Source of the DNA: an uncultured Bacteroidota bacterium
GTDB taxonomy: Bacteria; Bacteroidota; Bacteroidia; 2-12-FULL-35-15
DNA length: 64,000 bases
Direction: 5' to 3'
Assembly: GCA_903919535.1 (NCBI GenBank)
Contig: CAIXIP010000008.1
Span: forward strand, 952 to 64,951
In this document: positions 1 through 64,000 of the stretch, in pieces
How the letters are laid out: every line of letters begins with the position of its first letter
How positions within the stretch are numbered: position 1 is the stretch's first letter
Program-made: the position numbers and the translations under genes
Notes under the pieces: model-generated
What the model was told of the DNA's origin: nothing
The model's database searches: none
The model's input: the letters and a program-made list of their open reading frames with translations, nothing else

Positions 1-481
1 GTGGACGGGGATTTTCAAGTACATTTTCTTTTATCATTAATGAAGCGCCACCAGGTAATTTTTCTTCACCAGGTTGAAAGATCAATTTAATTGTCCCTTC
101 AAATTCATTTTTTAATTCATTTAAAATTTTAGCAGCACCAAGTAAAGATGCACTATGCACATCATGTCCGCATGCATGCATGATACCTGCATTTTTAGAT
201 TTGTATTCAACATTATTAATTTCAGTTATTGGTAACGCATCCATATCTGCCCGAAATGCAATAACTTTTTTCGATGGATTGTTTCCTTCTATCAATGCAA
301 CAATTCCTGTTTTTACGATGCCTTGTGAAAACGGAATATTGTATTGTTTCAACTTAGATGCGATATAGTCAGATGTAGCATATTCTTCGAAAGATAATTC
401 AGGATACGCATGTAAATGCCTTCTGATTTCAATAGTTTCGGAAAGATATTTTTTTGCAGCTATTTTTATTTTTTCTTTCAC
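1..481 (-). CDS. M20D-family amidohydrolase (N-acyl-amino acid amidohydrolase/hippurate hydrolase-like), N-terminal part. The gene runs off the window start; GTG start at 481.
   Basis: Minus-strand translation from 481 reads VKEKIKIAAKKYLSETIEIRRHLHAYPELSFEEYATSDYIASKL...FRADMDALPI...GIMHACGHDVH...FQPGEE, which are M20D amidohydrolase hallmarks (HxHPEL, ACGHD). No stop before position 1. Confidence 0.7.
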   Translation of the reverse strand, partial: MKEKIKIAAKKYLSETIEIRRHLHAYPELSFEEYATSDYIASKLKQYNIPFSQGIVKTGIVALIEGNNPSKKVIAFRADMDALPITEINNVEYKSKNAGIMHACGHDVHSASLLGAAKILNELKNEFEGTIKLIFQPGEEKLPGGASLMIKENVLENPRP

Positions 482-489
482 AATAAAAT

Positions 490-873
490 TTATTTACCAA
501 AGATCATTTTTAGGGAAAGAAGAAATATGATTACACCAAATACTCTTTTTAAAGTTGTTTGATCCATTGCGATTGAAATTTTTGATCCAAAAAAACTTCC
601 AACAACAAAGGTGCAAGCGATAATTAATGCGGTTCTTGTTTCAATATGCCCTGCTTGATAATAATTATAAACACCCAGTATTCCGATAGGCATTAAAAAC
701 ATAAATAAAACTGTTCCTTGTGCCTGGTGTTGAGAGTACCCCAAAAAATAAATCAGCGCAGGAACAATAACGATTCCTCCTCCAATTCCTACCATACCAC
801 TTAAAATGCCCGCTAATAAGCCAATGCAAAGCAGAATAATAACTGTTGTCATATTGTATTTATTTTTTATCAC
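490..873 (-). CDS. TSUP/TauE-SafE (DUF81) family membrane protein. Only 127 aa, about half the normal length.
   Basis: LLAGILSGMVGIGGGIVIVPALIYFLGY is the typical TauE/SafE repeat-1 motif. About 4 TM segments. Confidence 0.55.
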   Translation of the reverse strand: MIKNKYNMTTVIILLCIGLLAGILSGMVGIGGGIVIVPALIYFLGYSQHQAQGTVLFMFLMPIGILGVYNYYQAGHIETRTALIIACTFVVGSFFGSKISIAMDQTTLKRVFGVIIFLLSLKMIFGK

Positions 874-884
874 GAAATATTGAA

Positions 885-3800
885 TTAAAAATCAAGACTT
901 AATGAGATGTACCAAAGTGGTTTTAAAATGATTCCATCCTGTACTCCCCACGCTCTGTCCAAACGAATGAAATAACCAAATAATCTACTTCTGATTCCCC
1001 AGCCATAGCCACCTATTAAAGGGTTGTGTTGTGTGTTCAGTGTGATTTCTAGTGGGCTACCTGGTGTGGCAATTACTGTTGTGTTCAACGAGTTTTTGTC
1101 AGAATAAGGGTCGTTACCGGTCCAGGCAGTTCCTAAGTCACCGAAAGTAATTATCTGAAAATTCTGGATAAAATCAGAACGAATCGGCCGTTTATATAAA
1201 TACTTGAAGATTGGGAATCGGAGTTCACTATTAATTACTACAAAGCTATTCCCATTACGTGCATTTTGATAAAAACCTCGCATATTTGTTGCTAATGTTT
1301 GATACGCATAATGTTGGTTTGTGGCAATGTTGGTTGTGTTATCAAAACGAGGGGTGATGTGATTATCAACGCCTCCCATATAATAAATAAGTTTTTGATT
1401 TCCGAAGGATGTACTAGCAGCAAAGCGGTTGGCCCAAATAAAATCACGGTGAATTTTTTTATAAAAACGCCAGTCGGTTCCGACAACAAAAAAATCTGTT
1501 TTGTCTTTGTCAATTTGTCTATAGTATTCTCCAAATAATTTCCCTCTCCATCCATTGTATAGATTTAATCCTCGCTTGATCGTATTGTCAAAAACGTATT
1601 CTAATTTAACCGTTCCCCAGTTTTCATAGGTGTTTTTTCGAAGTAGATTTGAATAATCAGTAGCTGTATAAACTGTTCTGTCATTACGATATGCAATGCT
1701 CGCACGTAAACTTGCAACTTCAGAAAAAGGAAACTTAAAGCTGTATCTGGCATCATGTGTATACACTTTTACTAAAGCATAATCTTGTGAAACATTCATC
1801 AAACTCTGACGATGCAACAAGATCTGTCGGTCAACATTTTTAATTCTATTTTCATAACTAAGAAAATATTCATTGCTATTTAAATTCCCAGAAAAGCGCA
1901 TTCCGCCTACAATACGATAGTCTTCAAAAAGGTCACTCATGCCAATTTTGAAGAAAGCATTTATGCCTGCATTCAAATAAATCGGACTTCCGCCACCGGT
2001 AAATTTTTGATATGATGAATTTAAAAACGAATTATCTAATTGTGATACAACATAATCAACTGAATAATTGATGTTGTAATTTCGTTGTTTACCTAATTGA
2101 AAATCAGCGTGCTTTTTTTCTTGACTAGCCGAGTCGCTTGTTATTAGCGGTTTTTTTTCTTGTTCTGATTTTTTCTCTGCTCTTTTTTGTTCGTTTTCAA
2201 ATGTATAATTATTAATATCTATTTCTGACGAATCCTTCTTTACAGGATCGCTGATATTAATTATCACTTTTACGTTTTCAGCTGTTGGTGTATCGTTCAG
2301 GTTTTTGTTTTTTACATTGGCTTCTACCTGCTCCTTTGTTTCCACCCTGTTTTTATAATCTCTATAAGATGTATTTTTTAAATCAACAGGAGCAAGGTTG
2401 TTGACACTTATCAGTGGACTAACAAATATTTTATATTTCCCATTCACATATATTATTTCAGATAATTTATTCGCTTTTATATTTACGTCTTGTTCTAAAA
2501 TGCTTCGAGAATAATTTGTAATTGGCATTGAAGAAACAACTGTTCGGTAATGAGCAGCAGTATCAACATACGCTATAACACTATCAAAACGGGCAATATA
2601 GCGGTTGCGAATCCCATTCATATCACTTAAATAAGAAATGTGGGTGCTGTCATAATCACCTGGATACATTTCATCAATTGAAGGTGTATTGGTAACTCGT
2701 TTCAGTACGTTCGATTTCGTAACATTATTAAAAATGAAAAGATCTTTGTGGGCTTGTGCATCATCCTGTTTTCGTTTAGGATTAAAGAATAGCGTATCAA
2801 CGGGCCTGTTGGAAGCAAAAATAATTTCTTTCGATCCATGAACAAATCGTGGTGTAAGATCATCATAAATATCTTTTGTTATTTGCTCATAAGCATTTGA
2901 AGCTGTTGTGAAAATAAAAAGGTCTGTCTGACCGGTTTGAACTGCCGACATAACAATTTTATTTCCTTCGGCATTGTATGAATAATCCAGTATTTTTTCG
3001 AACCCAATAACATTGCGTGAAGACCTGTCTTTTGTTTCCATGTCATACGTTGTCATAACCAAATAACCTTTTCGTTCAATGATGTACGAAAAAAGTTTTC
3101 CGCTCGGATGCCATGCTACTAAAGGGTAAGAGTAATCGTTTATGCGGTCTATTTTTTGTCCGGATTTTAAAAGACGTTTTGCTTTGTTTTTCTGAACATC
3201 ATATAACCAGAGTTTATATTGCCCTAATTCATTGGTTGCATACAAAACATAATTGCCATCAGGACTAACCTTTAATTGATTGTACACACGTGGTAATTTC
3301 GGTTTTTTAACAAGTAAATTTTCAGTTGGTAATGTTTTAAATCCATCCTTTTCTTCATATTTATTAGAAAACGATTCATAACATTCTTTCCATAAATTCT
3401 TAACAGAAATTCCTAAAACAAAAAGCGATGAGTTATCAATGTTTCTGCTCACTTTAGTCATGTATAACACATTTGAGATTACTGCTTCACCATAATTGTC
3501 TGCAATATGTCTCCAAAATGCGTGTCCGCCATAAGTCGCATCATTCCCTTCAAGGCGATTAATGTTTTTATAACGGCCACTAAGAATCCCATCTTTAACG
3601 TGATTGTCAATATCCGAATTCCAATCATTCGCAACATACGAAACTAGGCCATTGATATACCATTCGGGTAAGTTCAGTAAGGTGTTGTTTTTTACCATTT
3701 CTCGTATGTTTCCTCCATACATCATCTGGTCAATCATTACCTGTGCAATACCTCCACGAATTTGCGCATCTAATTTTGCATGGTCACCTTCGTAATATAA

Positions 3801-4208
3801 AATGATTTTTGAGCCAGCAATTCTTGTTACACCACCGGTGTTATATTGTTCATCAGTAGAAAGGCCAATGTTACTTTGTTTGAAATCAGATTGTTTGTTG
3901 TAAACAATAAATTGCAATTTTCCATCAAACGAATAATCGAACAATTTTTCAATATCTGTGATCTGTTTTTTTGCTGATACAGAAACATAATTGGCTAGCT
4001 CTCTTCCTTGTTCGTAGAAGTAAACATCGTATCTGTCATATTTGTAATATGTCCAAAAGAAGTCTTCATACTTCACACGATTTTTGCCAAAATCCATTTG
4101 TGAGCCAGTATAAAATTGAGCATCCGAAACATTATTCAAAAATATAATGCAACAGAAAAGGGAAATAAAAAAAACTCTTTTGAAAAGAGATGAAAAAATA
4201 GTAGGCAC
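885..4208 (-). CDS. Large (1107 aa) outer-membrane protein: signal peptide, N-terminal beta-propeller/TolB(PD40)-like region, C-terminal Omp85/D15-type beta-barrel.
   Basis: N-terminal signal peptide. Repeated WD/PD40-like strands (KLWLYDVQ, VAWHPSGK, DLFIFT). The C-terminal ~350 aa is rich in alternating aromatics and ends ...YISLSLDF with a terminal Phe typical of OM barrels. Confidence 0.45.
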   Translation of the reverse strand: MPTIFSSLFKRVFFISLFCCIIFLNNVSDAQFYTGSQMDFGKNRVKYEDFFWTYYKYDRYDVYFYEQGRELANYVSVSAKKQITDIEKLFDYSFDGKLQFIVYNKQSDFKQSNIGLSTDEQYNTGGVTRIAGSKIILYYEGDHAKLDAQIRGGIAQVMIDQMMYGGNIREMVKNNTLLNLPEWYINGLVSYVANDWNSDIDNHVKDGILSGRYKNINRLEGNDATYGGHAFWRHIADNYGEAVISNVLYMTKVSRNIDNSSLFVLGISVKNLWKECYESFSNKYEEKDGFKTLPTENLLVKKPKLPRVYNQLKVSPDGNYVLYATNELGQYKLWLYDVQKNKAKRLLKSGQKIDRINDYSYPLVAWHPSGKLFSYIIERKGYLVMTTYDMETKDRSSRNVIGFEKILDYSYNAEGNKIVMSAVQTGQTDLFIFTTASNAYEQITKDIYDDLTPRFVHGSKEIIFASNRPVDTLFFNPKRKQDDAQAHKDLFIFNNVTKSNVLKRVTNTPSIDEMYPGDYDSTHISYLSDMNGIRNRYIARFDSVIAYVDTAAHYRTVVSSMPITNYSRSILEQDVNIKANKLSEIIYVNGKYKIFVSPLISVNNLAPVDLKNTSYRDYKNRVETKEQVEANVKNKNLNDTPTAENVKVIINISDPVKKDSSEIDINNYTFENEQKRAEKKSEQEKKPLITSDSASQEKKHADFQLGKQRNYNINYSVDYVVSQLDNSFLNSSYQKFTGGGSPIYLNAGINAFFKIGMSDLFEDYRIVGGMRFSGNLNSNEYFLSYENRIKNVDRQILLHRQSLMNVSQDYALVKVYTHDARYSFKFPFSEVASLRASIAYRNDRTVYTATDYSNLLRKNTYENWGTVKLEYVFDNTIKRGLNLYNGWRGKLFGEYYRQIDKDKTDFFVVGTDWRFYKKIHRDFIWANRFAASTSFGNQKLIYYMGGVDNHITPRFDNTTNIATNQHYAYQTLATNMRGFYQNARNGNSFVVINSELRFPIFKYLYKRPIRSDFIQNFQIITFGDLGTAWTGNDPYSDKNSLNTTVIATPGSPLEITLNTQHNPLIGGYGWGIRSRLFGYFIRLDRAWGVQDGIILKPLWYISLSLDF

Positions 4209-4281
4209 AATAAATTTTATTAGAATGCTAAAATACTAATTAATGGAACGATTTACAAGCACTTTTAATTGATGAATTTGT

Positions 4282-4289
4282 TATTTTTG
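4282..4289 (+). promoter_or_regulatory. Bacteroidetes sigma-A -7 box (TAnnTTTG) upstream of the MBL-hydrolase gene
   Basis: TATTTTTG lies 27 nt before the ATG at 4316. Confidence 0.35.
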
Positions 4290-4315
4290 CATGAAATTTA
4301 ATATTGATTTGAATT

Positions 4316-4957
4316 ATGATCACAATAAAAACATTTGTTTTTGGACCTTTTCAGGAAAACACATATTTGCTTTATGACGAAAGTAAGGAGTGTATTGTTA
4401 TTGATCCAGGCTGTTATGATAGCCATGAACGCGAAGAATTAACTGATTTTATTGAAGCCAATAAACTGAAGCCTGTTAAATTATTGAATACACATTGTCA
4501 TCTTGATCATATGTTTGGCAATGGGTTTATTACTGAAACTTACAAGATAAAACCAGAATTTGATAAAAACGAACAAATGGTTTTTGATACCTATCTTCCC
4601 ACAGCAAATATGTATAATCTTGAAGCATCACCATCTTCTGCTCCCGAAAAGTATTTGAAAGAAGGCGATGAGATTAAATTCGGAAATTCGACATTGGAAA
4701 TAACAAGCGTTCCGGGGCATTCACCTGGAAGTCTCACATTTTATAATCGCGAACAAAAATTTATGATCGTTGGTGATGTATTGTTCTACGGAAGTATTGG
4801 TAGAAGCGATTTGCCAGGGGGTAATCACAATACGCTAATATCAAGTATTCATACAAAGTTGTTGCCTCTTGGCGATGATTATACAGTTTACAGCGGACAT
4901 GGAAAATCAACTTCAATTGGTTTTGAGAGAATGAATAATCCTTATTTGAACGATTAA
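4316..4957 (+). CDS. MBL-fold metallo-hydrolase (hydroxyacylglutathione hydrolase-like)
   Basis: HCHLDH (HxHxDH) zinc motif, with downstream GHSPGS and GD..F motifs. 213 aa. Confidence 0.85.
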   Translation: MITIKTFVFGPFQENTYLLYDESKECIVIDPGCYDSHEREELTDFIEANKLKPVKLLNTHCHLDHMFGNGFITETYKIKPEFDKNEQMVFDTYLPTANMYNLEASPSSAPEKYLKEGDEIKFGNSTLEITSVPGHSPGSLTFYNREQKFMIVGDVLFYGSIGRSDLPGGNHNTLISSIHTKLLPLGDDYTVYSGHGKSTSIGFERMNNPYLND

Positions 4958-4972
4958 TATTTAGAGAATAGT

Positions 4973-5003
4973 TCTCCTTTGCAAAAGGGGAGAAATTTTT
5001 TTG
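4973..5003 (+). terminator. Rho-independent terminator after the MBL gene
   Basis: Hairpin tctcctttgcaaaaggggaga followed by a T7 run. Confidence 0.5.
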
Positions 5004-5103
5004 CCACCGAACATATTTCTACAAACTCAATACGACTACTTCGCGGTCAGTCTCATTTTGTAGAAGGACCAGTAACCTTATTCTTCGATTCAAAAAATAA
5101 TTA

Positions 5104-5325
5104 ATGATGATTAAACTAGGCAAATACAAGCACTACAAAGGAAAACAATACGAAGTAATTGGTGTTGCTCGCCATAGTGAAACCCTCGAAAATATGGTAG
5201 TTTACAAAGCGCTTTATTTGCCGGAAGGAGAAAATCTTTGGGTGCGACCATTAAATATGTTCATGGAAGAAGTTGAAGTGGATGGAAAAAAAGTTCCTCG
5301 GTTTGGGTATCTGGGAGATGTTTAA
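5104..5325 (+). CDS. DUF1653 family protein
   Basis: KYKHYKGKQYEVIGVARHSETLENMVVYKALY matches the DUF1653 signature. 73 aa. Confidence 0.65.
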   Translation: MMIKLGKYKHYKGKQYEVIGVARHSETLENMVVYKALYLPEGENLWVRPLNMFMEEVEVDGKKVPRFGYLGDV

Positions 5326-5429
5326 TTTTTTTGCCATTCTTAGCAGAGCCAAGAATATCATTAACCTGATTATTTAATTCTGTTCACTGCTAATAATATA
5401 AAAACGCGAGGGAGGTTGTTATTTCTTCT

Positions 5430-5906
5430 TTACTTATTGCTATAAAAGTCGAAATCAAAAAAATGTCTTTTATTATATTCCCAAATTTCTCCAATAAGTT
5501 TTTTCTCACATTTATCTATTGGAATTGCTTTTTTTTCTTGGAGTTCTAATAATGAACCGAAGTAAATTGAAAATGTATTTTTGTCAAATTGAATTGCCAT
5601 CCAATGTGCCGTTGCGCTATGCTTTATTTCTGACAAATGAGCTTTTTTATGAGCATTATTTCCAAGATTATACCGAGTGTTTAATGTTCCCTTCTTTTCG
5701 TATTTATTTCTAGCTTTTACACTTATGATATATTTTTTTCCTTCTTTTTCACATTCTAGGTCAGCAAAAGGTTCATTAAGTGTTTTATCATTTAAGTTTC
5801 TAATTTTATCAAAACCTCTATCTACTAAAGCTTTTATCGCAAATAATTCACCTAGTTCCCCAAGAGATTTTTTTCTAGCAGCTTCTTTTTTATTTAAATC
5901 GTTCAT
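5430..5906 (-). CDS. PD-(D/E)xK nuclease-fold protein, Hjc/YraN(UPF0102)-like, with a C-terminal extension
   Basis: GELGELFAIKALVDRGF ... PFADLECEKEGKKYIISVKARNK. The D...ExK arrangement and the hydrophobic strand before K resemble Holliday-junction-resolvase-like and YraN endonucleases. Very AT- and Lys-rich coding sequence. Confidence 0.45.
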   Translation of the reverse strand: MNDLNKKEAARKKSLGELGELFAIKALVDRGFDKIRNLNDKTLNEPFADLECEKEGKKYIISVKARNKYEKKGTLNTRYNLGNNAHKKAHLSEIKHSATAHWMAIQFDKNTFSIYFGSLLELQEKKAIPIDKCEKKLIGEIWEYNKRHFFDFDFYSNK

Positions 5907-6010
5907 ATAATTTTCAATTATTTTTGCTTTTAAATTAACCCGTCACCAATTAAAATAAATGTACAAAAATTTGATAATATTATAATAAGTGCGTTTAGTG
6001 AAATAGAACA

Positions 6011-6046
6011 AGGGAATAAAAAATCCCGCCATTTGCGGGATTTTAA
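6011..6046 (-). terminator. Rho-independent terminator downstream of serS
   Basis: Perfect hairpin aaaatcccgc-cattt-gcgggatttt with a flanking A/T run (U-run on the minus-strand RNA). Confidence 0.55.
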
Positions 6047-6070
6047 AAAAAACATTTTATGAAAATGAAA

Positions 6071-7342
6071 TTAATTAATCATTTCAAATCCACAATACGG
6101 AATCAACACTTTCGGAATTTTTATTCCTTCTGCAGTTTGATTGTTTTCCAATAAACAAGCTACAATACGAGGCAATGCCAACGCGCTTCCATTCAATGTG
6201 TGCGCCAATTGTGGTTTCCCATCGCCTTCTTTAAAACGTAGTTTCAAACGGTTACTTTGGAAAGTTTCAAAATTTGATACAGAACTTACCTCTAGCCATT
6301 TTTCTTGCGCTGCAGAAAAAGTTTCAAAATCATATGTTAAAGCAGAAGCAAAACTCATATCTCCACCGCATAATTTCAATGTGCGGAAAGGTAACTCCAG
6401 GTCACGTAATAAACCTGCAACATAGTTACGCATATCTTCTAATGTTTCGTATGATTTGTCAGGATGAGAAATTTGTACGATCTCCACTTTATCGAATTGA
6501 TGCAAACGGTTTAACCCTCTTACATCTTTTCCATAACTTCCTGCTTCTCTTCTAAAGCAAGGGGTGTAGCCACAATTTTTTATTGGTAATTGTTCTGCTT
6601 TTAAAATTACATCACGATAAATATTTGTAATAGGAACTTCAGCTGTTGGAATCAAGTATAAATTATCAATTGTTGCATGATACATCTGTCCTTCTTTATC
6701 GGGTAATTGTCCGGTTGCATATCCGGAAGTTTCATTCACTAATATAGGAGGCTGAATTTCTAAATATCCTGCTGCTGTTGCTCTGTCTAAAAAGAAATTT
6801 ATCAATGCACGTTGCAAGCGAGCAGCTTTCCCTTTGTATACAGGGAATCCGGCACCGGTTAATTTCACTCCCAATTCAAAATCTATAATATCATATTGGG
6901 TGGTTAGCTCCCAATGAGGTTTCGCGCCAGCATATAATTTTGGAATCTCCCCTTCCTGATACACATTTTCATTTTCTGCAGGTGTTTTTCCTTTTGGCAC
7001 AGTGCTATTTGGAGTATTCGGAACTTGCACTAATAATTTATATTGTTCTTCTTCAATAGCTTTCAGTTGATCAGAAAGTTTGTTTGAACTTTCTTTTACA
7101 GCAGCACTTTTGTTTTTTAAATCGTCAGCTTCCGCTTTTTTACCTTGTTTAAATAGATCACCAACTTGTTTTGCAATAGTATTTGCTTCGTTTAATAAGG
7201 AATCCAATTCCTTTTGGGTGGTTTTTCTAGCATCGTCCAATTCAAGTACTTTTTCCAAAATTGGTTTTGCATCAAAATTTTTGATAGCTAAACGAGCAAT
7301 CGCTTCGTTTTTATTTTCGCGGATATAGTTAAGTTGTAACAT
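6071..7342 (-). CDS. serS: Seryl-tRNA synthetase
   Basis: MLQLNYIREN... N-terminal coiled coil. Class II motifs (FRRE, GLNRLHQFDKVE, GSALA..R). 423 aa. Confidence 0.95.
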   Translation of the reverse strand: MLQLNYIRENKNEAIARLAIKNFDAKPILEKVLELDDARKTTQKELDSLLNEANTIAKQVGDLFKQGKKAEADDLKNKSAAVKESSNKLSDQLKAIEEEQYKLLVQVPNTPNSTVPKGKTPAENENVYQEGEIPKLYAGAKPHWELTTQYDIIDFELGVKLTGAGFPVYKGKAARLQRALINFFLDRATAAGYLEIQPPILVNETSGYATGQLPDKEGQMYHATIDNLYLIPTAEVPITNIYRDVILKAEQLPIKNCGYTPCFRREAGSYGKDVRGLNRLHQFDKVEIVQISHPDKSYETLEDMRNYVAGLLRDLELPFRTLKLCGGDMSFASALTYDFETFSAAQEKWLEVSSVSNFETFQSNRLKLRFKEGDGKPQLAHTLNGSALALPRIVACLLENNQTAEGIKIPKVLIPYCGFEMIN

Positions 7343-7455
7343 ATATTTTTGTTGGTTGTTAGTTTTTTGTTGTAATCTATTTGAAGGACAAAAAATAAAA
7401 AATCTCCTAAACTTCTGTTGAAGCTCAGGAGATTTTTAAAAATTATTGAATAACC

Positions 7456-7722
7456 TTATGCTTCAGCAGTGAATGGAATAACCGAAACATACGATTTATC
7501 ATCGCGTTTCTTTTTAAATTCAACTGTTCCATCAGTTAAAGCGAATAAAGTATGGTCTTTACCAATACCAACGTTTGCACCTGGATTGTGTTTAGTACCT
7601 CTTTGACGAACGATAATGTTCCCAGAGATAGCTAATTGACCACCAAAAATTTTAACGCCTAAACGTTTACTTTGCGATTCGCGGCCGTTGTCGGAACTAC
7701 CCGCACCTTTTTTATGTGCCAT
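7456..7722 (-). CDS. rpmA: 50S ribosomal protein L27
   Basis: [28 protein letters not shown] is the canonical L27 N-terminus. Confidence 0.95.
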
Positions 7723-7783
7723 GTTTTCTAGTAATTATTTTATTATAAATTAAAAATCATGAATTGAATTCGATCAATTCAAA

Positions 7784-8278
7784 TTATTTAGCTTCTTTTT
7801 TAGCTGCTGCTTTCTTAGGAGCTGCTTTTTTAGTTGCAGTTTCTGTTTTAGCTGCTGCTTTTTTAGGAGCTGCTTTTTTTGTTGCTTTCACTTCAACTTC
7901 AGTTGTTTCAACTTTAGCTTTCGGTGCTTTTTTCTCAACAGAAATTTCATCTTTCAATGTTTCGCCTTTACCTAAAATTCCTTGAATAAGGATTTGAGAT
8001 AATTGCTGACGGTGACCATTTGATTTTTGGTAACCTTTTCTGCGTTTCTTTTTAAATACGATGACTTTGTCACCTTTTAGATGGGAAAGTACTGTTGCAG
8101 CTACTTTTGCACCATCTACTGAAGGGGTTCCAATTTGAATTTTTCCGTCATTGTCAATTAACAACACGTTATCAAATTCAATTTTAGACCCTTCGCTAGC
8201 TTCTAGGCGGTGAACATACACTTTAGTGCCACGTTCTACCTTAAATTGTTGCCCGGCTATTTCTACGATTGCGTACAT
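7784..8278 (-). CDS. rplU: 50S ribosomal protein L21 with a Lys/Ala-rich (histone H1-like) C-terminal extension
   Basis: MYAIVEIAGQQFKVERG is the L21 core (~100 aa). It is followed by KKAAPKKAAAK repeats. Confidence 0.9.
   Translation of the reverse strand: MYAIVEIAGQQFKVERGTKVYVHRLEASEGSKIEFDNVLLIDNDGKIQIGTPSVDGAKVAATVLSHLKGDKVIVFKKKRRKGYQKSNGHRQQLSQILIQGILGKGETLKDEISVEKKAPKAKVETTEVEVKATKKAAPKKAAAKTETATKKAAPKKAAAKKEAK
7790..7890. repeat. Tandem ~48-bp in-frame DNA repeat encoding the KKAAPKKAAAK tail of L21
   Basis: agctgctgcttt(c/t)ttaggagctgcttttttt(a)gttgc... occurs twice in tandem. Confidence 0.6.
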
Positions 8279-8350
8279 TTTTTAGGGTTTTATTTGTTAA
8301 TACTACCCAAGCATAATTATTTCTTGGGGGCACGAAATTAAGAAAATATT

Positions 8351-9268
8351 TTATTCTGGCAAAGAAATGGAGCTTTTTTTCTTGTTTACCAGGTATACGC
8401 CTAGCAATATTAGGCCAATCCAAACAAAATGAAGCGGTAAAACAGCTTCGTTGTCAAAAAGCCCCCAACCCATTGCTACTATTGGTATAAGGTAGGTAAC
8501 GGAAGATGCAAAAAGGGCCGTTGTCTGCCGAATTAACACGTTAAAAACAATTACGGAAATGGCGGTGCCGAAAATTGCCAAAATTGCCACATATCCTAAA
8601 CTTTCCATCGCTTTTGGATTACTGGCAAAACGAACAGTGAAATCGGTAAATCCAAATAAATAAATTCCGGCCATAGGACCGATAAACATCATTGCCCAAA
8701 CAGTAGCAGTAATAGAATTAACATCATTCAAGCTCTTTTTTATGATATTGACACTAAGTCCGTAGCAAATAGTTGCGAGTACTACATAAAATCCAAATAA
8801 CAGATTATTATTCATGTCGATACTTTTGCCAACCATAAGTAAACCAATAGCTCCAACAAAGCCAATCATAATACCAATTGCATTTATCCAACGTGTTTTA
8901 ATGTTGAAAATTAAAACACCCAATAATAATGTAAATAAAGGAGTTAAAGAGTTTAACATGCCGGCTAAGGAGCTACTAATGCCGGTTTCTGCCTTTGTAA
9001 ATAAAAATGCAGGAATAAAATTTCCAATTACTCCCATGCCTAAAAATCCTTTCCAATGTTTGAGCATTGGCATTTTTACGTGTCGGAAGATGAGAGGAGA
9101 TAAAAATAAAAACGCAATAAGAATTCGAAGTGCAGCTACTTCTTCACTCGAATAAACTTCTAATCCTCTTTTCATTAAAATGAAGGAGCTCCCCCAAATA
9201 AGGGCTAAGGCGATTAAGATAATCCATTGAAGAAGTTTTTTGCTCACTTTTTTAAAATTAGTCGACAA
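8351..9268 (-). CDS. EamA/DMT-superfamily transporter
   Basis: 305 aa, ~10 TM segments in two EamA-like halves. Confidence 0.75.
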   Translation of the reverse strand: MSTNFKKVSKKLLQWIILIALALIWGSSFILMKRGLEVYSSEEVAALRILIAFLFLSPLIFRHVKMPMLKHWKGFLGMGVIGNFIPAFLFTKAETGISSSLAGMLNSLTPLFTLLLGVLIFNIKTRWINAIGIMIGFVGAIGLLMVGKSIDMNNNLLFGFYVVLATICYGLSVNIIKKSLNDVNSITATVWAMMFIGPMAGIYLFGFTDFTVRFASNPKAMESLGYVAILAIFGTAISVIVFNVLIRQTTALFASSVTYLIPIVAMGWGLFDNEAVLPLHFVWIGLILLGVYLVNKKKSSISLPE

Positions 9269-9390
9269 AGATATTACAATTGTTGAATGACAAATGACGA
9301 TTCTAGCTGAAAAATTTATGAATTAAAATGTAATTTTGTAGAAATAAGCAAAAGAAAATAAATAAATCAATCAATCAAAATTCGAAAAAT

Positions 9391-9606
9391 ATGTCAACAG
9401 AAAAAATAACACTGAAAATAGAAGGCATGACTTGCGGACATTGCGAAAAATCAGTTAACAGAATTCTTACAGGAATCGAGGGTGTTTCAGAATGTTCTGT
9501 GTCACTTCAAAATTCTTCTGCGGAAGTTACATTTGATAATTCAAAAACTACAAAACACTTAATAGAAAAAGCTGTCAACGATAGTGAAATTTACAAAGCA
9601 AGTTAA
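9391..9606 (+). CDS. Heavy-metal-associated (HMA) domain protein, CopZ-like metallochaperone
   Basis: GMTCGHCEKSV metal-binding motif. 71 aa. Confidence 0.85.
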   Translation: MSTEKITLKIEGMTCGHCEKSVNRILTGIEGVSECSVSLQNSSAEVTFDNSKTTKHLIEKAVNDSEIYKAS

Positions 9607-9607
9607 A

Positions 9608-11020
9608 ATGCAACACTACAAAATTTATGTTGGTGGTGATTTTGTTGAAACGCAAAACATATTAAATGTTGTTGATCCATTTACTCAACAAATAATTGCA
9701 ACAACCTATTTGGGTGGTTCGGAAGAATTAGAACTAGCAATCAAAAAGGCCGAATCAATTAAAGAAGAGTTTAAAAATTTATCTTCTTACAAGCGTTATG
9801 ATATTTTAATGCAGATTGCTTTTGAAATAAAAAAAGATCGTGATCGTCTGGCAACAATCCTTTGCAATGAATCCGCGAAGCCAATGCGTTACGCCTTAGG
9901 GGAGATTGATAGAGCAGTACAAACTTTTATTGTTGCTGCGGAAGAAAGCAAACGTTTACCGAAAGAATATATTTCACTCGACTGGACAGCAGCAGGAGAA
10001 GGCAAAGAAGGCATCGTTAAATATTTTCCCGTTGGTTTGATTGCAGGGATAGCACCGTTTAATTTCCCAATGAATTTAGCTGTACATAAAATTGCGCCTG
10101 CTATAGCAGCAGGTTGTCCCATCATATTGAAACCTGCTTCTTCAACGCCACTTTCTACGTTAGAATTGGCAAAAATAATTGATAGAACGGAACTTCCAAA
10201 AGGAGCTGTTTCTATTATTCCAATGAACAGAACTGCCGGAAATCAATTGGTAACTGATGAACGTTTTAAGTTGTTATCATTCACAGGTTCGCCAGTTGTT
10301 GGTTGGGAAATGAAGCGTAATGCAGGGAAAAAGAAAGTTGTGTTGGAGCTCGGTGGCAATGCAGCTGTGGTAATAACCCCTAGTGCAAACATCGAAAAAG
10401 TAACGGTAAAATGTGTTGCAGGAGGTTTTGCTTATAGCGGACAAGTATGTATTCATGCACAGCGTTTTTATGTTCATGAAAGTATTTTTGAAAAATTTAC
10501 GTTTCAATTTATTGAGGCAACGAAGAAATTAAAACAGGGAAACCCTGAAGAACTTAGTACTGATATATCCTCCATGATAGATGAAGAAAATGCAAAACGT
10601 GTGGAAGCTTTGATCAATGAGGCAATCCAACAAGGCGCTGAAATTTTGTTTGGAGGAAAACGTATTGGAACATTTGTTGAACCAACTATCATTACTAAAA
10701 CGACCAAAGCAATGAAGGTATGCTGTGAAGAGGTTTTTGGACCTGTTGTTATTATTGAAAAATATAGCAATTTCAAAGAGGCTGTTAATTTAGTAAACGA
10801 CTCAGATTTTGGTTTGCAAGCAGGCGTTTTTACGAATGAAATTTCTGAAAGTGAATACGCATTCAATAACATTGAAGTAGGTGGAATAGTAATTAACGAT
10901 GTTCCAACTTTTCGTGTTGACCATATGCCTTATGGCGGGATTAAAGATTCGGGCTTAGGCCGCGAAGGTGTGAAATATGCCATAATGGATATGATGGAAG
11001 CAAAGGTTTTGGTCAAATAA
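9608..11020 (+). CDS. NAD(P)-dependent aldehyde dehydrogenase
   Basis: ELGGNA and catalytic-Cys GQVC motifs; GxxxG NAD-binding. ATG at 9608 lies 2 nt after the HMA stop. The track's 9584 start would overlap the upstream gene. Confidence 0.88.
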   Translation: MQHYKIYVGGDFVETQNILNVVDPFTQQIIATTYLGGSEELELAIKKAESIKEEFKNLSSYKRYDILMQIAFEIKKDRDRLATILCNESAKPMRYALGEIDRAVQTFIVAAEESKRLPKEYISLDWTAAGEGKEGIVKYFPVGLIAGIAPFNFPMNLAVHKIAPAIAAGCPIILKPASSTPLSTLELAKIIDRTELPKGAVSIIPMNRTAGNQLVTDERFKLLSFTGSPVVGWEMKRNAGKKKVVLELGGNAAVVITPSANIEKVTVKCVAGGFAYSGQVCIHAQRFYVHESIFEKFTFQFIEATKKLKQGNPEELSTDISSMIDEENAKRVEALINEAIQQGAEILFGGKRIGTFVEPTIITKTTKAMKVCCEEVFGPVVIIEKYSNFKEAVNLVNDSDFGLQAGVFTNEISESEYAFNNIEVGGIVINDVPTFRVDHMPYGGIKDSGLGREGVKYAIMDMMEAKVLVK

Positions 11021-11032
11021 TCAAGTTAATCT

Positions 11033-12115
11033 CTACAGTAATTCTTTTATTTTTTCTTCTGCCTTTTTAGAATAAAAACCTTTTTCATTTTCAATTTCGA
11101 GCAACAAATTTTTTGCAATTTGTTGCTCACCAGTTTTCAGTTTTAATAAAGCTAAATTCCATTTTGCTTCTTGATAAAATGCATTGTTTTGGTTTTGCAA
11201 AACGTGTTCTAAATAGTTGATCGCAGAATTGTATTTTCCATTTTGAGAAAGCGATAAAGCACCATAGAATAAAGCGTTAATGTCATTAGGATTGTTTTCG
11301 AGTAACAATTGAAATGATGAAATGGCCTTAGAGTATTTTCCTTTATTGAAATATTCCAGTCCTTGCTTTAATACTCTATTGGCTGCAATACTATGTGTTT
11401 CTTCCTTTTCAACTAAATTGTTTGAGCTTCCTTTGTTTTCTTTGTAGGATGGTGTGTGTCCCTTAAAAACAAATGCTTGAGGGGTATGATTAAAATATAG
11501 ATTATTATAGTCAGTCACTTTTAAATCATAAATATATATTACATCAGAATTATAGTTGGTTTGTAAAACATTATCGTTATTGCTGAAAGATGATTCTATA
11601 TAGTTGGAAGGAATGCGTTCTATTTCTTTAATAGGTATTAAAGTATTTTCAATTAAAATTCTTTGTGATGTCTTATTTTTTCTAACCGTTTTTTTAATTA
11701 CAAGAACTTTTTTCACGGTAGTAGGGTTGATCGACTCACGCTTAGAAGAAATCAGGCTAATTGGTTTAGCATTTTCTGTAAATACAGATTTTGTTTTGTT
11801 TTCAGAAAAAATATCAACCCATTTATAAAAACCTAAAATAGAGATTAGTGAAACAAAAGCAATTGCGATATACTTAAAAGTAATTGGTTTTGCGTGAGAG
11901 GCATTTGTTTTTACATCAATTTTATGATGAATATTAGCTAAGTCTTCAAATGAAAAAGGCAAAACGGAAAAGCCATTTACTGCGCTCGCACACAATTCAC
12001 AAGAAGAAATATGCATGTATAATTGTTCGTGTTCTAACTTGTTAATTTTATGTGACGAATAAGCCTGAAGTTGTTCGAAGCTAAGACAACTGGTAAAAAT
12101 TGTATCTGTTTTCAT
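11033..12115 (-). CDS. Anti-sigma factor: zf-HC2-like N-terminus, single TM, periplasmic TPR domain
   Basis: HISSCELCASAVNG (HxxxCxxC). TM segment IAIAFVSLISILGFY. C-terminal TPR-like repeats. Lies immediately downstream of an ECF sigma gene. Confidence 0.6.
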   Translation of the reverse strand: MKTDTIFTSCLSFEQLQAYSSHKINKLEHEQLYMHISSCELCASAVNGFSVLPFSFEDLANIHHKIDVKTNASHAKPITFKYIAIAFVSLISILGFYKWVDIFSENKTKSVFTENAKPISLISSKRESINPTTVKKVLVIKKTVRKNKTSQRILIENTLIPIKEIERIPSNYIESSFSNNDNVLQTNYNSDVIYIYDLKVTDYNNLYFNHTPQAFVFKGHTPSYKENKGSSNNLVEKEETHSIAANRVLKQGLEYFNKGKYSKAISSFQLLLENNPNDINALFYGALSLSQNGKYNSAINYLEHVLQNQNNAFYQEAKWNLALLKLKTGEQQIAKNLLLEIENEKGFYSKKAEEKIKELL

Positions 12116-12142
12116 GGGGATTGGTTTTATTTCATCAAGCTA

Positions 12143-12718
12143 CTATTGACGATTTTCTAATATCAATAATTTTAAATTTCGTTTTCCATTTTGAATATAA
12201 CTTTTCACTTCATTCACGGAATAGCCTGTTATTTCAACTATTTGAGTGTAACTCATGTTTTTAAAGTAAAATAATTCAATGCATTTTTTTTGAAAAGGGT
12301 TTAGATTATTTAGTGCACTTTCTAACTTTTCAAAACTGCTTTCTTTTTCTTTTGCATCATCCGCATCAATCACAAACACTTGCTGCTTTAACTCATAATG
12401 GTATTCTTCATTACGATTTGCTTGTGTGTTTAATTTTCTTATTTCAGAAATACAATAATTTCTTACTACAAATGTGAGCCAAGCTTTAAAGTTCTCTACC
12501 TCACGTTTTTTTAATTCCTCAAATAGTTTTTCGAAAATTTGAAGCACAATGTCTTTTGCATCGTCTTTGTCCTTAAAGTAATTTAGACACATACCAAAAA
12601 CCAAATGGGCATAACGCTTATAAAGCTCACCAACCAATTGCTTGTCATGTGTTGTTTTGTATAAAAGCACTAAGTCCTTATCGCTTAGCTGACCTATGTT
12701 TGTGTTTGAAAAACTCAT
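12143..12718 (-). CDS. ECF-type RNA polymerase sigma-70 factor
   Basis: Region 2 (DIVLQIFEKLF, FKAWLTFVVRNYCISEIRK) and region 4 (LNPFQKKCIELFYFKNMSYTQIVEITGYSVNEVKSYIQNGKRNLK). Confidence 0.85.
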   Translation of the reverse strand: MSFSNTNIGQLSDKDLVLLYKTTHDKQLVGELYKRYAHLVFGMCLNYFKDKDDAKDIVLQIFEKLFEELKKREVENFKAWLTFVVRNYCISEIRKLNTQANRNEEYHYELKQQVFVIDADDAKEKESSFEKLESALNNLNPFQKKCIELFYFKNMSYTQIVEITGYSVNEVKSYIQNGKRNLKLLILENRQ

Positions 12719-12982
12719 AACCCGATTATTTTAGAATTTCCCGGAATCGGTTCTTGACCAATAGACGTTTGCTATTATCAGATTCCATAAACTTTTACTT
12801 TAGAGACAGGATTTTGTTTTTGAGAATGAGTAAGCGGCAGGTTTTTTAAAATAAGCGGTTTTAAATTTATTATATATCGATAATCGAAAAGTATTTATGG
12901 AAATAGATTTTTGATCACGTCTTAATGCCAAACGAGAATGATCGCGAACTCGAATAATATTAATCTTAAAAACTATAAAAAA

Positions 12983-13762
12983 ATGAAAACAATTAAACTA
13001 ATTTTAGCTATCACAGCTTTCGCAATTGCGGGCAAGATGAATGCACAGGAAACTGGTATCATAAGAGGAACATTGAAAAATGACAAAGGAGAAAACATGA
13101 TTTTTGTTCCTGTTGCTTTAATGGAAGATTCAACTATTGTTGCTGGAATCCAAACAAATGAGCAAGGTGATTTTACTTTTAAACAACTTACTCCGGGAGT
13201 TTATAATCTAAAATTTTCGTATACAGGTTATGCTACCTTATTGGTTGAGGGAGTTGAAGCAATAGCCAATCAAACTTCTTATGTTTATAGAAACATGAAA
13301 ACAAAAGTTGAGACACTAGGAATAGTTGAAGTTATTTCAGATAAATGGGAAAAACCAATTATTGATTCCAGATTTTCAGATCTTACTACAATATCGATTG
13401 AACAAATCGAAAATAGCGCAGTTGGAAAAAGTGATATCGTTTCATTAATGATTAGTGTTACTCCGGGAATACAACCAACAGAAGATGGAAAAGATATTTA
13501 TATGAGAGGTTCGCGCCAGGGAAGCACTGGTTATTATGTTGATGGAAATCGCACAATGGGTGTTCCTGAAGTGCCGGGACAAGGCATTGCAAGTATGGAA
13601 GTGTTAACTGGTGGTGTTCCTGCGGAATATGGAGATTGCACCGGGGGCTTGGTAATTATTACAACAAAAGAATACAAATGGGAAATGCGAAAAAAGGAAA
13701 TGCAAAGGCGTGACCGAGCAGAAAGGGAATCAAAAAAAACTGTTTCAACAAAAAATGATTGA
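12983..13762 (+). CDS. Carboxypeptidase-regulatory-like domain plus TonB-receptor plug domain protein with no beta-barrel
   Basis: Signal peptide. IRGTLKND...GDFTF...PGVYNLKFSYTGY (CarbopepD_reg-like). DIYMRGSRQGSTGYYVDGNR...VLTGGVPAEYGD (plug). Ends at 260 aa. Start taken at the second Met (MKTIKL). Confidence 0.55.
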   Translation: MKTIKLILAITAFAIAGKMNAQETGIIRGTLKNDKGENMIFVPVALMEDSTIVAGIQTNEQGDFTFKQLTPGVYNLKFSYTGYATLLVEGVEAIANQTSYVYRNMKTKVETLGIVEVISDKWEKPIIDSRFSDLTTISIEQIENSAVGKSDIVSLMISVTPGIQPTEDGKDIYMRGSRQGSTGYYVDGNRTMGVPEVPGQGIASMEVLTGGVPAEYGDCTGGLVIITTKEYKWEMRKKEMQRRDRAERESKKTVSTKND

Positions 13763-13800
13763 ACAGAAATAATAGTAATAGAGCTTTAAATTTTTAATGC

Positions 13801-13860
13801 TGGACTTGATTAGGGATCTTAATGAAAGGGATACCTAAATTAAGTCCATCATTTTTTTAT
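13801..13860 (+). terminator. Possible rho-independent terminator
   Basis: Imperfect long hairpin ggacttgatt...aattaagtcc followed by a T7 run. Confidence 0.3.
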
Positions 13861-13873
13861 TCTATTTCAAGAT

Positions 13874-14491
13874 CTATTTCTTTTCTTTAATTACAAACAA
13901 ATTAAATCCTAACCCGAAGGTAATCCTGAATTCTTGCAGTGACATAGGTTTAGGTGCATCGGATAAATGTTGCCCGTAAACATATCGAGTTTCTAAAAAC
14001 AGATGAGCAAATCGTTGAAAATAATAGTTGAACCCTAAACCAGCTGTTGCCAAAGGCGAAATTACCGGTTTATAATAAATGTTTTTTGTGTTGTCGGGAG
14101 AAAGTGTTGAATAACGTGCATTGTAAGATGATGTATATGCAAAGCCAGGTTGAAGAATAAAATATGGGTCGAAATGATTGTTGGTGTGAAAGTGGTAAGC
14201 CGCTCCTAACATAACAGAATGATTATCTTTTAGTCCCATCGAATCGGTTGTTAAGCCATTACTTCCCAGCATGTAATTACAATCTCCACGAACAGAAATT
14301 TTATTGTCTAAATAATATTCCAGATTTCCATTTACATGAACACAGTTAATATTATCCTTCAATAAAACTCCGGCAACAATAGAAGCATCAGCACGCACTA
14401 AGTGTTTATGAATAAATTGCTCCTCCTCTTGTTGCGCAAATCCGGCAACGGATAAACAAGCCAATATTAGAATAAAAAGTTTTCTTAACAT
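13874..14491 (-). CDS. Small outer-membrane beta-barrel (porin-family/OmpW-like) protein
   Basis: Signal peptide MLRKLFILILACLSVAGFAQ. ~205 aa with alternating hydrophobic beta-strands and aromatic girdle residues. Confidence 0.45.
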   Translation of the reverse strand: MLRKLFILILACLSVAGFAQQEEEQFIHKHLVRADASIVAGVLLKDNINCVHVNGNLEYYLDNKISVRGDCNYMLGSNGLTTDSMGLKDNHSVMLGAAYHFHTNNHFDPYFILQPGFAYTSSYNARYSTLSPDNTKNIYYKPVISPLATAGLGFNYYFQRFAHLFLETRYVYGQHLSDAPKPMSLQEFRITFGLGFNLFVIKEKK

Positions 14492-14534
14492 GATTAAAAT
14501 AGTTTAAAATAAAGTATACTTTATATGATGATTT

Positions 14535-15176
14535 TTATTTTTTCTTTAGCTGATCCCACATATCGAACAAGCGCACATTTAAACTTAGATTTATAAGCAA
14601 ATGCCCTTCAATACCTCTGATTTTTTCCTTTTCAATAAATAAATCTTTGTTTCCATCGATTTCGAAAACAGTTGCACGTACATCATAACCAAGGTGCATC
14701 ATGTACTGCGCGGTAAGTGAAACATCCACTCTGTCGGTAATATTATAATGGGCTCCTATTCCCGCTTGCACAGCGCTACTCCATTTGTCTTTATAGAAAG
14801 GGCTATTATTTTTTGAAACTTTGGTATAATCAAAACAGTGTCCGGCTAAAATATAAGGAGTCAATTTTCCTTTTGTTGTTTCACAATTAAATGGATATGC
14901 AACAACAGACCAGCCGATGTGCTCATCAACTCTTCGGGCGATACCTCCAATATCAGTTGTAATGTAATCAGCAAACCAATCGGTATTCATACGTTTACTT
15001 ATTCGTATCCTGAACTGACCACCGTAACCAAATCCATGCGCACCATCATCACTGAAGGCGCTAACTGTATTGCGTACGCCTAATTGGAAATATCCGCTTT
15101 CGGGATCCAATTTTCTTTTTTCCTGAGCCATTCCAACTATAGGGATCAGCAAAAGGAATAGCATTCGAGTTTTCAT
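14535..15176 (-). CDS. Small outer-membrane beta-barrel protein, same size class as the preceding gene
   Basis: Signal peptide MKTRMLFLLLIPIVGMAQE. 213 aa with beta-strand periodicity. Confidence 0.4.
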   Translation of the reverse strand: MKTRMLFLLLIPIVGMAQEKRKLDPESGYFQLGVRNTVSAFSDDGAHGFGYGGQFRIRISKRMNTDWFADYITTDIGGIARRVDEHIGWSVVAYPFNCETTKGKLTPYILAGHCFDYTKVSKNNSPFYKDKWSSAVQAGIGAHYNITDRVDVSLTAQYMMHLGYDVRATVFEIDGNKDLFIEKEKIRGIEGHLLINLSLNVRLFDMWDQLKKK

Positions 15177-15325
15177 AAGAAAAATATTGTTTATGTATGT
15201 AGAACTGAATATTACTTTGAAATATTGTGTAATAAGCTATCAATAATCATTAAATATTCAACAAATATATCGATTTCAGTGTGTTGTGAAATAGTAATAA
15301 CGAAAAGAAAAATAAATTAATGGAA

Positions 15326-16000
15326 TTATTTTTTCTTTTTTTGTGAAGATAAAGTGGTGGGATTGGGTTCCTTTTTCCATTCAAAAGTCTCAATCATGTG
15401 ATAAATATCTTTTTGAATAAATTTTAGAACGGGCGCGATGGAGTCTGTGTTAGGGACAGCATTAAAGTATAATGCGCCACGCAAAAAATGTTTTGTGCTG
15501 TCTGTTAAAAAAAACTGAAAGGAAGAAGCGGCATTTCCTTCGATCTCGTATATCAAACCATAAACTTTACTTGAATCTTTTGCAATTGCTTGCTGTGAAA
15601 TCCCAGAAGCCTTTATTTGATGCTTTGACGCATATTGATAGGTTTCTTCCAGATTTTCTTTTAGATCACCATTTAGCTCTTTATACGTTAAATTTAAAGT
15701 GCCGTTAAAAGTTGGAAAATTTAAGTTCAACCAAGATGTTTCTGCATTAAAACTTTTACCTTTTTCCATTTTTGAGTAGACAGGAATTTCAAATGTAAAA
15801 GGAAAAATAGAGTCGTACTTTACATATTTTTTTTCAGGAAATGTTAATCGAAAATATGCTCTTGGCTTGGGTGCAATTGTATCGTCATCATCGCCACCAC
15901 AAGAAACAAATAATACACAAGACAAAAGTATCAAGAAGGAAGCTGTAATCACCTTTCTTAATAGCTGATAGCTAATACTTAATGTTTTATTCTTCTTCAT
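15326..16000 (-). CDS. gldD: Gliding-motility lipoprotein GldD-like
   Basis: Lipoprotein signal (LLSCVLFVSC). ~220 aa. Overlaps by 14 nt the CBS/CorC gene upstream, as in the Flavobacterium johnsoniae ssb-gldE-gldD arrangement. Confidence 0.5.
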   Translation of the reverse strand: MKKNKTLSISYQLLRKVITASFLILLSCVLFVSCGGDDDDTIAPKPRAYFRLTFPEKKYVKYDSIFPFTFEIPVYSKMEKGKSFNAETSWLNLNFPTFNGTLNLTYKELNGDLKENLEETYQYASKHQIKASGISQQAIAKDSSKVYGLIYEIEGNAASSFQFFLTDSTKHFLRGALYFNAVPNTDSIAPVLKFIQKDIYHMIETFEWKKEPNPTTLSSQKKKK

Positions 16001-17333
16001 TTCTGTTAATAGTTATTTTAACTCTTTTTATTCTGCGATTATCTGCGGATTCAATTATAAAGAGCAAATTTTTAAAATTTATTTTGTCATTTTTTGAAGG
16101 AATTCTGCCTTCTATTTCAATTAAAAAACCTGCTAATGTATCTGCTTCACCTTTTGCATCCTCGAAATCACTTCCATCAATTTGTAAAATTCTATATACA
16201 TCATTTAACGCAGCTTTACCTTCAAAAACAAAATTGTCTTCATCTAGTTTTGAATAAACCAGATCATCATCATCAAACTCATCATTTATTTCACCAACAA
16301 TCTCTTCGATTACGTCCTCCAAAGTTACGATGCCCGAAGTGCCTCCATATTCATCTACAACAATAGCAAGGTGGGTTTTTTTATTCTGAAACTCTCGTAA
16401 CAAGTCATCAATTTTTTTATTCTCAGGAACAAAAAATGGTGGGCGAATAATTTTATGCCAGTCGAAATTATCTTGCTCATCTAAATATTGAAGAAGATCT
16501 TTTGCATAAAGCACTCCTGCAATATTATCAATTGTTCCTTTATAAATTGGAATACGGGAAAATCCACAGGAAACAATATCCGAAAGCAATTTTTTGTATC
16601 CAGTTTCAAATTCAAATGCAGTAAAATCCATACGTGATTTCATGATTTGTTTTACATCGGTTGCGCCAAATTTTACAATGCCTTTAAGTATTTTATGGTC
16701 TTCTTCCGGAATATCATCTTCAGATGTAAGGTCTAGGGCTTGAGATAATTCATCAACAGAAATGTTGTGTGATTTAGGTTTAATTAATTTATCGAGTAGT
16801 GATGTCGAATAAACTAATGCTGAACTAACCGGAGAAAATAATTTTTGTAAAAATCTCACAAAATATACTAGAACTCTTGTTGAATTTAATGGGTTTTGAG
16901 TCGCATAAATTTTAGGTATCACTTCACCTACTAGTAAAATCAGAAATGTTACAATCACTACCTGAATTAAAAATCCCATCAAACGATTTTGAGAAAAATC
17001 GAATAGTTCTTCCATCACAAATGTTGAAAGGATAACAATAGCAATATTAATAAAATTGATACTAATTAATACAGTTGCCAACAAACGTTTTGGGGCAGCT
17101 ATTAAAGCCAGGATCTTTTCATCTGTTTTGGTTCCTGATGTTTTCAGGTTTTCCATATCTGTGGGAGTAAGCGAAAAAAATGCTGATTCGGCTGCAGAAA
17201 CAAATGCAACAATGATCAACAATACAAGCATGGAAATTATTGCAAATAAAACACTCAGAGAAAAAGATTTTACGATAATGCTTATTAGCAATGAAGTATG
17301 CGATAATAAATGTAAGCTACTCGGGACGTCCAA
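15987..17333 (-). CDS. gldE: GldE-like CNNM/CorC-HlyC family protein (DUF21 TM domain, CBS pair, CorC_HlyC)
   Basis: 448 aa. 4-TM DUF21 N-terminus, two CBS motifs, C-terminal transporter-associated domain. Flanked by ssb and a gldD-like lipoprotein gene. Confidence 0.6.
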
Positions 17334-17418
17334 AATGTTGGTTATTAGTTAAAAAATAATGTTTGAAACAAAGATATTGCTTTGCTTCGAACATTGCATT
17401 ATAATTTCATTTGTATGA

Positions 17419-17826
17419 TCAGAAGGGTAGGTCATCTCCGGTTTTGTGCCCAGAAATCGCTGAGTCTTCTGTTCCTGTTGATGATTGAGGGTTTTCTTTT
17501 TTACTTAAAATGGTAAATGTATCGCCAACAATTTCTGTTGTATATCTTTTATGACCTTCTTTATCATCCCATGAACGTGTGCGTAATTTGCCTTCGATAT
17601 AAATTGTCATTCCTTTTTTAAGATATTTTTCTGCTATTTCAGCCAAGCCTCTCCAAACAACAATGTTATGCCATTCTGTTTGTTCATTGCGCTGTCCTGT
17701 CTTGTCTTTGTATGATTCAGTTGTCGCTAAAGGGAAGTTTGCAACTACTGCACCTCCTTCTAAATGTCGAACTTCAGGGTCTTTCCCTAAATTTCCTACT
17801 AAAATAACTTTGTTAACGCCTGCCAT
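17419..17826 (-). CDS. ssb: Single-stranded DNA-binding protein
   Basis: [19 protein letters not shown]... OB fold. Acidic tail ending DDLPF. Start taken at the internal Met. Confidence 0.9.
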
Positions 17827-17903
17827 AAAAATAATTTTAAGTTTAATAATAACAAATATAATAATACAAGAGGATATACTTCTTCCAATCAAAAGAATAT
17901 TTA

Positions 17904-17911
17904 TAATTTTG
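17904..17911 (+). promoter_or_regulatory. Bacteroidetes -7 box (TAATTTTG)
   Basis: TAnnTTTG match ~40 nt upstream of the ATG at 17952. Confidence 0.35.
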
Positions 17912-17951
17912 CACTCTCTATAGGTTTAATAACAATTCTAAAAAAAACACA

Positions 17952-18602
17952 TTGAAAAAAATTAGACTACATCTGTTATTTTCTTTTTTCGTTCTGATTT
18001 CAGTTGGTGCAAAAGCACAAAGCGGAAATGAAGAGTCTGAAAACTGTGTTGGTGAAGGCAAATTTATTGTTGATGCTTATTATGGTTATCCTTATGTAAT
18101 GGGCAACTATATAAAAGATTATTATAATAATTATAATAGCGGCTCTTTACAGGATGAAAAAGTTGTAAATTATAATCATGTGGGTGGAAAATTTGAATAC
18201 ATGATAAATGATATTGTGGGTATGGGAGTAGATTATACATATGCGAAAGTAGTTTATACATATACTGATTCATATTACGTTAATGGACAGTCGTTGCCTA
18301 AATACGACAGGTTTACCGAAAGCCTCACTAAGCAAAGGTTTTTACTTAGAGTGAATATACACTTTGCTACTACAAGGGAGTTGGATCCATATGCTACTGC
18401 CGGATTTGGTTATAAACAAACTGTTTTTAAGACAAATAATCCTAATAATTACAATTATGATATGTCTTTTTTTAATGCATTTCCTGTAGCTTTTAGGCTT
18501 GGTGCAGGTCTACGTTGGTTTTTTACAGACAATATTGGTGTTTGTGTTGAAGCAGGAATTGGCGGCCCTGCAATTCAGGGTGGTTTATGTGCAAAATTTT
18601 AA
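17952..18602 (+). CDS. Small outer-membrane beta-barrel protein
   Basis: Signal peptide. 216 aa. Tyr/Gly-rich beta-strands. Confidence 0.45.
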   Translation: MKKIRLHLLFSFFVLISVGAKAQSGNEESENCVGEGKFIVDAYYGYPYVMGNYIKDYYNNYNSGSLQDEKVVNYNHVGGKFEYMINDIVGMGVDYTYAKVVYTYTDSYYVNGQSLPKYDRFTESLTKQRFLLRVNIHFATTRELDPYATAGFGYKQTVFKTNNPNNYNYDMSFFNAFPVAFRLGAGLRWFFTDNIGVCVEAGIGGPAIQGGLCAKF

Positions 18603-18660
18603 ATGAGTTTAAATAATTAGATAGAATACTTTATCTAGGATCAGCAATTATTAAAATTTT

Positions 18661-19944
18661 ATGAAAGTAAATTATCAGTTAGCCGAAGAGGCTGTAAAAG
18701 AAGTTAAAAGCGGGAATCGTGTTTTTGTTCATGGAAGTGCAGCAACTCCATTACATCTTCTTAAAGCCCTTTTTAAAAGGAAATATGAATTAAGTAATGT
18801 TGAATTGGTTTGTATCAGCACACTTGGTGATGCAGGTTTTGACCAAAAAGATTTCGGAAAAAGTTTTTTTATAAATTCTCTTTTCGTTTCAGAAAATATT
18901 CGTGAAATCGTGAACAGCGAAAATGGAGATTACGTCCCAGTATTTTTGAGCGAAATACATCAATTGTTTGATAAAAGAATTTTAGACCTAGATGTTGCTA
19001 TCATTCATGTTTCACCACCCGACATTCATGGCTACTGCTCATTGGGAACATCTATAGATATTGCCCGTTCGGCAGTGAGAAATGCTAAATATATTATTGC
19101 ACAAGTGAACAAACAAATGCCGCGAACTCTTGGTGATGGTATGGTGCATATAAGTAATATCAATGCAATGGTTGAGGTGGATGAAGCAATTCCTGAAGTT
19201 AGTTATCAATCAAAAATAAATGAAAATGCATTAACAATTGGTAAATACTGTGCAGAATTAATTGAAGACCGTTCGTCTTTGCAAATGGGAATTGGTGCAA
19301 TACCCGATGCCGTTCTATCTTGCTTGCATACTCACAAAGACTTAGGTATTCATACCGAAATGTTTTCGGATGGTGTTATTCCTCTTGTAGAAAAAGGTGT
19401 TATAACGAATAAGTATAAAACAAAACACAGAGGGAAAATTGCCACAGGTTTTATTATTGGCACTCGTAAATTGTATGATTTTGTTAACGATAATCCTTTT
19501 GTAATATTTTTGGAATCATCTTACGTTAATGACACAAAAGTGATTCGAACAAACTCCAGGTCTGTGGCGATAAATTCAGCGTTGGAAATTGATATCACCG
19601 GACAAATTTGTGCTGATTCTATTGGTTCTTATCAGTATTCAGGTGTTGGTGGGCAAATGGATTTCATGCGCGGAGCTGCACTGTCTGATGGAGGAAAGCC
19701 AATTATAGCAATGAGTTCAGTTACTAATAAAGGCGAATCAAAAATAGTCCCTTTTCTGAAAATGGGAGCTGGTATTGTTACAACTAGAGCTCACGTACAT
19801 TACGTTGTTACCGAATTTGGTGTAGCTTATTTATTTGGAAAAAATTTAAAACAACGAGCTGATGCGTTGGTAAAAATTGCTCATCCTGCCCATCGCGAAG
19901 AGTTGGAAAAAGCTATATTCCTTAGGTTTGGAAAAGAAAAGTAA
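18661..19944 (+). CDS. Acetyl-CoA hydrolase/transferase family (4-hydroxybutyrate/succinyl-CoA:acetate CoA-transferase-like)
   Basis: 427 aa. VFVHGSAATP and GIGAIPDAV are family motifs. Confidence 0.8.
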   Translation: MKVNYQLAEEAVKEVKSGNRVFVHGSAATPLHLLKALFKRKYELSNVELVCISTLGDAGFDQKDFGKSFFINSLFVSENIREIVNSENGDYVPVFLSEIHQLFDKRILDLDVAIIHVSPPDIHGYCSLGTSIDIARSAVRNAKYIIAQVNKQMPRTLGDGMVHISNINAMVEVDEAIPEVSYQSKINENALTIGKYCAELIEDRSSLQMGIGAIPDAVLSCLHTHKDLGIHTEMFSDGVIPLVEKGVITNKYKTKHRGKIATGFIIGTRKLYDFVNDNPFVIFLESSYVNDTKVIRTNSRSVAINSALEIDITGQICADSIGSYQYSGVGGQMDFMRGAALSDGGKPIIAMSSVTNKGESKIVPFLKMGAGIVTTRAHVHYVVTEFGVAYLFGKNLKQRADALVKIAHPAHREELEKAIFLRFGKEK

Positions 19945-19959
19945 ATAATTAAAAAGGTA

Positions 19960-20739
19960 CTAAACTTCGACCATATTTGTTAACGCAACAAAATCAGCTA
20001 CAGATAATTCTTCGGCACGTTGAGTAAGATATTTATGATCTAAAAATTCAGGTTTTAATTTAAATGCTTTTATCGAATTGCGTAATGTTTTTCTACGCTG
20101 ATTGAATCCTGCTTTTACAACTTGTTTAAAAAGCTTTTCATTACAATCCAATTGTTGAACATCATTTCGTGTTAAACGAATAACTGCTGATTTTACTCGT
20201 GGAGGTGGATCAAATACAGTTTCATTTACAGTAAATAAATATTCTATGTTGTAAAATGCTTGTAGTAAAACACTTGTAATTCCATATGTTTTATTTCGCG
20301 GTTTAGATGCAATACGCTCTGCAACTTCCTTTTGAAACATTCCTACAACTTCAGGGACTTGATTTTTATGATCTAGTACTTTAAATAATATTTCTGTTGA
20401 AATGTTATAAGGGAAATTTCCAATAACTGCGAATGGCTCGTTATTATATAAATTATTAAAATCGAGTTTTAAAAAATCACCTTCAATGATCCTGTTTTCA
20501 AGTATTGGATAATGTTTTTTTAGATAAGCAATGGAATCCCAATCAATATCAATTATGTGAGTTTCATATGAAGGTTCGGTAATTAAATATTTTGTAAGAA
20601 CACCCATTCCAGGTCCTACTTCTAATACTTTTTTGTAAAGTGAAGTGTGTTTCAGACTTTTAACAATTTCCTGAGCAATGTTTTCGTCTTTCAAAAAATG
20701 CTGTCCTAAATGTTTTTTTGCTCTTACTTCGTTGCTCAT
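19960..20739 (-). CDS. rsmA: 16S rRNA (adenine1518/1519-N6)-dimethyltransferase
   Basis: LGQHFL motif. SAM-binding VLEVGPGMGVLT. 259 aa. Confidence 0.9.
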   Translation of the reverse strand: MSNEVRAKKHLGQHFLKDENIAQEIVKSLKHTSLYKKVLEVGPGMGVLTKYLITEPSYETHIIDIDWDSIAYLKKHYPILENRIIEGDFLKLDFNNLYNNEPFAVIGNFPYNISTEILFKVLDHKNQVPEVVGMFQKEVAERIASKPRNKTYGITSVLLQAFYNIEYLFTVNETVFDPPPRVKSAVIRLTRNDVQQLDCNEKLFKQVVKAGFNQRRKTLRNSIKAFKLKPEFLDHKYLTQRAEELSVADFVALTNMVEV

Positions 20740-20770
20740 TACTTTGTTCGTTTATTTGTTCAATTAATTT

Positions 20771-21070
20771 CTATACAATTTCAAGTAATGTTCTGAAGGC
20801 AACAAATTTATTTGCAAATTTATTTGCATGTTCTTTTTGTAAACGAGGAGAATGTAAGCGTTGGTATTCTTTCAAATCGTCCATGCTAGCAGCTGTATAT
20901 TGAATAGAATAGGTAATGCCTTGCTCTTCATCTACAAGCACTTTGCAAATTTTATTTTCGATAAAAAAGCCAGTTGCCATTACATCTGGAATGTGAGTTT
21001 CTTTCATCCATTGGAGCCATTCTTCATGTACATCAATTTCGATGTTTACTGTAACGTTGTATATTATCAT
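20771..21070 (-). CDS. Small conserved hypothetical (DUF4286-like)
   Basis: 99 aa, no signal peptide. Family assignment from memory only. Confidence 0.35.
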   Translation of the reverse strand: MIIYNVTVNIEIDVHEEWLQWMKETHIPDVMATGFFIENKICKVLVDEEQGITYSIQYTAASMDDLKEYQRLHSPRLQKEHANKFANKFVAFRTLLEIV

Positions 21071-21096
21071 TTCAAAAAATATTTTTAAATTTTAAA

Positions 21097-22953
21097 TTAA
21101 TTAATAGTGTCCCCTCTTAGTCTGCGAAATCTTTTTCGAGCTTCAACAACATATAAACTTCCTGGATATTTTTCTAATAATTGCTGATATAATTCTTTCG
21201 CTTTATCTAAATTTTTAAATTGATTTTCATTCAGATCTGCCAATTTGAAAAGTGCGTCATCCCCTAAAATGTCATCTCCATAATTTTTAATAATGTTTTC
21301 ATAAAATGCAGCTGCTTCATTGTATTTGCTATGTTTCAATTCGATTTGAGCTTTTTTATAAAGTATTTCATCTGCAAGGGCGTGCTTAGGATAAAGGGTG
21401 TTTATTGAATCCATTGTTAATTTGGCTTGCTCGTCTTTGTTCTGAAATGCCAAAAGATCAGCACGTGCATATAAAAGTAGCGGTGCTTCATTTGTATCAA
21501 TAGCAAGTGCATCGCTTATCAATAAGGATAAGTCCAATGCATCATTCGCAATTAATTTGGCTGTTGCACCTTTCAGCACATTAAGTTGTGCTTCTGCCCA
21601 TTTAAAATCACCGGTGTAATATGATATTTTTGCAACCCTAAATTTTGCTTCTTGCCCTATTTCATCATGTTTAAATGTTTTTTCAACTTGTGAGTATCGC
21701 AAGGATGCTTCCCAAATATCACCTGTCATTAATAAAATATCGGCCAATTCTAATTTGCATTCAGCTTGCAAATGAACCTCTAGTTGCGGCATAGCAATAG
21801 TTTCTTCAAGTAATACAATTGCATCAGTTGTTTTGTTAAGATAAAAAGCCTGCAAGTGTGCTAAGTTTTTTAATAGGGGAACAGTGCTTGCCGATTTACC
21901 CAATTCACTTATTGTGGTATTATAATTTTTTTCAAGTTCAGTTAGATCAGTTGAAGTATAATTTCCTTTTGAAACAACTTTTTGATAATACACATTCAGT
22001 AATTCAATTCGGGCATTGGTGTAGTAATAAACATTAGGACCTTTTGCTATGATGTATTGGTACGCTTTTATTGCCACATCATATGCCTCATTTTGTGCAA
22101 ACATATTTGCTAATCCCATCATGCGATTACCTTCTTCTTTTTTTCTTTTGTCCAGCGCTTTACCTTGAACGAATGCTCCTTCCCAATCTTTCTGTTGAAT
22201 CTGCATCCAAATCAAAAGTTCCGATAGTATTGTTTTGTCAGGGCTTTTGGCAATACGTTTTAATAATTCGGTTTTTAATAATTCGTTTTGTTTTGGGTCG
22301 GCATCGTTTCCAAAACTTGTTTGTAATGCATTTTGAACGCTTTGTAAATAGGAATCATTTATTTCTAGTGCATCCAATAATTCACTGATCATTCCCATTT
22401 TATCGCCTTTTGTACTATATACATTGGCTAGCTCAAAACTATAAGGATAATTATTTCGAGAAATCTTTCTTCCTTTCAAATATGCAGAAATGGCATAATC
22501 TGGTTGTTGAATTGCAAGGAACGCATTTGCAACTTCAAATACTTGCTCATCTTGTTTTATTGATTTTACAGCTTGTTCCCAAGCATTTTTTGCTTTGTCT
22601 GGTTCTTCGCTTCTCGTGTAAACAGTTCCTAAGTCAACAATGAAATTTAAACTTTCAGGATTTTGCTTGATCTGTTTTTTAGTGATTTTTTCTGCTTTCT
22701 TAAAATCTTTTGTTTCAAGCAAACAATTTAAATAAGGCGTATAAAATACTTGAGGAGATTTTTTATTGTATAATTTTTCATAATAGTCCAAAGCTTTATC
22801 AAATTCTTTGTTTTGATAAAACTGTTGCGCTAGTTGCTCATCGGTGCCGGGTTGAGCAATGATGTTGTTATGTATTAATACAAAACCAAAAAGTAACAAT
22901 ATGTATCTAAGGTAATTCAAATCATGTTTGACTCTAAAATTTATATCCCACAA
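21097..22953 (-). CDS. Secreted TPR-repeat protein
   Basis: Signal peptide. Repeated 34-aa W/LG/Y/A/F/A/P TPR patterns over ~600 aa. Confidence 0.7.
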   Translation of the reverse strand: MWDINFRVKHDLNYLRYILLLFGFVLIHNNIIAQPGTDEQLAQQFYQNKEFDKALDYYEKLYNKKSPQVFYTPYLNCLLETKDFKKAEKITKKQIKQNPESLNFIVDLGTVYTRSEEPDKAKNAWEQAVKSIKQDEQVFEVANAFLAIQQPDYAISAYLKGRKISRNNYPYSFELANVYSTKGDKMGMISELLDALEINDSYLQSVQNALQTSFGNDADPKQNELLKTELLKRIAKSPDKTILSELLIWMQIQQKDWEGAFVQGKALDKRKKEEGNRMMGLANMFAQNEAYDVAIKAYQYIIAKGPNVYYYTNARIELLNVYYQKVVSKGNYTSTDLTELEKNYNTTISELGKSASTVPLLKNLAHLQAFYLNKTTDAIVLLEETIAMPQLEVHLQAECKLELADILLMTGDIWEASLRYSQVEKTFKHDEIGQEAKFRVAKISYYTGDFKWAEAQLNVLKGATAKLIANDALDLSLLISDALAIDTNEAPLLLYARADLLAFQNKDEQAKLTMDSINTLYPKHALADEILYKKAQIELKHSKYNEAAAFYENIIKNYGDDILGDDALFKLADLNENQFKNLDKAKELYQQLLEKYPGSLYVVEARKRFRRLRGDTIN

Positions 22954-23239
22954 TTTCCAACACTACAGCTTTTGCTTCAATGTCTAAACCGTTGCGTAAA
23001 GTTAATAAACTTCCTTGTTTTAAATGTTGACCAAATCCATGGGGTGCAAAAAGCACTGCATTTAGCACCGCACTTTCTCCTGGTTCAATTGGTTTTTTGT
23101 ATAACTCAATTTGGCATTCGGTGCAATAGCTTTTTGATCCTTTGCAGTAAGCCTGTGGTCGGTAAATACCCATCAATTCGTACTTGCTTAGGTTTTCAAC
23201 AAGCAATTTTACAATGAGATATTTTTTGAGATAGACCAT
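22934..23239 (-). CDS. Hypothetical protein (possible DUF1573-like beta-sandwich)
   Basis: 101 aa with a CxxC..PGE..G pattern. Weak. Confidence 0.3.
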   Translation of the reverse strand: MVYLKKYLIVKLLVENLSKYELMGIYRPQAYCKGSKSYCTECQIELYKKPIEPGESAVLNAVLFAPHGFGQHLKQGSLLTLRNGLDIEAKAVVLEIVGYKF

Positions 23240-23314
23240 TTTTACAGTGATTAGTTAACTGGAAATTGAAAGCAGAAAAAACAAGATTTGCCTATTAAAA
23301 TTCCCTGATAACTA

Positions 23315-24664
23315 TTAACTTTTGGCTATTTCTTTCAAAATTTCTTTCTCTACTTCTTCGCTATTCCATTTTTGCTCAATATCTGGAAACTTAGTCATTA
23401 TATCTTGCATGATCTGCTCTTGTTTCTGACCTACTCGCCACGCTTCCGAATATCTAATATTACTGAATGTCACTTGACTATATAAGGGCATCCATTTGTC
23501 TGGATGTTTTTCTGAAAAGTGAGCTTCTATTTTCTTTTGCAATAAAAATTTTGGATCAGCAACATAATCTCTCATCACCAAATAATTGTGTAATGATAGA
23601 TCTTGAACACCGTCTCCATCGGGTTTACGAAGAATCTGGTATTCTTCAAACACTTTAGGCCAATCTTCATTATGCTTTTGCATCAATTGCCACATTACGG
23701 TGCAATCTTCAAAACCGCAATTCATGCCTTGTCCGTAAAATGGAACGGTTGCGTGCGCAGCATCGCCCATCAAAGCTGTTTTCCCATATGTCCAGGGATA
23801 ACAGCGGACAATCGCCAATGATGATAATGGATGATTACCCCATTTATCAGCAATGTCTGGCATCATTTTGTAAAAATCAGGAAATGTTGTTTTGAAAAAA
23901 TTGCTGATATCTTCGGATGTTTTTAATGTTTCGAAAGATTTTTCACCTTTCATTGGCATAAATAAAGTACAGGTAAATGAACCGTCTTCATTGGGTAATG
24001 CAATCAGCATAAATCTACCACGTGGCCAAATATGCAATGCGTTTTTTTCTATCGGATAACTACCATCTGCATTTGCAGGAAGTAAAATTTCACGATAACC
24101 ATCATCAATAAATCGCTGGCTGTAATCAAATCGCTCAAGCTTCTGCATGGCGTTGTAACGAACAGCAGAAAATGCCCCATCAGCCGCAAATACAACATCA
24201 GCCTTGTATTCTTTTTTTATACCTGTTTCGGTGTTTTCTGTATAAACAATTCCATTTACTAGATCTACATCACTACATTTTTCGTTATAGAAAATAGTTG
24301 CTTTCCCAACCTCTTCAGCAATGCTCATCATCTTTGCATTGAGTCCTCCACGCGAAACAGAAAAAATAGCTTGCCCTTCTTTACCATAAGGTTGATAAGA
24401 TAAATTACCTTGAAGGTCATGCATCATTCGCCCGGTCATGGGGATAGCCATTTTTCTGATCTCATCACCAATTCCAACGGTATCAAGTGCTTTCCAGCCT
24501 CTGTCGGATGTTGCTAAATTAATTGATTTTCCGGCAGAAATTTCTGCTTTTCGAATATCAGGTCTACGTTCCACAATAGTGACTTTATAACCAGCCTTTG
24601 ATAGATATACTGCCCATAATGAACCTACTAATCCTGCTCCAACTATTGTTGCTGTTTTGCTCAT
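23315..24664 (-). CDS. kmo: Kynurenine 3-monooxygenase (FAD-dependent)
   Basis: N-terminal GAGLVGS FAD motif, with DG and GD(A)AH motifs. ~450 aa. Adjacent to kynureninase. Confidence 0.8.
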   Translation of the reverse strand: MSKTATIVGAGLVGSLWAVYLSKAGYKVTIVERRPDIRKAEISAGKSINLATSDRGWKALDTVGIGDEIRKMAIPMTGRMMHDLQGNLSYQPYGKEGQAIFSVSRGGLNAKMMSIAEEVGKATIFYNEKCSDVDLVNGIVYTENTETGIKKEYKADVVFAADGAFSAVRYNAMQKLERFDYSQRFIDDGYREILLPANADGSYPIEKNALHIWPRGRFMLIALPNEDGSFTCTLFMPMKGEKSFETLKTSEDISNFFKTTFPDFYKMMPDIADKWGNHPLSSLAIVRCYPWTYGKTALMGDAAHATVPFYGQGMNCGFEDCTVMWQLMQKHNEDWPKVFEEYQILRKPDGDGVQDLSLHNYLVMRDYVADPKFLLQKKIEAHFSEKHPDKWMPLYSQVTFSNIRYSEAWRVGQKQEQIMQDIMTKFPDIEQKWNSEEVEKEILKEIAKS

Positions 24665-24692
24665 GTTTTTTCTTTCTATTAAAATCAATATT

Positions 24693-25961
24693 TTATAAAG
24701 CGTTTTTTAAAATTTCACCAAAACGAAACACATCCTCAAATGAATTATATAATGGAGTTGGTGCACAACGTATCACATTTGGTTCACGCCAATCAGCAAT
24801 TACGCCTGCTTCCATTAATTTATTGAATAAGTCTTTTCCTCTGCCATGAGCGATTATTGATAACTGACAACCTCTTTGTTTTTTATCTCTTGGAGTGATA
24901 ATTTCTAATTTTTGCTCAAGCGATTTATTTATATCATCAATAATAAATTCTAAATAGCCTGTTAATATTTCTGTTTTCTCATTCAATTTATCCATTCCAA
25001 CTTCATCAAAAATATCGACAGCTGCTTTGTGCGCTGCCATCGATAATACGTTGGCATTACTCGTTTGCCAAGCTTCTGTAGTAGCCATTGGAACAAACCC
25101 TTTTTCCATTTTGAAACGAGTTTTTTTATCATGGCCCCACCAACCTGCAAATCGTGGAATAGAAGGGTTGTTTAAATGACGTTCATTAATATATATTCCT
25201 GAAACTCCTCCAGGGCCTGAGTTTAAATATTTATAGCTGCACCAACAAGCAAAATCAACATCCCAATCATGTAAATGTAATTTTAAGTTTCCAGCAGCAT
25301 GAGCAAGGTCAAAACCAACGGTTGCGCCAATTTTATGCCCTGCTTCGGCAATGGCTTTCATATCGAAAACTTGTCCGGTATAATAATTTATACCACCAAA
25401 CAATATCAATGCAATGGAATCTTTATTTGTTTCAATTGCTTTCAAAATATCTTCGTGTCTGATGCAATATTCTCCTTCACGTGGAGCAACTTCAATTATC
25501 GCTTCATCAGGGTCTAATCCATGAAATTTTACTTGTGTTTCCAATGCATATTGATCACTCGGAAATGCTTTTGCTTCACATAAAATTTTGTAACGAGTTT
25601 TTGTAGGACGATAAAAACTTACCATCAACAAATGCAAATTAAGTGTTAATTGATTCATTACTACTACTTCTTCTGGTTTAGCACCAACAATTTTTGAAAT
25701 CGGTTCAGCAAATTGTTCATGGTAATTCATCCAAGGTTTGCGAGCATGAAAATGACCTTCTACACCAAATGTTGCCCAGTCTTCTAATTCATTCAAAATA
25801 TATTCTTGTGTAGTTTTAGGTTGCAGTCCTAAAGAATTTCCTGTGAAATAGACAGTTTCGCGTCCATGCATCATCGGGAAATAAAATTTCTCGCGATATT
25901 TCCTTAACGGATCATTTGCATCCTGTTGTTTTGCAAATTCAAGAGTATTTTGGTAATTCAT
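24693..25961 (-). CDS. kynU: Kynureninase
   Basis: GNSLGLQPK motif. PLP-fold. CWCSYKYLN(S)GPG region. 422 aa. Confidence 0.88.
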
Positions 25962-26040
25962 AAAGTTAATTAATTTAAAGTTTAGCTTCCGTGTGTCCTA
26001 CAGGTTATTTTTTTAATGTCAGACACAATTTGCACAAATT

Positions 26041-26067
26041 TTTGTAACGTTCAAAGATATATATTTG
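26041..26067 (+). promoter_or_regulatory. Bacteroidetes-type promoter (TTTG ... TATATTTG) for hemL
   Basis: TTTG at 26041. TAnnTTTG at 26060-26067, 20 nt before the ATG. Confidence 0.4.
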
Positions 26068-26086
26068 CACTCTAATATTTGAACTT

Positions 26087-27388
26087 ATGAAACGAGAAAA
26101 ATCAGAAGCTTTATTTGAAAAAGCAAAAAAATATTTTCCAGGAGGAGTGAACTCTCCGGTACGTGCATTCCGCTCTGTTGGTGGTACTCCATTATTTATT
26201 GAAAAGGGAAAAGGCTCTCATATCTGGGATGCAGATGGTAACGAATTTATTGATTATTGTGGCTCTTGGGGGCCATTGATACTTGGCCATGCAAACGATA
26301 AGGTAATTGATGCTATTAAAAAAGCAGTAGAAAAAGGAAGCTCATTTGGTGCGCCAACAGCTTTGGAGAATGATTTAGCAGAACTAATATTAAGCAATAA
26401 CAAATACATTCAGAAAATTCGTTTTGTGAGTTCTGGCACAGAGGCTGTGATGAGCGCTATTCGTCTTGCACGAGGTTATACCAAACGAAATAAAATATTA
26501 AAATTTGAAGGGTGTTATCACGGACATAGTGATTCCTTATTGGTAAAGGCAGGTTCAGGATTAGTGACATTCGGAAATACATCTTCAGCTGGTGTTCCGG
26601 AAAGTTTTGTGAATGAAACAATTGTTGTTTCATTGAACAATGAACAAGCTGTTAAGCAAGCGTTTGCCGATTTCAAAGATCAGATTGCATGTGTTATTAT
26701 TGAACCGATTCCAGCAAATAATGGTTTACTTTTACAGCGAAAAGAATATTTGCAATTCCTTCGTGATATCTGCACAGAAAATAAAACATTGTTAATTTTC
26801 GATGAAGTAATAAATGGTTTTCGTATCGGATTTACTGGTGCTTCAGGATATTATAATATTCAACCGGATATCATTACTTATGGAAAAATTATTGGAGGAG
26901 GATTGCCTGTTGGTATGTACGGATCGAGCGCAGAAATAATGAGTCATATTTCTCCTGAAGGAAATGTTTATCAAGCGGGAACCTTAAGTGGAAATCCCGT
27001 TGCAATGGCTGCAGGAATTGCTCAGTTAACAGAGTGCTTGAAACCCAACTTTTATGAAGAATTAGAACGGAAAACGAGATCCTTGATTGCTGAAATTTTC
27101 ACTCAACTAAAACTATCAAAAATTGAATCATCCAATTTTAAAATATTTACAGTAGGATCAATTTTTTATATAGCATTTACTGATAAAGAAGTTCTTAGAA
27201 GTGCAGAGGAAATAGATGCTGATTCTATGAAGTATTTCAGAATATTGCACAAAGAATTATTAGAGCGAGGGATTTATTTAGGACCATCCGGTTATGAAGT
27301 TGGTTTTGTTTGTGAAGCTCATACAGAAGATGATTTGATAAAAACTGCAAAAGCATTTGCGGAATCATTGGAGATTGCCCTAAAATAG
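26087..27388 (+). CDS. hemL: Glutamate-1-semialdehyde 2,1-aminomutase
   Basis: FPGGVNSPVRAF. PLP lysine region DEVINGFR. 433 aa. Confidence 0.95.
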   Translation: MKREKSEALFEKAKKYFPGGVNSPVRAFRSVGGTPLFIEKGKGSHIWDADGNEFIDYCGSWGPLILGHANDKVIDAIKKAVEKGSSFGAPTALENDLAELILSNNKYIQKIRFVSSGTEAVMSAIRLARGYTKRNKILKFEGCYHGHSDSLLVKAGSGLVTFGNTSSAGVPESFVNETIVVSLNNEQAVKQAFADFKDQIACVIIEPIPANNGLLLQRKEYLQFLRDICTENKTLLIFDEVINGFRIGFTGASGYYNIQPDIITYGKIIGGGLPVGMYGSSAEIMSHISPEGNVYQAGTLSGNPVAMAAGIAQLTECLKPNFYEELERKTRSLIAEIFTQLKLSKIESSNFKIFTVGSIFYIAFTDKEVLRSAEEIDADSMKYFRILHKELLERGIYLGPSGYEVGFVCEAHTEDDLIKTAKAFAESLEIALK

Positions 27389-27395
27389 TTTTAAA

Positions 27396-28244
27396 TTAGA
27401 TTTGTTCAGCAAGGAGTAGCAATACTCCTTGCAATATCATTGTCCCATCAATTCCCGCCACATAATAATATTCGCTGCGTTTCGAATTGCTCATAAAAAC
27501 TATTACTGCGTTTATAAAAGCGGAAAGTAGCATCGCAGAAAATATGTTTATTTTAAACATGCCAGAAACAAATTCCAGAATAATCAATAAAATATAAATT
27601 ATCATACAAGCTGTTGCGAACCAGCGAGTCTTATTTTCTCCCATCAAATGCGGAATTGTAGAAACATTATCAGCAGCATCAACTAATAAATCTCTTATGT
27701 CGAATGGAATGCAAATCGCTAGCATAAAACAGAATCTCACTGCAATATGCAGTAAATGCTGTTTTGTAATAACATCAGAAGGTTCTAATAATATTGGAAC
27801 AACTGCTGTTACCATTGTCCAGACAAGAGTAAGTGTTATCAATTTGAACCATGGGCTTTTACGTAATTTTATAGAAGGTAAAAAATAAGCGATTGATAAA
27901 AAAAGTAAAGGAGAAAGATAAAATATAATTTTTAGATTATTAAAAAATAAACTAATACATACACCCAAAAAGCCAATTAACGTAAGTGTTTTGATGGAAA
28001 ATTGGTTGTTGAAAATCCAATTTCTTCTCACGGAATTCAAACTTTTATCTTGTTGCGGTGTGTAAAAAATTCGTTGAAGATTATATACAAAAAGAGTTGA
28101 AAAAAAAACAAGTACAGAATATTCTAATAAATGATTGGTTGCCCCAATTTGGATAAGTGAACTTTGCGTTAAGCATACTGCACCCATTGCAACATATACG
28201 TTACCAAATAGAATTAAATCGGAAAATTGTTTAAGAAATTTCAA
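27396..28244 (-). CDS. Polytopic membrane protein, function unknown (possibly UbiA-like)
   Basis: 282 aa with 8-9 TM segments. FDIRDLLVDAAD weakly resembles a prenyltransferase Asp-rich motif. Confidence 0.4.
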   Translation of the reverse strand: MKFLKQFSDLILFGNVYVAMGAVCLTQSSLIQIGATNHLLEYSVLVFFSTLFVYNLQRIFYTPQQDKSLNSVRRNWIFNNQFSIKTLTLIGFLGVCISLFFNNLKIIFYLSPLLFLSIAYFLPSIKLRKSPWFKLITLTLVWTMVTAVVPILLEPSDVITKQHLLHIAVRFCFMLAICIPFDIRDLLVDAADNVSTIPHLMGENKTRWFATACMIIYILLIILEFVSGMFKINIFSAMLLSAFINAVIVFMSNSKRSEYYYVAGIDGTMILQGVLLLLAEQI

Positions 28245-28316
28245 GGTAATGCTTTACAAAATCTTTATAAATAAGCCCTTCCGATAAATATTTATGCGAA
28301 AGAAAAAAGAAACGAC

Positions 28317-28949
28317 TTAATAAAGCTCAGAATTATTAGCTTTCAAAATAAAATAAGTACCTAATCCAATACCAAGCCCTGAAGCTCCACCGATTAAGGA
28401 TTTTATTTTTCGTTTTTTTCTTGCCACACGTTCATATCCCATTAAATAAGCATCTTGTTTAAGGTATTCAAGATTTGAAACCCCTTTCTTTTTTATTTTT
28501 ATTTTAGGAAGACCAACCAATGCTGCAAATGTAAAAGGCGCAATCGGACTTAATAAACTTCCAGTAACTCCTGCACCTGCTCCAATTAAAAGTCCACTCC
28601 AAAATGCTCCTCGAGCTTTAAAGCTTTTTTGTGCATCTTGTTCACCACGTATAAAATAACGCATTTCATCAATTGTGAATTCATTACCAACAATTGTATC
28701 GTATTGATAAATTAAAAACTCGCCTTTTTTATTGCTGATTGAAAAAATTCGTTCGTTTTCTATTGCAAAAGTTTTGTTCTTATTTTTCGGGTTTTTAAAA
28801 ATGGTTGTGCCATTGGTAGTGTCAATAACTGTTGTTATTACGACCGTTCCATTTAAAAGAAGAATAGTGTCATTACCTGTTTGAGATACTCCGTTTTTTG
28901 AAAAGGAAATTTGAAGTAAAATGAAAAATATCAAAAAAACTTTATTCAT
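28317..28949 (-). CDS. Hypothetical exported/membrane protein
   Basis: Signal peptide. C-terminal Gly-rich TM region. Confidence 0.4.
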   Translation of the reverse strand: MNKVFLIFFILLQISFSKNGVSQTGNDTILLLNGTVVITTVIDTTNGTTIFKNPKNKNKTFAIENERIFSISNKKGEFLIYQYDTIVGNEFTIDEMRYFIRGEQDAQKSFKARGAFWSGLLIGAGAGVTGSLLSPIAPFTFAALVGLPKIKIKKKGVSNLEYLKQDAYLMGYERVARKKRKIKSLIGGASGLGIGLGTYFILKANNSELY

Positions 28950-29155
28950 GTTTTAGGTAATAATTTGTTGTATAGTTCTCGGATTTGTATTGGATCTGAA
29001 TTGATATAAAAAATAAAGTTACTGTTTTATCAGGAGAAGAATTCATTTTTTAAAAAATTATGATAAAAATCATGCTAAAGCGCGCTTATATTTTTGTTAT
29101 TTCTCAATTAGAAAACCTATTTCTATGTTATATTTGCTCTCCAAAAAAAATAAAA

Positions 29156-32026
29156 ATGATAACAACTGATAAATTTGTAAATCGTCATAACGGTCCACGT
29201 GTAAACGATATAAAAAGTATGCTCACAAAAATTGGAGCTAACTCTGTAGATGAATTAATTGACCAAACTATTCCATCAACTATTCGCTTGAAAAAACCTT
29301 TGAGTTTATCAAAAGGAATGACTGAATACCAGTATTTGTCGCACTTACGAGGTATTGCTTCAAAAAATTTAGTTTATAAATCGTATATTGGTTTAGGATA
29401 TTATAACACGATTCTCCCTTCCGTTATTCAACGAAATGTTTTAGAAAATCCAGGCTGGTACACAGCTTATACACCTTATCAGGCTGAGATTTCGCAAGGT
29501 CGCTTGGAAGCACTATTAAATTTCCAAACTATGATCATGGATCTTACAGGAATGGAAATTGCGAATGCCTCATTATTAGATGAAGCTACTGCTGCTGCTG
29601 AAGCAATGGCAATGTTGTTTAGTAACCGTTCACGTGAAGCAGTAAAAAGCGGGGCAAATAAATTTTTTGTTTCTAATGAATGCTTCCCTCAAACGATAGA
29701 TGTTTTAAAAACCCGTTCAACTCCTCTTGGAATTGAAATCGTTATTGGAGATTTCAAAACATTTGAATTAAACAATAGTGTTTATGGAGCTTTGCTTCAA
29801 TATCCAACACAAGATGGTTTAGTTCATGATTATGCAGATTTTGTTAAAAAAGCAAAAGTAAATAACACGGCTATTGCTGTTGCAGCCGATATTTTGAGTT
29901 TGGTATTATTAACTCCTCCAGGTGAATGGGGCGCAGATGTTGTTGTTGGTAACACACAACGTTTTGGTGTGCCAATGGGATATGGCGGACCTCATGCAGC
30001 ATTTTTTGCTTGCCGCGAAGAGTATAAACGAATTTTGCCAGGAAGAATTATTGGTGTTTCGGTTGATGCAGATGGTAATCACGCATTACGTATGGCTTTG
30101 CAAACACGTGAACAACATATTCGTAGAGATAAAGCAACATCAAATATTTGTACAGCACAGGCTCTATTAGCTATCATGGCAAGTATGTATGCCGTATATC
30201 ATGGTCCAGATGGATTAAAAGGAATTGCTGAGCAAGTTCATCTTTCGGCAGTTGTGCTAGCAGCTGAACTAAAAAAATTAGGATTTAAAGTTGAAGAAGG
30301 AATTTTCTTTGATACTATAAAAGTTGTTGGAACAGATAACGTAAAGATCAAAACTTTAGCAGAAGCAGCTCATATTAACTTCCGTTATTCAGAAAGTGCA
30401 ACAGTTATTTCTGTTGACCAAACAACAAGTGCAGAAGATTTGAATGTGATTATTGATGTGTTTGCGAAAGCAGCAGGGAAGGCAGCTTCTGTAACTACGC
30501 AAGAAATTGTTTTTGCACAAAAATCAACAATAAATTATCGTAAATCAGCAATTCTTTCTCATCCTATTTTTAATTCCTATCATTCGGAATCAGAAATGAT
30601 GCGTTATATCAAGCGTTTGGAAAATAAGGATTTGTCTTTAACTCATTCAATGATTTCATTAGGATCATGTACAATGAAATTGAATGCAGCTTCTGAACTA
30701 TTGCCAATTACCTGGTCTGAATTTGCAAATATTCACCCATTTGTTCCAATGGATCAGGCATTGGGATATCAGGAAATAATTTCTGAATTGGATAAATCTT
30801 TAAGTGAGATCACAGGTTTTGAAAAAATGAGTTTTCAGCCAAACTCAGGTGCATCAGGCGAATACGCAGGATTACTTGTTATTCAGGCATATCATCAGTC
30901 ACGTGGTGATGCTCATCGTAACATAGCATTGATTCCTACATCGGCACATGGGACAAATCCGGCAAGTGCTGCAATGGCAGGAATGAAAATTGTTTTAGTG
31001 AAATGTGATGAAAAAGGCAATATCGATGTGAACGATATGCGCGAAAAAGCTCTTCAAAACAAAGATAATTTATCCTGTTTAATGGTTACTTACCCGAGTA
31101 CACATGGTGTTTACGAAGAAAGTATCATAGAAATAACAGATATTATTCATCAAAATGGCGGACAAGTTTATATGGATGGAGCCAACATGAATGCTCAAGT
31201 TGGCTTAACTAGTCCGGGAAATATTGGAGCCGATGTGTGTCACTTAAATTTACATAAAACATTTGCTATCCCTCATGGTGGGGGAGGACCAGGTGTTGGA
31301 CCAATTGGTGTTGCAAAACAGTTAGCACCATTTTTACCATCTCATTCTGTTGTAAAAGTTGGAGGAGAAAAAGGAATTCATGCTGTCTCAGCAGCACCTT
31401 ATGGAAGCGCATTAATTTTATTGATCTCTTATGGATATATTAAAATGATGGGTGGCGAAGGTCTAGCGGAAGCCACACGTATGGCAATCTTGAATGCAAA
31501 TTATATTAAAGAATCTTTAAAAGATCATTATCCAACTTTGTACAGCGGTAAAAATGGGCGTTGTGCTCATGAAATGATACTGGATTGTGTTGCATTTAAA
31601 CGTGAAGGCGGAGTTGAAGTTGGTGATATTGCAAAACGTTTAATGGATTATGGTTACCATGCACCTACGGTTTCTTTCCCTGTGCATGATACCTTGATGA
31701 TTGAGCCAACTGAAAGTGAATCAAAACAAGAACTTGATCGTTTTTGCTCTGCAATGATCTCTATTAAAAATGAAATAGACGAAATTGTTTCCGGAAAATC
31801 TGATAAAGAAGATAACGTAATTAAAAATGCACCTCATACTGCAAAATCGGTAATAACAGATGATTGGAAGCATAGCTATTCACGCGAAAAAGCTGTTTAC
31901 CCATTGAAATGGGTGAAAGACACCAAGTTTTGGCCGAGTGTAGCAAGAGTTGATAATGCCCATGGTGATAGAAACCTTATCTGTGGTTGTTTACCTATTG
32001 AAGCCTATGCTGCAGAACTAGTATAA
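29156..32026 (+). CDS. gcvP: Glycine dehydrogenase (decarboxylating), P-protein
   Basis: ~955 aa two-domain GcvP. Start taken at [17 protein letters not shown]-binding region. Confidence 0.95.
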
Positions 32027-32124
32027 ATAATTTGCCAAATATTTGGTAATATTAATTTGCTTCTTTAGATTTGTAGCTATTAATAATGTAGAAAATTTAA
32101 ATTAACCAATAAACCCAAAATAAA

Positions 32125-33393
32125 ATGAAAAAAATTTACACAATGATTGCAGCATTGGCAGTGATAGTTTCTGCTACTGCTCAAAACAAACAACTAAATG
32201 ATGCGCCTAAAAAATTAGTACCAAATCCAAAATTACAAGCAGTTACTGATTTAAGTAATTTTAAAGCTAGTACTTCTCAAGATAGAGTATTTTCTGGTTG
32301 GTTAAATTATGCTTTGCAATTAGATGATGCAACTAATGGTTTTTCTCCAGGACTTGCTTCTGCTAGTTTTATGCTTGTGTTTCCTGATACAAATATTATC
32401 TTAGGACAATACACTGATGGATCAACAGCATATCCTCAGTTCCACAAAACAGGAACATGGTTAGACCCTAAAAATATGCCATTCCAAGGTATTAATGCAA
32501 CTGATGCTTATTCATTAGATTCAGTAGGTATCGTTTACGGATATTTAAGAAGTTTAACTTCAACTGTTGTTGATACTTTAAGAATTGATATCGTTAAACA
32601 CAGTGTTGCTCTAGAGTGGACTATGTCAGGTGGTAATTTAGAAACATACCAAGATATTGAGTATGTTCAGGCTACTGATAAAATTGCAGCATCTAATGTT
32701 CTTGCTACTTACTATTATTATTTAACACAAGCTGATTCTTCTAGTACTGCAGCAGAGTTATATATTAAAACTACTTTACCTACACAAGCTGCAGGTAACA
32801 GAATTGGTGCTATTGTTACATTCAAACCAGGTTATTCTTATACAATAACTGATTCAATCAGCAATAAAAATGCATTCTACCTTCTTTCATATGAGCAAAA
32901 TGGTGCAAGCACAGATCCAACATATTATGGAGTTTCTGGAGATGGTACTTCTGATTTAAATTGCTCAATGAGTATACCATCTTCTGTTAGATATAATACT
33001 AATGCAAATGGATGGAATGGTTATTTTATTCCAACTTGGGCTTGGACAACTCCATTCGCATACGAACACCACATCATTGAATTTAAAATTTCAAACCCTC
33101 CAACTGGAATTAATGAATTAGCTTCAAAAGGAGTAAAAGTTGAACAAAATTATCCAAACCCTTGTAACAATTCTACTGCTATTAACTATGAATTAGCTAA
33201 TAATTCAAAAGTTTTATTGTCAGTTTTTGATGTTACTGGAAAAGTTGTTGCAACACAAAATGTTGGAGAACAAAATGCAGGTAAGCACGTAATTAACTTT
33301 AATGCATCAAACCTTTCAGCAGGTCTTTATACTTACTCATTAACTGTAGGTCAAAACACAACTTCAACTATGAAAATGGTTGTTATTAAATAA
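32125..33393 (+). CDS. Secreted protein with T9SS type-A C-terminal sorting domain; unknown family
   Basis: Signal peptide. C-terminal ~80 aa NYPNPCNNSTAINYEL...GLYTYSLTVGQNTTSTMKMVVIK is a T9SS CTD. Confidence 0.7.
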   Translation: MKKIYTMIAALAVIVSATAQNKQLNDAPKKLVPNPKLQAVTDLSNFKASTSQDRVFSGWLNYALQLDDATNGFSPGLASASFMLVFPDTNIILGQYTDGSTAYPQFHKTGTWLDPKNMPFQGINATDAYSLDSVGIVYGYLRSLTSTVVDTLRIDIVKHSVALEWTMSGGNLETYQDIEYVQATDKIAASNVLATYYYYLTQADSSSTAAELYIKTTLPTQAAGNRIGAIVTFKPGYSYTITDSISNKNAFYLLSYEQNGASTDPTYYGVSGDGTSDLNCSMSIPSSVRYNTNANGWNGYFIPTWAWTTPFAYEHHIIEFKISNPPTGINELASKGVKVEQNYPNPCNNSTAINYELANNSKVLLSVFDVTGKVVATQNVGEQNAGKHVINFNASNLSAGLYTYSLTVGQNTTSTMKMVVIK

Positions 33394-33415
33394 TTTAATA
33401 TTTATTTAATTTTAG

Positions 33416-33451
33416 AAAGCCCACAATTTATTGTGGGCTTTCTTATTTTTT
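33416..33451 (+). terminator. Rho-independent terminator
   Basis: Perfect hairpin aaagcccacaat-tt-attgtgggcttt followed by a T-run. Confidence 0.65.
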
Positions 33452-33537
33452 AATATTTATCGTATAAATTTTCTAAGAACTTATTTTCTATCTTTAGACT
33501 TTATTAATAATTAAGTATCCACAAAAAAATTAATCAC

Positions 33538-34878
33538 ATGAAAAAAATAGTACTTTTTTTAGGAATGAGCAGCATTCTGTTTTGTGCACAGGCCCAACAA
33601 ACACCGGTGTCTGTTAACAATCAAAAAACTACAACTGCAAAACACATGTTATTTGATAAACAAAAGTTTATTGCAAATAAAGGTTTGGCAAATGCTTCAA
33701 GAGCAACAACAGAATCTTTTTGGTTGAACTATGGCGTTAGTCAAGATCAGTTATTAGGTGGTGGTGCAGGTTCTACAGGGCCATCTAAATTGAATTCAAA
33801 TTATCTTTTTCCTGATTCTACTGCTTTTGGCGAATTTGGTGCAGGTAATTTTTCTTCTATTTGGGTTCATCATCTTGGTGATATGCTGGATGTAAAATCA
33901 TCAGTGTTCAATAGTATTGATGGTGTTACCTGGACAGCAGCAACTGCTTATAGCGTTGATTCTATGTCTATCGTTTATGGATACAGCAGAAATGACGCAA
34001 ATACAGCTGTGGTTGATACCCTTGTTGTAACAATGTTTACAAATGCTACATCAACTAATAATCCTAATTCTGGTTTTATTGGAACTACTGCAGCAAATTA
34101 TGCTACTGATACATTGTCATTCAAAAAACTTAAATATCTGCAAGCATCAAATACAGTGGATGCAGTAGGGAAATACACATTTAAAATTCCATTGACGATT
34201 GCGGATACAGCTAATACTTATTACAATGAAAAAGCATTTAAAGTGCCAGTTCCATTTAATGTTCCTGCCGGAAAATTATTATCAACTGATATTCAGTTTA
34301 TCCCAGGATATACTTATGCATTAGGTGATCATATTGATTATGTTCACAATGCATTTTTCTTTACTTCTTATGAAGAAAATGGAAACGCTGGTGGTGCAGG
34401 AACATTCCCAATGTATTATGATTGTAATTATCAATCAGCAGCATGTGATTATAATCTTTCACACATTCTTCCTCAAGATGTTAGATATAATCAAGCTGGA
34501 ACATGGAATGGTTATTTCATCCCAACTTATGCTTATGGTATTACTTATGGTTTTGAGCATCACTTGATCTCTTACAAAGTTGTAAACCCTCCAACTGCAA
34601 TTACTGAGTTGAACAACAATTTTTCTTTAGATCAAAATCAACCAAATCCTTTTAAAGGAGCGACAACAATTAATTACCAATTGAAAAAATATGCTGGTAA
34701 TGTTTCTTTACAAATTTATGATGTAAGAGGAGTAAAACTATATGAAACATCAACATCAAATGTAAAAGCAGGAAATTATTCTGTGGATGTGAAGAATGTT
34801 AGTTTCGCACCAGGATTGTATTTTTATTCACTTGAAGTAGATGGAGCAAGAGTTGCTAAGAAAATGATCGTTGAATAA
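33538..34878 (+). CDS. Paralogous secreted protein with T9SS C-terminal sorting domain
   Basis: Shares WNGYFIPT(W/Y)A, GIVYGY, HH(I/L)I..K..NPPT(G/A)I.EL and the CTD with the upstream gene. Confidence 0.7.
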   Translation: MKKIVLFLGMSSILFCAQAQQTPVSVNNQKTTTAKHMLFDKQKFIANKGLANASRATTESFWLNYGVSQDQLLGGGAGSTGPSKLNSNYLFPDSTAFGEFGAGNFSSIWVHHLGDMLDVKSSVFNSIDGVTWTAATAYSVDSMSIVYGYSRNDANTAVVDTLVVTMFTNATSTNNPNSGFIGTTAANYATDTLSFKKLKYLQASNTVDAVGKYTFKIPLTIADTANTYYNEKAFKVPVPFNVPAGKLLSTDIQFIPGYTYALGDHIDYVHNAFFFTSYEENGNAGGAGTFPMYYDCNYQSAACDYNLSHILPQDVRYNQAGTWNGYFIPTYAYGITYGFEHHLISYKVVNPPTAITELNNNFSLDQNQPNPFKGATTINYQLKKYAGNVSLQIYDVRGVKLYETSTSNVKAGNYSVDVKNVSFAPGLYFYSLEVDGARVAKKMIVE

Positions 34879-34898
34879 TATTTTAAATTTCTAATAAA

Positions 34899-34938
34899 AA
34901 ATAACGCCCGGTGAATTTCATCGGGCGTTATTTTTTTA
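34899..34938. terminator. Bidirectional rho-independent terminator between convergent genes
   Basis: aataacgcccg-gtgaatttcat-cgggcgttatt followed by a T7 run. Confidence 0.65.
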
Positions 34939-34961
34939 ATAAGTAAAACTAAATGTGAGTA

Positions 34962-35714
34962 TCAGAATTTTGATTTTAAGTCTTTCATAAATTTTGTTGC
35001 ATAAACAAAATCACAGACTTCTTTATTTTCCGTTTTCAAGATCTCTTCTTTACTGCCTTCCCACCATTTCTCTCCTTTGTAAATAAACATAATATTATCT
35101 CCGATTTCAATCACCGAATTCATATCATGCGTAATAACTATGGTAGTAATATCATATTCCTCTGTAATTTCTTTAATTAAATTGTCAATTACAATGGATG
35201 TTTTCGGGTCAAGCCCGGAGTTTGGTTCATCACAAAACAAATACTTTGGTTGAACAGCAATTGCGCGGGCAATCGCAACACGTTTTTTCATTCCTCCACT
35301 TAATTCGGAAGGAAATAAATTATTCGCATTTTCAAGATTAACTCTTTGTAAACAAAAATTTGCTCGGTCACGTTTTTCGCTTTCAGTCAAATCAGTAAAC
35401 ATCGAAAGCGGAAACACAACATTTTCTTCTGCTGTTTTAGAATCAAATAATGCTCCTCCTTGAAAAAGCATTCCGATTTCTTTTCTGATTTCTTTTTTTT
35501 CTTTGAAATTTAGTTTGTAAAAATTGCGGTCATCAAATAATACTTCACCTGAATCTATTTCATTTAACCCCACCATGCATTTTAGTAAAGTAGTCTTTCC
35601 TGATCCGCTTTCCCCGATTATCATATTGGTTTTGCCAACCTCAAATGTGAAAGAAATATCTTTGATGACACTGCGATCGAAAAATGATTTTGATATGTTG
35701 TTTATCTGAATCAA
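34962..35714 (-). CDS. ABC transporter ATP-binding protein (MlaF-like)
   Basis: Walker A GESGSGKTT. Signature LSGGMKKR. Walker B. 250 aa. Confidence 0.85.
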   Translation of the reverse strand: MIQINNISKSFFDRSVIKDISFTFEVGKTNMIIGESGSGKTTLLKCMVGLNEIDSGEVLFDDRNFYKLNFKEKKEIRKEIGMLFQGGALFDSKTAEENVVFPLSMFTDLTESEKRDRANFCLQRVNLENANNLFPSELSGGMKKRVAIARAIAVQPKYLFCDEPNSGLDPKTSIVIDNLIKEITEEYDITTIVITHDMNSVIEIGDNIMFIYKGEKWWEGSKEEILKTENKEVCDFVYATKFMKDLKSKF

Positions 35715-36451
35715 GCTAATAATAATTGAGTTAAAATTAAATCGAAAGCAAGAATTAAAACACTCGTATAAACAACTCCTTTTGTACTAGAGCGACCAAC
35801 CTCCAATGCACCACCATTTGTATAATACCCATGGTATGCTGGCACCGATGCTATTAAAAAAGCAAATACGGCAGATTTAATAAGTGCATATACAACATTA
35901 TAAGGTCTGAAATCATGCGTGATGCCTTCAATAAATTGATTGTCAGAAACAACTCCGGCCATTACGCCAAAAATGTAACCGCCCAAAATGCCCAAAAACA
36001 TGGAGAATATAATAAGAACAGGGTTGAAAAGTACGGATGCAATAATTTTAGGTTGAATTAAATATCCGGCTGAATTTACGCCCATAATTTCTAAGGCATC
36101 AATTTGTTCGGTAACTCTCATGGTGCCAATTTCAGAAGCAATACTAGATCCTACTTTACCTGCTAAAATCAAACTGACAATTGCCGGAGAAAACTCTAGT
36201 ATCATTGAATCGCGCACAGCAACACCAATTGCATAGGTTGGAACAAGGGGGTTTTCGAAATTAAATGCAGATTGAATTGTAATAACTGCACCCATAAAAA
36301 CAGAGATAATTGCAACAATACCTAGCGAGTTGACTCCTAAAATTGTTATCTCTTCAAAAATACGATTACGGAATATCGAAAGCTTTTCGGGTTTGCCGAA
36401 GGAGCGCTTCATTAACATGAAATATCTACCGAAATGGAAAAAAATTTTCAT
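35711..36451 (-). CDS. ABC transporter permease, MlaE family
   Basis: 246 aa. MlaE-like TM pattern. 4-nt overlap with the ATPase gene. Confidence 0.75.
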   Translation of the reverse strand: MKIFFHFGRYFMLMKRSFGKPEKLSIFRNRIFEEITILGVNSLGIVAIISVFMGAVITIQSAFNFENPLVPTYAIGVAVRDSMILEFSPAIVSLILAGKVGSSIASEIGTMRVTEQIDALEIMGVNSAGYLIQPKIIASVLFNPVLIIFSMFLGILGGYIFGVMAGVVSDNQFIEGITHDFRPYNVVYALIKSAVFAFLIASVPAYHGYYTNGGALEVGRSSTKGVVYTSVLILAFDLILTQLLLA

Positions 36452-36572
36452 CGAATTCCTAAATTTTGGTTAAAAGTAAGAATAATTTAGCAAATGTTTT
36501 GTCTTAGTATTTTGCAGGAGGATGAGGTGCTAAATAACAAAATCGTATATTTGTTATTATAATCTAATCAAT

Positions 36573-36731
36573 ATGAGATCAAGAAGAAGTTTGTTTTTTT
36601 CGTTTGGAATATTATTCCTTTCACTCTTTTTGTTTTCTGGGTGTTTTATGTTTCATAAAAAGAACCGCTGTGGAGATTGTCCGAAATGGAGTAAAATTGA
36701 AATCCCGGAATCCGCATTAAAACAATTATAG
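36573..36731 (+). CDS. Small (52 aa) putative lipoprotein with a CxxC pair. Not in the supplied ORF track (below the length cut-off).
   Basis: MRSRRSLFFSFGILFLSLFLFSGC|FMFHKKNRCGDCPKWSKIEIPESALKQL. Lipobox LFSGC. Sits ~95 nt upstream of feoA. Confidence 0.35.
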   Translation: MRSRRSLFFSFGILFLSLFLFSGCFMFHKKNRCGDCPKWSKIEIPESALKQL

Positions 36732-36825
36732 AAATTCATTAAATCATCACTAATCTAAAATACCCTCTTTTGGGTATTGCTGCCATTTCGTGATGGTATA
36801 AATTAGGCGTACCTTTGTTGTTACT

Positions 36826-37077
36826 ATGAAAACAGGCTTGAAAAATTTATCTCAATTAAAAATAGGCCAAAGTGCAATTATTGACTCATTTACCGATAAG
36901 GATATGGCGCTTAAATTGCTTGAAATGGGATGTACTCCAGGTGAAGTTGTAAAGCTTGATTGTGTTGCTCCTCTCGGAGATCCAATAGCCATTTTTGTTT
37001 CAGGGTATTTATTAAGTTTGCGAAAAGCAGAAGCTTCAACTGTCCTTGTTTCAGTTATAGCAAATAATAGTAAATAA
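36826..37077 (+). CDS. feoA: Ferrous iron transport protein A
   Basis: 83 aa SH3-like FeoA (LSQLKIGQSAIIDSF). Confidence 0.8.
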   Translation: MKTGLKNLSQLKIGQSAIIDSFTDKDMALKLLEMGCTPGEVVKLDCVAPLGDPIAIFVSGYLLSLRKAEASTVLVSVIANNSK

Positions 37078-37084
37078 AATATCC

Positions 37085-39232
37085 GTGGACGCGAATCAGT
37101 CATTTGTTAACCTTTCCGAAAAGTCATATATCAAAGTTGCTTTAGTTGGAAATCCTAACTGTGGCAAATCTACATTATTCAATGCCCTTACCGGATTACA
37201 TCAAAAAACAGGAAATTTTCCAGGAGTTACCGTTGATAAAAAAGTAGGGTTTGCAAAATTAAATAATAACGTTACGGCTGAATTTATTGATTTGCCGGGC
37301 ACGTATAGTCTTTATCCAAAATCAATTGATGAGCAGGTTGCTTTTGAGGTGCTTTGCAATCCTGATAATGTGAATCATCCTGATGTTACAATTGTTGTTG
37401 CTGATGCAAGTAATTTAAAACGGAATTTGTTTTTAGTTTCTCAGATCATTGATCTTAGAATTCCTGTTATTCTTGCTTTAAATATGATGGACCTGGTGGA
37501 GAAGGAAGGCATCGTAATTGATGCTGTTCGTCTGTCAGAAAAGCTTGGAGTAAAAGTGATTGCGATAAGCGCAAGAAAAAAAGAAGGTGTCGAGCAATTA
37601 AAAAATTTATTATCCGAACCATTGCCAATTCCGCAATATGATTTTATTGATGTTAAAAAAATTGCACCCGAACTGGTTGAAAATGTCAGGAAAATAATAA
37701 AATTAAATAGTGATTTTGCTGCATTTCAAACAATCAGCAATTTTTCTGAAATACATTATTTTGATAATCATCCAGATAAAAAAGGGAAGTTAACAGCCTT
37801 GTTTAATTCGGCTTCAATAGACAGAAACAGTTTACAAACAGAGGAAAGTGTTGAGCGATATAAAGTTATAAACCGGATAGCAATTGAATGTGTTACGAGT
37901 CGTTCAGCAATAAAAACAGATACATTCACTCATAAGCTGGATAGCATATTAACTCATCGATTTTGGGGTTATGCTATTTTCCTGATCATCTTATTTTTTA
38001 TTTTTCAAACTATATTTTTTGTAGCGGCTTATCCGATGGAGTGGATTGAGAGTTTGTTTACTCATCTTTCAGCATGGGCAACAATATCCCTTCCTCCAGG
38101 TGAACTGACTAATTTATTTATAAATGGAATTTTAGCAGGATTAAGCGGTGTAGTTGTTTTCGTTCCTCAAATAGCATTGTTATTTGCTTTTATTGGAATA
38201 CTTGAAGATACAGGTTACATGGCACGTGTAAGTTTTATCATGGACAAGCTAATGCGAAGATTCGGATTGAACGGACGGTCCGTAATTCCTTTAATTAGTG
38301 GTGTTGCTTGTGCTGTTCCTGCAATCATGAGTACACGTACCATCAGTAGCTGGAAAGAACGTATAATTTCTATCATGATAACTCCCTTGATGAGTTGTTC
38401 GGCACGTTTGCCAGTTTATACATTGTTGATTTCTCTGGTTGTGCCCTCTGCAAAAAACTCTGGTTTTTTTAATTATCAGGGATTAATATTAATGGGACTT
38501 TACCTTATTGGTTTTATTGCTGCCATTAGTGCTGCCTGGGTAATGAAATGGATATTGAAGGCGCGTGAAAAAAGTTATTTCATAATGGAGTTGCCCGTGT
38601 ATCGCACGCCTCAGTGGCGCACCGTTGGGCTAACAATTTACGATAAAGTAAAAGTTTTTTTATGGGATGCCGGAAAAATAATTGTTGCAATCTCAGTGAT
38701 ACTTTGGTATTTATCCACACATGCACCCAGCGAGAGGTTTCAAACAATTGAAAAAAAATATAATACTCCCGAATTATCAATGAAATATAATTCAGAAGAG
38801 CGTCAGGCAAAAATTGCAGCAGAAAAATTAGAAGCCTCTTATGCCGGAATTCTTGGAAAGTCGATAGAGCCGGCTATTGCGCCTTTAGGTTTTGACTGGA
38901 AGATTGGAATAGCATTGGTTACTTCTTTTGCTGCACGCGAAGTGTTTGTTGGTACAATGGCTACAATTTATAGTGCAGGAGGTAAAGATAATACTCAATC
39001 CATACGAGATAAAATGCAAGCGGAGGTTGATGAAAAAACAGGTTTGCCGAAATTTACTATGGCTGTAGGTTTTTCTCTTCTTATCTTTTATGCATTTGCA
39101 ATGCAATGTATGAGTACGCTTGCCGTTGTTTATAGAGAAACGAAGAATTGGAAATGGCCAGTAATTCAATTCGCTTATATGAGTGTTTTAGCATATGTTT
39201 CCAGCTTTATCGTTTATCATCTTTTGAAATAA
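37085..39232 (+). CDS. feoB: Ferrous iron transport protein B
   Basis: G-protein motifs GNPNCGKST and DLPG. Large polytopic C-terminal domain. GTG start. Confidence 0.9.
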   Translation: MDANQSFVNLSEKSYIKVALVGNPNCGKSTLFNALTGLHQKTGNFPGVTVDKKVGFAKLNNNVTAEFIDLPGTYSLYPKSIDEQVAFEVLCNPDNVNHPDVTIVVADASNLKRNLFLVSQIIDLRIPVILALNMMDLVEKEGIVIDAVRLSEKLGVKVIAISARKKEGVEQLKNLLSEPLPIPQYDFIDVKKIAPELVENVRKIIKLNSDFAAFQTISNFSEIHYFDNHPDKKGKLTALFNSASIDRNSLQTEESVERYKVINRIAIECVTSRSAIKTDTFTHKLDSILTHRFWGYAIFLIILFFIFQTIFFVAAYPMEWIESLFTHLSAWATISLPPGELTNLFINGILAGLSGVVVFVPQIALLFAFIGILEDTGYMARVSFIMDKLMRRFGLNGRSVIPLISGVACAVPAIMSTRTISSWKERIISIMITPLMSCSARLPVYTLLISLVVPSAKNSGFFNYQGLILMGLYLIGFIAAISAAWVMKWILKAREKSYFIMELPVYRTPQWRTVGLTIYDKVKVFLWDAGKIIVAISVILWYLSTHAPSERFQTIEKKYNTPELSMKYNSEERQAKIAAEKLEASYAGILGKSIEPAIAPLGFDWKIGIALVTSFAAREVFVGTMATIYSAGGKDNTQSIRDKMQAEVDEKTGLPKFTMAVGFSLLIFYAFAMQCMSTLAVVYRETKNWKWPVIQFAYMSVLAYVSSFIVYHLLK

Positions 39233-39244
39233 ATAAACCCCTCG

Positions 39245-39868
39245 ATGAATCAGTTGGAACGAAATCAATCCATCCTTCATAAATATATTCCCGAAAAGGC
39301 TGTTCCAACAATTTCAGAATGGATCTTTAAATTCGATTTCAAATTACGAATTAAAAAAAGCCGATCTACTAAATTAGGGGATTATCGTCCGCCATTTAAA
39401 GGACAAAATCATTTGATCACAATCAATTATGATATGAATAAGTATGCATTTTTAATTACGCTTATTCATGAAGTTGCACACTTGTCAAATTGGAATAAAC
39501 ATAAGGATAGCGTAAAACCACATGGTGAGGAATGGAAAATTCATTATAAATTATTGATGCAGCAATTTTTAATTCCTGACGTGTTTCCTGGTGATGTAAT
39601 TATAGCATTAAGAAAGTATATGAACAACCCTGCAGCATCTTCCTGTTCAGATACCAATTTGTTGCGTGTGTTAAAACGATACGATGATAAACAAAATACT
39701 GTAATGTTAGAAGATTTAAAGGAAGGATGCACTTTTTCATATAATGAAGATCGTATATTTATTAAGGGAGAAAAAGTACGTAAACGTTTTAAGTGTCAAG
39801 AAATAAAATCCAAACGAATGTACTTATTTAACCCTCTTACTGAAGTGGTAGAGGTTGTTGTTGCTTAA
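39245..39868 (+). CDS. SprT-like zinc metalloprotease-domain protein
   Basis: HEVAH zinc motif in LIHEVAHLSNW. 207 aa. Confidence 0.65.
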   Translation: MNQLERNQSILHKYIPEKAVPTISEWIFKFDFKLRIKKSRSTKLGDYRPPFKGQNHLITINYDMNKYAFLITLIHEVAHLSNWNKHKDSVKPHGEEWKIHYKLLMQQFLIPDVFPGDVIIALRKYMNNPAASSCSDTNLLRVLKRYDDKQNTVMLEDLKEGCTFSYNEDRIFIKGEKVRKRFKCQEIKSKRMYLFNPLTEVVEVVVA

Positions 39869-39988
39869 TTTCTTCTGGTTCTTTAAAAACGGGCAATAAT
39901 TAATCAACAAAATGCTTCAGCTACAAGGTTTTTATTAAATTTGTTATCCGTTAAAAATGCATACCATTTAAATTTAAAATATAATTAT

Positions 39989-41284
39989 ATGAGCACAACA
40001 TCGATTGATAAAAAAACTGATCTGATTGTAGCAAAACTTGCTGAAAATATTATCGGATCTGAGATAATTAGATTAGCAGCCGAAGTAAATGAAAAAATTA
40101 AAAAAGGCGAAAAAATATATAATCTAACCATAGGTGATTTTAATCCTAAAGTGTTTCCAATACCTGCGGAGTTAAAGCAAGATATTATTAATGCTTATAT
40201 GGACGACCAAACTAATTATCCTGCAGCTGATGGTATGCTGGAATTGCGACAAGCTGTTTCAAAGTTATTGAAAGAACGTGGCGATTTGGATTATAAAACG
40301 GATGAAATTGTAATTGCCGGTGGTGCTCGCCCTGTTATTTATGCGATTTTCCGTGCTTTAGTTGATGCAGATGATACTGTTTTGTTTCCTGTTCCTTCTT
40401 GGAATAATAATCATTACACCTATTTAAATTTTGCAAAGCAGATAGCAATTGAAACTACTGTCGAAAATAATTTTATGCCAACTGCTGCAGAACTTAAACC
40501 GCATATTGGTGTTGCAAATTTAATTGCATTGTGTTCTCCATTAAATCCAACCGGAACAACATTCCGTAAAAAAGATCTGGAAGAAATTTGTGATATGATT
40601 TTGTTAGAGAATACCAAGAGAAATGCAGAAGGGAAAAAACCGGTATATCTAATGTTTGATCAAATTTATTGGGCACTTACCCATGGTGAAACAAAACACT
40701 ACAACCCGGTTACATTACGTCCCGAAATGAAAAATTATACCGTGTTTGTTGATGGGATTTCAAAATCATTAGCATCAACAGGTGTTCGTGTTGGATGGTC
40801 GATGGGACCAAAAAAGGTAATTGAAAAAATAAAATCTATCTTAACTCACGTAGGAGCCTGGGCGCCAAAAGCTGAGCAGGTAGCAACAGCTGTTTATTTA
40901 AATAATTTAGAAAACTACGATACGTATCTGGCAGATATTAAAACAAAAATAAACGATCGATTAGTAGGTTTTTACAAAGGTTTCCAAGCTCTTAAATCAG
41001 AAGGCTTTAAAGTAGATGCCATCGCTCCTGAAGCTGCAATATATTTAACTGTTCAGTTTTCATTACATGGACAAAAAACAGCGGATGGAAATGTGTTAGC
41101 TACAACTCAGGATGTAACAAAATATATTTTGGATGAAGCGAAAGTTGCATTGGTGCCTTTCTATGCTTTCGGTGCTTCATCAAATTCAAGTTGGTATCGT
41201 TTATCTGTTGGCACTTGTAGGTTAGAAGATGTTGACGGTGCAATTGAAAATTTAAGAAGTGCTCTAAAAAAATTAACGAAATAA
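39989..41284 (+). CDS. PLP-dependent aminotransferase, class I/II
   Basis: SKSLASTGVRVGW (Schiff-base Lys). ~430 aa. Start taken at MSTTSIDKK. Confidence 0.8.
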   Translation: MSTTSIDKKTDLIVAKLAENIIGSEIIRLAAEVNEKIKKGEKIYNLTIGDFNPKVFPIPAELKQDIINAYMDDQTNYPAADGMLELRQAVSKLLKERGDLDYKTDEIVIAGGARPVIYAIFRALVDADDTVLFPVPSWNNNHYTYLNFAKQIAIETTVENNFMPTAAELKPHIGVANLIALCSPLNPTGTTFRKKDLEEICDMILLENTKRNAEGKKPVYLMFDQIYWALTHGETKHYNPVTLRPEMKNYTVFVDGISKSLASTGVRVGWSMGPKKVIEKIKSILTHVGAWAPKAEQVATAVYLNNLENYDTYLADIKTKINDRLVGFYKGFQALKSEGFKVDAIAPEAAIYLTVQFSLHGQKTADGNVLATTQDVTKYILDEAKVALVPFYAFGASSNSSWYRLSVGTCRLEDVDGAIENLRSALKKLTK

Positions 41285-41372
41285 AACGAATTTTCGGAAT
41301 TTGAATCAACATTGATTAATAATCTTTAATGGTACAATGTTTTGAAATTCGTGAAGAAAAAATTATAGTATT

Positions 41373-42455
41373 GTGAAAAATAATTATTGTGTTATTATGG
41401 CAGGCGGCATTGGTAGCCGTTTTTGGCCAATGAGTAGAACTGCTCACCCAAAACAGTTCATGGATATTTTAGGGACAGGTGAAACATTATTGCAACAGAC
41501 ATACAATCGTTTTTTGCGTCTTTGTCCGAAAGAAAATATTTTTATTGTTACCAATGATTCCTATGTTGAACTTGTAAAAGAACAGATCAAAGGCATTGAA
41601 ACCAAAAACATTTTGAGTGAACCAGCTCGTAAAAATACAGCTCCTTGTGTTGCATACGCTTGTTACAAAATTGCTCAATTAAATCCTGATGCAATTACTG
41701 TAGTTGCTCCATCGGATCATTTAATAACTAAGGAAGATACTTTTGTTAAAGCAATAAATTCATGTTTTAAAAAAGCGGCATCAGAAGATTGTTTAGTCAC
41801 GCTCGGAATTAATCCAAGCAGACCAGATACCGGTTATGGATATATTCAATTTGTTGAGTCAAAAGAAAAGGACAATAGAATTAAAAAGGTAAAAACTTTT
41901 ACCGAAAAGCCAGATCTCGAAATGGCTAAATTCTTTTTGCAAAGTGGCGATTTTTTATGGAATTCGGGTATTTTTATCTGGAGCGTGAAAAGTGTGATTA
42001 ATGCATTTGAGAAACACTCACCTGATTTGGCAGCTGTTTTTAATGATGGAAATGCTGTTTATAATACTCCAGATGAAGCAGATTTTATTGCAAAGGCATA
42101 TACAAATTGCAAAAATATTTCTATCGATTATGCTATTTTGGAAAAAGCTGACAATGTTTATGTTCGTTCGTCAATAATTGGTTGGAGTGATCTTGGAACA
42201 TGGGGGTCGCTATATGAACACATTAAGCAGGATGATCAAAATAATGCTGTTGTTGGTAAAAATGTGATGATGTACGATTCAAAAAATTGTATTGTTAATG
42301 TGCCCAAAGATAAATTAGTTGTATTACAAGGTCTTGACGATTATATTGTTGTTGAATCGAATGAGATTTTGCTTATCTGTAAAAAGGAAGATGAGCAGCA
42401 AATACGAACATTTGTTAATGATGTGAAAGCAGAAAAAGGCGAAAAATTTGTTTAA
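41373..42455 (+). CDS. Mannose-1-phosphate guanylyltransferase
   Basis: IMAGGIGSRFWP nucleotidyltransferase motif. 360 aa. Confidence 0.85.
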   Translation: MKNNYCVIMAGGIGSRFWPMSRTAHPKQFMDILGTGETLLQQTYNRFLRLCPKENIFIVTNDSYVELVKEQIKGIETKNILSEPARKNTAPCVAYACYKIAQLNPDAITVVAPSDHLITKEDTFVKAINSCFKKAASEDCLVTLGINPSRPDTGYGYIQFVESKEKDNRIKKVKTFTEKPDLEMAKFFLQSGDFLWNSGIFIWSVKSVINAFEKHSPDLAAVFNDGNAVYNTPDEADFIAKAYTNCKNISIDYAILEKADNVYVRSSIIGWSDLGTWGSLYEHIKQDDQNNAVVGKNVMMYDSKNCIVNVPKDKLVVLQGLDDYIVVESNEILLICKKEDEQQIRTFVNDVKAEKGEKFV

Positions 42456-42564
42456 GATTCTGTGAGAAAATTATTTTCAGAAAAAATTCGCCCTAACAAT
42501 TTATTAGGCTTTTACAGTTGTAATTTTATTCTAGTTCCTAATAAATAAAATGTACGTATAGTAA

Positions 42565-43257
42565 TTAGTAATTGTCTTCGGATGTAACATGTTTTTTCCC
42601 TTTGTACGAGCCGGAAAAATATAAGATAAACTTTAAACCAACAATTGTTTGTTCCTGATTCCAATCGGCAAATAAGCTGGCACCTATTCCCACATCGTAT
42701 TTGATCTTTTTTATAACATCACCTTGCAAATAGAGGCCTGGTTCAACATAATGACGAGTGTACGTGGTGTCTCCGACTTTTGCATAGCCAGACGAGATTG
42801 TTGGCCCAACAGCGATTACAAATTGTACATCTTTGTCTTCAAATCGTTTTGCATATCCAAGATGAAATTGATAATTTGTAAGGAAATTATAATTTTCTCC
42901 TGTTACTAAAATCCCAGTTTGTAAATAATGTTGTTTAACATGAAAATTGAAATCTAAGCCTCCCGCAAAACCTAATGAGCGTTTGTAAGTTAAGTTTTGT
43001 TGAAATCCCCCACCAATAGTGATCCAATTGTTATAGTAACGAAATCGATTGTTTTTAATTACAAATTCGCTGTCAATAGGGATTTGTCTTTTCCTTTTTG
43101 ATGTTTCGATGCTTTGCTTTTTTTCTTCAACAGCTTTATAGTGCTTCCCGTTTATTATTACCTCATCTTTTCCTTTAACAGTATCTGTTTGGGATACTAA
43201 ATTAAATGAAATAAATATTCCAATAATAATAAGCAGTATGTTAAATTGTTTATTCAA
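42565..43257 (-). CDS. Hypothetical exported protein (probable OM beta-barrel)
   Basis: Signal peptide. C-terminal alternating hydrophobic pattern. Confidence 0.35.
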   Translation of the reverse strand: MNKQFNILLIIIGIFISFNLVSQTDTVKGKDEVIINGKHYKAVEEKKQSIETSKRKRQIPIDSEFVIKNNRFRYYNNWITIGGGFQQNLTYKRSLGFAGGLDFNFHVKQHYLQTGILVTGENYNFLTNYQFHLGYAKRFEDKDVQFVIAVGPTISSGYAKVGDTTYTRHYVEPGLYLQGDVIKKIKYDVGIGASLFADWNQEQTIVGLKFILYFSGSYKGKKHVTSEDNY

Positions 43258-43305
43258 TGGTTGGCTTTTTTCAATTTAAATTATTGACTTCTTAATTAAA
43301 ACAAT

Positions 43306-43344
43306 GAGCGAAGATAAAGTATTTCGTTTACTTTACCTTCGCTC
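43306..43344 (-). terminator. Terminator hairpin downstream of fumC with an unusually long 16-bp stem
   Basis: gagcgaagataaagta-tttcgtt-tactttaccttcgctc, one mismatch. Confidence 0.5.
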
Positions 43345-43392
43345 AAGAACAACGTTTGTTGTTAAAATTTATTTGAAAATTTGAATAAAAAT

Positions 43393-44796
43393 TTATGCAT
43401 GTTTTAATGAACCACACATATCTTCCGGTTTAACCCATTCATCAAATTGTTCATTTGTTAATAAGCCTAATTCTAGTGCCGCTTCACGTAATGTTTTATT
43501 TCCTTTGTGAGCAGTTTTGGCAATTTTTGCAGCATTTTCATAGCCAATATGTGTATTTAATGCAGTAACCAACATCAAGGAATTTTCAAGATGTTGTTTT
43601 AAAATAGGAAGATTTGGTTCGATACCTGCTGCGCAATTATCGTTAAATGAAACGCAAGCATCACCAATTAATCTAGCTGATTGCAAAACGTTTGCAGCGA
43701 TCAATGGTTTAAAAACATTCAATTCGAAATGCCCGTTAGAGCCACCAATTGAAACAGCCACATCGTTGCCCATTACTTGTGCGCAAACCATTGTTAATGC
43801 TTCCACCTGTGTAGGATTTACTTTGCCAGGCATAATAGATGACCCTGGTTCGTTATCCGGAATAATAATTTCACCAATTCCACAACGAGGACCAGAACTT
43901 AACATACGAACATCGTTTGCAATTTTCATCAATGCAACTGCTGAGCGTTTTAAAGCACCCGATAATTCAACCATTGCATCATGTGCTGCCAATGCTTCAA
44001 ATTTGTTTGGAGCAGTTACAAATGGCAAACCTGTAAGTTCTGCAATTTTTGCAGCAACTAATACATCGTATCCTTCAGGTGTATTTAGTCCAGTACCAAC
44101 AGCTGTTCCGCCTAAAGCCAATTCGCTAACCATTTCTAACGCATTTTTAATTGCGCGAATACTATTTGTTACTTGTTGTGCATAACCAGAAAATTCTTGC
44201 CCTAATGTTAATGGTGTTGCATCCATAAAGTGGGTGCGCCCTGTTTTTGTTATGCTTTTAAAGTCTTCCGATTTCTTCTTCAGTGTGTTTCTCAATTTTT
44301 CCATTCCCGGAAGGGTAATGTCAACAACTTGTTTGTAGGCTGCAATGTGCATAGCTGTTGGGTAGGTATCATTTGATGATTGTGATTTATTTACATCATC
44401 ATTTGGATGAATGAATGGTTTTCCTTCACCCAATTTATTTCCTAATAATACATGAGAACGATTAGAAACTACTTCATTCACATTCATGTTTGATTGTGTT
44501 CCAGAGCCTGTTTGCCATATTACCAAAGGAAATTCGCTATCTAATTTCCCTGCAATAATTTCATCACATACTTTAGCGATGATATCTTTTTTATCAGCTG
44601 CCAAAACACCCAATTCGTTGTTTGCCATAGCAGCAGCTTTTTTTAGATAACCGAATGCGTAAATAATTTCTTTTGGCATAGATGCTTCTGGTCCAATTTT
44701 AAAATTATTACGAGAACGTTCTGTTTGTGCTCCCCAATATTTATCGGCAGGTACTTTTACCTCGCCCATGGTGTCTTTTTCAATTCTGTAGCTCAT
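43393..44796 (-). CDS. fumC: Fumarate hydratase class II
   Basis: GSSxMPxKxN signature ([13 protein letters not shown]). Start taken at [12 protein letters not shown]. Confidence 0.95.
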
Positions 44797-44902
44797 GTTT
44801 TTTGTATTTGAATTTATATTTTTGAAATTTTCAATTTGTAAAGTGAGTTTCAAATTTACAAAACGATTTCATCCAATTTGTGATATTCTTACGTGATATG
44901 AT

Positions 44903-45244
44903 TTATATCAGTTCCAATGCTTTTTCTGGTGGTCGGCCAATCACAGCTTTGTCCCCCTTAACTATTATAGGTCGTTCGATTAGTATTGGGTTTTCGGACA
45001 ATATTTTAATCCATTCCGTTTCAGAAAAAGTGTTGTTTTTGTATTTTTCTTTATATAGGATTTCACCTTTTCGCACAATTTCTTCTGCTTTCATACCAAG
45101 TTTTTTTAAGAGTTCTTGGATCTCTTTTTGGCTAGGAGGTGTTTTAAGATATTCAATCGTTTCAAAAGGAATGTTTTTTTCTTGAAGAATTGAACAAGCC
45201 TCACGACTTTTTGAGCAACGGACGTTATGATATATTTTTAACAT
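44903..45244 (-). CDS. ArsC/Spx-family (glutaredoxin-like) protein
   Basis: MLKIYHNVRCSKSREA has the ArsC-family N-terminal Cys. 113 aa. Confidence 0.75.
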   Translation of the reverse strand: MLKIYHNVRCSKSREACSILQEKNIPFETIEYLKTPPSQKEIQELLKKLGMKAEEIVRKGEILYKEKYKNNTFSETEWIKILSENPILIERPIIVKGDKAVIGRPPEKALELI

Positions 45245-45430
45245 TGGTGTGTTTTTTATATTCAGATTATTGTGTTATTGGAACGTTGATTATTATGATC
45301 TTTATGATTTAAATTGATTTTTATTGCCGATAGCGATGTAGATTAAATATGATTTATGAAGTTTTCACCCTTGAAAATTAGATCATCTTTTAACTTAATA
45401 ATCATAAAAATCTGCGTTCTGTTTATTTTT

Positions 45431-46520
45431 TTAGCTATTCCCATATTCCATTAAATAAGCTTTTATAAAATCATTTAAATCACCATCCATCACCCCTTGA
45501 ATATTCGATGTTTCATAACCTGTACGGATATCTTTTATTAATTTATAAGGATGAAAAACATAATTACGAATTTGTGATCCCCATTCTATTTTCTTTTTAT
45601 TCCCTTCAATGATGTTGATGGCATCACGTTGTTTTCGTAATTCAATTTCGAATAGTTGTGATTTTAAAAGTTTAATCGCATTTTCTTTATTTTGTAATTG
45701 CGAACGAGATTCCTGGTTTTTAATAATGATTCCAGAAGGCTTGTGATGCAATCGTACAGCAGTTTCTACTTTGTTTACATTTTGTCCACCAGCACCACCG
45801 GCACGAAATGTTTCAAACTCAATATCTCCTGGATTTACATCAATTTCGATGGTATCATCAATTAATGGATATGCATAAACGGATGCAAATGTTGTATGGC
45901 GTTTCCCGTTTGAATCGAATGGAGAGATGCGTACCAAACGGTGTACACCATTTTCACCTTTTAAGTAACCAAAGGCATAGTCGCCTTCAAACTCAAGTGT
46001 AACAGATTTAAGTCCTGCTACATCACCATCTGAACGGTCGGTTTCTTTTATTTTATATCCGTTTTTAGTGCCCCACATCATATACATGCGCATAAGCATT
46101 ACAACCCAATCGCAACTTTCGGTACCACCTGCACCTGCATTTATTTGTATGACGCAACTCAAAACATCCTCTTTCCCACTAAGCATGTTTTTAAATTCAA
46201 TTTCTTCCAGTTGTTTTACTGTTGTCAGAAACTGTTGCTGAACATCGTCTTCGGTGGCTTCTCCTTCTTTAAAGAAATCATATAGCAGCATTAAATCATC
46301 CATACTGCTTGAAATAGCATCATAGGATTTAATCCAGTTTTTTTTGATTTTGGTTTGTTTGAGGAGTTCTTCTGCTTTTTTAGGGTCGTCCCAAAATTTG
46401 GGCGCGAGTGCTTTTTCTTCTTCCTCTGCTACTTCGCGTAATTTCTGAGCGATGTCAAAGATGCCCCCTTAACGCATCCGTGCGCTCCCGAAGGTCTTTT
46501 AGTTGGTCGGTTGTTATCAT
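45431..46520 (-). CDS. prfB: Peptide chain release factor 2, expressed by programmed +1 ribosomal frameshift
   Basis: The frame-0 [24 protein letters not shown] stops at TGA within AGGGGGCATCTTTGAC (Shine-Dalgarno-like element plus the CUU UGA C slip site, rc of 46454-46470). The +1 frame continues into the 290-aa ORF, which carries the SPF and GGQ motifs. Confidence 0.9.
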
Positions 46521-46662
46521 CTCGCAAATTTAATAATAATTGCGAGTTTTAAAGGGATTTCAATGTATTTTTGCAAACGAATTTTTAAGTGTGAAGTTGG
46601 GATTCTAAATGCGAATATTATATTACGAATACGCTTAATTTATTAAAAAAGAGAATAATCAA

Positions 46663-47139
46663 ATGCAAGTAAACTATTTTAGAATTAACAAAAAGGAATA
46701 TTGTCATATTACAGAAGACAAACTTTTTATTATCAATAGCAAAGAAGTAAAACGTATCCCGTTGGAACATGATTTAAGTGAGGCATGGGGTATTGTAAGT
46801 GTTTTAAACTATTTAGTGTTTGCTTTTTTATTCGCATACATAAGTATTTCAGCATCAAATTACGGTGTAGATTTTTTTAAAGAGCCTATTAATTATGGCG
46901 GGATTTTGCTTTTGCTGCTTTCATTTATTAGAATAAAAAATGGGTTTTTAAGCAGTAACACTCCTTGTATTTCAAGAAATAAAATTAAAAATGTTTATTT
47001 TAAAACTCCTTGGTATTCTTTTCCTCAATTGGTTATTTATTTTGAAGGCCCAGAAGGGAAATTGTTGCGAAGAATTATTCCTATTTTGAATAAACAAGAA
47101 GCTCTGCTTGTATTGACAGATGCGGGCTTATTAAAATAA
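46663..47139 (+). CDS. Hypothetical membrane protein
   Basis: 158 aa with two predicted TM segments. Confidence 0.35.
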   Translation: MQVNYFRINKKEYCHITEDKLFIINSKEVKRIPLEHDLSEAWGIVSVLNYLVFAFLFAYISISASNYGVDFFKEPINYGGILLLLLSFIRIKNGFLSSNTPCISRNKIKNVYFKTPWYSFPQLVIYFEGPEGKLLRRIIPILNKQEALLVLTDAGLLK

Positions 47140-47622
47140 ATCGTCTTCTCGTTTCAGTATATCCCAAATTAAATCACTTTCAAATCCGCGAGAAGCTGCA
47201 TATTGCGCAATCTTATAATTTCGTATTTGTGATTTTCCACCTTTTATTTCTTTTGATTTTTTGGCAATGATCGCTTTCAACGTTTTAGTGTAATCATCCT
47301 CATCAATTTCCAACATTGCTTTACGGATGCAATAATCAGAGATCTTACGTTTTTTTAATTCTATTTTAATTTTAATTTTACCCCACTTTTTTATTCTGAA
47401 TTTTCCGCCTGCAAATGCTTTTGCAAACCTTTCTTCATTTAAATAGTTATCTGAAATTAATAAAGCGATTGTATTTTCCACAGCATCAGGGAACAACCCC
47501 CAATCATACAACTTGTCGCGCATTTCCTGCTGGCAGCGCTCCTGATAAACACAGGTCATTTGCGCTTTAATAAAAGCCTGAGCAGGAGTTAATTTCTTCT
47601 TTGGTTTCTTTTCTTCGAACAT
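47131..47622 (-). CDS. recX: Regulatory protein RecX
   Basis: 163 aa three-repeat helical pattern (CVYQERCQQEMRDKL..G). Size and motif fit RecX. Confidence 0.7.
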   Translation of the reverse strand: MFEEKKPKKKLTPAQAFIKAQMTCVYQERCQQEMRDKLYDWGLFPDAVENTIALLISDNYLNEERFAKAFAGGKFRIKKWGKIKIKIELKKRKISDYCIRKAMLEIDEDDYTKTLKAIIAKKSKEIKGGKSQIRNYKIAQYAASRGFESDLIWDILKREDDLF

Positions 47623-47729
47623 AATTCCTGAGTAAATTTAAGTAATTAATCAAGTTTTAATAATATTCCAATAGTTTTGTTACCAATTTGTGTTCTACTA
47701 ATTGAATACATATCCGGAATATAAAATTT

Positions 47730-48284
47730 GTGAGTAGCACACCTGAAGAAACATATAAGTTAAAAGGATTGAATCGTAATGAATTTATTACGGTGATATA
47801 CAATAGATATGGCAAGAAATTGTATTCATATGCAATTCGTACCTGGAATGTAAATGAAGATGTTGCTTGGGATCTGATCTATAAAACGCTTTATAAAGTA
47901 ATTGACAGTTATACAAAATATCAGTTTCAATCGGAAGAAAAATTTGCATCGTTCATTTTCAAGATTTTTATTAATTATTTACGAAATCACTACAGGGATA
48001 ATAAAACAGATAAAGTATTTGAGTTTAGTGCACTGGATGATGTGGACTTAAGTACTAAAGAAAGTAAAGAAGAAGAACTTAATTCCAATAAAAAATTAAT
48101 TGCTTTAAATGAAGTTTTGGATAAAATGGAAGATTGGGAACGAATGCTTTTGCTGATGAGAAGTGAAGGAAGAGCCTATTCGGATATCGCCCAATATATT
48201 GATAAACCCGAAAATCAGCTGAAAGTATATTATCAACGCTTGAAAGAACAAATTACAAAAAAATTAAATGATCGATCAGAATAA
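47730..48284 (+). CDS. ECF-like RNA polymerase sigma factor
   Basis: Region 2 (AWDLIYKTLYKV...FIFKIFINYLRNHYRD) and region 4 (ERMLLLMRSEGRAYSDIAQYIDKPENQLKVYYQRLKEQ). Its stop overlaps the start of the next gene. Confidence 0.7.
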   Translation: MSSTPEETYKLKGLNRNEFITVIYNRYGKKLYSYAIRTWNVNEDVAWDLIYKTLYKVIDSYTKYQFQSEEKFASFIFKIFINYLRNHYRDNKTDKVFEFSALDDVDLSTKESKEEELNSNKKLIALNEVLDKMEDWERMLLLMRSEGRAYSDIAQYIDKPENQLKVYYQRLKEQITKKLNDRSE

Positions 48285-50715
48285 TAATATAAACGATAAA
48301 CACATCCGCGACTTGCTCAAATGGCGCCTATTAGAGCAAGCTGAGGATGATGATGTACTAACCCAAAAACTTGTTGATATGGAAGCAAAACTTGCATTTA
48401 GTGAAGAGGCGCTATATGTGCCGTCATTACAAAAAGAAAAAGAACTCTTAGAAAAATTAGCAAAAATTAAACCCAATAGTATATTCCTTAAATGGCTATT
48501 GCCGGCTGTATTGGCTGTATTTATAATAGCTGCATTATTAATATATAATAATTTATCACAAAGATCATTAAATGCATCTGCAAATAGAATAGAGGGTCAG
48601 AATAAAAATAATGACTTGCCCTTTGTTGCATTATCAGATTCTTCAAAACAAAAAGAAAATACGATTATTGTAAAAGACTCTCTTGAAAAAATTACCCAAT
48701 CCGATACAACAACAACTGAAAGAAACGAAAAGTGGATGGTAGGTGATCCGGGAATAAAAGTGGACTATAAAACCGCTTCGCCAAAAAAGGATTCAAAATT
48801 TGTGGATTATGATAACATACCCGTTTTAACAGAAAAGCAAAAGGTGGAGAATGAAAAGCAAAAGGAAAAGATGTTAAAGCAACTGATGAAATGTGACAAT
48901 AACTATTGGGCCATTATCCCAACGAGTAAAGAAATATTTCCTGCTTCTTCCATTCCCAATACATTTTTAATGTCAACTACAGAAGTTACAAATGCCCAAT
49001 ATCGAGTTTTTTTGTATGATTTGCTTATTCATGATAAAATTGAAGAATACATAAAAGCTGTTCCGGATAGCACAAAATGGAGAGACAAGAATTCTTATAA
49101 TGAACCTTATGTTAGATATTATTTCACTCATCCTGCATATAATGATTACCCAGTATTAAATATCTCACGAGAAGGAGCTGAAATGTATTGTAATTGGCTT
49201 ACCAACTTGATCCATCAAAAGAGCAACAACGAGAAAGAAAAACAAGCACATCGTCAATATGATAATGAAGTGCGCTTGCCAACTGATGAAGAGTGGACGA
49301 TAGCTGCACGTGGAGGGGATGAGAATGCAATTTATCCCTGGGGAACAAATAGTGTGCAAAATGAATATGGATGTTATTTATGCAATATGCCAAGAAGAGA
49401 TGATATAAAACCCGAAGAGAAATGTATGGCAGTATATGCGGATGTCACAACTCCCGTTCATGCTTATAATCCCAATAAATATGGTTTGTATAATTTGAGT
49501 GGTAACGTTGCTGAAATGGTTGTAAAAAAGGACTCGCATATTCCGATAACCAAAGGTGGTGGCTGGAGAAGTGATCCTGAGCACGTAAAAATTAACAGTG
49601 AAGAAAATGAAGGAGTCGTCACCGCCTCTCCATTTATAGGCTTCAGACCGATTCTTACCATTTCAGAAGAAAGTAAAAAGCATCGAAAATTTATGTTGGA
49701 TCATCACATCCCGATTTTGAGTGATAATCAGATGGATGAAAATGATATTCAAAAAGCAAAAATGATTAAATCATTAATCAAATTAAATAAAATTGATTGG
49801 GCATACATACCGATGAGTACTGACAAAATATATGGGGAAGTGGTTTCTGTGCAAGGGTTTTATATGGCGACAACAGAGGTAACGAACAATAATTACCGTA
49901 TATTTTTATACGATCTTTTAATTCATGATAAGCTTGATGATTATTTGAAAGCGTTGCCTGATACTGCAAAATGGGATATCAATAAATTTAAGACAAAGGG
50001 ATATAATCCTGTGCCTAATAAAACGAACAAAGCAAACTCCGACACAACTAAAAAAACTGTTTTCTTTGAACCAATGATAAATATGTATTTCTGGCATCCT
50101 GCCTATAATGATTATCCAGTTGTTAATGTTTCTAGAGAAGGAGCAAAGATGTATTGCGATTGGTTAACAAATGTCTTTAATGAAAAAATTAAATCAGATA
50201 ATCCGAAAGAAAAATGGGAATCACTTTTTATGAATGATTTGCGTTTGCCCGCAGAAGAAGAATGGATGATTGCAGCCCGAGGAGGTAAAGTTGAAGCGGA
50301 ATATCCTTGGGAAATAAATAGTGTGCAAAATGCGAAAGGATGTTTCCTTTGTAATTTCGGAATTATCAAAGCAACCGATAAAATTGATACAACTGCAATT
50401 TGTGATAACGCTTTAAAGCAGCCTAGTTTTGCAAAATCTCCAGCTCGAGTTGGTTCTATGGTTTTTGATGGTGCTTTCACCACGGCAAAAGTTGGGACGT
50501 ACAATCCGAATGATTTTGGTTTGTATAACATGAGTGGGAATGTAGCCGAAATGGTTTTAAAATTCAAAAGTAAAATACCTGCAACAAAAGGTGGCAGTTG
50601 GTATAGTGATGCTGATCACATTAAAATAAGCGCAGAAGATGAATACGAAGTAGTCATCGGAGCCTCTCCGTTTATCGGATTTCGACCAGTGTTTACTGCA
50701 AAGCAAAGCAAATAA
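48268..50715 (+). CDS. Membrane-anchored anti-sigma-like protein with two tandem FGE-sulfatase (SUMF1/GldJ-like) domains
   Basis: ~70-aa cytoplasmic N-terminus, one TM (LPAVLAVFIIAALLIY), then two ~250-aa repeats. Each repeat contains TTEVTN.QYR.FLYDL, HPAYNDYPV.N.SREGA.MYC.WLTN, (V/L)RLP..EEW.IAARGG, GLYN(L/M)SGNVAEMV and TKGG.W, the hallmarks of formylglycine-generating-enzyme-like domains. Confidence 0.7.
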   Translation: MIDQNNNINDKHIRDLLKWRLLEQAEDDDVLTQKLVDMEAKLAFSEEALYVPSLQKEKELLEKLAKIKPNSIFLKWLLPAVLAVFIIAALLIYNNLSQRSLNASANRIEGQNKNNDLPFVALSDSSKQKENTIIVKDSLEKITQSDTTTTERNEKWMVGDPGIKVDYKTASPKKDSKFVDYDNIPVLTEKQKVENEKQKEKMLKQLMKCDNNYWAIIPTSKEIFPASSIPNTFLMSTTEVTNAQYRVFLYDLLIHDKIEEYIKAVPDSTKWRDKNSYNEPYVRYYFTHPAYNDYPVLNISREGAEMYCNWLTNLIHQKSNNEKEKQAHRQYDNEVRLPTDEEWTIAARGGDENAIYPWGTNSVQNEYGCYLCNMPRRDDIKPEEKCMAVYADVTTPVHAYNPNKYGLYNLSGNVAEMVVKKDSHIPITKGGGWRSDPEHVKINSEENEGVVTASPFIGFRPILTISEESKKHRKFMLDHHIPILSDNQMDENDIQKAKMIKSLIKLNKIDWAYIPMSTDKIYGEVVSVQGFYMATTEVTNNNYRIFLYDLLIHDKLDDYLKALPDTAKWDINKFKTKGYNPVPNKTNKANSDTTKKTVFFEPMINMYFWHPAYNDYPVVNVSREGAKMYCDWLTNVFNEKIKSDNPKEKWESLFMNDLRLPAEEEWMIAARGGKVEAEYPWEINSVQNAKGCFLCNFGIIKATDKIDTTAICDNALKQPSFAKSPARVGSMVFDGAFTTAKVGTYNPNDFGLYNMSGNVAEMVLKFKSKIPATKGGSWYSDADHIKISAEDEYEVVIGASPFIGFRPVFTAKQSK

Positions 50716-50721
50716 AATTTT

Positions 50722-50760
50722 AAACGTCCTTCAATTTGTTTGAAGGACGTTTCATTTTGC
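50722..50760 (+). terminator. Hairpin terminator after the FGE-domain gene
   Basis: aaacgtccttcaa-tttgtt-tgaaggacgttt followed by cattttg. Confidence 0.5.
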
Positions 50761-50858
50761 TTCAGATTTATAATTATCATCCTTTCATGATTTAGTAAAA
50801 TAAATTTTATTGCTAGAGAATAATTACTCATCTTTCGAAGCCTAAAAAGTTAAACTGT

Positions 50859-51545
50859 ATGAATATTTTAAAAACATTAATTATTTGTCTGCAAGTGTTT
50901 ATTTTCATTAAAAGCATTGAAGCACAGAGTAAAGAAAAGCCTTTTAAATGTGGATATTGGTACAAAGACGAGAAACAATTAAATCCTATATACTACAATT
51001 ATTTCAGTTTTTTTGGTTGTAAGAAAGGTGAAGAAATTGCTAGTGTTGGTGCAGGAGGAGGGGTTATGGAAGCTTCAATAGCTTCGTATGTTGATGGTAT
51101 TTCATGGACACTTCAAGATATTGATACTGTTTGTTTGAATACCAGAGAGTTTAGAAAAATACTTGCTTATACAGTAACTTTAAAGAATAAACCAATAAAA
51201 GATTCCTTTACCATTGTAATTGGAAATGAAAAAAGCACCAATTTGATAAATAATAATTATGATAGAATATTACTCATAAACACTTATCACGAACTACCCC
51301 ATAAGGTAGATATTTTAAAAGATATTTATGCGAAATTAAAAATAAATGGATGTTTAGTTGTTTCTGATAGATTTGCCGAAAAGAAGGGTGTAGTAAGAAA
51401 AGATTGCGGTCACGAGGAACCAACAGAACTAGAATTATTAAGTACTTTAGAAACAGCGGGTTTTATTCTGATCTCAAAAAAGGATATTCCTAAAAAACGA
51501 CATTATTCTCACGAATGCACTATTTATACTTTTGCAAAGAAATAA
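50859..51545 (+). CDS. Signal-peptide protein with a class I SAM-methyltransferase-like core
   Basis: N-terminal cleavable signal (..IEAQ). SVGAGGG (motif I-like), acidic TLQDID, ILLINTYHEL (motif-IV-like). Confidence 0.35.
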   Translation: MNILKTLIICLQVFIFIKSIEAQSKEKPFKCGYWYKDEKQLNPIYYNYFSFFGCKKGEEIASVGAGGGVMEASIASYVDGISWTLQDIDTVCLNTREFRKILAYTVTLKNKPIKDSFTIVIGNEKSTNLINNNYDRILLINTYHELPHKVDILKDIYAKLKINGCLVVSDRFAEKKGVVRKDCGHEEPTELELLSTLETAGFILISKKDIPKKRHYSHECTIYTFAKK

Positions 51546-51560
51546 ATATTTTATTTGTTT

Positions 51561-52910
51561 TTAAATCAACCCTCTTGCTTTTAATTCCAGGTATTTATTA
51601 ATGGTTTTTACCGAAAGGTTTTGAGGTGAAGTTAAAATGCTGTGAATGCCATATTTTTCAAGCTCTTTTACAATTAATTTTTTTTCGTAAACAAATTTTT
51701 CGGCAATAATTTTATTGTAAACTTCTTCTGTTGTTGTTGCCGGTTTATCCAGGTAAGCTTTTAGCTCAGTGTTTTCAAAAAATATAACAACTAATAAATG
51801 GTCTTTTGCCAATCTTCGCAGATATTTTAATTGTCGCTGCAAGCCCGATAAGCTCTCGAAGTTAGTATAGATCAATAATAAACTTCGTTGATTAATTTTT
51901 GTTTTAACATTGATATACAAATTTTCGAAATCGCTTTCCAAGTAACCTGTTTTTTGTTTGTATAACAGAGTTAATATTTTTTGAAGATGTGCATTTTTTC
52001 TTTCCGCAGGTAAAATGGATTGAACTTTATTAGAGAATGTAATAATGCCTGCTTTATCTTGCTTCAACATTGCGATATTTGAAATCACTAAACTGGAGTT
52101 GATCGCATAATCCAATAAACTCAGTCCTTCAAATGGCATTTTCATTACTCTTCCCATGTCAATAACAGAATACACTTGTTGTGATTTTTCATCCTGATAT
52201 TGATTGATCATCAATTTGTTTTTACGTGCGGTTGCTTTCCAATTGATGGTGCGATAATCATCACCACCAACATATTCTTTTATCTGTTCAAATTCTGCGT
52301 TGTTTCCTCTTCTTCTAACCTTCTTTATTCCTACTTCAGTTAATTGATTAGTGATAGCAAGTAATTCATATTTTCGCATTTGCAAAAATGAAGGGTATAC
52401 AGGAACCATCATGTCTTGTGAAAAACGATATCGTTTTTGAATAAAACCTATTGGGCTTTTCACAAAAATGTTCAATGCACCAAAACTATATTCTCCACGT
52501 TTAACCGGGTGAACAATGTAGTTGATTGTTTTGCTTTTTCCTGAGTCAATATTTACTTTGAAGTTGGAATCACGCGCTTGAAACTGAAAAGGAAGTTCAT
52601 CAATGATATTTAATCTGGCAGGAAATAGGTATTTGTTTTCTAAAATAATCTGAATAAAATTATCATCACCATTTGATAATTTGTCTAAAGCATTTCGTCT
52701 TCCAAATATTCCATTTTTGTTGGCATATAAAATTAGTATATCAGTTATTAATAATGCAGCAATAATATATATACTATAAACTGCTATTGGCTCAACAAGG
52801 GGGTAAAAGAAAGCCAAGGTCAACAATATCACTTCTGCCGCTGTAATGTAATATAGCAGATTGGTAAAATATATTGATTTAATAAACGCTTTCATTTTTT
52901 CTAAATACAA
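51561..52910 (-). CDS. DUF58-domain protein (vWA-like partner of MoxR) with two N-terminal TM segments
   Basis: RRRGNNAEFEQIKEYVGGDDYRTINWKATARKNKLMINQYQDE is the DUF58 signature. Confidence 0.8.
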   Translation of the reverse strand: MYLEKMKAFIKSIYFTNLLYYITAAEVILLTLAFFYPLVEPIAVYSIYIIAALLITDILILYANKNGIFGRRNALDKLSNGDDNFIQIILENKYLFPARLNIIDELPFQFQARDSNFKVNIDSGKSKTINYIVHPVKRGEYSFGALNIFVKSPIGFIQKRYRFSQDMMVPVYPSFLQMRKYELLAITNQLTEVGIKKVRRRGNNAEFEQIKEYVGGDDYRTINWKATARKNKLMINQYQDEKSQQVYSVIDMGRVMKMPFEGLSLLDYAINSSLVISNIAMLKQDKAGIITFSNKVQSILPAERKNAHLQKILTLLYKQKTGYLESDFENLYINVKTKINQRSLLLIYTNFESLSGLQRQLKYLRRLAKDHLLVVIFFENTELKAYLDKPATTTEEVYNKIIAEKFVYEKKLIVKELEKYGIHSILTSPQNLSVKTINKYLELKARGLI

Positions 52911-52933
52911 ACTTTGAACTTGAAACTATTTCA

Positions 52934-53911
52934 CTAACGTGGGACTTCAATTTTTTCTATGATCTGTTTAATAATTTCATTAGTTGTAATGCCTTCCATT
53001 TCCTTTTCAGGAGTTAGCATTACACGATGTTTAAGAACAGGCGTAGCAACAAATTTAATGTCGTCAGGTGTTACAAAATCCCTTCCACTCATTGCTGCAA
53101 TAGCTTTTGAACTTGATAGTATTGCCAAAGATGCCCGTGGTGAAGCACCTAAGTATAAGGATGAATTATTTCTTGTTTGATTTACAATTTTTGCGATGTA
53201 TGAAATTAAGTTCGCATCTATATGTATCTGCCTTACTTTACTTCTGTATTCTTTCACTTCATCTGCATTTAAAACCCCATTTATTGAATTAATATCAATA
53301 ATGTTTTTTCGGGAATGAAAGTCAGCAATGATTTTTGTTTCATCCTCTAAGGAAGGGTAATCTACTTCGATCTTAAAAAGGAAACGGTCGAGTTGAGCTT
53401 CCGGTAAACGATAGGTGCCTTCATGCTCAATTGGATTTTGTGTTGCCAGAACAATAAAGGGAGCAGTCAACAAATATGTTTTTCCATCAACGGTAATTTG
53501 TCGTTCTTCCATTGCTTCAAACAGGGCCGATTGTGTTTTTGCCGGTGCTCGATTGATCTCATCAATCAAAATAATGTTTGAAAATAACGGTCCGGATTTA
53601 AATTCAAATTCCGAAGTCTTTAAATTATAAATACTTGTTCCTATAATATCTGAAGGCATTAGGTCGGGAGTAAACTGAATGCGAGAAAATCCCACCGACA
53701 TTGTTTTGGCAAGTAATTTTGCGGTAAGCGTTTTTGCTACCCCGGGAACACCTTCAATTAAAACATGCCCATCAGCCAGAACAGCAGCAATAAGCAGTTC
53801 AATCATATTGTCTTGGCCAACAATGATCTTGTTTACTTCATGTTTGATATTGCTTACAGCTTGCTGCAAGCCACTTAGGTCAACTCTGTTTTGAAAAACT
53901 TGTTCTTCCAT
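52934..53911 (-). CDS. MoxR-family AAA+ ATPase
   Basis: IVGQD...GHVLIEGVPGVAKT (Walker A), ILIDEINRA (Walker B). 325 aa. Confidence 0.9.
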   Translation of the reverse strand: MEEQVFQNRVDLSGLQQAVSNIKHEVNKIIVGQDNMIELLIAAVLADGHVLIEGVPGVAKTLTAKLLAKTMSVGFSRIQFTPDLMPSDIIGTSIYNLKTSEFEFKSGPLFSNIILIDEINRAPAKTQSALFEAMEERQITVDGKTYLLTAPFIVLATQNPIEHEGTYRLPEAQLDRFLFKIEVDYPSLEDETKIIADFHSRKNIIDINSINGVLNADEVKEYRSKVRQIHIDANLISYIAKIVNQTRNNSSLYLGASPRASLAILSSSKAIAAMSGRDFVTPDDIKFVATPVLKHRVMLTPEKEMEGITTNEIIKQIIEKIEVPR

Positions 53912-53970
53912 ATGTTTGTTTTATTAGTTCGTTAGTATGGTTAATTTACATCAACGTGTTAGCAATAAAA

Positions 53971-55206
53971 TTATCTTTTATTTTCTTTATGAAATTCTTC
54001 AATTAATCGATTTAGCTTTAATAATTCTTGTTGTGAAATAGTTTGTTTGATACTTAGATCGGAAAAATAATAAAATATATCATGTACTTTTTGATACTCA
54101 ATTCCCGATAAATTTGAGATGCGTTCAATGAAAAGGTCGTCATAAATTGTTGTTTTTACTTGAAAAGTAGAACGGATAAATTCCAAGAAATATGTGATTT
54201 TTTTATCAGCAACATTTTTATGGTTTCCTGCCTGGTAGTATAATGTGCCTACTATATCAACGAATTGCAAGGTTGTGTTGCGGTAGGGTTCAATGATTGG
54301 GATTATGCGTTGTTTGCGCTTTATTCCAAAAAGCATAAAAATAATTAGTGATAGCAGTGATAAATAATATGCGTTTCGTAATAATGGATTGTTAAAAATA
54401 ACTCGTAACGGGCTATCAGTTTTGTCATTTCCTGCTTTGTAATATTCGTCCCAAATAATTGATTGGTTGGGTAAGCAGGAAAGCGAATTTAGAACATACG
54501 ACATGTTTTTGCTTACAAAATGATAGTTACTGAAAGCTTCAGGATTTGTATTTATAAAAATTTTCCCCTTACCCATTTTTATAGAAATAAAATTAATTTC
54601 TTTATTATTGGTTAAGCCAAGAACCTTGCTTCTCAGTGTGTCGAAGGATTTTAAATAAGTGCCTTCAAACCCTTTTACATATGAATAATTAGAAATATTT
54701 TTAAGTGATGGATTTGAAAAATTGATTTTTATTGTATCATATTGCTTTGTTATTTTTTTAATAGCTGCTGAATCATTGTCAAAACTATTTCCAAGATCAA
54801 AATCATTGTCTGTTTTTAATTTCAATGAATCAGCGAACTTCCCATCGAACTGATTTGCTGCAACAAAAACTATATTCCCTTCAGCAGCAAATTTGAATAA
54901 TTCACGAGTGTCTAGAGTATCGGGTTTAAATACATTATTAATGATAATATAATTATGGTTTGTAATGCCATTTAGATTTAGAGTATTGTAAATTGGAAAT
55001 GTAGCATTACTAATTGTTTGAGAAGGAAAGAGTGTTGGCAATTCGCCATATAAAGCAGAAGTACCAAAAGGGATTTTATCTTTTTTGATATACGAAAGAT
55101 GCCAGTTGATTGGCTTCGGACTTAGCCATTGCAAAACCATTAGCAAGCTAAAACAAATTACTAAAATGGAAATATATTTTCTGTTCCCTTTTAACATTTT
55201 AATCAA
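53971..55206 (-). CDS. DUF4350-like membrane protein (N- and C-proximal TM flanking an extracytoplasmic domain)
   Basis: 411 aa. TM near the N-terminus and at ~290. Part of a MoxR/DUF58 cluster. Confidence 0.45.
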   Translation of the reverse strand: MIKMLKGNRKYISILVICFSLLMVLQWLSPKPINWHLSYIKKDKIPFGTSALYGELPTLFPSQTISNATFPIYNTLNLNGITNHNYIIINNVFKPDTLDTRELFKFAAEGNIVFVAANQFDGKFADSLKLKTDNDFDLGNSFDNDSAAIKKITKQYDTIKINFSNPSLKNISNYSYVKGFEGTYLKSFDTLRSKVLGLTNNKEINFISIKMGKGKIFINTNPEAFSNYHFVSKNMSYVLNSLSCLPNQSIIWDEYYKAGNDKTDSPLRVIFNNPLLRNAYYLSLLSLIIFMLFGIKRKQRIIPIIEPYRNTTLQFVDIVGTLYYQAGNHKNVADKKITYFLEFIRSTFQVKTTIYDDLFIERISNLSGIEYQKVHDIFYYFSDLSIKQTISQQELLKLNRLIEEFHKENKR

Positions 55207-55238
55207 TGTTCATTTTAATGAATGAACTATTATCTTCA

Positions 55239-56009
55239 TTAATTGTTGACTTTAAAATCTTTAAATTTTGATATTGTACTGATAAAACTGTTTTCATCTA
55301 ACTGGAAATCACCATACCAAATATATTCGTATAAAACGGCCAACTCTTTAAACTGCTCACTGTACTTGCTGTTTGAAAGTTCTATCGAATAATCATTGTT
55401 TGTTTTGTCAATTTGCCAGGTAATCAAATTCCTATCACTTAATTCCTTAAGGAGTTTCAAAAAATGCAAACGTACAGCTCTTCTAAAATCTTTCTTAGAT
55501 AGCGCTTCATCAATTAATTCATTGAAATTTATTTTATGAATATCTTCTTCAAATTCTTTAAAATCTATCGGAACGGAAGCACTTTTTCCATAAAATAAAG
55601 CTCGAATATTATTTTTTAATAGCAGGATTATGATTAAAGTTATTGCTGCGATTATTAGCAAATATTCAAATATTTTTAACCCCAATGCACCACCTTTACT
55701 ATCAAAAAGCTCGAAAACTTTACGCCAAAACCATTCTTTGATTCGCTCCCAAAGTGTTTTAGGTGCAGGGCCAACACGGTCATATTTGTAATCTGAGTTG
55801 CTACGTAAAGTGTTTTGTTGTTCACTAGTAAGTGAACGGATTTCAAATTTGGTAGAATCGTATGAGATTTTAATTTTAGACTTTATTGAATCATTTGCAC
55901 AATACACATCAGTACTATATAGTAAACTAGATAGGAGTGTAGTTAAGACAAAAATTAAAAGCTTAATACTGCTGCTCAACATTGCTTTGCGTTGTATTTC
56001 CAATTTCAT
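55239..56009 (-). CDS. DUF4129-domain protein
   Basis: C-terminal W..DKTNNDY...EYIWYGDF pattern. One central TM. Confidence 0.5.
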   Translation of the reverse strand: MKLEIQRKAMLSSSIKLLIFVLTTLLSSLLYSTDVYCANDSIKSKIKISYDSTKFEIRSLTSEQQNTLRSNSDYKYDRVGPAPKTLWERIKEWFWRKVFELFDSKGGALGLKIFEYLLIIAAITLIIILLLKNNIRALFYGKSASVPIDFKEFEEDIHKINFNELIDEALSKKDFRRAVRLHFLKLLKELSDRNLITWQIDKTNNDYSIELSNSKYSEQFKELAVLYEYIWYGDFQLDENSFISTISKFKDFKVNN

Positions 56010-56919
56010 TGATGCGTTCCATTAATCCTACACCATCTTTTGCTTCAGCCAAACTGTAATAATGAAATGCGTTAATAACATATAATACAGAGTATAATAT
56101 GGTGCTACAAAAAGTGCATATGGTGGCAATAATTAAAAAAGCAACAGGAGTTTCTCCGCCACCGTTTTTCATATGACTGATAAGCAATACCATTTGGTAT
56201 ACAACTTGTGGCAACGTAAATACAAAACCAACAATTCCAATTGCAATAGCCGCACAAACTACAATTACCCATGTCCACCAGAAATTCCCTCGCATCACTT
56301 CTCTTGTTCTTCCAAACGACTCAAAGACACCTCTGTCCTCTTGCATTTTGACTAAATAAACAACAGATAATTGCCACATGAGTGGTGGAAATAAAATGAG
56401 CATCCCAAAAATAAAAGCGAGAGCAAATAAAATTCCTAAAAAAGGAACAGCAGTTGTTAGGCCAATAATTATACCTGCAATTACAGCGAAAATAACAATT
56501 GCTAAAAGTGTAAGAACAATAAATACAATAAGTAAGTTGGTAATATTTTGTATAAGTTTATTTGCAACATCATTTACAGTAAATCCGTTTGGACCTTTTT
56601 CCATGTAATTGATCATAAAAGAATAAGTTGTTCCAATTAAAACAATTCCACTTACGAGTGCTGATAACAAAAAAATCAGGAATGACCAACCATATTGTGC
56701 TAAAGGGTTTCCGCTTGTAAAACGGCTAAGGGTAGAAATTTCAATTGCACTGGATTGATAGAATGCTCCGGCAATAGCACTTACAAGAACGAATGGTCCT
56801 GCAATAAAAATGAGTGATTGAAAAAACAATTTAAAGTTTTGCCTTAAAAATTTTACTGTCACATTAAATGTTTCACCAAAATCGCGTACTTGTCTGAAAT
56901 TAATTTTTTCTTGATTCAT
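55963..56919 (-). CDS. Polytopic membrane protein, unknown function
   Basis: 318 aa with ~6 TM segments. In the same co-directional, overlapping gene string. Confidence 0.45.
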   Translation of the reverse strand: MNQEKINFRQVRDFGETFNVTVKFLRQNFKLFFQSLIFIAGPFVLVSAIAGAFYQSSAIEISTLSRFTSGNPLAQYGWSFLIFLLSALVSGIVLIGTTYSFMINYMEKGPNGFTVNDVANKLIQNITNLLIVFIVLTLLAIVIFAVIAGIIIGLTTAVPFLGILFALAFIFGMLILFPPLMWQLSVVYLVKMQEDRGVFESFGRTREVMRGNFWWTWVIVVCAAIAIGIVGFVFTLPQVVYQMVLLISHMKNGGGETPVAFLIIATICTFCSTILYSVLYVINAFHYYSLAEAKDGVGLMERINEIGNTTQSNVEQQY

Positions 56920-56939
56920 AATTTTTTATTGAATTACTA

Positions 56940-57977
56940 TTAAAGATTATTGGAAATATTTAGTTCACCATTTGTATACCGTTTTGCTTTTTTGTTCAGT
57001 TGTATCGGATAAATAATAAAATACCAAATAATGAAAGATAACGAACTGAAAATAATTGTAAGACTCAACCAAATTGGCATTTGTGTATAGCGTGTTACAA
57101 AACTTTCAAAAAAACCTGCTGTAATAAATATTGGAATCAAACCGATAACAATTTTAACTCCTTGTTTAGCTCCCCGTACAAAAGATGCTGCGCGCGAATA
57201 TGTTCCGGGAAATAATATACTGTTTCCCATCGTTAATCCCGCACATCCTGCAATGATGATAGCTGATATTTCTAAAGTGCCATGAATCCAAATTGCCAAA
57301 ACCGATTGAAGTAATAATCCCTTTGCGTAAAAGAAATATTGAAAAGCACCAAGCATTACACCGTTAGAAAATAACATGTACCCTGTGCCGAACGAAAAAA
57401 AGATACCTAATACAAAACAAATTAATGCAACACGAATATTATTAATGGTGATACCAAAAAACATATCCACCTGATTCATGCTTTTGTAAACAGCCATTGG
57501 GTCACCTTTATTTATATTTTCAATGGTCATATTTACATAGCTGTCTCCTAAAATTAAACGAACAAATGTGTCATCCTTTGCTGCTGATACTATTCCAATT
57601 AACATCGCTATTGCGAAAATCAGAAAGGAATACATCAATTGTTTTTGTGAGTTTTTGAAAATAAATGGTAATTCATACTTCCAAAAAGTGATGATGCGTT
57701 TGCTTTTTTCTTTTTTTCTTTTGTAAATTTCCTGATGAACTCTGGCTGCAAGTGAATTGAGATATTGTGTGGTTTTCGCTTTCGGATAATTTGTTCGTGC
57801 ATAGGATAAATCATCTGTTAGCTGAATAAATAGATCAGCCATCAAATCTGGATCCGAAGCGCCTTTTGTTGTAATTAGCGAATCAAATTGTTGCCATTTA
57901 TCGGCATTTTGTTTTAAAAAGGTGATTTCTTTCACAGGCTGGTTCATTAATAATTGAACCATTGTAAATTTATACAA
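56940..57977 (-). CDS. SpoIIM-like (DUF95) membrane protein
   Basis: 345 aa. TM topology and HGTLEISAIIIAG-type motif typical of stage-II-sporulation-M-like proteins. Confidence 0.55.
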   Translation of the reverse strand: MYKFTMVQLLMNQPVKEITFLKQNADKWQQFDSLITTKGASDPDLMADLFIQLTDDLSYARTNYPKAKTTQYLNSLAARVHQEIYKRKKEKSKRIITFWKYELPFIFKNSQKQLMYSFLIFAIAMLIGIVSAAKDDTFVRLILGDSYVNMTIENINKGDPMAVYKSMNQVDMFFGITINNIRVALICFVLGIFFSFGTGYMLFSNGVMLGAFQYFFYAKGLLLQSVLAIWIHGTLEISAIIIAGCAGLTMGNSILFPGTYSRAASFVRGAKQGVKIVIGLIPIFITAGFFESFVTRYTQMPIWLSLTIIFSSLSFIIWYFIIYPIQLNKKAKRYTNGELNISNNL

Positions 57978-58072
57978 AATATTGAATTGAAAATTGTTTA
58001 GATGAAATTGCTGGAAATACTTATTTTTATAAAAATTAATAGATCAAGAAATAATATTTTGACCATTCCTAT

Positions 58073-58789
58073 ATGGAAAATATAAAAATACAAACCACAC
58101 AAAATGTAGATATTGAATATGAGTTGGCTAGTATTGGCGATCGTATTTTGGCTACTTTGTTAGATTATTTGTTTTTTATAGCTTATTTTTTTGTGATACT
58201 TTTAATTGCAGCACTTACTAACGATGCAGTCTTTGAAAGTATTGCAGTCATTTCACTTTTGTCACTGCCAATATTATTGTATGATTTACTTTGCGAAACT
58301 TTTTTTCAGGGTAAATCATTTGGAAAAATGATCATGAAAATTAAAGTAGTAAAATTAGATGGTACTCAAGCTAATTTTGGAGCTTATCTATTGCGATGGT
58401 TATTACGTGTTGTTGATACTCGAATATTTGGTGGCGCTATTGCCCTTATTGCTGTTTTGGTAAACGGTAAAGGTCAGCGCATCGGAGATATGGCTGCAGG
58501 AACAACGGTAATAAAAATGAAGGCCCAAATAACAATTAGCGATACTATTTTAAATAAAGTAAAACCTAATTATACGCTGGTTTTTCCAGAAGTGGCAAAG
58601 CTGAGTGATAATGATATTGCGATTATTAAAGATGTAATGCGAATAAGTATTCAAAGTGAAAATATGGAAGCAATTAAAAAACTGGCTCTCAAAACTAAAG
58701 CTGCGATGGGTATTACTACCAATTTGCCTCACACACAATTTTTAGCAACCGTTGTGCAGGACTATAGCCATTATAATTTTGATAAATAA
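58073..58789 (+). CDS. RDD-family membrane protein
   Basis: RILATLLDYL... and ...RVVDTR...GQRIGDMAAGTTV: the R, D, D residues and TM pattern of RDD domains. Confidence 0.7.
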   Translation: MENIKIQTTQNVDIEYELASIGDRILATLLDYLFFIAYFFVILLIAALTNDAVFESIAVISLLSLPILLYDLLCETFFQGKSFGKMIMKIKVVKLDGTQANFGAYLLRWLLRVVDTRIFGGAIALIAVLVNGKGQRIGDMAAGTTVIKMKAQITISDTILNKVKPNYTLVFPEVAKLSDNDIAIIKDVMRISIQSENMEAIKKLALKTKAAMGITTNLPHTQFLATVVQDYSHYNFDK

Positions 58790-58804
58790 TGTTTTAGTCA
58801 TTAA

Positions 58805-59056
58805 TCATTCTATTTCACTTTCAGTAGTCTTAAAATAAAAATATTTTATTTCACAACTAGTTTCATTCCAGGAAATAGCAGAATAATTATTTTTGTAATA
58901 GTCGTTACACTCGGCTGTTGCCTTTTTCTTTGTGTCTTTTACGGTAAACACTGCTATGGTGCCTGATGGGTCTGTGCAAACACAAGTGTAGTCTTTTTTG
59001 CAGCTTGAAAAAATGATAGATATTATAATTGGTAAAACAACTTTAATTGTTTTCAT
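58805..59056 (-). CDS. Small lipoprotein, unknown function
   Basis: 83 aa. Lipobox FSSC. Four further Cys residues. Confidence 0.4.
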   Translation of the reverse strand: MKTIKVVLPIIISIIFSSCKKDYTCVCTDPSGTIAVFTVKDTKKKATAECNDYYKNNYSAISWNETSCEIKYFYFKTTESEIE

Positions 59057-59126
59057 GTTTTATGAAAAATATAAATTTGTTTGTTACTTTTTCGTGAAGA
59101 AAAAAAAGTTTTGTAAACGGAAAAAA

Positions 59127-61421
59127 TTAATGCTGAATAACAATTCTTTTCGTTAAAGCACCCGATTTTACTTTGCCTTCGGTTGCCAGCTCAACAACTT
59201 TAAAAACATAAATTCCTTGACTTAAATTTTCTGTGGAGATACCTAGTGAGCTGTTAAATATTTTTTGTGAAGAAATGATTTGCCCCATCACATTATATAT
59301 TTCCACCTGGAATCTACTGGTTGTATTATTTAAAATGTGAATTGTTACACTGTTGTCTGCCGGATTTGGAAATACTTCTAAATTCCAATGTATTGTATTG
59401 TCGTTGTTTTCTATAGTTTCGCTTAAACTCGATACTCCTTTATAAAATGCAGCTCCGCCTTGATAATTTCCGATCATAAAATCTAAATAGCCATCATTGT
59501 TGATATCTGTAGCTGTTGGTGAAGTATGTGCGCCTTCATAGATATTTAAATACGTTGAGTCAACTAATGTAAATGCTCCCGAAATGTTTCCATCAATATT
59601 ATCGAATAATCGCAAATAGCCATTTTCTGCGCCAACCAATAATTTTGTGACTCCAGCTTGTTTAAATAAGCACGGATAACTATATCCAGTGACGTATCCA
59701 TATTGGATCACTTTTACGTTTCCCCAAAAGTGTGAAACGGAATCCAAAACAGGAATTGTAGCGGTGGCACTTCCTGTGTGATGGTAAAATGCCAATTTCC
59801 CGCTGCGTCCTCCAATTACAATATCGTTTTTACCATCGTTGTCAACATCTATAATTTGTGGTGCGGCAAAATCTCCAACATCAATTGCACGATTACTCGA
59901 ATTTTTTAATGTAATAGGTGTTGTAACAAAACTTGCTGGAGCACCTGATAGGGCAGTGTTTTCATAATAAAATAATTTTCCGTCAAACATCCCGATAATC
60001 ATATCTCCATCACCATCTCCATCCATATCACCGAAAGCCGGTGCTAAATTTAATTTTCCTAGTGTGCTTAAATTATTGTAATCACGTGTTACTAAATCGA
60101 ATTTTGGATTGCTTGCTGTTCCTGTATTTTTAAACTGTGCTATTTTGCTTTGATAATTTGGTGAACCGTAATAGCCATAATTTCCAATGAATAGATCTTT
60201 TAATCCATCATTATCATAATCGAAAAATACAGGATAAGCACCCTCGCCAACATCAATTATATTGTCTTGTAGAAAATTTGATTGTTGAAATTGAAATACA
60301 GGAAAGTTTGTTGTGCCAGTGTTTTTGTAAAAAATTACACTATTAAAATTTTCAGAGCCGCTGGAGTTTGGACTTACAATCAAATCTTTTTTGCCATCGT
60401 TATTTACATCTAGATAATATGCGCAAGGAAATTGCGTAAGGTTAACTGCACTCGTACTTGAATTATTTGCCGGGAAAAGCGTGTCAACTGATATCATATT
60501 AGCAGAAGTTGGACTTCCTCCATTCATTACAGAAGTTAGATTATTATATGAAATCCCCCCTACAACAATATCTTTTGCTCCATCTCCATTTAGATCCATA
60601 CAAATTTCGCAGGAGCCTGAATGTCTGTCTGCTGAACGTTGGTCGCTATTAATTTCTATAATGCCTGGATTTGCAACATTACCAAAGCAAGTGTCATGTA
60701 ATGTGAATTTATTGTTTAGTGGGCTTTCGGCTGCATAACCCCAGCATCGGTTTTTCATCTGAAATTTTAAACTATCACAAGTGCCATATAATTCCATGCT
60801 CTGGTTTTGATGGTATTCCATAAATGTTCCTGTAATGGCAAATGTTACAACATCTAAATCGCCATCATTATCAATATCTGCAATTGATGGAATATCTACC
60901 GAACTGATGTATAAATTTATTAATCCACCTGCCGGAGGATTATAAATAGAGTATGTAAGCTGCTTTACTAAAGTAAATTGCAATCCTGTAGCTATGCTCG
61001 ATGTGTTTTTGTAAACATTGAATCCTCCACCGTAATCAGAATAGCTGAAAATGTCTTCTTTTCCATCACAATTATAATCACGAAGCAATGCCCAGTCATG
61101 TAGCTTTGGGAATTTGCTTTCGTATTTAGGGTCGTATTTGTAATCAACGGCATTTGCTGTGCCCGCATTTATATAAGTGCGTATCTTATTTCCCGTCCGA
61201 TCAAAAATAAAGAGATCTTTTATCCCATCTAAATTCAGGTCAATTTCAGATATCTGAATAAAATTCAATCCTCCTGCCCAAGGATTAAGAATAGTATTAC
61301 CGTTAATCTTTACAGGGATGCTGTCATTTTGCAAAAAAAAAGGCTGAGCAGACGCAATGTTTGTAAGAAACAAACAAACTAATAGTGCAGTAAAAGGGAT
61401 CTTTGATTTCAACATGATCAT
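59127..61421 (-). CDS. FG-GAP/VCBS-repeat (integrin-alpha-like propeller) protein with T9SS C-terminal sorting domain
   Basis: Eight D.(N/D).DG..D(I/L/V) calcium-binding repeats (NCDGKEDIF, DIDNDGDLDVV, DYDNDGLKDLFIG...). Signal peptide. C-terminal T9SS CTD (EVFPNPADNSVTIHIL...GIYVFKV). Confidence 0.75.
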   Translation of the reverse strand: MIMLKSKIPFTALLVCLFLTNIASAQPFFLQNDSIPVKINGNTILNPWAGGLNFIQISEIDLNLDGIKDLFIFDRTGNKIRTYINAGTANAVDYKYDPKYESKFPKLHDWALLRDYNCDGKEDIFSYSDYGGGFNVYKNTSSIATGLQFTLVKQLTYSIYNPPAGGLINLYISSVDIPSIADIDNDGDLDVVTFAITGTFMEYHQNQSMELYGTCDSLKFQMKNRCWGYAAESPLNNKFTLHDTCFGNVANPGIIEINSDQRSADRHSGSCEICMDLNGDGAKDIVVGGISYNNLTSVMNGGSPTSANMISVDTLFPANNSSTSAVNLTQFPCAYYLDVNNDGKKDLIVSPNSSGSENFNSVIFYKNTGTTNFPVFQFQQSNFLQDNIIDVGEGAYPVFFDYDNDGLKDLFIGNYGYYGSPNYQSKIAQFKNTGTASNPKFDLVTRDYNNLSTLGKLNLAPAFGDMDGDGDGDMIIGMFDGKLFYYENTALSGAPASFVTTPITLKNSSNRAIDVGDFAAPQIIDVDNDGKNDIVIGGRSGKLAFYHHTGSATATIPVLDSVSHFWGNVKVIQYGYVTGYSYPCLFKQAGVTKLLVGAENGYLRLFDNIDGNISGAFTLVDSTYLNIYEGAHTSPTATDINNDGYLDFMIGNYQGGAAFYKGVSSLSETIENNDNTIHWNLEVFPNPADNSVTIHILNNTTSRFQVEIYNVMGQIISSQKIFNSSLGISTENLSQGIYVFKVVELATEGKVKSGALTKRIVIQH

Positions 61422-61545
61422 GATTGAAAAACAAAGATAAGAAAAACAAAATGAGGATTTACTCCTGTTCCTTGATTTAGCTCTACTTAATAAAGTAAAA
61501 TTGCCTGTAAATTATTATAAAATTGGTAAATAATAATTGTTATTC

Positions 61546-61553
61546 TATATTTG
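61546..61553 (+). promoter_or_regulatory. Bacteroidetes -7 box (TATATTTG) upstream of secDF
   Basis: TAnnTTTG match ~100 nt before the ATG at 61653. Confidence 0.3.
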
Positions 61554-61652
61554 CACCCTTATTTTGAAAAAATAAATAATTTTCGCTTTTCTGTTTGATC
61601 ACTATTTACAGACTAGCAACCATAAATAAACTATAATTTAATTATTACCATT

Positions 61653-64000
61653 ATGCAAAACAAAGGCGTTATAAGGCTATTTGCGATTTTATTATCACTT
61701 GCCTGTGCTTATTATTTAATGTTTACTTGGGTAGCAAACCGCATTATGAATGATGCAAATGCATATTCCCAAAGCTACATCGAAACAGCTCAAGTGCAAG
61801 ATGCAGCAAAAAAAGTATCTTCTAACCCCACAGAACAAAAACCTTATTTGGATTCTGTTCGCTCGGCTAAAAAGAACTTTTATTTGGATTCCATCAAAAA
61901 GAAGCCTGTGTATAACATGTTTATCACTTCTTATACATACGAGGAGGTTAGTAGCCGACAATTAAATCTCGGACTCGATCTTAAAGGTGGTATGAACGTA
62001 ACTCTTGAAGTTTCTGTTGCAGACATCATTCGCTCTTTGTCAAACAATAGCAATGATCCTACATTTAATCAGGCTTTGGTAAAAGCGGTTGAAAGACAAA
62101 AAACAGATGCAAAAGATTTTGTTACCCTTTTCGGTGAAGAATTCAAAAAAATTAATTCTGCTGCTCGATTAGCAATCAATTTTCAAACAATTGAATTAAA
62201 AGGTAAGATTGATTTTAATACTTCGGATGAAGATGTGTTGAACTTTTTACGTGATCGCGTAAAAGATGCGATTGAAACATCTGAAAATACCCTTCGTTCT
62301 CGTATTGATAAATTTGGAGTAACTCAACCAAATATTCAGCTTTTAGCAACTTCTGGTCGTATTCTAATAGAATTACCGGGTGTTACTGATAAAAGACGTG
62401 TTGAGAAATTATTGCAAGGAACAGCTAATCTTGAGTTCTGGGAAACTTTAGATAACAAAGATGTTTATCCTTTGCTTGAAAAAGCTAATACTCGTTTGAA
62501 AGAAATATTATCTCCTGCTGATACAGCAAAGCCTGTTGCTATTGATTCTTCTAAAGCTAAGGAAGCAGTAAAAACGGAAACTGCAAAAGTTAAACCTGAT
62601 TCATCAAAATCTTTATTGAATCAATTAAATGGCAAGGCTGATTCTGCAAAAGCTGGTGATCAACTTACTAAATTAAGCACTAAGGCTGATACTCTTGCCA
62701 AAATGCGTAAGGAAAATCCCTTATTCGCAGTTTTGAGTCCTGCAATTGGTCGTGATGACAAAGGTCAAGGAGTTTTGGGTAATGGACCTGTTGTTGGTTA
62801 TGCTGCAATTACAGACACTTCATTGGTTAACACCTATTTGAATTTGTCGAAGATCAAATCCATTTTTAAGCCATACACAAGATTTTTATGGACTTTCAAA
62901 CCATTTGATAAAGAGGAAACTACATTGCAACTTATTGCAATTGATGGGTCAAGTAACAGAGGCAAATCTCCATTATCAGGTGATGTAATTACAGATGCCC
63001 GTAAAGTATTTGAACAAGCAGGTTCTGGTTCTCCTCAAATTTCTATGAGTATGACTGCTGATGCAGCAAATACCTGGAAACATTTAACTCATGATAATAT
63101 TGGCAAATCTGTTGCTATTGTTTTAGATAACAGTGTATATTCATTCCCAACTGTTCAAGGTGAAATTGCTGGTGGTACTTCTTCCATTACAGGTAACTTT
63201 ACTATCAATGAGGCGGATGACTTAGTAAACATTTTAAAAGCTGGTAAATTACCTGCTCCTGCTCGTATTGTTGAAGAAAGCGTTGTTGGACCAACTTTAG
63301 GTGCTGAAGCGATTAGTAAGGGTTTTATGTCAACTCTTATAGCATTGGCACTGGTTCTGATTTTTATGGGATTATATTATAGCAAAGCAGGTTGGGTTGC
63401 TGATTTTGCGATGATCATCAATAACTTTTTTGTTGTTGGTATTTTAGCCTCTTTTCAGGCAGTATTAACTTTGCCCGGTATTGCTGGTATCGTATTGACC
63501 ATTGCCATGTCAGTAGATGCGAACATCCTTATTTTTGAGCGTGTACGAGAAGAGTTGAATTTAGGAAAAGGTACAGCATTGGCAATTAAAGAAGGATATC
63601 ACAATGCAATGTCATCTGTTATTGACTCCCACATTACTGGTTTATTACTTGGAATCATATTGTATGTGTTTGGAACAGGACCAATTCAGGGTTTCGCTAC
63701 AACATTGATTATCGGTATTATTTCATCTTTATTCTGTGCGATCTTTATCACACGTTTAGTTTTTGATCGTTGGTTAAGCAAGAACAAAGAAATTACATTC
63801 GGAAATAAATATACAGAACACGCATTTAAAAACTTCAAAATTGACTTTGTTAGCAAACGTAAATATTATTTCATCTTTTCAGGATTAATAATTGCTGCGG
63901 GTGTTTTTGCATATGTTAAAAAAGGAGGATTTAGTTTAGGTGTTGATTTTAAGGGCGGTCGTTCTTACGTTGTGCGTTTTGATGAAGCAAAACCAACTGA
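61653..64000 (+). CDS. secDF: Fused protein-export membrane protein SecD/SecF. Partial: it continues past the window end.
   Basis: GLDLKGGMNVTLEV..., ELPGVTDKRRVEKLL and VVGPTLGAEAISKG with the TM bundle are SecD. From ~63800, FKNFKIDFVSKRKYYF...GVDFKGGRSY is the SecF N-terminus. No stop before 64000. Confidence 0.88.
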   Translation, partial: MQNKGVIRLFAILLSLACAYYLMFTWVANRIMNDANAYSQSYIETAQVQDAAKKVSSNPTEQKPYLDSVRSAKKNFYLDSIKKKPVYNMFITSYTYEEVSSRQLNLGLDLKGGMNVTLEVSVADIIRSLSNNSNDPTFNQALVKAVERQKTDAKDFVTLFGEEFKKINSAARLAINFQTIELKGKIDFNTSDEDVLNFLRDRVKDAIETSENTLRSRIDKFGVTQPNIQLLATSGRILIELPGVTDKRRVEKLLQGTANLEFWETLDNKDVYPLLEKANTRLKEILSPADTAKPVAIDSSKAKEAVKTETAKVKPDSSKSLLNQLNGKADSAKAGDQLTKLSTKADTLAKMRKENPLFAVLSPAIGRDDKGQGVLGNGPVVGYAAITDTSLVNTYLNLSKIKSIFKPYTRFLWTFKPFDKEETTLQLIAIDGSSNRGKSPLSGDVITDARKVFEQAGSGSPQISMSMTADAANTWKHLTHDNIGKSVAIVLDNSVYSFPTVQGEIAGGTSSITGNFTINEADDLVNILKAGKLPAPARIVEESVVGPTLGAEAISKGFMSTLIALALVLIFMGLYYSKAGWVADFAMIINNFFVVGILASFQAVLTLPGIAGIVLTIAMSVDANILIFERVREELNLGKGTALAIKEGYHNAMSSVIDSHITGLLLGIILYVFGTGPIQGFATTLIIGIISSLFCAIFITRLVFDRWLSKNKEITFGNKYTEHAFKNFKIDFVSKRKYYFIFSGLIIAAGVFAYVKKGGFSLGVDFKGGRSYVVRFDEAKPT

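Follow-up and report, generated by a model that had tools for sequence, protein, structure and literature searches.

An ECF sigma factor and a single-pass partner with GldK/PorK-like FGE domains: a putative signalling module of Bacteroidota

Much of envelope signalling passes through pairs of ECF sigma and anti-sigma factors, in which the outer domain of the anti-sigma sets what is sensed. In the canonical pairs that are released by intramembrane proteolysis (RIP), i.e. σE–RseA, SigW–RsiW and AlgU–MucA, the sigma consists of σ2 and σ4 only and is encoded by a gene overlapping that of a co-transcribed partner, itself made of a cytoplasmic helical domain, one transmembrane (TM) segment and a periplasmic sensor. 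These traits are all found in the two-gene locus described here, which lies in a 64-kb stretch of DNA from an uncultured Bacteroidota bacterium (the window). The locus differs from the canonical pairs in that the cytoplasmic module of the partner has no detectable class I anti-sigma homology or zinc motif, while its sensor is a predicted pseudo-enzyme with an FGE fold. Its likeness to class I anti-sigma domains (ASDI/ZAS; zf-HC2, RskA, RsdA) is one of architecture only, short N-terminal cytoplasmic helices being followed by a single TM.

Two other described systems are relevant. In Myxococcus xanthus, DdvS–DdvA consists, as here, of an ECF sigma and a TM anti-sigma in which a cytoplasmic domain of ~70 aa is joined through a long and flexible linker to a periplasmic domain of unusual size. 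The latter goes back, again as here, to an enzyme fold whose active site is incomplete, and its bulk blocks RseP-dependent RIP (PMC11506125). However, DdvA has a TPR-CHAT (caspase-like) sensor and a zinc-type anti-sigma N-terminus, neither of which is present in the window protein, and the DdvS–DdvA regulon is a CBASS/CRISPR defence island, which does not apply to the window pair. On the sensor side, the outer-membrane lipoproteins PorK and GldK (PDB 9MZU, 9OTS, 9MYJ and 9P6H) have a repurposed FGE fold that lacks the two catalytic cysteines, as does the protein described here. According to published structures, partners dock onto this fold of PorK as onto a hub (PMC12421860, PMC12365241), and in 2025 a specific PorK/GldK cysteine was shown to tether outer-membrane clients via disulfide bonds.

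The sigma gene and its transcription unit

The first gene (47730..48284, plus strand, GTG start, TAA stop) encodes a bona fide two-domain ECF sigma (sigma-70 family, group IV) of 184 aa. Its AF2 model displays two helical domains only, σ2 (aa 16–100, nt 47775–48029) and σ4 (aa 121–181, nt 48090–48272), with a disordered acidic linker at aa 94–119 and neither σ3 nor σ1.1. The top PDB matches of this model are all ECF sigmas (SigH, σE, AlgU, SigW and CnrH), including those of canonical RIP-released pairs. The family assignment made in an earlier sequence-only reading was upheld by TIGR02937 (sigma70-ECF, NCBIfam; 55.7 bits, cutoff 42.9), whereas the Pfam models Sigma70_r2 (23.8, cutoff 24) and r4_2 (18.5) both stay below cutoff. 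Homologues are numerous (605 at E ≤ 1e-10) and every one of them bears a generic name. The co-transcribed cognate regulator by which ECF sigmas are recognized is here a TM protein, whose gene overlaps that of the sigma.

This second gene (48268–50715, plus strand, ATG start) encodes 815 aa and is translationally coupled to the first, with an overlap of 17 nt in a different frame, the sigma stop (48284) and the next start (48268) lying exactly where the sequence-only reading had placed them. An intrinsic-terminator-like hairpin (50722..50762, plus strand) begins 7 nt past its stop codon, with a 13-bp stem containing 5 G–C pairs, a loop of 5 and a T-rich tail. It is the strongest of five terminator-like sites (1.9 expected), and closes the bicistronic unit. 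There is no other candidate anti-sigma gene within this unit, and no third gene recurs next to the pair among 80 related loci.

At the other end, a putative promoter/leader block (47670..47729, plus strand) precedes the sigma gene and contains the core motif TGTTACC-N5-GTGTT (47678–47694, plus strand), 52 nt ahead of the GTG start. The ~60 nt in front of the sigma are kept in all close orthologous loci, even in those whose sequence further upstream is unrelated. Among 66 regions upstream of the sigma that remained after dereplication, 33 contain TGTTAC(C), a ~15-fold enrichment. The motif is clade-specific and may belong to an autoregulated promoter, but its spacing is atypical for a canonical −35/−10 pair, which makes the assignment of the two elements uncertain. 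The unit has both a conserved upstream motif and a terminator of its own. The only perfect match to the core motif in the 64-kb window is the one described, and the motif search identified no member of the sigma regulon there; as a candidate cognate promoter motif, TGTTACC-N5-GTGTT could serve to find this regulon.

The membrane partner and its coupling to the sigma

The 815-aa protein is predicted to have a type-II topology, in which a single TM separates the N-terminus, in the cytoplasm, from the C-terminus, in the periplasm. Its first 70 residues (48268..48477, plus strand), which form a putative sigma-binding domain, are hydrophilic (net charge −4) and modelled by AF2 as helices at aa 10–23, 30–44, 47–50 and 54–66. 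They are followed by the single TM helix (aa ~71–93, 48478..48546, plus strand), the hydrophobic segment at aa ~72–93 having the highest Kyte–Doolittle window (2.54) and being the only strong one, with an AF2 helix spanning aa 72–105 (pLDDT 70–90); in relatives, the first TM is placed at aa 46–73. The positive-inside signal is weak, with 3 K on the N-side vs 2 R on the C-side. A low-complexity periplasmic linker comes next (aa 94–183, 48547..48816, plus strand), poorly conserved and with a pLDDT of ~30 across aa 104–179, which by analogy with known systems could be a site-1 cleavage region. The topology proposed from sequence, a short cytoplasmic N-terminus and one TM, therefore stands. A cleaved signal peptide, against which the sequence-only reading had warned, was ruled out because the hydrophobic segment starts only at ~72 and residues 1–70 are the best conserved of the whole protein.

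This conservation is substantial. Identity to orthologues amounts to 65–78% in the N-terminal module and 71–86% in the sigma, compared with 25–37% in the linker and 46–57% in the FGE domains. Yet, the module matches no known anti-sigma family: 30 N-terminal modules from both clades of the family had no match to Pfam anti-sigma families at E ≤ 10, NCBIfam gave no match in the N-terminal part of the 815-aa protein, and aa 1–70 contain no HxxxCxxC zinc motif and indeed no cysteine at all.

Evidence of coupling came from a survey of relatives, in which all 79 TM-anchored FGE proteins have a sigma homologue directly upstream, while none of 18 FGE ORFs without this topology (complete or 5'-truncated) does, and signal-peptide FGE paralogues never do. 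It should be borne in mind that the surveyed loci were picked for their similarity to the query, that some are near-duplicates of one another (leaving 66 unique upstream regions) and that the negative controls are few. The two genes overlap by 1–47 nt in 78 of the 79 relatives, most often by 8 nt. The core of the sequence-only reading, an ECF sigma coupled to an anti-sigma-like FGE protein, is supported by this pairing, which also answers its call for a neighbourhood check. The family comprises hundreds of 90%-identity clusters, all in Bacteroidota, and its N-terminal sequences fall into two families, which co-vary with two clades of the sigma and with two types of promoter motif.

The same N-terminal module is also found fused to DUF4097 (Toastrack; eight representatives) or OmpA (one). 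The gene in front invariably encodes a sigma from the clade of the window sigma, with which it shares 65% and 59% identity, respectively. In these sister modules, the cytoplasmic part is homologous (E 1e-4 to 1e-10), the genes overlap and the motif, TGTTACC-N5-GTGTT, extending to TGTTACC-N5-GTGTTCT as in the window, precedes the sigma; only the periplasmic input domain differs. These modules are themselves uncharacterized. On this common sigma/N-terminus chassis, the FGE domain is only one sensor module among several that can replace each other.

An anti-sigma function of the 815-aa protein is thus well supported by comparison, if not proven, because the pairing is invariable (79/79), the cytoplasmic tail is the best-conserved region, and the same tail, sigma clade and motif recur with unrelated periplasmic domains. 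Taken together, the two genes probably form an autonomous ECF sigma/single-pass anti-sigma signalling module, even though the N-terminal module has no Pfam anti-sigma match (E ≤ 10) or zinc motif, the positive-inside signal is weak, the motif spacing is non-canonical and the window offers no regulon member.

The pairing, the conserved cytoplasmic module and the module swapping demonstrate coupling but are silent on its sign. In Proteobacteria and Bacteroidota, the sigma partnered by a FecR-type regulator is activated by N-terminal fragments of the latter, and the 815-aa protein might likewise be needed for sigma activity (as part of a pro-sigma/activator system), instead of or besides being an inhibitor, in which case the sign would be reversed or dual. 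This seems rather unlikely, since a Pfam search revealed no similarity to FecR (PF04773) or a related family, no TonB-dependent transducer adjoins the pair in the window or in the 80 related loci, and most characterized single-pass partners of ECF sigmas are inhibitory.

FGE-fold repeats and their relation to PorK/GldK

The periplasmic portion matches PF03781 (FGE-sulfatase, Pfam) over two stretches with E=5.5e-61, as the sequence-only reading had anticipated. Each of these is a GldK/PorK-like pseudo-FGE domain preceded by a leading helix: repeat 1 spans aa 184–478 (48817..49701, plus strand; conserved helix aa 189–207) and repeat 2 spans aa 479–815 (49702..50712, plus strand; helix aa 486–504). 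BLASTP aligns the two halves with each other at 47% identity (E=2e-99). An internal duplication had indeed been proposed, but for the entire periplasmic part: the two repeats stand, whereas the ~90-residue linker at aa 94–183 precedes repeat 1 and is not included. The three hallmarks said to occur twice were all found in both repeats, namely RLPTDEEWTIAARGG (aa 336–350) and RLPAEEEWMIAARGG (aa 659–673), GLYNLSGNVAEM (aa 406–417) and GLYNMSGNVAEM (aa 751–762), and TKGGGW and TKGGSW. Most relatives carry one FGE domain. Repeat 2, modelled with pLDDT >90 over most of its length, clusters with the single domain of orthologues (52–57% identity), while repeat 1 is the faster-diverging copy, with repeat 2 as its nearest neighbour in an NJ tree. 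The tandem arrangement is a lineage-specific duplication rather than a defining trait of the family.

In public databases these proteins are annotated as 'formylglycine-generating enzyme required for sulfatase activity' or 'SUMF1/EgtB/PvdO family nonheme iron enzyme', which, together with the strong PF03781 match, would be consistent with an active enzyme anchored in the membrane, either formylglycine-generating or a related oxidase. FGE structures are matched by Foldseek at a probability of 1.0, and true SUMF1-type FGEs (PDB 1Y1E, 6S07 and 2Q17) share the PF03781 fold and the RLPTEAEW, GNVxEW and GGS[WY] motifs. However, the catalytic and Cu-binding Cys pair of these enzymes is replaced. The human segment, GGSYMCHRSYC (Cys336/Cys341), which was confirmed in PDB sequences, corresponds to GGGWRSDPEHV in repeat 1 (Ser435 and Val440) and to GGSWYSDADHI in repeat 2 (Ser780 and Ile785), so that the check for the cysteines invited by the sequence-only reading came out negative for both repeats, and a C-x4-C pair is present in none of 89 FGE domains of the family. 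Moreover, a Pfam search found no iron-binding domain of the DinB type, which EgtB possesses, the NCBIfam scores for PvdO (34 bits, cutoff 500) and SenA (30, cutoff 420) are very low, and structural-alignment identity to true FGEs is 18–20% only, a weaker match than to the non-enzymatic PorK. The FGE domains are thus classed as non-catalytic pseudo-enzymes, an enzymatic activity being very improbable.

Several lines of evidence indicate that the FGE-like domains are most closely related to those of PorK/GldK, lipoproteins of the T9SS ring and the gliding track. The best NCBIfam match of the 815-aa protein is TIGR03525, with 302.7 bits summed over two domains, below the cutoff of 350; the GldJ models TIGR03524 (121.9 bits vs 458.2) and TIGR03530 (144 vs 382.9) fall well short. 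PorK was found at E 3–4e-29 in a search of PDB sequences, compared with 1e-10 or weaker for true FGEs, repeat 1 aligning to PorK residues 245–399 (E~1e-25), and the top four Foldseek matches are all PorK. A segment of the PorK type, PDxxxW...YFxHPAYxDYPVVxIS, is common to PorK and the 815-aa protein, and true FGEs align poorly there. Like the present family, PorK/GldK are periplasmic and restricted to Bacteroidota. Both repeats have in addition kept the cysteine that in PorK (Cys356) and GldK (Cys343), within GC[FY]LxNF, disulfide-bonds PorG/SprF tails: Cys369 in GCYLCN (nt 49369–49386) and Cys692 in GCFLCN (nt 50338–50355) align with PorK Cys356 in GCFLGN. An equivalent is present in 55 of 75 first or sole FGE domains of the family, and in this clade it lies within a CxxC motif.

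There are also clear differences. PorK/GldK have an outer-membrane lipid anchor, while the 815-aa protein has an inner-membrane TM after a 70-aa cytoplasmic tail and no lipobox or signal peptide. The insertion that forms the interlocking wedge and the outer rim in PorK (Arg104–Cys260) is largely missing, ~130 residues (PorK ~115–244) having no counterpart: PorK ~114 and ~245 align to neighbouring positions of an uninterrupted query (aa 260/256), and only the last ~15 insertion residues are matched. Finally, PorK/GldK genes belong to gldKLMN/porKLMN operons, whereas the 815-aa gene sits behind a sigma gene, with no gldL/M/N (porL/M/N) adjoining the pair in the window or in the 80 related loci.

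These differences bear on the idea that the 815-aa protein might merely be a sigma-dependent co-transcribed envelope protein, e.g. an inner-membrane GldK/PorK paralogue structural in T9SS or gliding, with no part in sigma regulation. Its closeness to PorK/GldK and the retained partner-attachment cysteine fit this idea, as does the frequent presence of target genes within ECF sigma operons. It lacks, however, the lipoprotein anchor and the ring-forming insertion of PorK, the unit offers no alternative anti-sigma gene, and a purely structural role leaves unexplained why conservation peaks in the 70 cytoplasmic aa, why the N-terminal module co-varies with the sigma clade and why the same module and sigma occur with unrelated DUF4097 or OmpA domains. 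Such a role is accordingly quite improbable.

A possible mechanism and its significance

In the favoured scenario of a sigma/anti-sigma module, the 70-aa cytoplasmic helical module would bind and sequester the sigma, and the GldK-like domains would act as a periplasmic ligand- or partner-binding sensor. By analogy with PorK/GldK, a partner protein may dock onto this sensor, perhaps with the help of the conserved Cys369/Cys692. When its occupancy changes, the periplasmic part could be cut off within the long linker, which is disordered, after which RIP or a conformational release would free the sigma, the proteolytic route being proposed by analogy with the canonical pairs. Once free, the sigma would recognize the putative TGTTACC-N5-GTGTT promoter and so transcribe the operon that encodes it, as well as a regulon elsewhere in the genome.

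A link of the module to T9SS/gliding, as raised in the sequence-only reading, is an attractive and testable hypothesis, which gains specific support because GldK/PorK are the closest relatives and the equivalent of PorK Cys356/GldK Cys343 is kept. In its most explicit form, which seems rather unlikely, the anti-sigma would be a GldK/PorK decoy reporting the state of the T9SS/gliding track, with Cys369/Cys692 capturing the C-terminal, cysteine-bearing tails of outer-membrane proteins of the PorG/SprF type, or with GldN/PorN being docked when off-track, and thiol-disulfide exchange or partner binding controlling sigma release.

The sequence-only reading knew of no characterized anti-sigma with an FGE sensor, and a literature search found neither such a factor nor any paper on the pairing of an ECF sigma with an FGE-fold membrane partner. 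This probable two-gene switch is self-contained, widespread in Bacteroidota and apparently not yet described, and a large family now mis-annotated as 'FGE/SUMF1-EgtB-PvdO enzymes' would thereby be recognized. Its N-terminal module, putatively sigma-binding, would also be new, and can be combined with different sensors (FGE-like, Toastrack and OmpA-like). The putative sensor of the family has the repurposed fold of which the T9SS ring and the gliding track are built, with the disulfide-tethering PorK/GldK cysteine kept in the membrane-proximal sensor domain. Little is known about T9SS/gliding regulation outside Porphyromonas (PorXY–SigP), and this module offers a concrete, genetically testable candidate. 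Should the decoy scenario be true, it would represent an assembly checkpoint for secretion and gliding in Bacteroidota.

The sigma gene, its partner and the upstream motif

The 184-aa protein encoded at 47730-48284 (+; GTG start, TAA stop) is an ECF sigma factor, as the sequence-only reading had proposed: it passes the curated ECF model TIGR02937 (55.7 bits against a cutoff of 42.9), and Pfam Sigma70_r2 and r4_2 give weak matches, both under cutoff. Its AlphaFold2 model (70 homologues) is made up of a helical domain at residues 16-100 and another at 121-181, with a disordered acidic linker between them, and its best PDB matches are all ECF sigmas (M. tuberculosis SigH, E. coli sigmaE, AlgU, SigW and CnrH). 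The reported overlap with the next ORF, which encodes an 815-aa FGE-domain membrane protein (48268-50715, +; ATG start), is real and amounts to 17 nt read in different frames. The sigma gene is translationally coupled to that of its partner, a type-II membrane protein whose cytoplasmic module is conserved. The pair comes with a conserved upstream motif and a terminator-like hairpin (13-bp stem, starting 7 nt past the stop of the 815-aa gene) of its own, and therefore forms a clean bicistronic operon.

The surroundings are varied. A gene at 50859-51545, cut off from the putative anti-sigma gene by the terminator and not kept in orthologous loci, encodes a protein of 228 aa whose N-terminus carries a hydrophobic, signal-like segment and which has weak methyltransferase-family matches, all under cutoff. 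Directly downstream of the sigma pair, a minus-strand cluster (51561-58789) comprises DUF58, MoxR-type AAA_3 ATPase, DUF4350, DUF4129 and SpoIIM-family genes and one with a weak FtsX-like match, with a divergent RDD-family gene; this cluster is not conserved beside the pair in the other loci surveyed. Elsewhere in the window, a 1107-aa ORF (885-4208, -) matches no Pfam family at E<=0.001.

To assess conservation of the pairing, we gathered 80 metagenomic loci that align with the family and added others obtained via genome and assembly look-ups; for each FGE-type ORF, the topology of the N-terminus and the nature of the immediately preceding ORF were recorded. In this sample, picked by similarity to the query and containing near-duplicates (66 unique upstream regions), each of the 79 FGE proteins with a first TM segment at residues 40-80 is immediately preceded, in the same orientation, by a sigma homologue, and the genes overlap in 78 of these pairs, most commonly by 8, 14 or 11 nt. 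No upstream sigma gene accompanies the FGE paralogues that have a signal peptide or lack a TM segment (related loci L010, L011, L018-L020, L081, L089 and L090); at L010, this position is occupied by an ORF for an unrelated membrane protein. No third gene is linked to the sigma pair in more than 10 of the 80 paired loci, the commonest neighbours (up to 10 of 80) being housekeeping-like and mostly on the opposite strand. The closest orthologous loci, in which the FGE protein has about 500 aa and one domain only, share the flanks of the window (fumC in L008; arsC, prfB, a 157-159-aa ORF and recX in both L004 and L008).

About 60 nt 5' of the sigma gene are conserved in all close orthologous loci, and the sequence beyond can be unrelated. 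The core motif, TGTTACC-N5-GTGTT, lies at 47678-47694. When the 64-kb window was scanned with TGTTACCNNNNNGTGTT, allowing up to two mismatches, the site 5' of the sigma gene was the sole perfect match; regulon sites were not apparent in the window, imperfect matches occurring at chance (7 versus 4.5 expected). The sigma proteins fall into two clades, and the N-terminal sequence families of the partner proteins co-vary both with these clades and with the upstream motifs. Group 1, to which the window belongs, has TGTTACC-N5-GTGTT/TCGTT, and group 2 has ATGTAACTT-N10-CGTTACACTTAC, present in 27 of 66 sigma upstream regions (among loci L012-L091; e.g. L028, L002). By analogy with TGTAAC-N16/17 ECF promoters, a -35/-10 pair in the group 2 motif is plausible; the same analogy gives no settled pair for the group 1 motif of the window. 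TGTAAC and GTTACA in the group 2 motif also form an inverted repeat, which could therefore be a regulator-binding site, alone or alongside a -35/-10 role.

FGE-fold pseudo-enzymes related to PorK and GldK

The assignment of the 815-aa protein to the FGE-sulfatase family held up, PF03781 matching two stretches at E=5.5e-61, as did the internal duplication: its halves are 47% identical (BLASTP E=2e-99) and each hallmark motif quoted in its favour was found twice. The periplasmic portion had been described as duplication in its entirety; this stands for the two FGE repeats, but not for some 90 low-complexity linker residues that precede repeat 1. The retention of catalytic cysteines, raised as a point to be checked, was examined against the human FGE active-site segment GGSYMCHRSYC (confirmed from PDB sequences), in place of which the window has GGGWRSDPEHV and GGSWYSDADHI. 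The C-x4-C pair was found in 0 of 89 family domains. Since the catalytic pair is absent, the window FGE domains are, judging from their sequences, pseudo-enzymes.

Their closest relatives are PorK and GldK, the lipoproteins of the T9SS ring and gliding track. The top NCBIfam match of the 815-aa protein is TIGR03525 (302.7 bits, under the cutoff of 350), a search of PDB sequences returned P. gingivalis PorK at E 3-4e-29 versus 1e-10 or weaker for true FGEs, and PorK accounts for the top four Foldseek matches (up to 30% identity, against 18-20% for FGEs). PorKN structures published in 2025 revealed a repurposed FGE fold without catalytic cysteines, which serves as a PorN docking hub and is shared by GldK and GldJ (PMC12421860, PMC12365241). 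The window protein is no PorK/GldK orthologue because it has no lipoprotein signal, lacks the ~130 residues of the PorK wedge and rim insertion (the alignment skips from PorK ~114 to ~245) and is not encoded with gldLMN. Public annotations of the family as FGE or SUMF1/EgtB/PvdO enzymes are probably wrong.

Each FGE-fold domain follows a confidently modelled helix (residues 189-207 and 486-504), which corresponds to a conserved amphipathic segment (aa 184-208 and 481-505, pLDDT >90; window 48817-48891 and 49708-49782). Its pattern is IPxLTEKQ...K.KEKM.K.L.K, with invariant P185, K199 and M202. PorN helices bind PorK in the published PorKN structure and, by analogy, it is conceivable that the helix before each domain acts in cis as a mimic of them.

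Cys356 of PorK (GCFLGNF) makes an essential disulfide with PorG, and SprF and PorG are disulfide-linked to Cys343 of GldK (PMC12365241, PMC12635249). The PorK segment aligns with GCYLCN in repeat 1 (Cys369; window 49369-49386), whose column in the alignment of the domains is shared by GCFLCN in repeat 2 (Cys692; window 50338-50355). This cysteine is kept by 55 of the 75 family domains that come first or stand alone and, when multi-domain proteins are taken by themselves, by 22 of 25 first domains; among 25 second domains it is kept by one, repeat 2 of the window itself. In the clade of the window, a second cysteine three residues on (Cys372, Cys695) creates a CxxC. Just 8 of 101 family domains have this second cysteine, Ala being usual at its position; this may be a redox-active or intramolecular-disulfide variant. 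It is mainly the retained PorK-type cysteine that leads us to take seriously the hypothesis of a tie to T9SS or gliding. The genome does bear a T9SS since three proteins with Por_Secre_tail, the T9SS C-terminal sorting domain, are encoded in the window (32125-33393, 33538-34878 and 59127-61421), one of them with FG-GAP repeats too.

The paired proteins have one FGE domain in 51 cases, two in 25 and three in one. When 101 FGE domains of the family were placed in a neighbour-joining tree, the two repeats of the window came to lie within the clade of single-domain orthologues: repeat 2 clusters with the single domain of these orthologues, and repeat 1, the faster-diverging copy, has repeat 2 as its nearest neighbour. 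The tandem of the window is therefore a lineage-specific duplication, independent of the two- and three-domain architectures of other clades, so that the FGE domain has multiplied more than once within the family. The two-repeat version is essentially unsampled: the sole exact match to the window protein in a collection of 5.8 billion proteins is a 317-aa fragment (P0121, from an ENA metagenome contig of 1333 nt), and the top full-length relatives are at most ~50% identical.

A cytoplasmic module that tracks the sigma factor

The anti-sigma-like topology proposed for the 815-aa protein was confirmed, its sole strong hydrophobic segment (~72-93) being preceded by 70 hydrophilic, net-acidic residues. 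The AlphaFold2 model (82 sequences, mean pLDDT 71.9) places four short helices within residues 10-66 and a long TM helix at 72-105, residues 104-179 being disordered (pLDDT ~30). That the N-terminus might be a signal peptide was ruled out on two grounds, where the hydrophobic segment lies and the fact that residues 1-70 are conserved. When 30 N-terminal modules were scanned against Pfam at E<=10, no anti-sigma family came up, the matches being scattered, single and non-recurrent only, and there is no zinc motif in the cytoplasmic module, residues 1-70 being without cysteine. Identity to five orthologues is 71-86% for the sigma factor, 65-78% for the cytoplasmic tail, 39-52% for the TM helix, 25-37% for the linker and 46-57% for the FGE repeats. 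On these identities, the cytoplasmic tail is the most constrained region of the 815-aa protein and tracks the sigma factor.

Because a word-index homology search with aa 1-183 was uninformative (just four matches), an exhaustive phmmer search was used instead with residues 1-72 against 1.84 billion representatives, which identified 30 proteins, 28 with the module at their extreme N-terminus. Among these 28, FGE is replaced by DUF4097 (Toastrack) in eight and by OmpA in one. The variants likewise lie behind overlapping sigma genes, whose products share 65% and 59% identity with the window sigma and are thus closer to it than those of the second clade with FGE partners (42%), and TGTTACC-N5-GTGTTCT is present upstream of these genes too. 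That sigma factor, N-terminal module and promoter all stay constant as the periplasmic domain is exchanged argues for a sigma-binding transmembrane regulator, and the N-terminal module is very probably an anti-sigma domain, by context rather than homology. At both DUF4097 loci examined (L095, 4875-6537; L096, 2495-4157), genes for a 303-aa LytTR-domain protein and for a DUF2306 protein come after the sister module in the same orientation and may represent a partner or target, conserved downstream of this variant. In a 539-aa relative from a Bacteroidota MAG (P0115), a CarboxypepD_reg-like domain (precomputed Pfam PF13715/PF13620) is inserted after the TM helix and ahead of the FGE domain, which again shows the periplasmic architecture to be modular.

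A possible mechanism and what is new

In the model that we propose, the cytoplasmic module would sequester the sigma factor and the GldK-like domain(s) would interact with a partner in the periplasm. When this contact is lost or gained, the long disordered linker could become exposed to site-1 cleavage, followed by intramembrane proteolysis by analogy with RseA, RsiW and DdvA; alternatively, release might occur through a conformational change. The freed sigma would then transcribe its own operon and a further regulon. We consider it likely that the gene pair encodes a sigma factor and its transmembrane regulator, are less confident about the sign of regulation and the release mechanism, and find the specific GldK-decoy model improbable.

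The view that no characterised anti-sigma factor uses an FGE sensor agrees with our literature search, which found none with an FGE, GldK, PorK or GldJ-like sensor. Queries combining FGE-sulfatase or formylglycine with sigma or anti-sigma, and anti-sigma with GldK or DUF4097, returned unrelated papers only, and those with GldJ none. DdvA was ruled out as an FGE-type anti-sigma, its sensor being TPR-CHAT. No FGE-linked group is described in the main text of the paper that re-classified the ECF sigmas; a bare listing in the ECF Hub tables is possible. The logic of an ECF sigma factor and a single-pass anti-sigma is already known. What is new is a putative sigma-binding module, previously unrecognised, and with it a sensor domain apparently borrowed from the T9SS/gliding track.

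Follow-up and report, generated by a model that had tools for sequence, protein, structure and literature searches.

MoxR-vWA pairs such as RavA-ViaA, NorQ-NorD and CbbQ-CbbO are ATP-driven maturation or remodelling factors, each with a specific client. Their adaptors carry an intact MIDAS, the motif through which, in its canonical form, vWA adaptors usually bind clients, and the clients are known soluble or membrane enzymes. A common core of MoxR (AAA_3) and DUF58 with membrane-associated partners is also present in the Bacteroides aerotolerance (Bat) operon, where it accompanies the vWA/TPR proteins BatA-E, in mycobacterial ripA-ripB-moxR1-DUF58-vWA and in bifidobacterial PFNA. The partners differ, being NlpC/P60 hydrolases at moxR1 and kinase/FN3/transglutaminase proteins in PFNA, and SpoIIM, RDD and DUF4350 are found in none of these operons. 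The DUF4129 domain is known from fusions to a transglutaminase partner, as in TgpA.

For archaea, Makarova, Galperin and Koonin predicted a secretion or membrane-remodelling complex of DUF4350, MoxR and Ig-vWA proteins, and they described bacterial SpoIIM homologs as neighbours of a vWA protein and a COG0714 ATPase (Makarova et al. 2015, PMC5898192). The neighbourhood considered here is thus partly known already from a computational description. Comparison with the archaeal arCOG01314 system reveals the same DUF4350-MoxR-vWA (DUF58-like) trio and the same GldG-like, flavodoxin-like DUF4350 ectodomain. In contrast, the archaeal genes have Ig-like S-layer proteins (arCOG02884) as further neighbours, SpoIIM, RDD, DUF4129 and the membrane protein TM6 are absent from the published description of these neighbourhoods, and the archaeal vWA protein is predicted to be secreted whereas the corresponding DUF58 domain here is predicted to be cytoplasmic (PMC5898192). 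A search of the full-text literature found no experimental work on the seven-gene cluster, in agreement with an earlier note on this DNA that no function had been assigned.

All seven ORFs that the earlier note placed at this locus are present, with the same coordinates and strands, in the window, the 64,000-nucleotide stretch of DNA analysed here. Six form a minus-strand block, beginning with the SpoIIM/DUF95-family protein (56940..57977) and continuing with TM6 (the 6-TM protein of the earlier note, 318 aa, 55963..56919), the DUF4129 protein (256 aa, 55239..56009), the DUF4350 protein (411 aa, 53971..55206), the MoxR-family AAA+ ATPase (325 aa, 52934..53911) and the DUF58 protein (449 aa, 51561..52910). 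The gene for the RDD-family membrane protein (238 aa, 58073..58789) is divergent, on the plus strand. The block is co-directional as claimed, but its genes are tightly spaced rather than mostly overlapping: from one gene to the next the distance is 20, -47, 32, 59 and 23 nt, so the only overlap is that of 47 nt between the TM6 and DUF4129 genes. Judging by the starts of its orthologs, the probable start codon of SpoIIM is GTG 57935 or ATG 57947, not TTG 57977. The divergent intergenic region (57978..58072 with the longest ORF) therefore measures about 95-137 nt, from 95 nt with that ORF to ~137 nt with GTG 57935. It is the presumed promoter region. A sigma-70 consensus scan performed no better than chance (47 sites against 45.4 expected from shuffles), and the exact TAnnTTTG motif was not found between SpoIIM and RDD.

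To describe conservation, 80 loci were examined, the closest relatives of the window SpoIIM (at least 59% identity), of which 55 had enough flank. All seven families stand in one order at 46 of the 55 adequately flanked loci, which belong to other species, in Bacteroidota and Ignavibacteriota, a share (84%) that may overstate family-wide conservation because the loci are such close relatives. The flanks hold lineage-specific housekeeping genes, with no eighth family common to different lineages. With the same seven families in the same order between unrelated flanks, the arrangement is far beyond chance. RDD, found in 50 of the 55 loci, lies divergently 5' in Bacteroidota and co-directionally 3' in 24 Ignavibacteriota-type loci; that is to say, it changes position and strand yet remains with the cluster. 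In Rhizobium and Paracoccus six families are retained (DUF4129-DUF4350-MoxR-DUF58-SpoIIM-RDD), with DUF805 proteins in place of TM6 in Alphaproteobacteria, and Nocardia directly shows five (DUF4129-MoxR-DUF58-RDD/SpoIIM), to which mycobacterial annotation of Rv3689-Rv3695 adds DUF4350 (PMC8191103).

The set is kept together in hundreds of bacterial species from several phyla, the tuberculosis bacillus included, and the cross-phylum recurrence proposed earlier is borne out in Bacteroidota, Ignavibacteriota, Alphaproteobacteria and Actinomycetota (PMC8191103 for mycobacteria). Because so tightly packed a set stays together across several phyla, the seven genes very probably encode a single membrane machine driven by ATP. 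Gliding or secretion phenotypes, which the earlier note had suggested, are unlikely to represent the general function of the cluster, since Alphaproteobacteria and Actinomycetota carry it as well. The motor is not always adjacent: three loci carry RDD-SpoIIM-TM6-DUF4129-DUF4350 without MoxR or DUF58 within 7 kb. SpoIIM stands alone at four loci. Two independent systems lying side by side, RDD-SpoIIM-TM6 and DUF4129-DUF4350-MoxR-DUF58, would explain why each module occurs without the other, as in RDD with a SpoIIM-TM6 fusion lacking the second module nearby and in archaeal DUF4350, MoxR and vWA without SpoIIM (PMC5898192). This explanation appears improbable, given that the modules lie next to each other, in differing gene orders, in four phylum-level groups and that a 903-aa protein, from a single short contig, joins SpoIIM, TM6 and DUF4129.

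Inspection of the individual proteins indicates TM helices in six of the seven, with MoxR the sole soluble member; topologies throughout are predictions, based on a crude scan of hydropathy and on models of single chains. MoxR matches AAA_3 (214 bits) and AAA_lid_2 (86 bits) in Pfam and PDB entry 2R44, deposited as an uncharacterised protein, at 286 bits, and its translation shows both Walker motifs, A (GVPGVAKT) and B (LIDEINR). The DUF58 protein (PF01882, 66 bits; weak VWA_2 match at residues 249-321) has an N-terminal TM hairpin at about residues 27-60 by hydropathy, followed by a vWA-like domain that this hairpin and the positive-inside pattern predict to be cytoplasmic. Its MIDAS is non-canonical, reading D251-x-G253-R254-x-M256 in place of DxSxS, and is at least 95% conserved across 64 homologs. 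The cluster is a variant of the MoxR-vWA systems. Like RavA-ViaA, NorQ-NorD and CbbQ-CbbO, which provide a model for the motor module, it combines an AAA+ MoxR with a vWA-type adaptor; the MoxR-vWA/DUF58 partnership of the earlier note thus carries the caveat that this DUF58, unlike those adaptors, has a degenerate rather than canonical MIDAS.

The motor proteins also bear on two readings of a different kind. In one, MoxR-DUF58 would load a membrane client with a metal or cofactor, as happens in the NorQD, CoxDE and chelatase systems, and RDD would be a cation/proton antiporter. The best NCBIfam matches of MoxR are indeed chelatase subunits, far below their cut-offs, and a Halobacillus RDD protein is reported as a Na+(Li+,K+)/H+ antiporter, but the family-defining R35 and D42 are dispensable for its antiport (PMC5996927). 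With the MIDAS metal site of DUF58 degenerate and no conserved metalloenzyme client gene near the 80 loci, we consider ion or metal handling very unlikely. Still less credible, and already disfavoured, is a biological-conflict (anti-phage/toxin) role like that of the MoxR-vWA systems in Kaur et al. 2020. MoxR matches the bpMoxR model at 49 bits, against 214 bits for AAA_3, and weakly matches the DolB and IetA ATPases in PADLOC, where the other proteins have no match except RDD to the PD-T4-6 TM tail (21.7 bits). The cluster contains no beta-propeller or effector domain, and its housekeeping surroundings and lineage-wide synteny contrast with variable islands.

Pfam supports the earlier assignments of SpoIIM, DUF4350, MoxR (AAA_3), DUF58 and RDD in the window proteins. 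The DUF4129 assignment holds through positional orthologs, 25 of 35 of which match PF13559 (best E 1.4e-13), whereas the window protein falls below threshold (19.6 bits, cut-off 24.8). Hydropathy predicts that this protein has an N-terminal signal/anchor, an outside loop of ~85 aa, one TM helix (113-131) and, in the cytoplasm, the helical DUF4129 domain. The DUF4350 protein (PF14258, 37.9 bits, cut-off 30.4) is what the earlier note called a two-TM protein with an extracytoplasmic domain, and its AlphaFold model (pLDDT 76.5) agrees, placing helices 8-28 and 274-296 on either side of an alpha/beta domain. The predicted layout is a TM helix, an extracytoplasmic alpha/beta domain of ~230 aa, a second TM helix and a cytoplasmic five-helix tail of ~110 aa. 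For the ectodomain, Foldseek finds a match (E 1.7e-5) in GH42/GH164 enzymes, to their middle domain, which is non-catalytic and serves trimerisation, consistent with published HHpred links of DUF4350 to PF08532 and to GldG of the GldAFG gliding ABC transporter (PMC5898192). GldG and DUF4350 share the GH42-middle-domain-like fold and two-TM anchoring; unlike GldG, the window cluster comes without ABC transporter genes, and it also occurs in non-gliding phyla.

Among the membrane proteins, SpoIIM (PF01944, 134 bits, cut-off 26.9) is predicted to be polytopic, with its N-terminus in the cytoplasm. The domain there, which newer Pfam calls DUF8413, is found on every recorded cluster-associated ortholog; PF28475 is recorded on SpoIIM orthologs. 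The sequences compared, which range from Bacteroidota to haloarchaeal paralogs, all keep N180, N205, H232-G233-x-x-E236 and E291. The same N/N/HGxxE/E intramembrane residues are invariant in the PF01944 members compared, a family that includes B. subtilis SpoIIM of the DMP engulfment complex and the circular-bacteriocin DUF95 proteins. The settings differ: the window neighbourhood has neither SpoIID/SpoIIP genes nor a bacteriocin precursor or ABC transporter, and its hosts are non-sporulating. RDD (PF06271, 64 bits) has three predicted TM helices and a C-terminal soluble region of ~100 aa, with R24, D31 and D139 at least 95% conserved in 79 homologs. TM6 belongs to no Pfam or NCBIfam family, although it represents a large one, with 2334 representatives clustered at 50% identity (E<=1e-3). 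It is an all-helical membrane protein with highly conserved N-terminal and C-terminal motifs, and its AlphaFold model (pLDDT 85, pTM 0.83) found no match in a fold search of the PDB (best E 0.025, TM-score <=0.37). A weak match of TM6 to FtsX (19.9 bits, cut-off 25.5) gained no support from the fold search.

New in the present analysis is a fusion of SpoIIM and TM6. The C-terminal half of a 617-aa Bernardetia "SpoIIM" is TM6 (hhalign 93.5%, E 2.3e-7, 271 columns), and the fusion is matched over its full length by more than 100 protein clusters, each 603-638 aa long (~620 aa). One such fusion directly precedes DUF4129, a 421-aa protein, MoxR and DUF58, where the 421-aa protein occupies the DUF4350 position and has no Pfam match on record. 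By Rosetta-stone reasoning, the joining of both in one protein argues that SpoIIM and TM6 contact each other.

These core proteins could form an export or processing system, in which a SpoIIM-TM6-RDD conduit or intramembrane enzyme, powered or gated by MoxR-DUF58, acts on a substrate (peptide, protein or lipid-linked) by maturing it, translocating it or both, the "novel secretion system" of Makarova et al. Such a role would fit the secretion proposed for the DUF4350-MoxR-vWA module (PMC5898192), the kinship of the DUF4350 ectodomain with GldG, an accessory protein of an ABC transporter, and the invariant polar N180, N205, H232, E236 and E291, which suit a catalytic or substrate site better than a passive scaffold. 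DUF95/SpoIIM proteins are needed for circular bacteriocin maturation and secretion, and an lcyD knockout accumulates mature peptide inside the cell (PMC6131525, PMC13463998). However, enzymatic activity has been demonstrated for no DUF95 protein, the TM6 fold search returned no PDB transporter, and no conserved cargo candidate, precursor-peptide gene or ABC transporter lies beside the cluster at the 80 loci, and we regard export as unlikely, if the foremost alternative.

Less likely again is a platform for control of cell-wall hydrolases with FtsEX-like logic, on which SpoIIM and RDD would recruit peptidoglycan-remodelling enzymes and bitopic proteins would pass on cytoplasmic ATP hydrolysis to activate them. 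An RDD protein and an NlpC/P60 peptidase form a predicted heterodimer in C. jejuni (PMC13181095), ripA-ripB adjoin the mycobacterial moxR1-DUF58 operon, and divisome-associated Rv0954 co-purifies with Rv3694c and Rv3695 (PMC8093794), but these threads are all indirect and come from paralogous systems. No conserved hydrolase gene stands beside the cluster at the 80 loci, the sub-threshold FtsX match of TM6 lacks fold-search support, and archaea have the DUF4350-MoxR-vWA module and SpoIIM homologs with no SpoIID/SpoIIP homologs detected (PMC5898192).

We tentatively favor, at somewhat less than an even chance, a two-module machine of the cytoplasmic membrane with envelope-directed output. SpoIIM, TM6 and RDD would form a polytopic core, coupled via DUF4129 and DUF4350 to a motor in which DUF58 would be the membrane tether of the soluble MoxR, its own vWA-like domain being kept cytoplasmic by a TM hairpin. 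Both couplers would be bitopic, with cytoplasmic helical tails and domains exposed on the external side of the cytoplasmic membrane. By analogy with other MoxR-vWA pairs, MoxR would hydrolyse ATP and DUF58 serve as adaptor, the two assembling or conformationally remodelling the core and its outward-facing parts. From these roles we infer the direction of energy flow and an output in which a substrate, extracytoplasmic or in the membrane, is remodelled, processed or exported.

In favor of the two-module machine are its conservation as a gene set, the retention of RDD despite its changes of place and strand, the recurrence across phyla in reshuffled order, the SpoIIM-TM6 fusion, the separate occurrence of either module, the predicted TM helices in six of the seven proteins, the close gene spacing on one strand and the joint recovery of Rv3694c and Rv3695 in a pull-down. 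Several observations count against it: the variable adjacency of the motor, the SpoIIM-only loci, the replacement of TM6 by DUF805, the degenerate MIDAS and the predicted secretion of the archaeal vWA protein (PMC5898192).

By annotation, M. tuberculosis Rv3689-Rv3695 encodes a membrane protein, DUF4350, MoxR, DUF58, SpoIIM and RDD consecutively, and the same annotated families occupy consecutive locus tags in M. chelonae (BB28_RS01875-01900, the moxR2 locus). Gene order and orientation at the mycobacterial locus differ from those of the window cluster, and its first membrane protein is not detectably TM6. Rv3694c (SpoIIM) and Rv3695 (RDD) were recovered in the same membrane-protein pull-down (PMC8093794). 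The moxR2 locus also undergoes a co-ordinated 60- to 500-fold drop in RNA-seq (PMC8191103), which may represent deletion rather than regulation because the contiguous block affected includes glpK and glpF.

The seven genes at 51561-58789 comprise six minus-strand open reading frames and one that diverges from them. Inspection of the ORF listing places SpoIIM (57977-56940), TM6, the 318-aa protein with six transmembrane segments (56919-55963), DUF4129 (56009-55239), DUF4350 (55206-53971), MoxR (53911-52934) and DUF58 (52910-51561) on the minus strand and RDD (58073-58789) on the plus strand, exactly at the coordinates that the earlier note had claimed. The description of these genes as mostly overlapping did not hold: they are closely packed, with gaps of 20, -47, 32, 59 and 23 nt between the six minus-strand genes. 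The SpoIIM ORF probably has its true start at GTG 57935 or ATG 57947, because orthologs start at the residue matching V15 of the ORF. Within the window, where G+C is ~33%, a promoter scan of the region found 47 sites and a terminator scan 6, no better than the 45.4 and 4.7 obtained with shuffled sequence, and the divergent SpoIIM-RDD spacer holds no exact Bacteroidetes-type TAnnTTTG motif.

Pfam searches place SpoIIM, DUF4350, MoxR, DUF58 and RDD above their cut-offs, in agreement with the families first proposed for them. The weaker DUF4129 assignment draws its support from orthologs and not from the window protein itself, which scores 19.6 bits against PF13559, under the cut-off of 24.8; the weak call is rescued because 25 of 35 positional orthologs match PF13559, with a best E of 1.4e-13. 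NCBIfam yielded no specific hit to any member of the set, and PDB sequence searches with DUF58, DUF4350 and SpoIIM gave no real hits. Topology was taken from a hydropathy scan and two single-chain AlphaFold models, from which we infer all sidedness. By these predictions MoxR would be the only soluble protein among the seven, and DUF4129 and DUF4350 would each have a transmembrane segment, an outside domain, a second transmembrane segment and a cytoplasmic helical tail. For DUF4350 (PF14258, 37.9 bits), the ectodomain resembles the non-catalytic middle (trimerisation) domain of GH42 beta-galactosidases and GH164 enzymes (Foldseek E 1.7e-5), a match that reproduces the HHpred links of DUF4350 to GldG and PF08532 (PMC5898192). 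We also asked whether its cytoplasmic tail is a cryptic DUF4129 domain and rejected this at an hhalign probability of 0.2%. The RDD protein (PF06271, 64 bits) has R24, D31 and D139 conserved at 95% or more. Ion or metal handling is suggested by the Na+/H+ antiport reported, in a single experimental study, for one RDD protein, from Halobacillus (PMC5996927), and is a less likely role for the cluster as a whole.

MoxR combines AAA_3 (PF07726, 214 bits) with AAA_lid_2 (PF17863, 86 bits), has both Walker A (GVPGVAKT) and Walker B (LIDEINR) intact in its translation, and scores 286 bits against PDB 2R44, an entry deposited as uncharacterised. Downstream, after 23 nt, comes the DUF58 gene, whose product carries PF01882 at 66 bits against a cut-off of 23.4. 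The MIDAS position of DUF58, placed via a VWA_2 match over residues 249-321, reads D251-M-G-R-V-M rather than DxSxS, with conservation of 95% or more among 64 homologs. The later MIDAS Asp appears by inspection as Asn (LLLIYTNFES), and DUF58 lacks the canonical DxSxS...T...D motif. An N-terminal transmembrane hairpin with basic flanks would place the vWA-like domain in the cytoplasm, on the MoxR side. The Bat (Bacteroides aerotolerance) operon pairs MoxR and DUF58 and continues with the BatA-BatE (vWA, TPR) genes, whereas the window DUF58 ends its block and the next ORF is convergent and unrelated. A role in defence was considered through the MoxR-vWA-beta-propeller ternary conflict systems, which were rejected: MoxR scores 49 bits as bpMoxR versus 214 as AAA_3, and there is neither propeller nor effector. 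A PADLOC scan found no defence-system signature or specific match, and we regard a defence system as one of the less likely readings.

To define how far the arrangement is conserved, an HMM was built for each of the seven families. A scan of one genome per species with a Bacteroidota SpoIIM alignment found a relative in 560 species, and the 80 best loci were scored, 55 of them with enough flank. The scan covers only close relatives of the window SpoIIM, at 59% identity or more, and its query was Bacteroidota SpoIIM only, the cross-phylum alignment being too divergent to serve. All seven families are present in 46 of the 55 adequately flanked loci, which bears out the proposal that the cluster is conserved as a unit; SpoIIM, TM6, DUF4129 and DUF4350 occur together in 51, and the MoxR-DUF58 pair is retained in 47. 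In Bacteroidota, RDD diverges from a co-directional series of SpoIIM, TM6, DUF4129, DUF4350, MoxR and DUF58, and in 24 Ignavibacteriota-type loci these six recur, with RDD co-directional at the 3' end. The exceptions are three comparison loci (L031, L050 and L054) with RDD-SpoIIM-TM6-DUF4129-DUF4350 and no MoxR or DUF58 within ~7 kb downstream, and four (L036, L059, L063 and L067) with the SpoIIM ortholog alone. Mere adjacency of the genes is one of the less likely explanations. Loci whose DUF4350 homologs are ~50% identical share the seven-gene arrangement with differing flanks, and the flanks are lineage-specific housekeeping genes (RecX; phosphoribosyltransferase, enoyl-CoA hydratase and Dus). 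A search for conserved neighbours in the 80 loci found no eighth family common to the lineages. The cluster of seven is a conserved functional unit.

Evidence from other phyla comes from a plasmid and chromid collection and from the literature, and consists of few loci and of annotations. Searched by tblastn with the SpoIIM protein, a collection of annotated plasmids and chromids returned 51 Rhizobium records, and gene context was read in one Rhizobium and one Paracoccus record. Both present a co-directional DUF805-DUF4129-DUF4350-MoxR-DUF58-SpoIIM-RDD series, in which DUF4129 scores 19 bits and DUF4350 32.7 bits. One or two DUF805 proteins (L004, 3563-4664; L005, 4284-4724) lie upstream of DUF4129, in the position TM6 holds in Bacteroidota; by hhalign they are not TM6 homologs (probability at most 1.1% for the Rhizobium proteins), and they may represent a non-orthologous replacement. 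Nocardia has DUF4129 (44.7 bits), MoxR, DUF58 and RDD/SpoIIM, and Prevotella has the complete Bacteroidota arrangement. A function in gliding or T9SS is unlikely as the general one because the cluster is present in Alphaproteobacteria and Actinomycetota. Haloarchaea carry SpoIIM paralogs with no MoxR nearby. On two haloarchaeal megaplasmids (L008, 7921-9390; L009, 7843-9399), SpoIIM is 489-518 aa long with a ~300-aa N-terminal membrane extension, and a conserved ~270-aa hypothetical gene precedes each; this is a different SpoIIM context. Despite its weak DUF7847 hit, the extension was rejected as a TM6 homolog (hhalign at most 1.1%).

By annotation, consecutive genes of M. chelonae map to M. 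tuberculosis Rv3689 (membrane protein), Rv3691 (DUF4350) and Rv3692 (MoxR), and the run continues with Rv3693 (DUF58), Rv3694c (SpoIIM) and Rv3695 (RDD) (PMC8191103). In a double lysogen, RNA from the contiguous block BB28_RS01830-01900, which takes in a KR-domain gene, glpF, glpK and PadR and extends through the MoxR cluster, is lowered 60- to 500-fold (PMC8191103). Loss of the DNA itself would fit the co-ordinated drop better than regulation does, and we do not count it as evidence of co-regulation because the block also includes glpK and glpF and could be deleted. In archaea, DUF4350 (arCOG01314), COG0714 MoxR and Ig-vWA proteins form a predicted secretion or membrane-remodelling complex (Makarova, Galperin, Koonin 2015, PMC5898192), and the same paper notes a vWA protein and a COG0714 ATPase as neighbours of SpoIIM homologs in bacteria (PMC5898192). 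Like that system, the cluster has DUF4350 adjoining COG0714 MoxR and vWA-type (DUF58) genes; unlike it, Ig-like S-layer/membrane proteins of the arCOG02884 type are absent from the seven genes and from their conserved neighbours. A full-text literature search found no functional study of the cluster.

SpoIIM matches PF01944 over its full length (134 bits, profile positions 1-163 of 163). The protein is predicted to have a ~110-aa basic N-terminal domain, which is PF28475 (DUF8413) in the orthologs' precomputed Pfam records, followed by the polytopic SpoIIM domain. Intramembrane residues N180, N205, H232-G-x-x-E236 and E291 are invariant across Bacteroidota, Rhizobium, Nocardia and the haloarchaeal paralogs. 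Control of cell-wall hydrolases is one of two main specific alternatives for the function of the cluster. In its favor, B. subtilis SpoIIM recruits SpoIIP and SpoIID (PMC5898192), an RDD-NlpC/P60 heterodimer is predicted in C. jejuni (PMC13181095), and Rv3694c and Rv3695 were purified together with Rv0954, a divisome-associated protein (PMC8093794). The window locus differs from the B. subtilis type, in which SpoIIM joins SpoIID and SpoIIP in the DMP engulfment complex of a sporulating host: neither SpoIID nor SpoIIP was matched by those flanking ORFs of the window that were checked, the host organism is of Bacteroidota type, and the conserved neighbours of the cluster include no recurrent hydrolase family. 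The second main alternative, a role in export or processing, draws on circular-bacteriocin clusters, where DUF95/SpoIIM is a hallmark implicated in leader cleavage, circularisation and secretion (PMC6131525, PMC13463998). Bacteriocin precursor peptide, immunity protein and ABC transporter genes were found neither in the window nor among recurrent neighbours, and the locus lacks the make-up of a circular-bacteriocin biosynthetic cluster, in which DUF95 is joined by these partners.

The window TM6 has no Pfam match, and its AlphaFold model is all-helical (pLDDT 85, pTM 0.83). A profile search of 1.84 billion representatives retrieved 2334 relatives at E<=1e-3 and 1498 at E<=1e-10; TM6 is without a curated family yet, judged by these relatives, is no orphan. 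Distant members give sub-threshold hits only, to GPDPase_memb, UPF0259, DUF7847 and DUF4013, the best being PF10110 at 27.1 bits versus a cut-off of 29.6. ABC exporters were rejected as homologs, since Foldseek returned generic long-helix matches from the PDB only (E >= 0.025, TM-score <= 0.37). In Bernardetia, a 617-aa 'SpoIIM' is divergent from RDD, with module B (DUF4129, DUF4350, MoxR and DUF58) not found within 9-10 kb, and its residues 331-615 align to TM6 over 271 columns (hhalign 93.5%, E 2.3e-7). This match required a wider profile of 139 TM6 sequences; a first, narrow profile missed it at 9% probability. With the Bernardetia fusion as query, the search recovered over 100 clusters of proteins 603-638 aa long, 38-44% identical to it and with 99-100% coverage; they come from Bacteroidota, Saprospiraceae and Cytophagaceae among them. 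One of these genomes has DUF4129, a 421-aa protein, MoxR and DUF58 after the fusion, where the 421-aa protein occupies the usual place of DUF4350 and has no Pfam hit recorded. Of the computational evidence, this fusion argues most strongly for a physical SpoIIM-TM6 interaction; it also requires the SpoIIM C-terminus and the TM6 N-terminus to be on one side of the membrane, which fits the predicted topology. A 903-aa single chain of SpoIIM, TM6 and DUF4129 (P0499, on locus L092 at 157-2868) was seen on a single 3.9-kb contig only and may be real or an assembly or frameshift artefact.

Taken together, the locus is an unexceptional example of a variant of MoxR-DUF58 systems that is widespread and experimentally uncharacterised, and the reading of it in the earlier note as a membrane-embedded, MoxR-driven machine is supported. 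The seven proteins very probably form a membrane complex. Module A, that is RDD, SpoIIM and TM6, would be its polytopic core, able to stand alone, and DUF4129, DUF4350, MoxR and DUF58 would make up module B, which in archaea occurs without module A. By analogy with characterised MoxR-vWA pairs, MoxR would spend ATP with DUF58 as its membrane-tethered adaptor, and the pair would assemble or remodel the membrane core and the outward-facing domains. We also put forward, as a long shot, that SpoIIM, which bears the invariant intramembrane Asn/Asn/His/Glu/Glu set, lies at the heart of a hitherto unrecognised class of transmembrane machine as its catalytic or translocating component. In it a MoxR motor, docked via the MIDAS-less DUF58 and a pair of bitopic couplers, would power an extracytoplasmic reaction from across the membrane. 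If true, such a machine would be the AAA+-powered counterpart of the ABC 'mechanotransmission' systems (FtsEX), would give five DUF-level families their first mechanistic role, and would belong to a class whose conservation extends from Bacteroidota as far as Mycobacterium tuberculosis.

Few AAA+ proteins are as widespread as the MoxR ATPases, of which very few have known clients. To our knowledge, SpoIIM/DUF95, RDD, DUF58, DUF4129 and DUF4350 are large families with little or no established biochemistry. The cluster joins MoxR, these five and an unannotated family of more than 2000 representatives into a seven-part candidate machine, found in at least 560 Bacteroidota and Ignavibacteriota-type species genomes as well as in rhizobia and mycobacteria. 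Newly described are the complete set of seven parts, how large the unannotated TM6 family is, how widely SpoIIM and TM6 are fused, an RDD gene that moves yet is retained, and a DUF58 whose lack of a MIDAS motif is conserved. It is the class that is of interest and not the window copy, an ordinary instance from an uncultured Bacteroidota genome. Tractable carriers (Rhizobium leguminosarum, Mycobacterium smegmatis, M. tuberculosis Rv3689-Rv3695, Pontibacter and Prevotella) make function testable, and a functional result would extend to circular-bacteriocin maturation (DUF95) and to the numerous other MoxR-DUF58 operons.

Several further features surround the cluster in the window. Between the RDD gene and an FG-GAP gene lies an ORF for an 83-aa putative lipoprotein (58805-59056). 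The FG-GAP repeat protein itself (59127-61421, minus strand, 764 aa) ends in a Por_Secre_tail, a T9SS sorting domain, which supports a Bacteroidota host. On the other side, a plus-strand gene (48268-50715) encodes an 815-aa protein that has an N-terminal transmembrane segment and carries FGE-sulfatase (SUMF1-like) domains twice in tandem (PF03781, 207 bits over two stretches). This gene has no relation to the cluster, whose orthologous counterparts have other neighbours. A 151-aa minus-strand ORF (50112-50567) lies antisense and wholly within the FGE-sulfatase gene and is most likely spurious. The interval between that gene and the ORF after it contains an inverted repeat (50722-50752) with perfect 13-bp arms, a loop of 5 nt and runs of T on both strands, which looks like a bidirectional intrinsic terminator.
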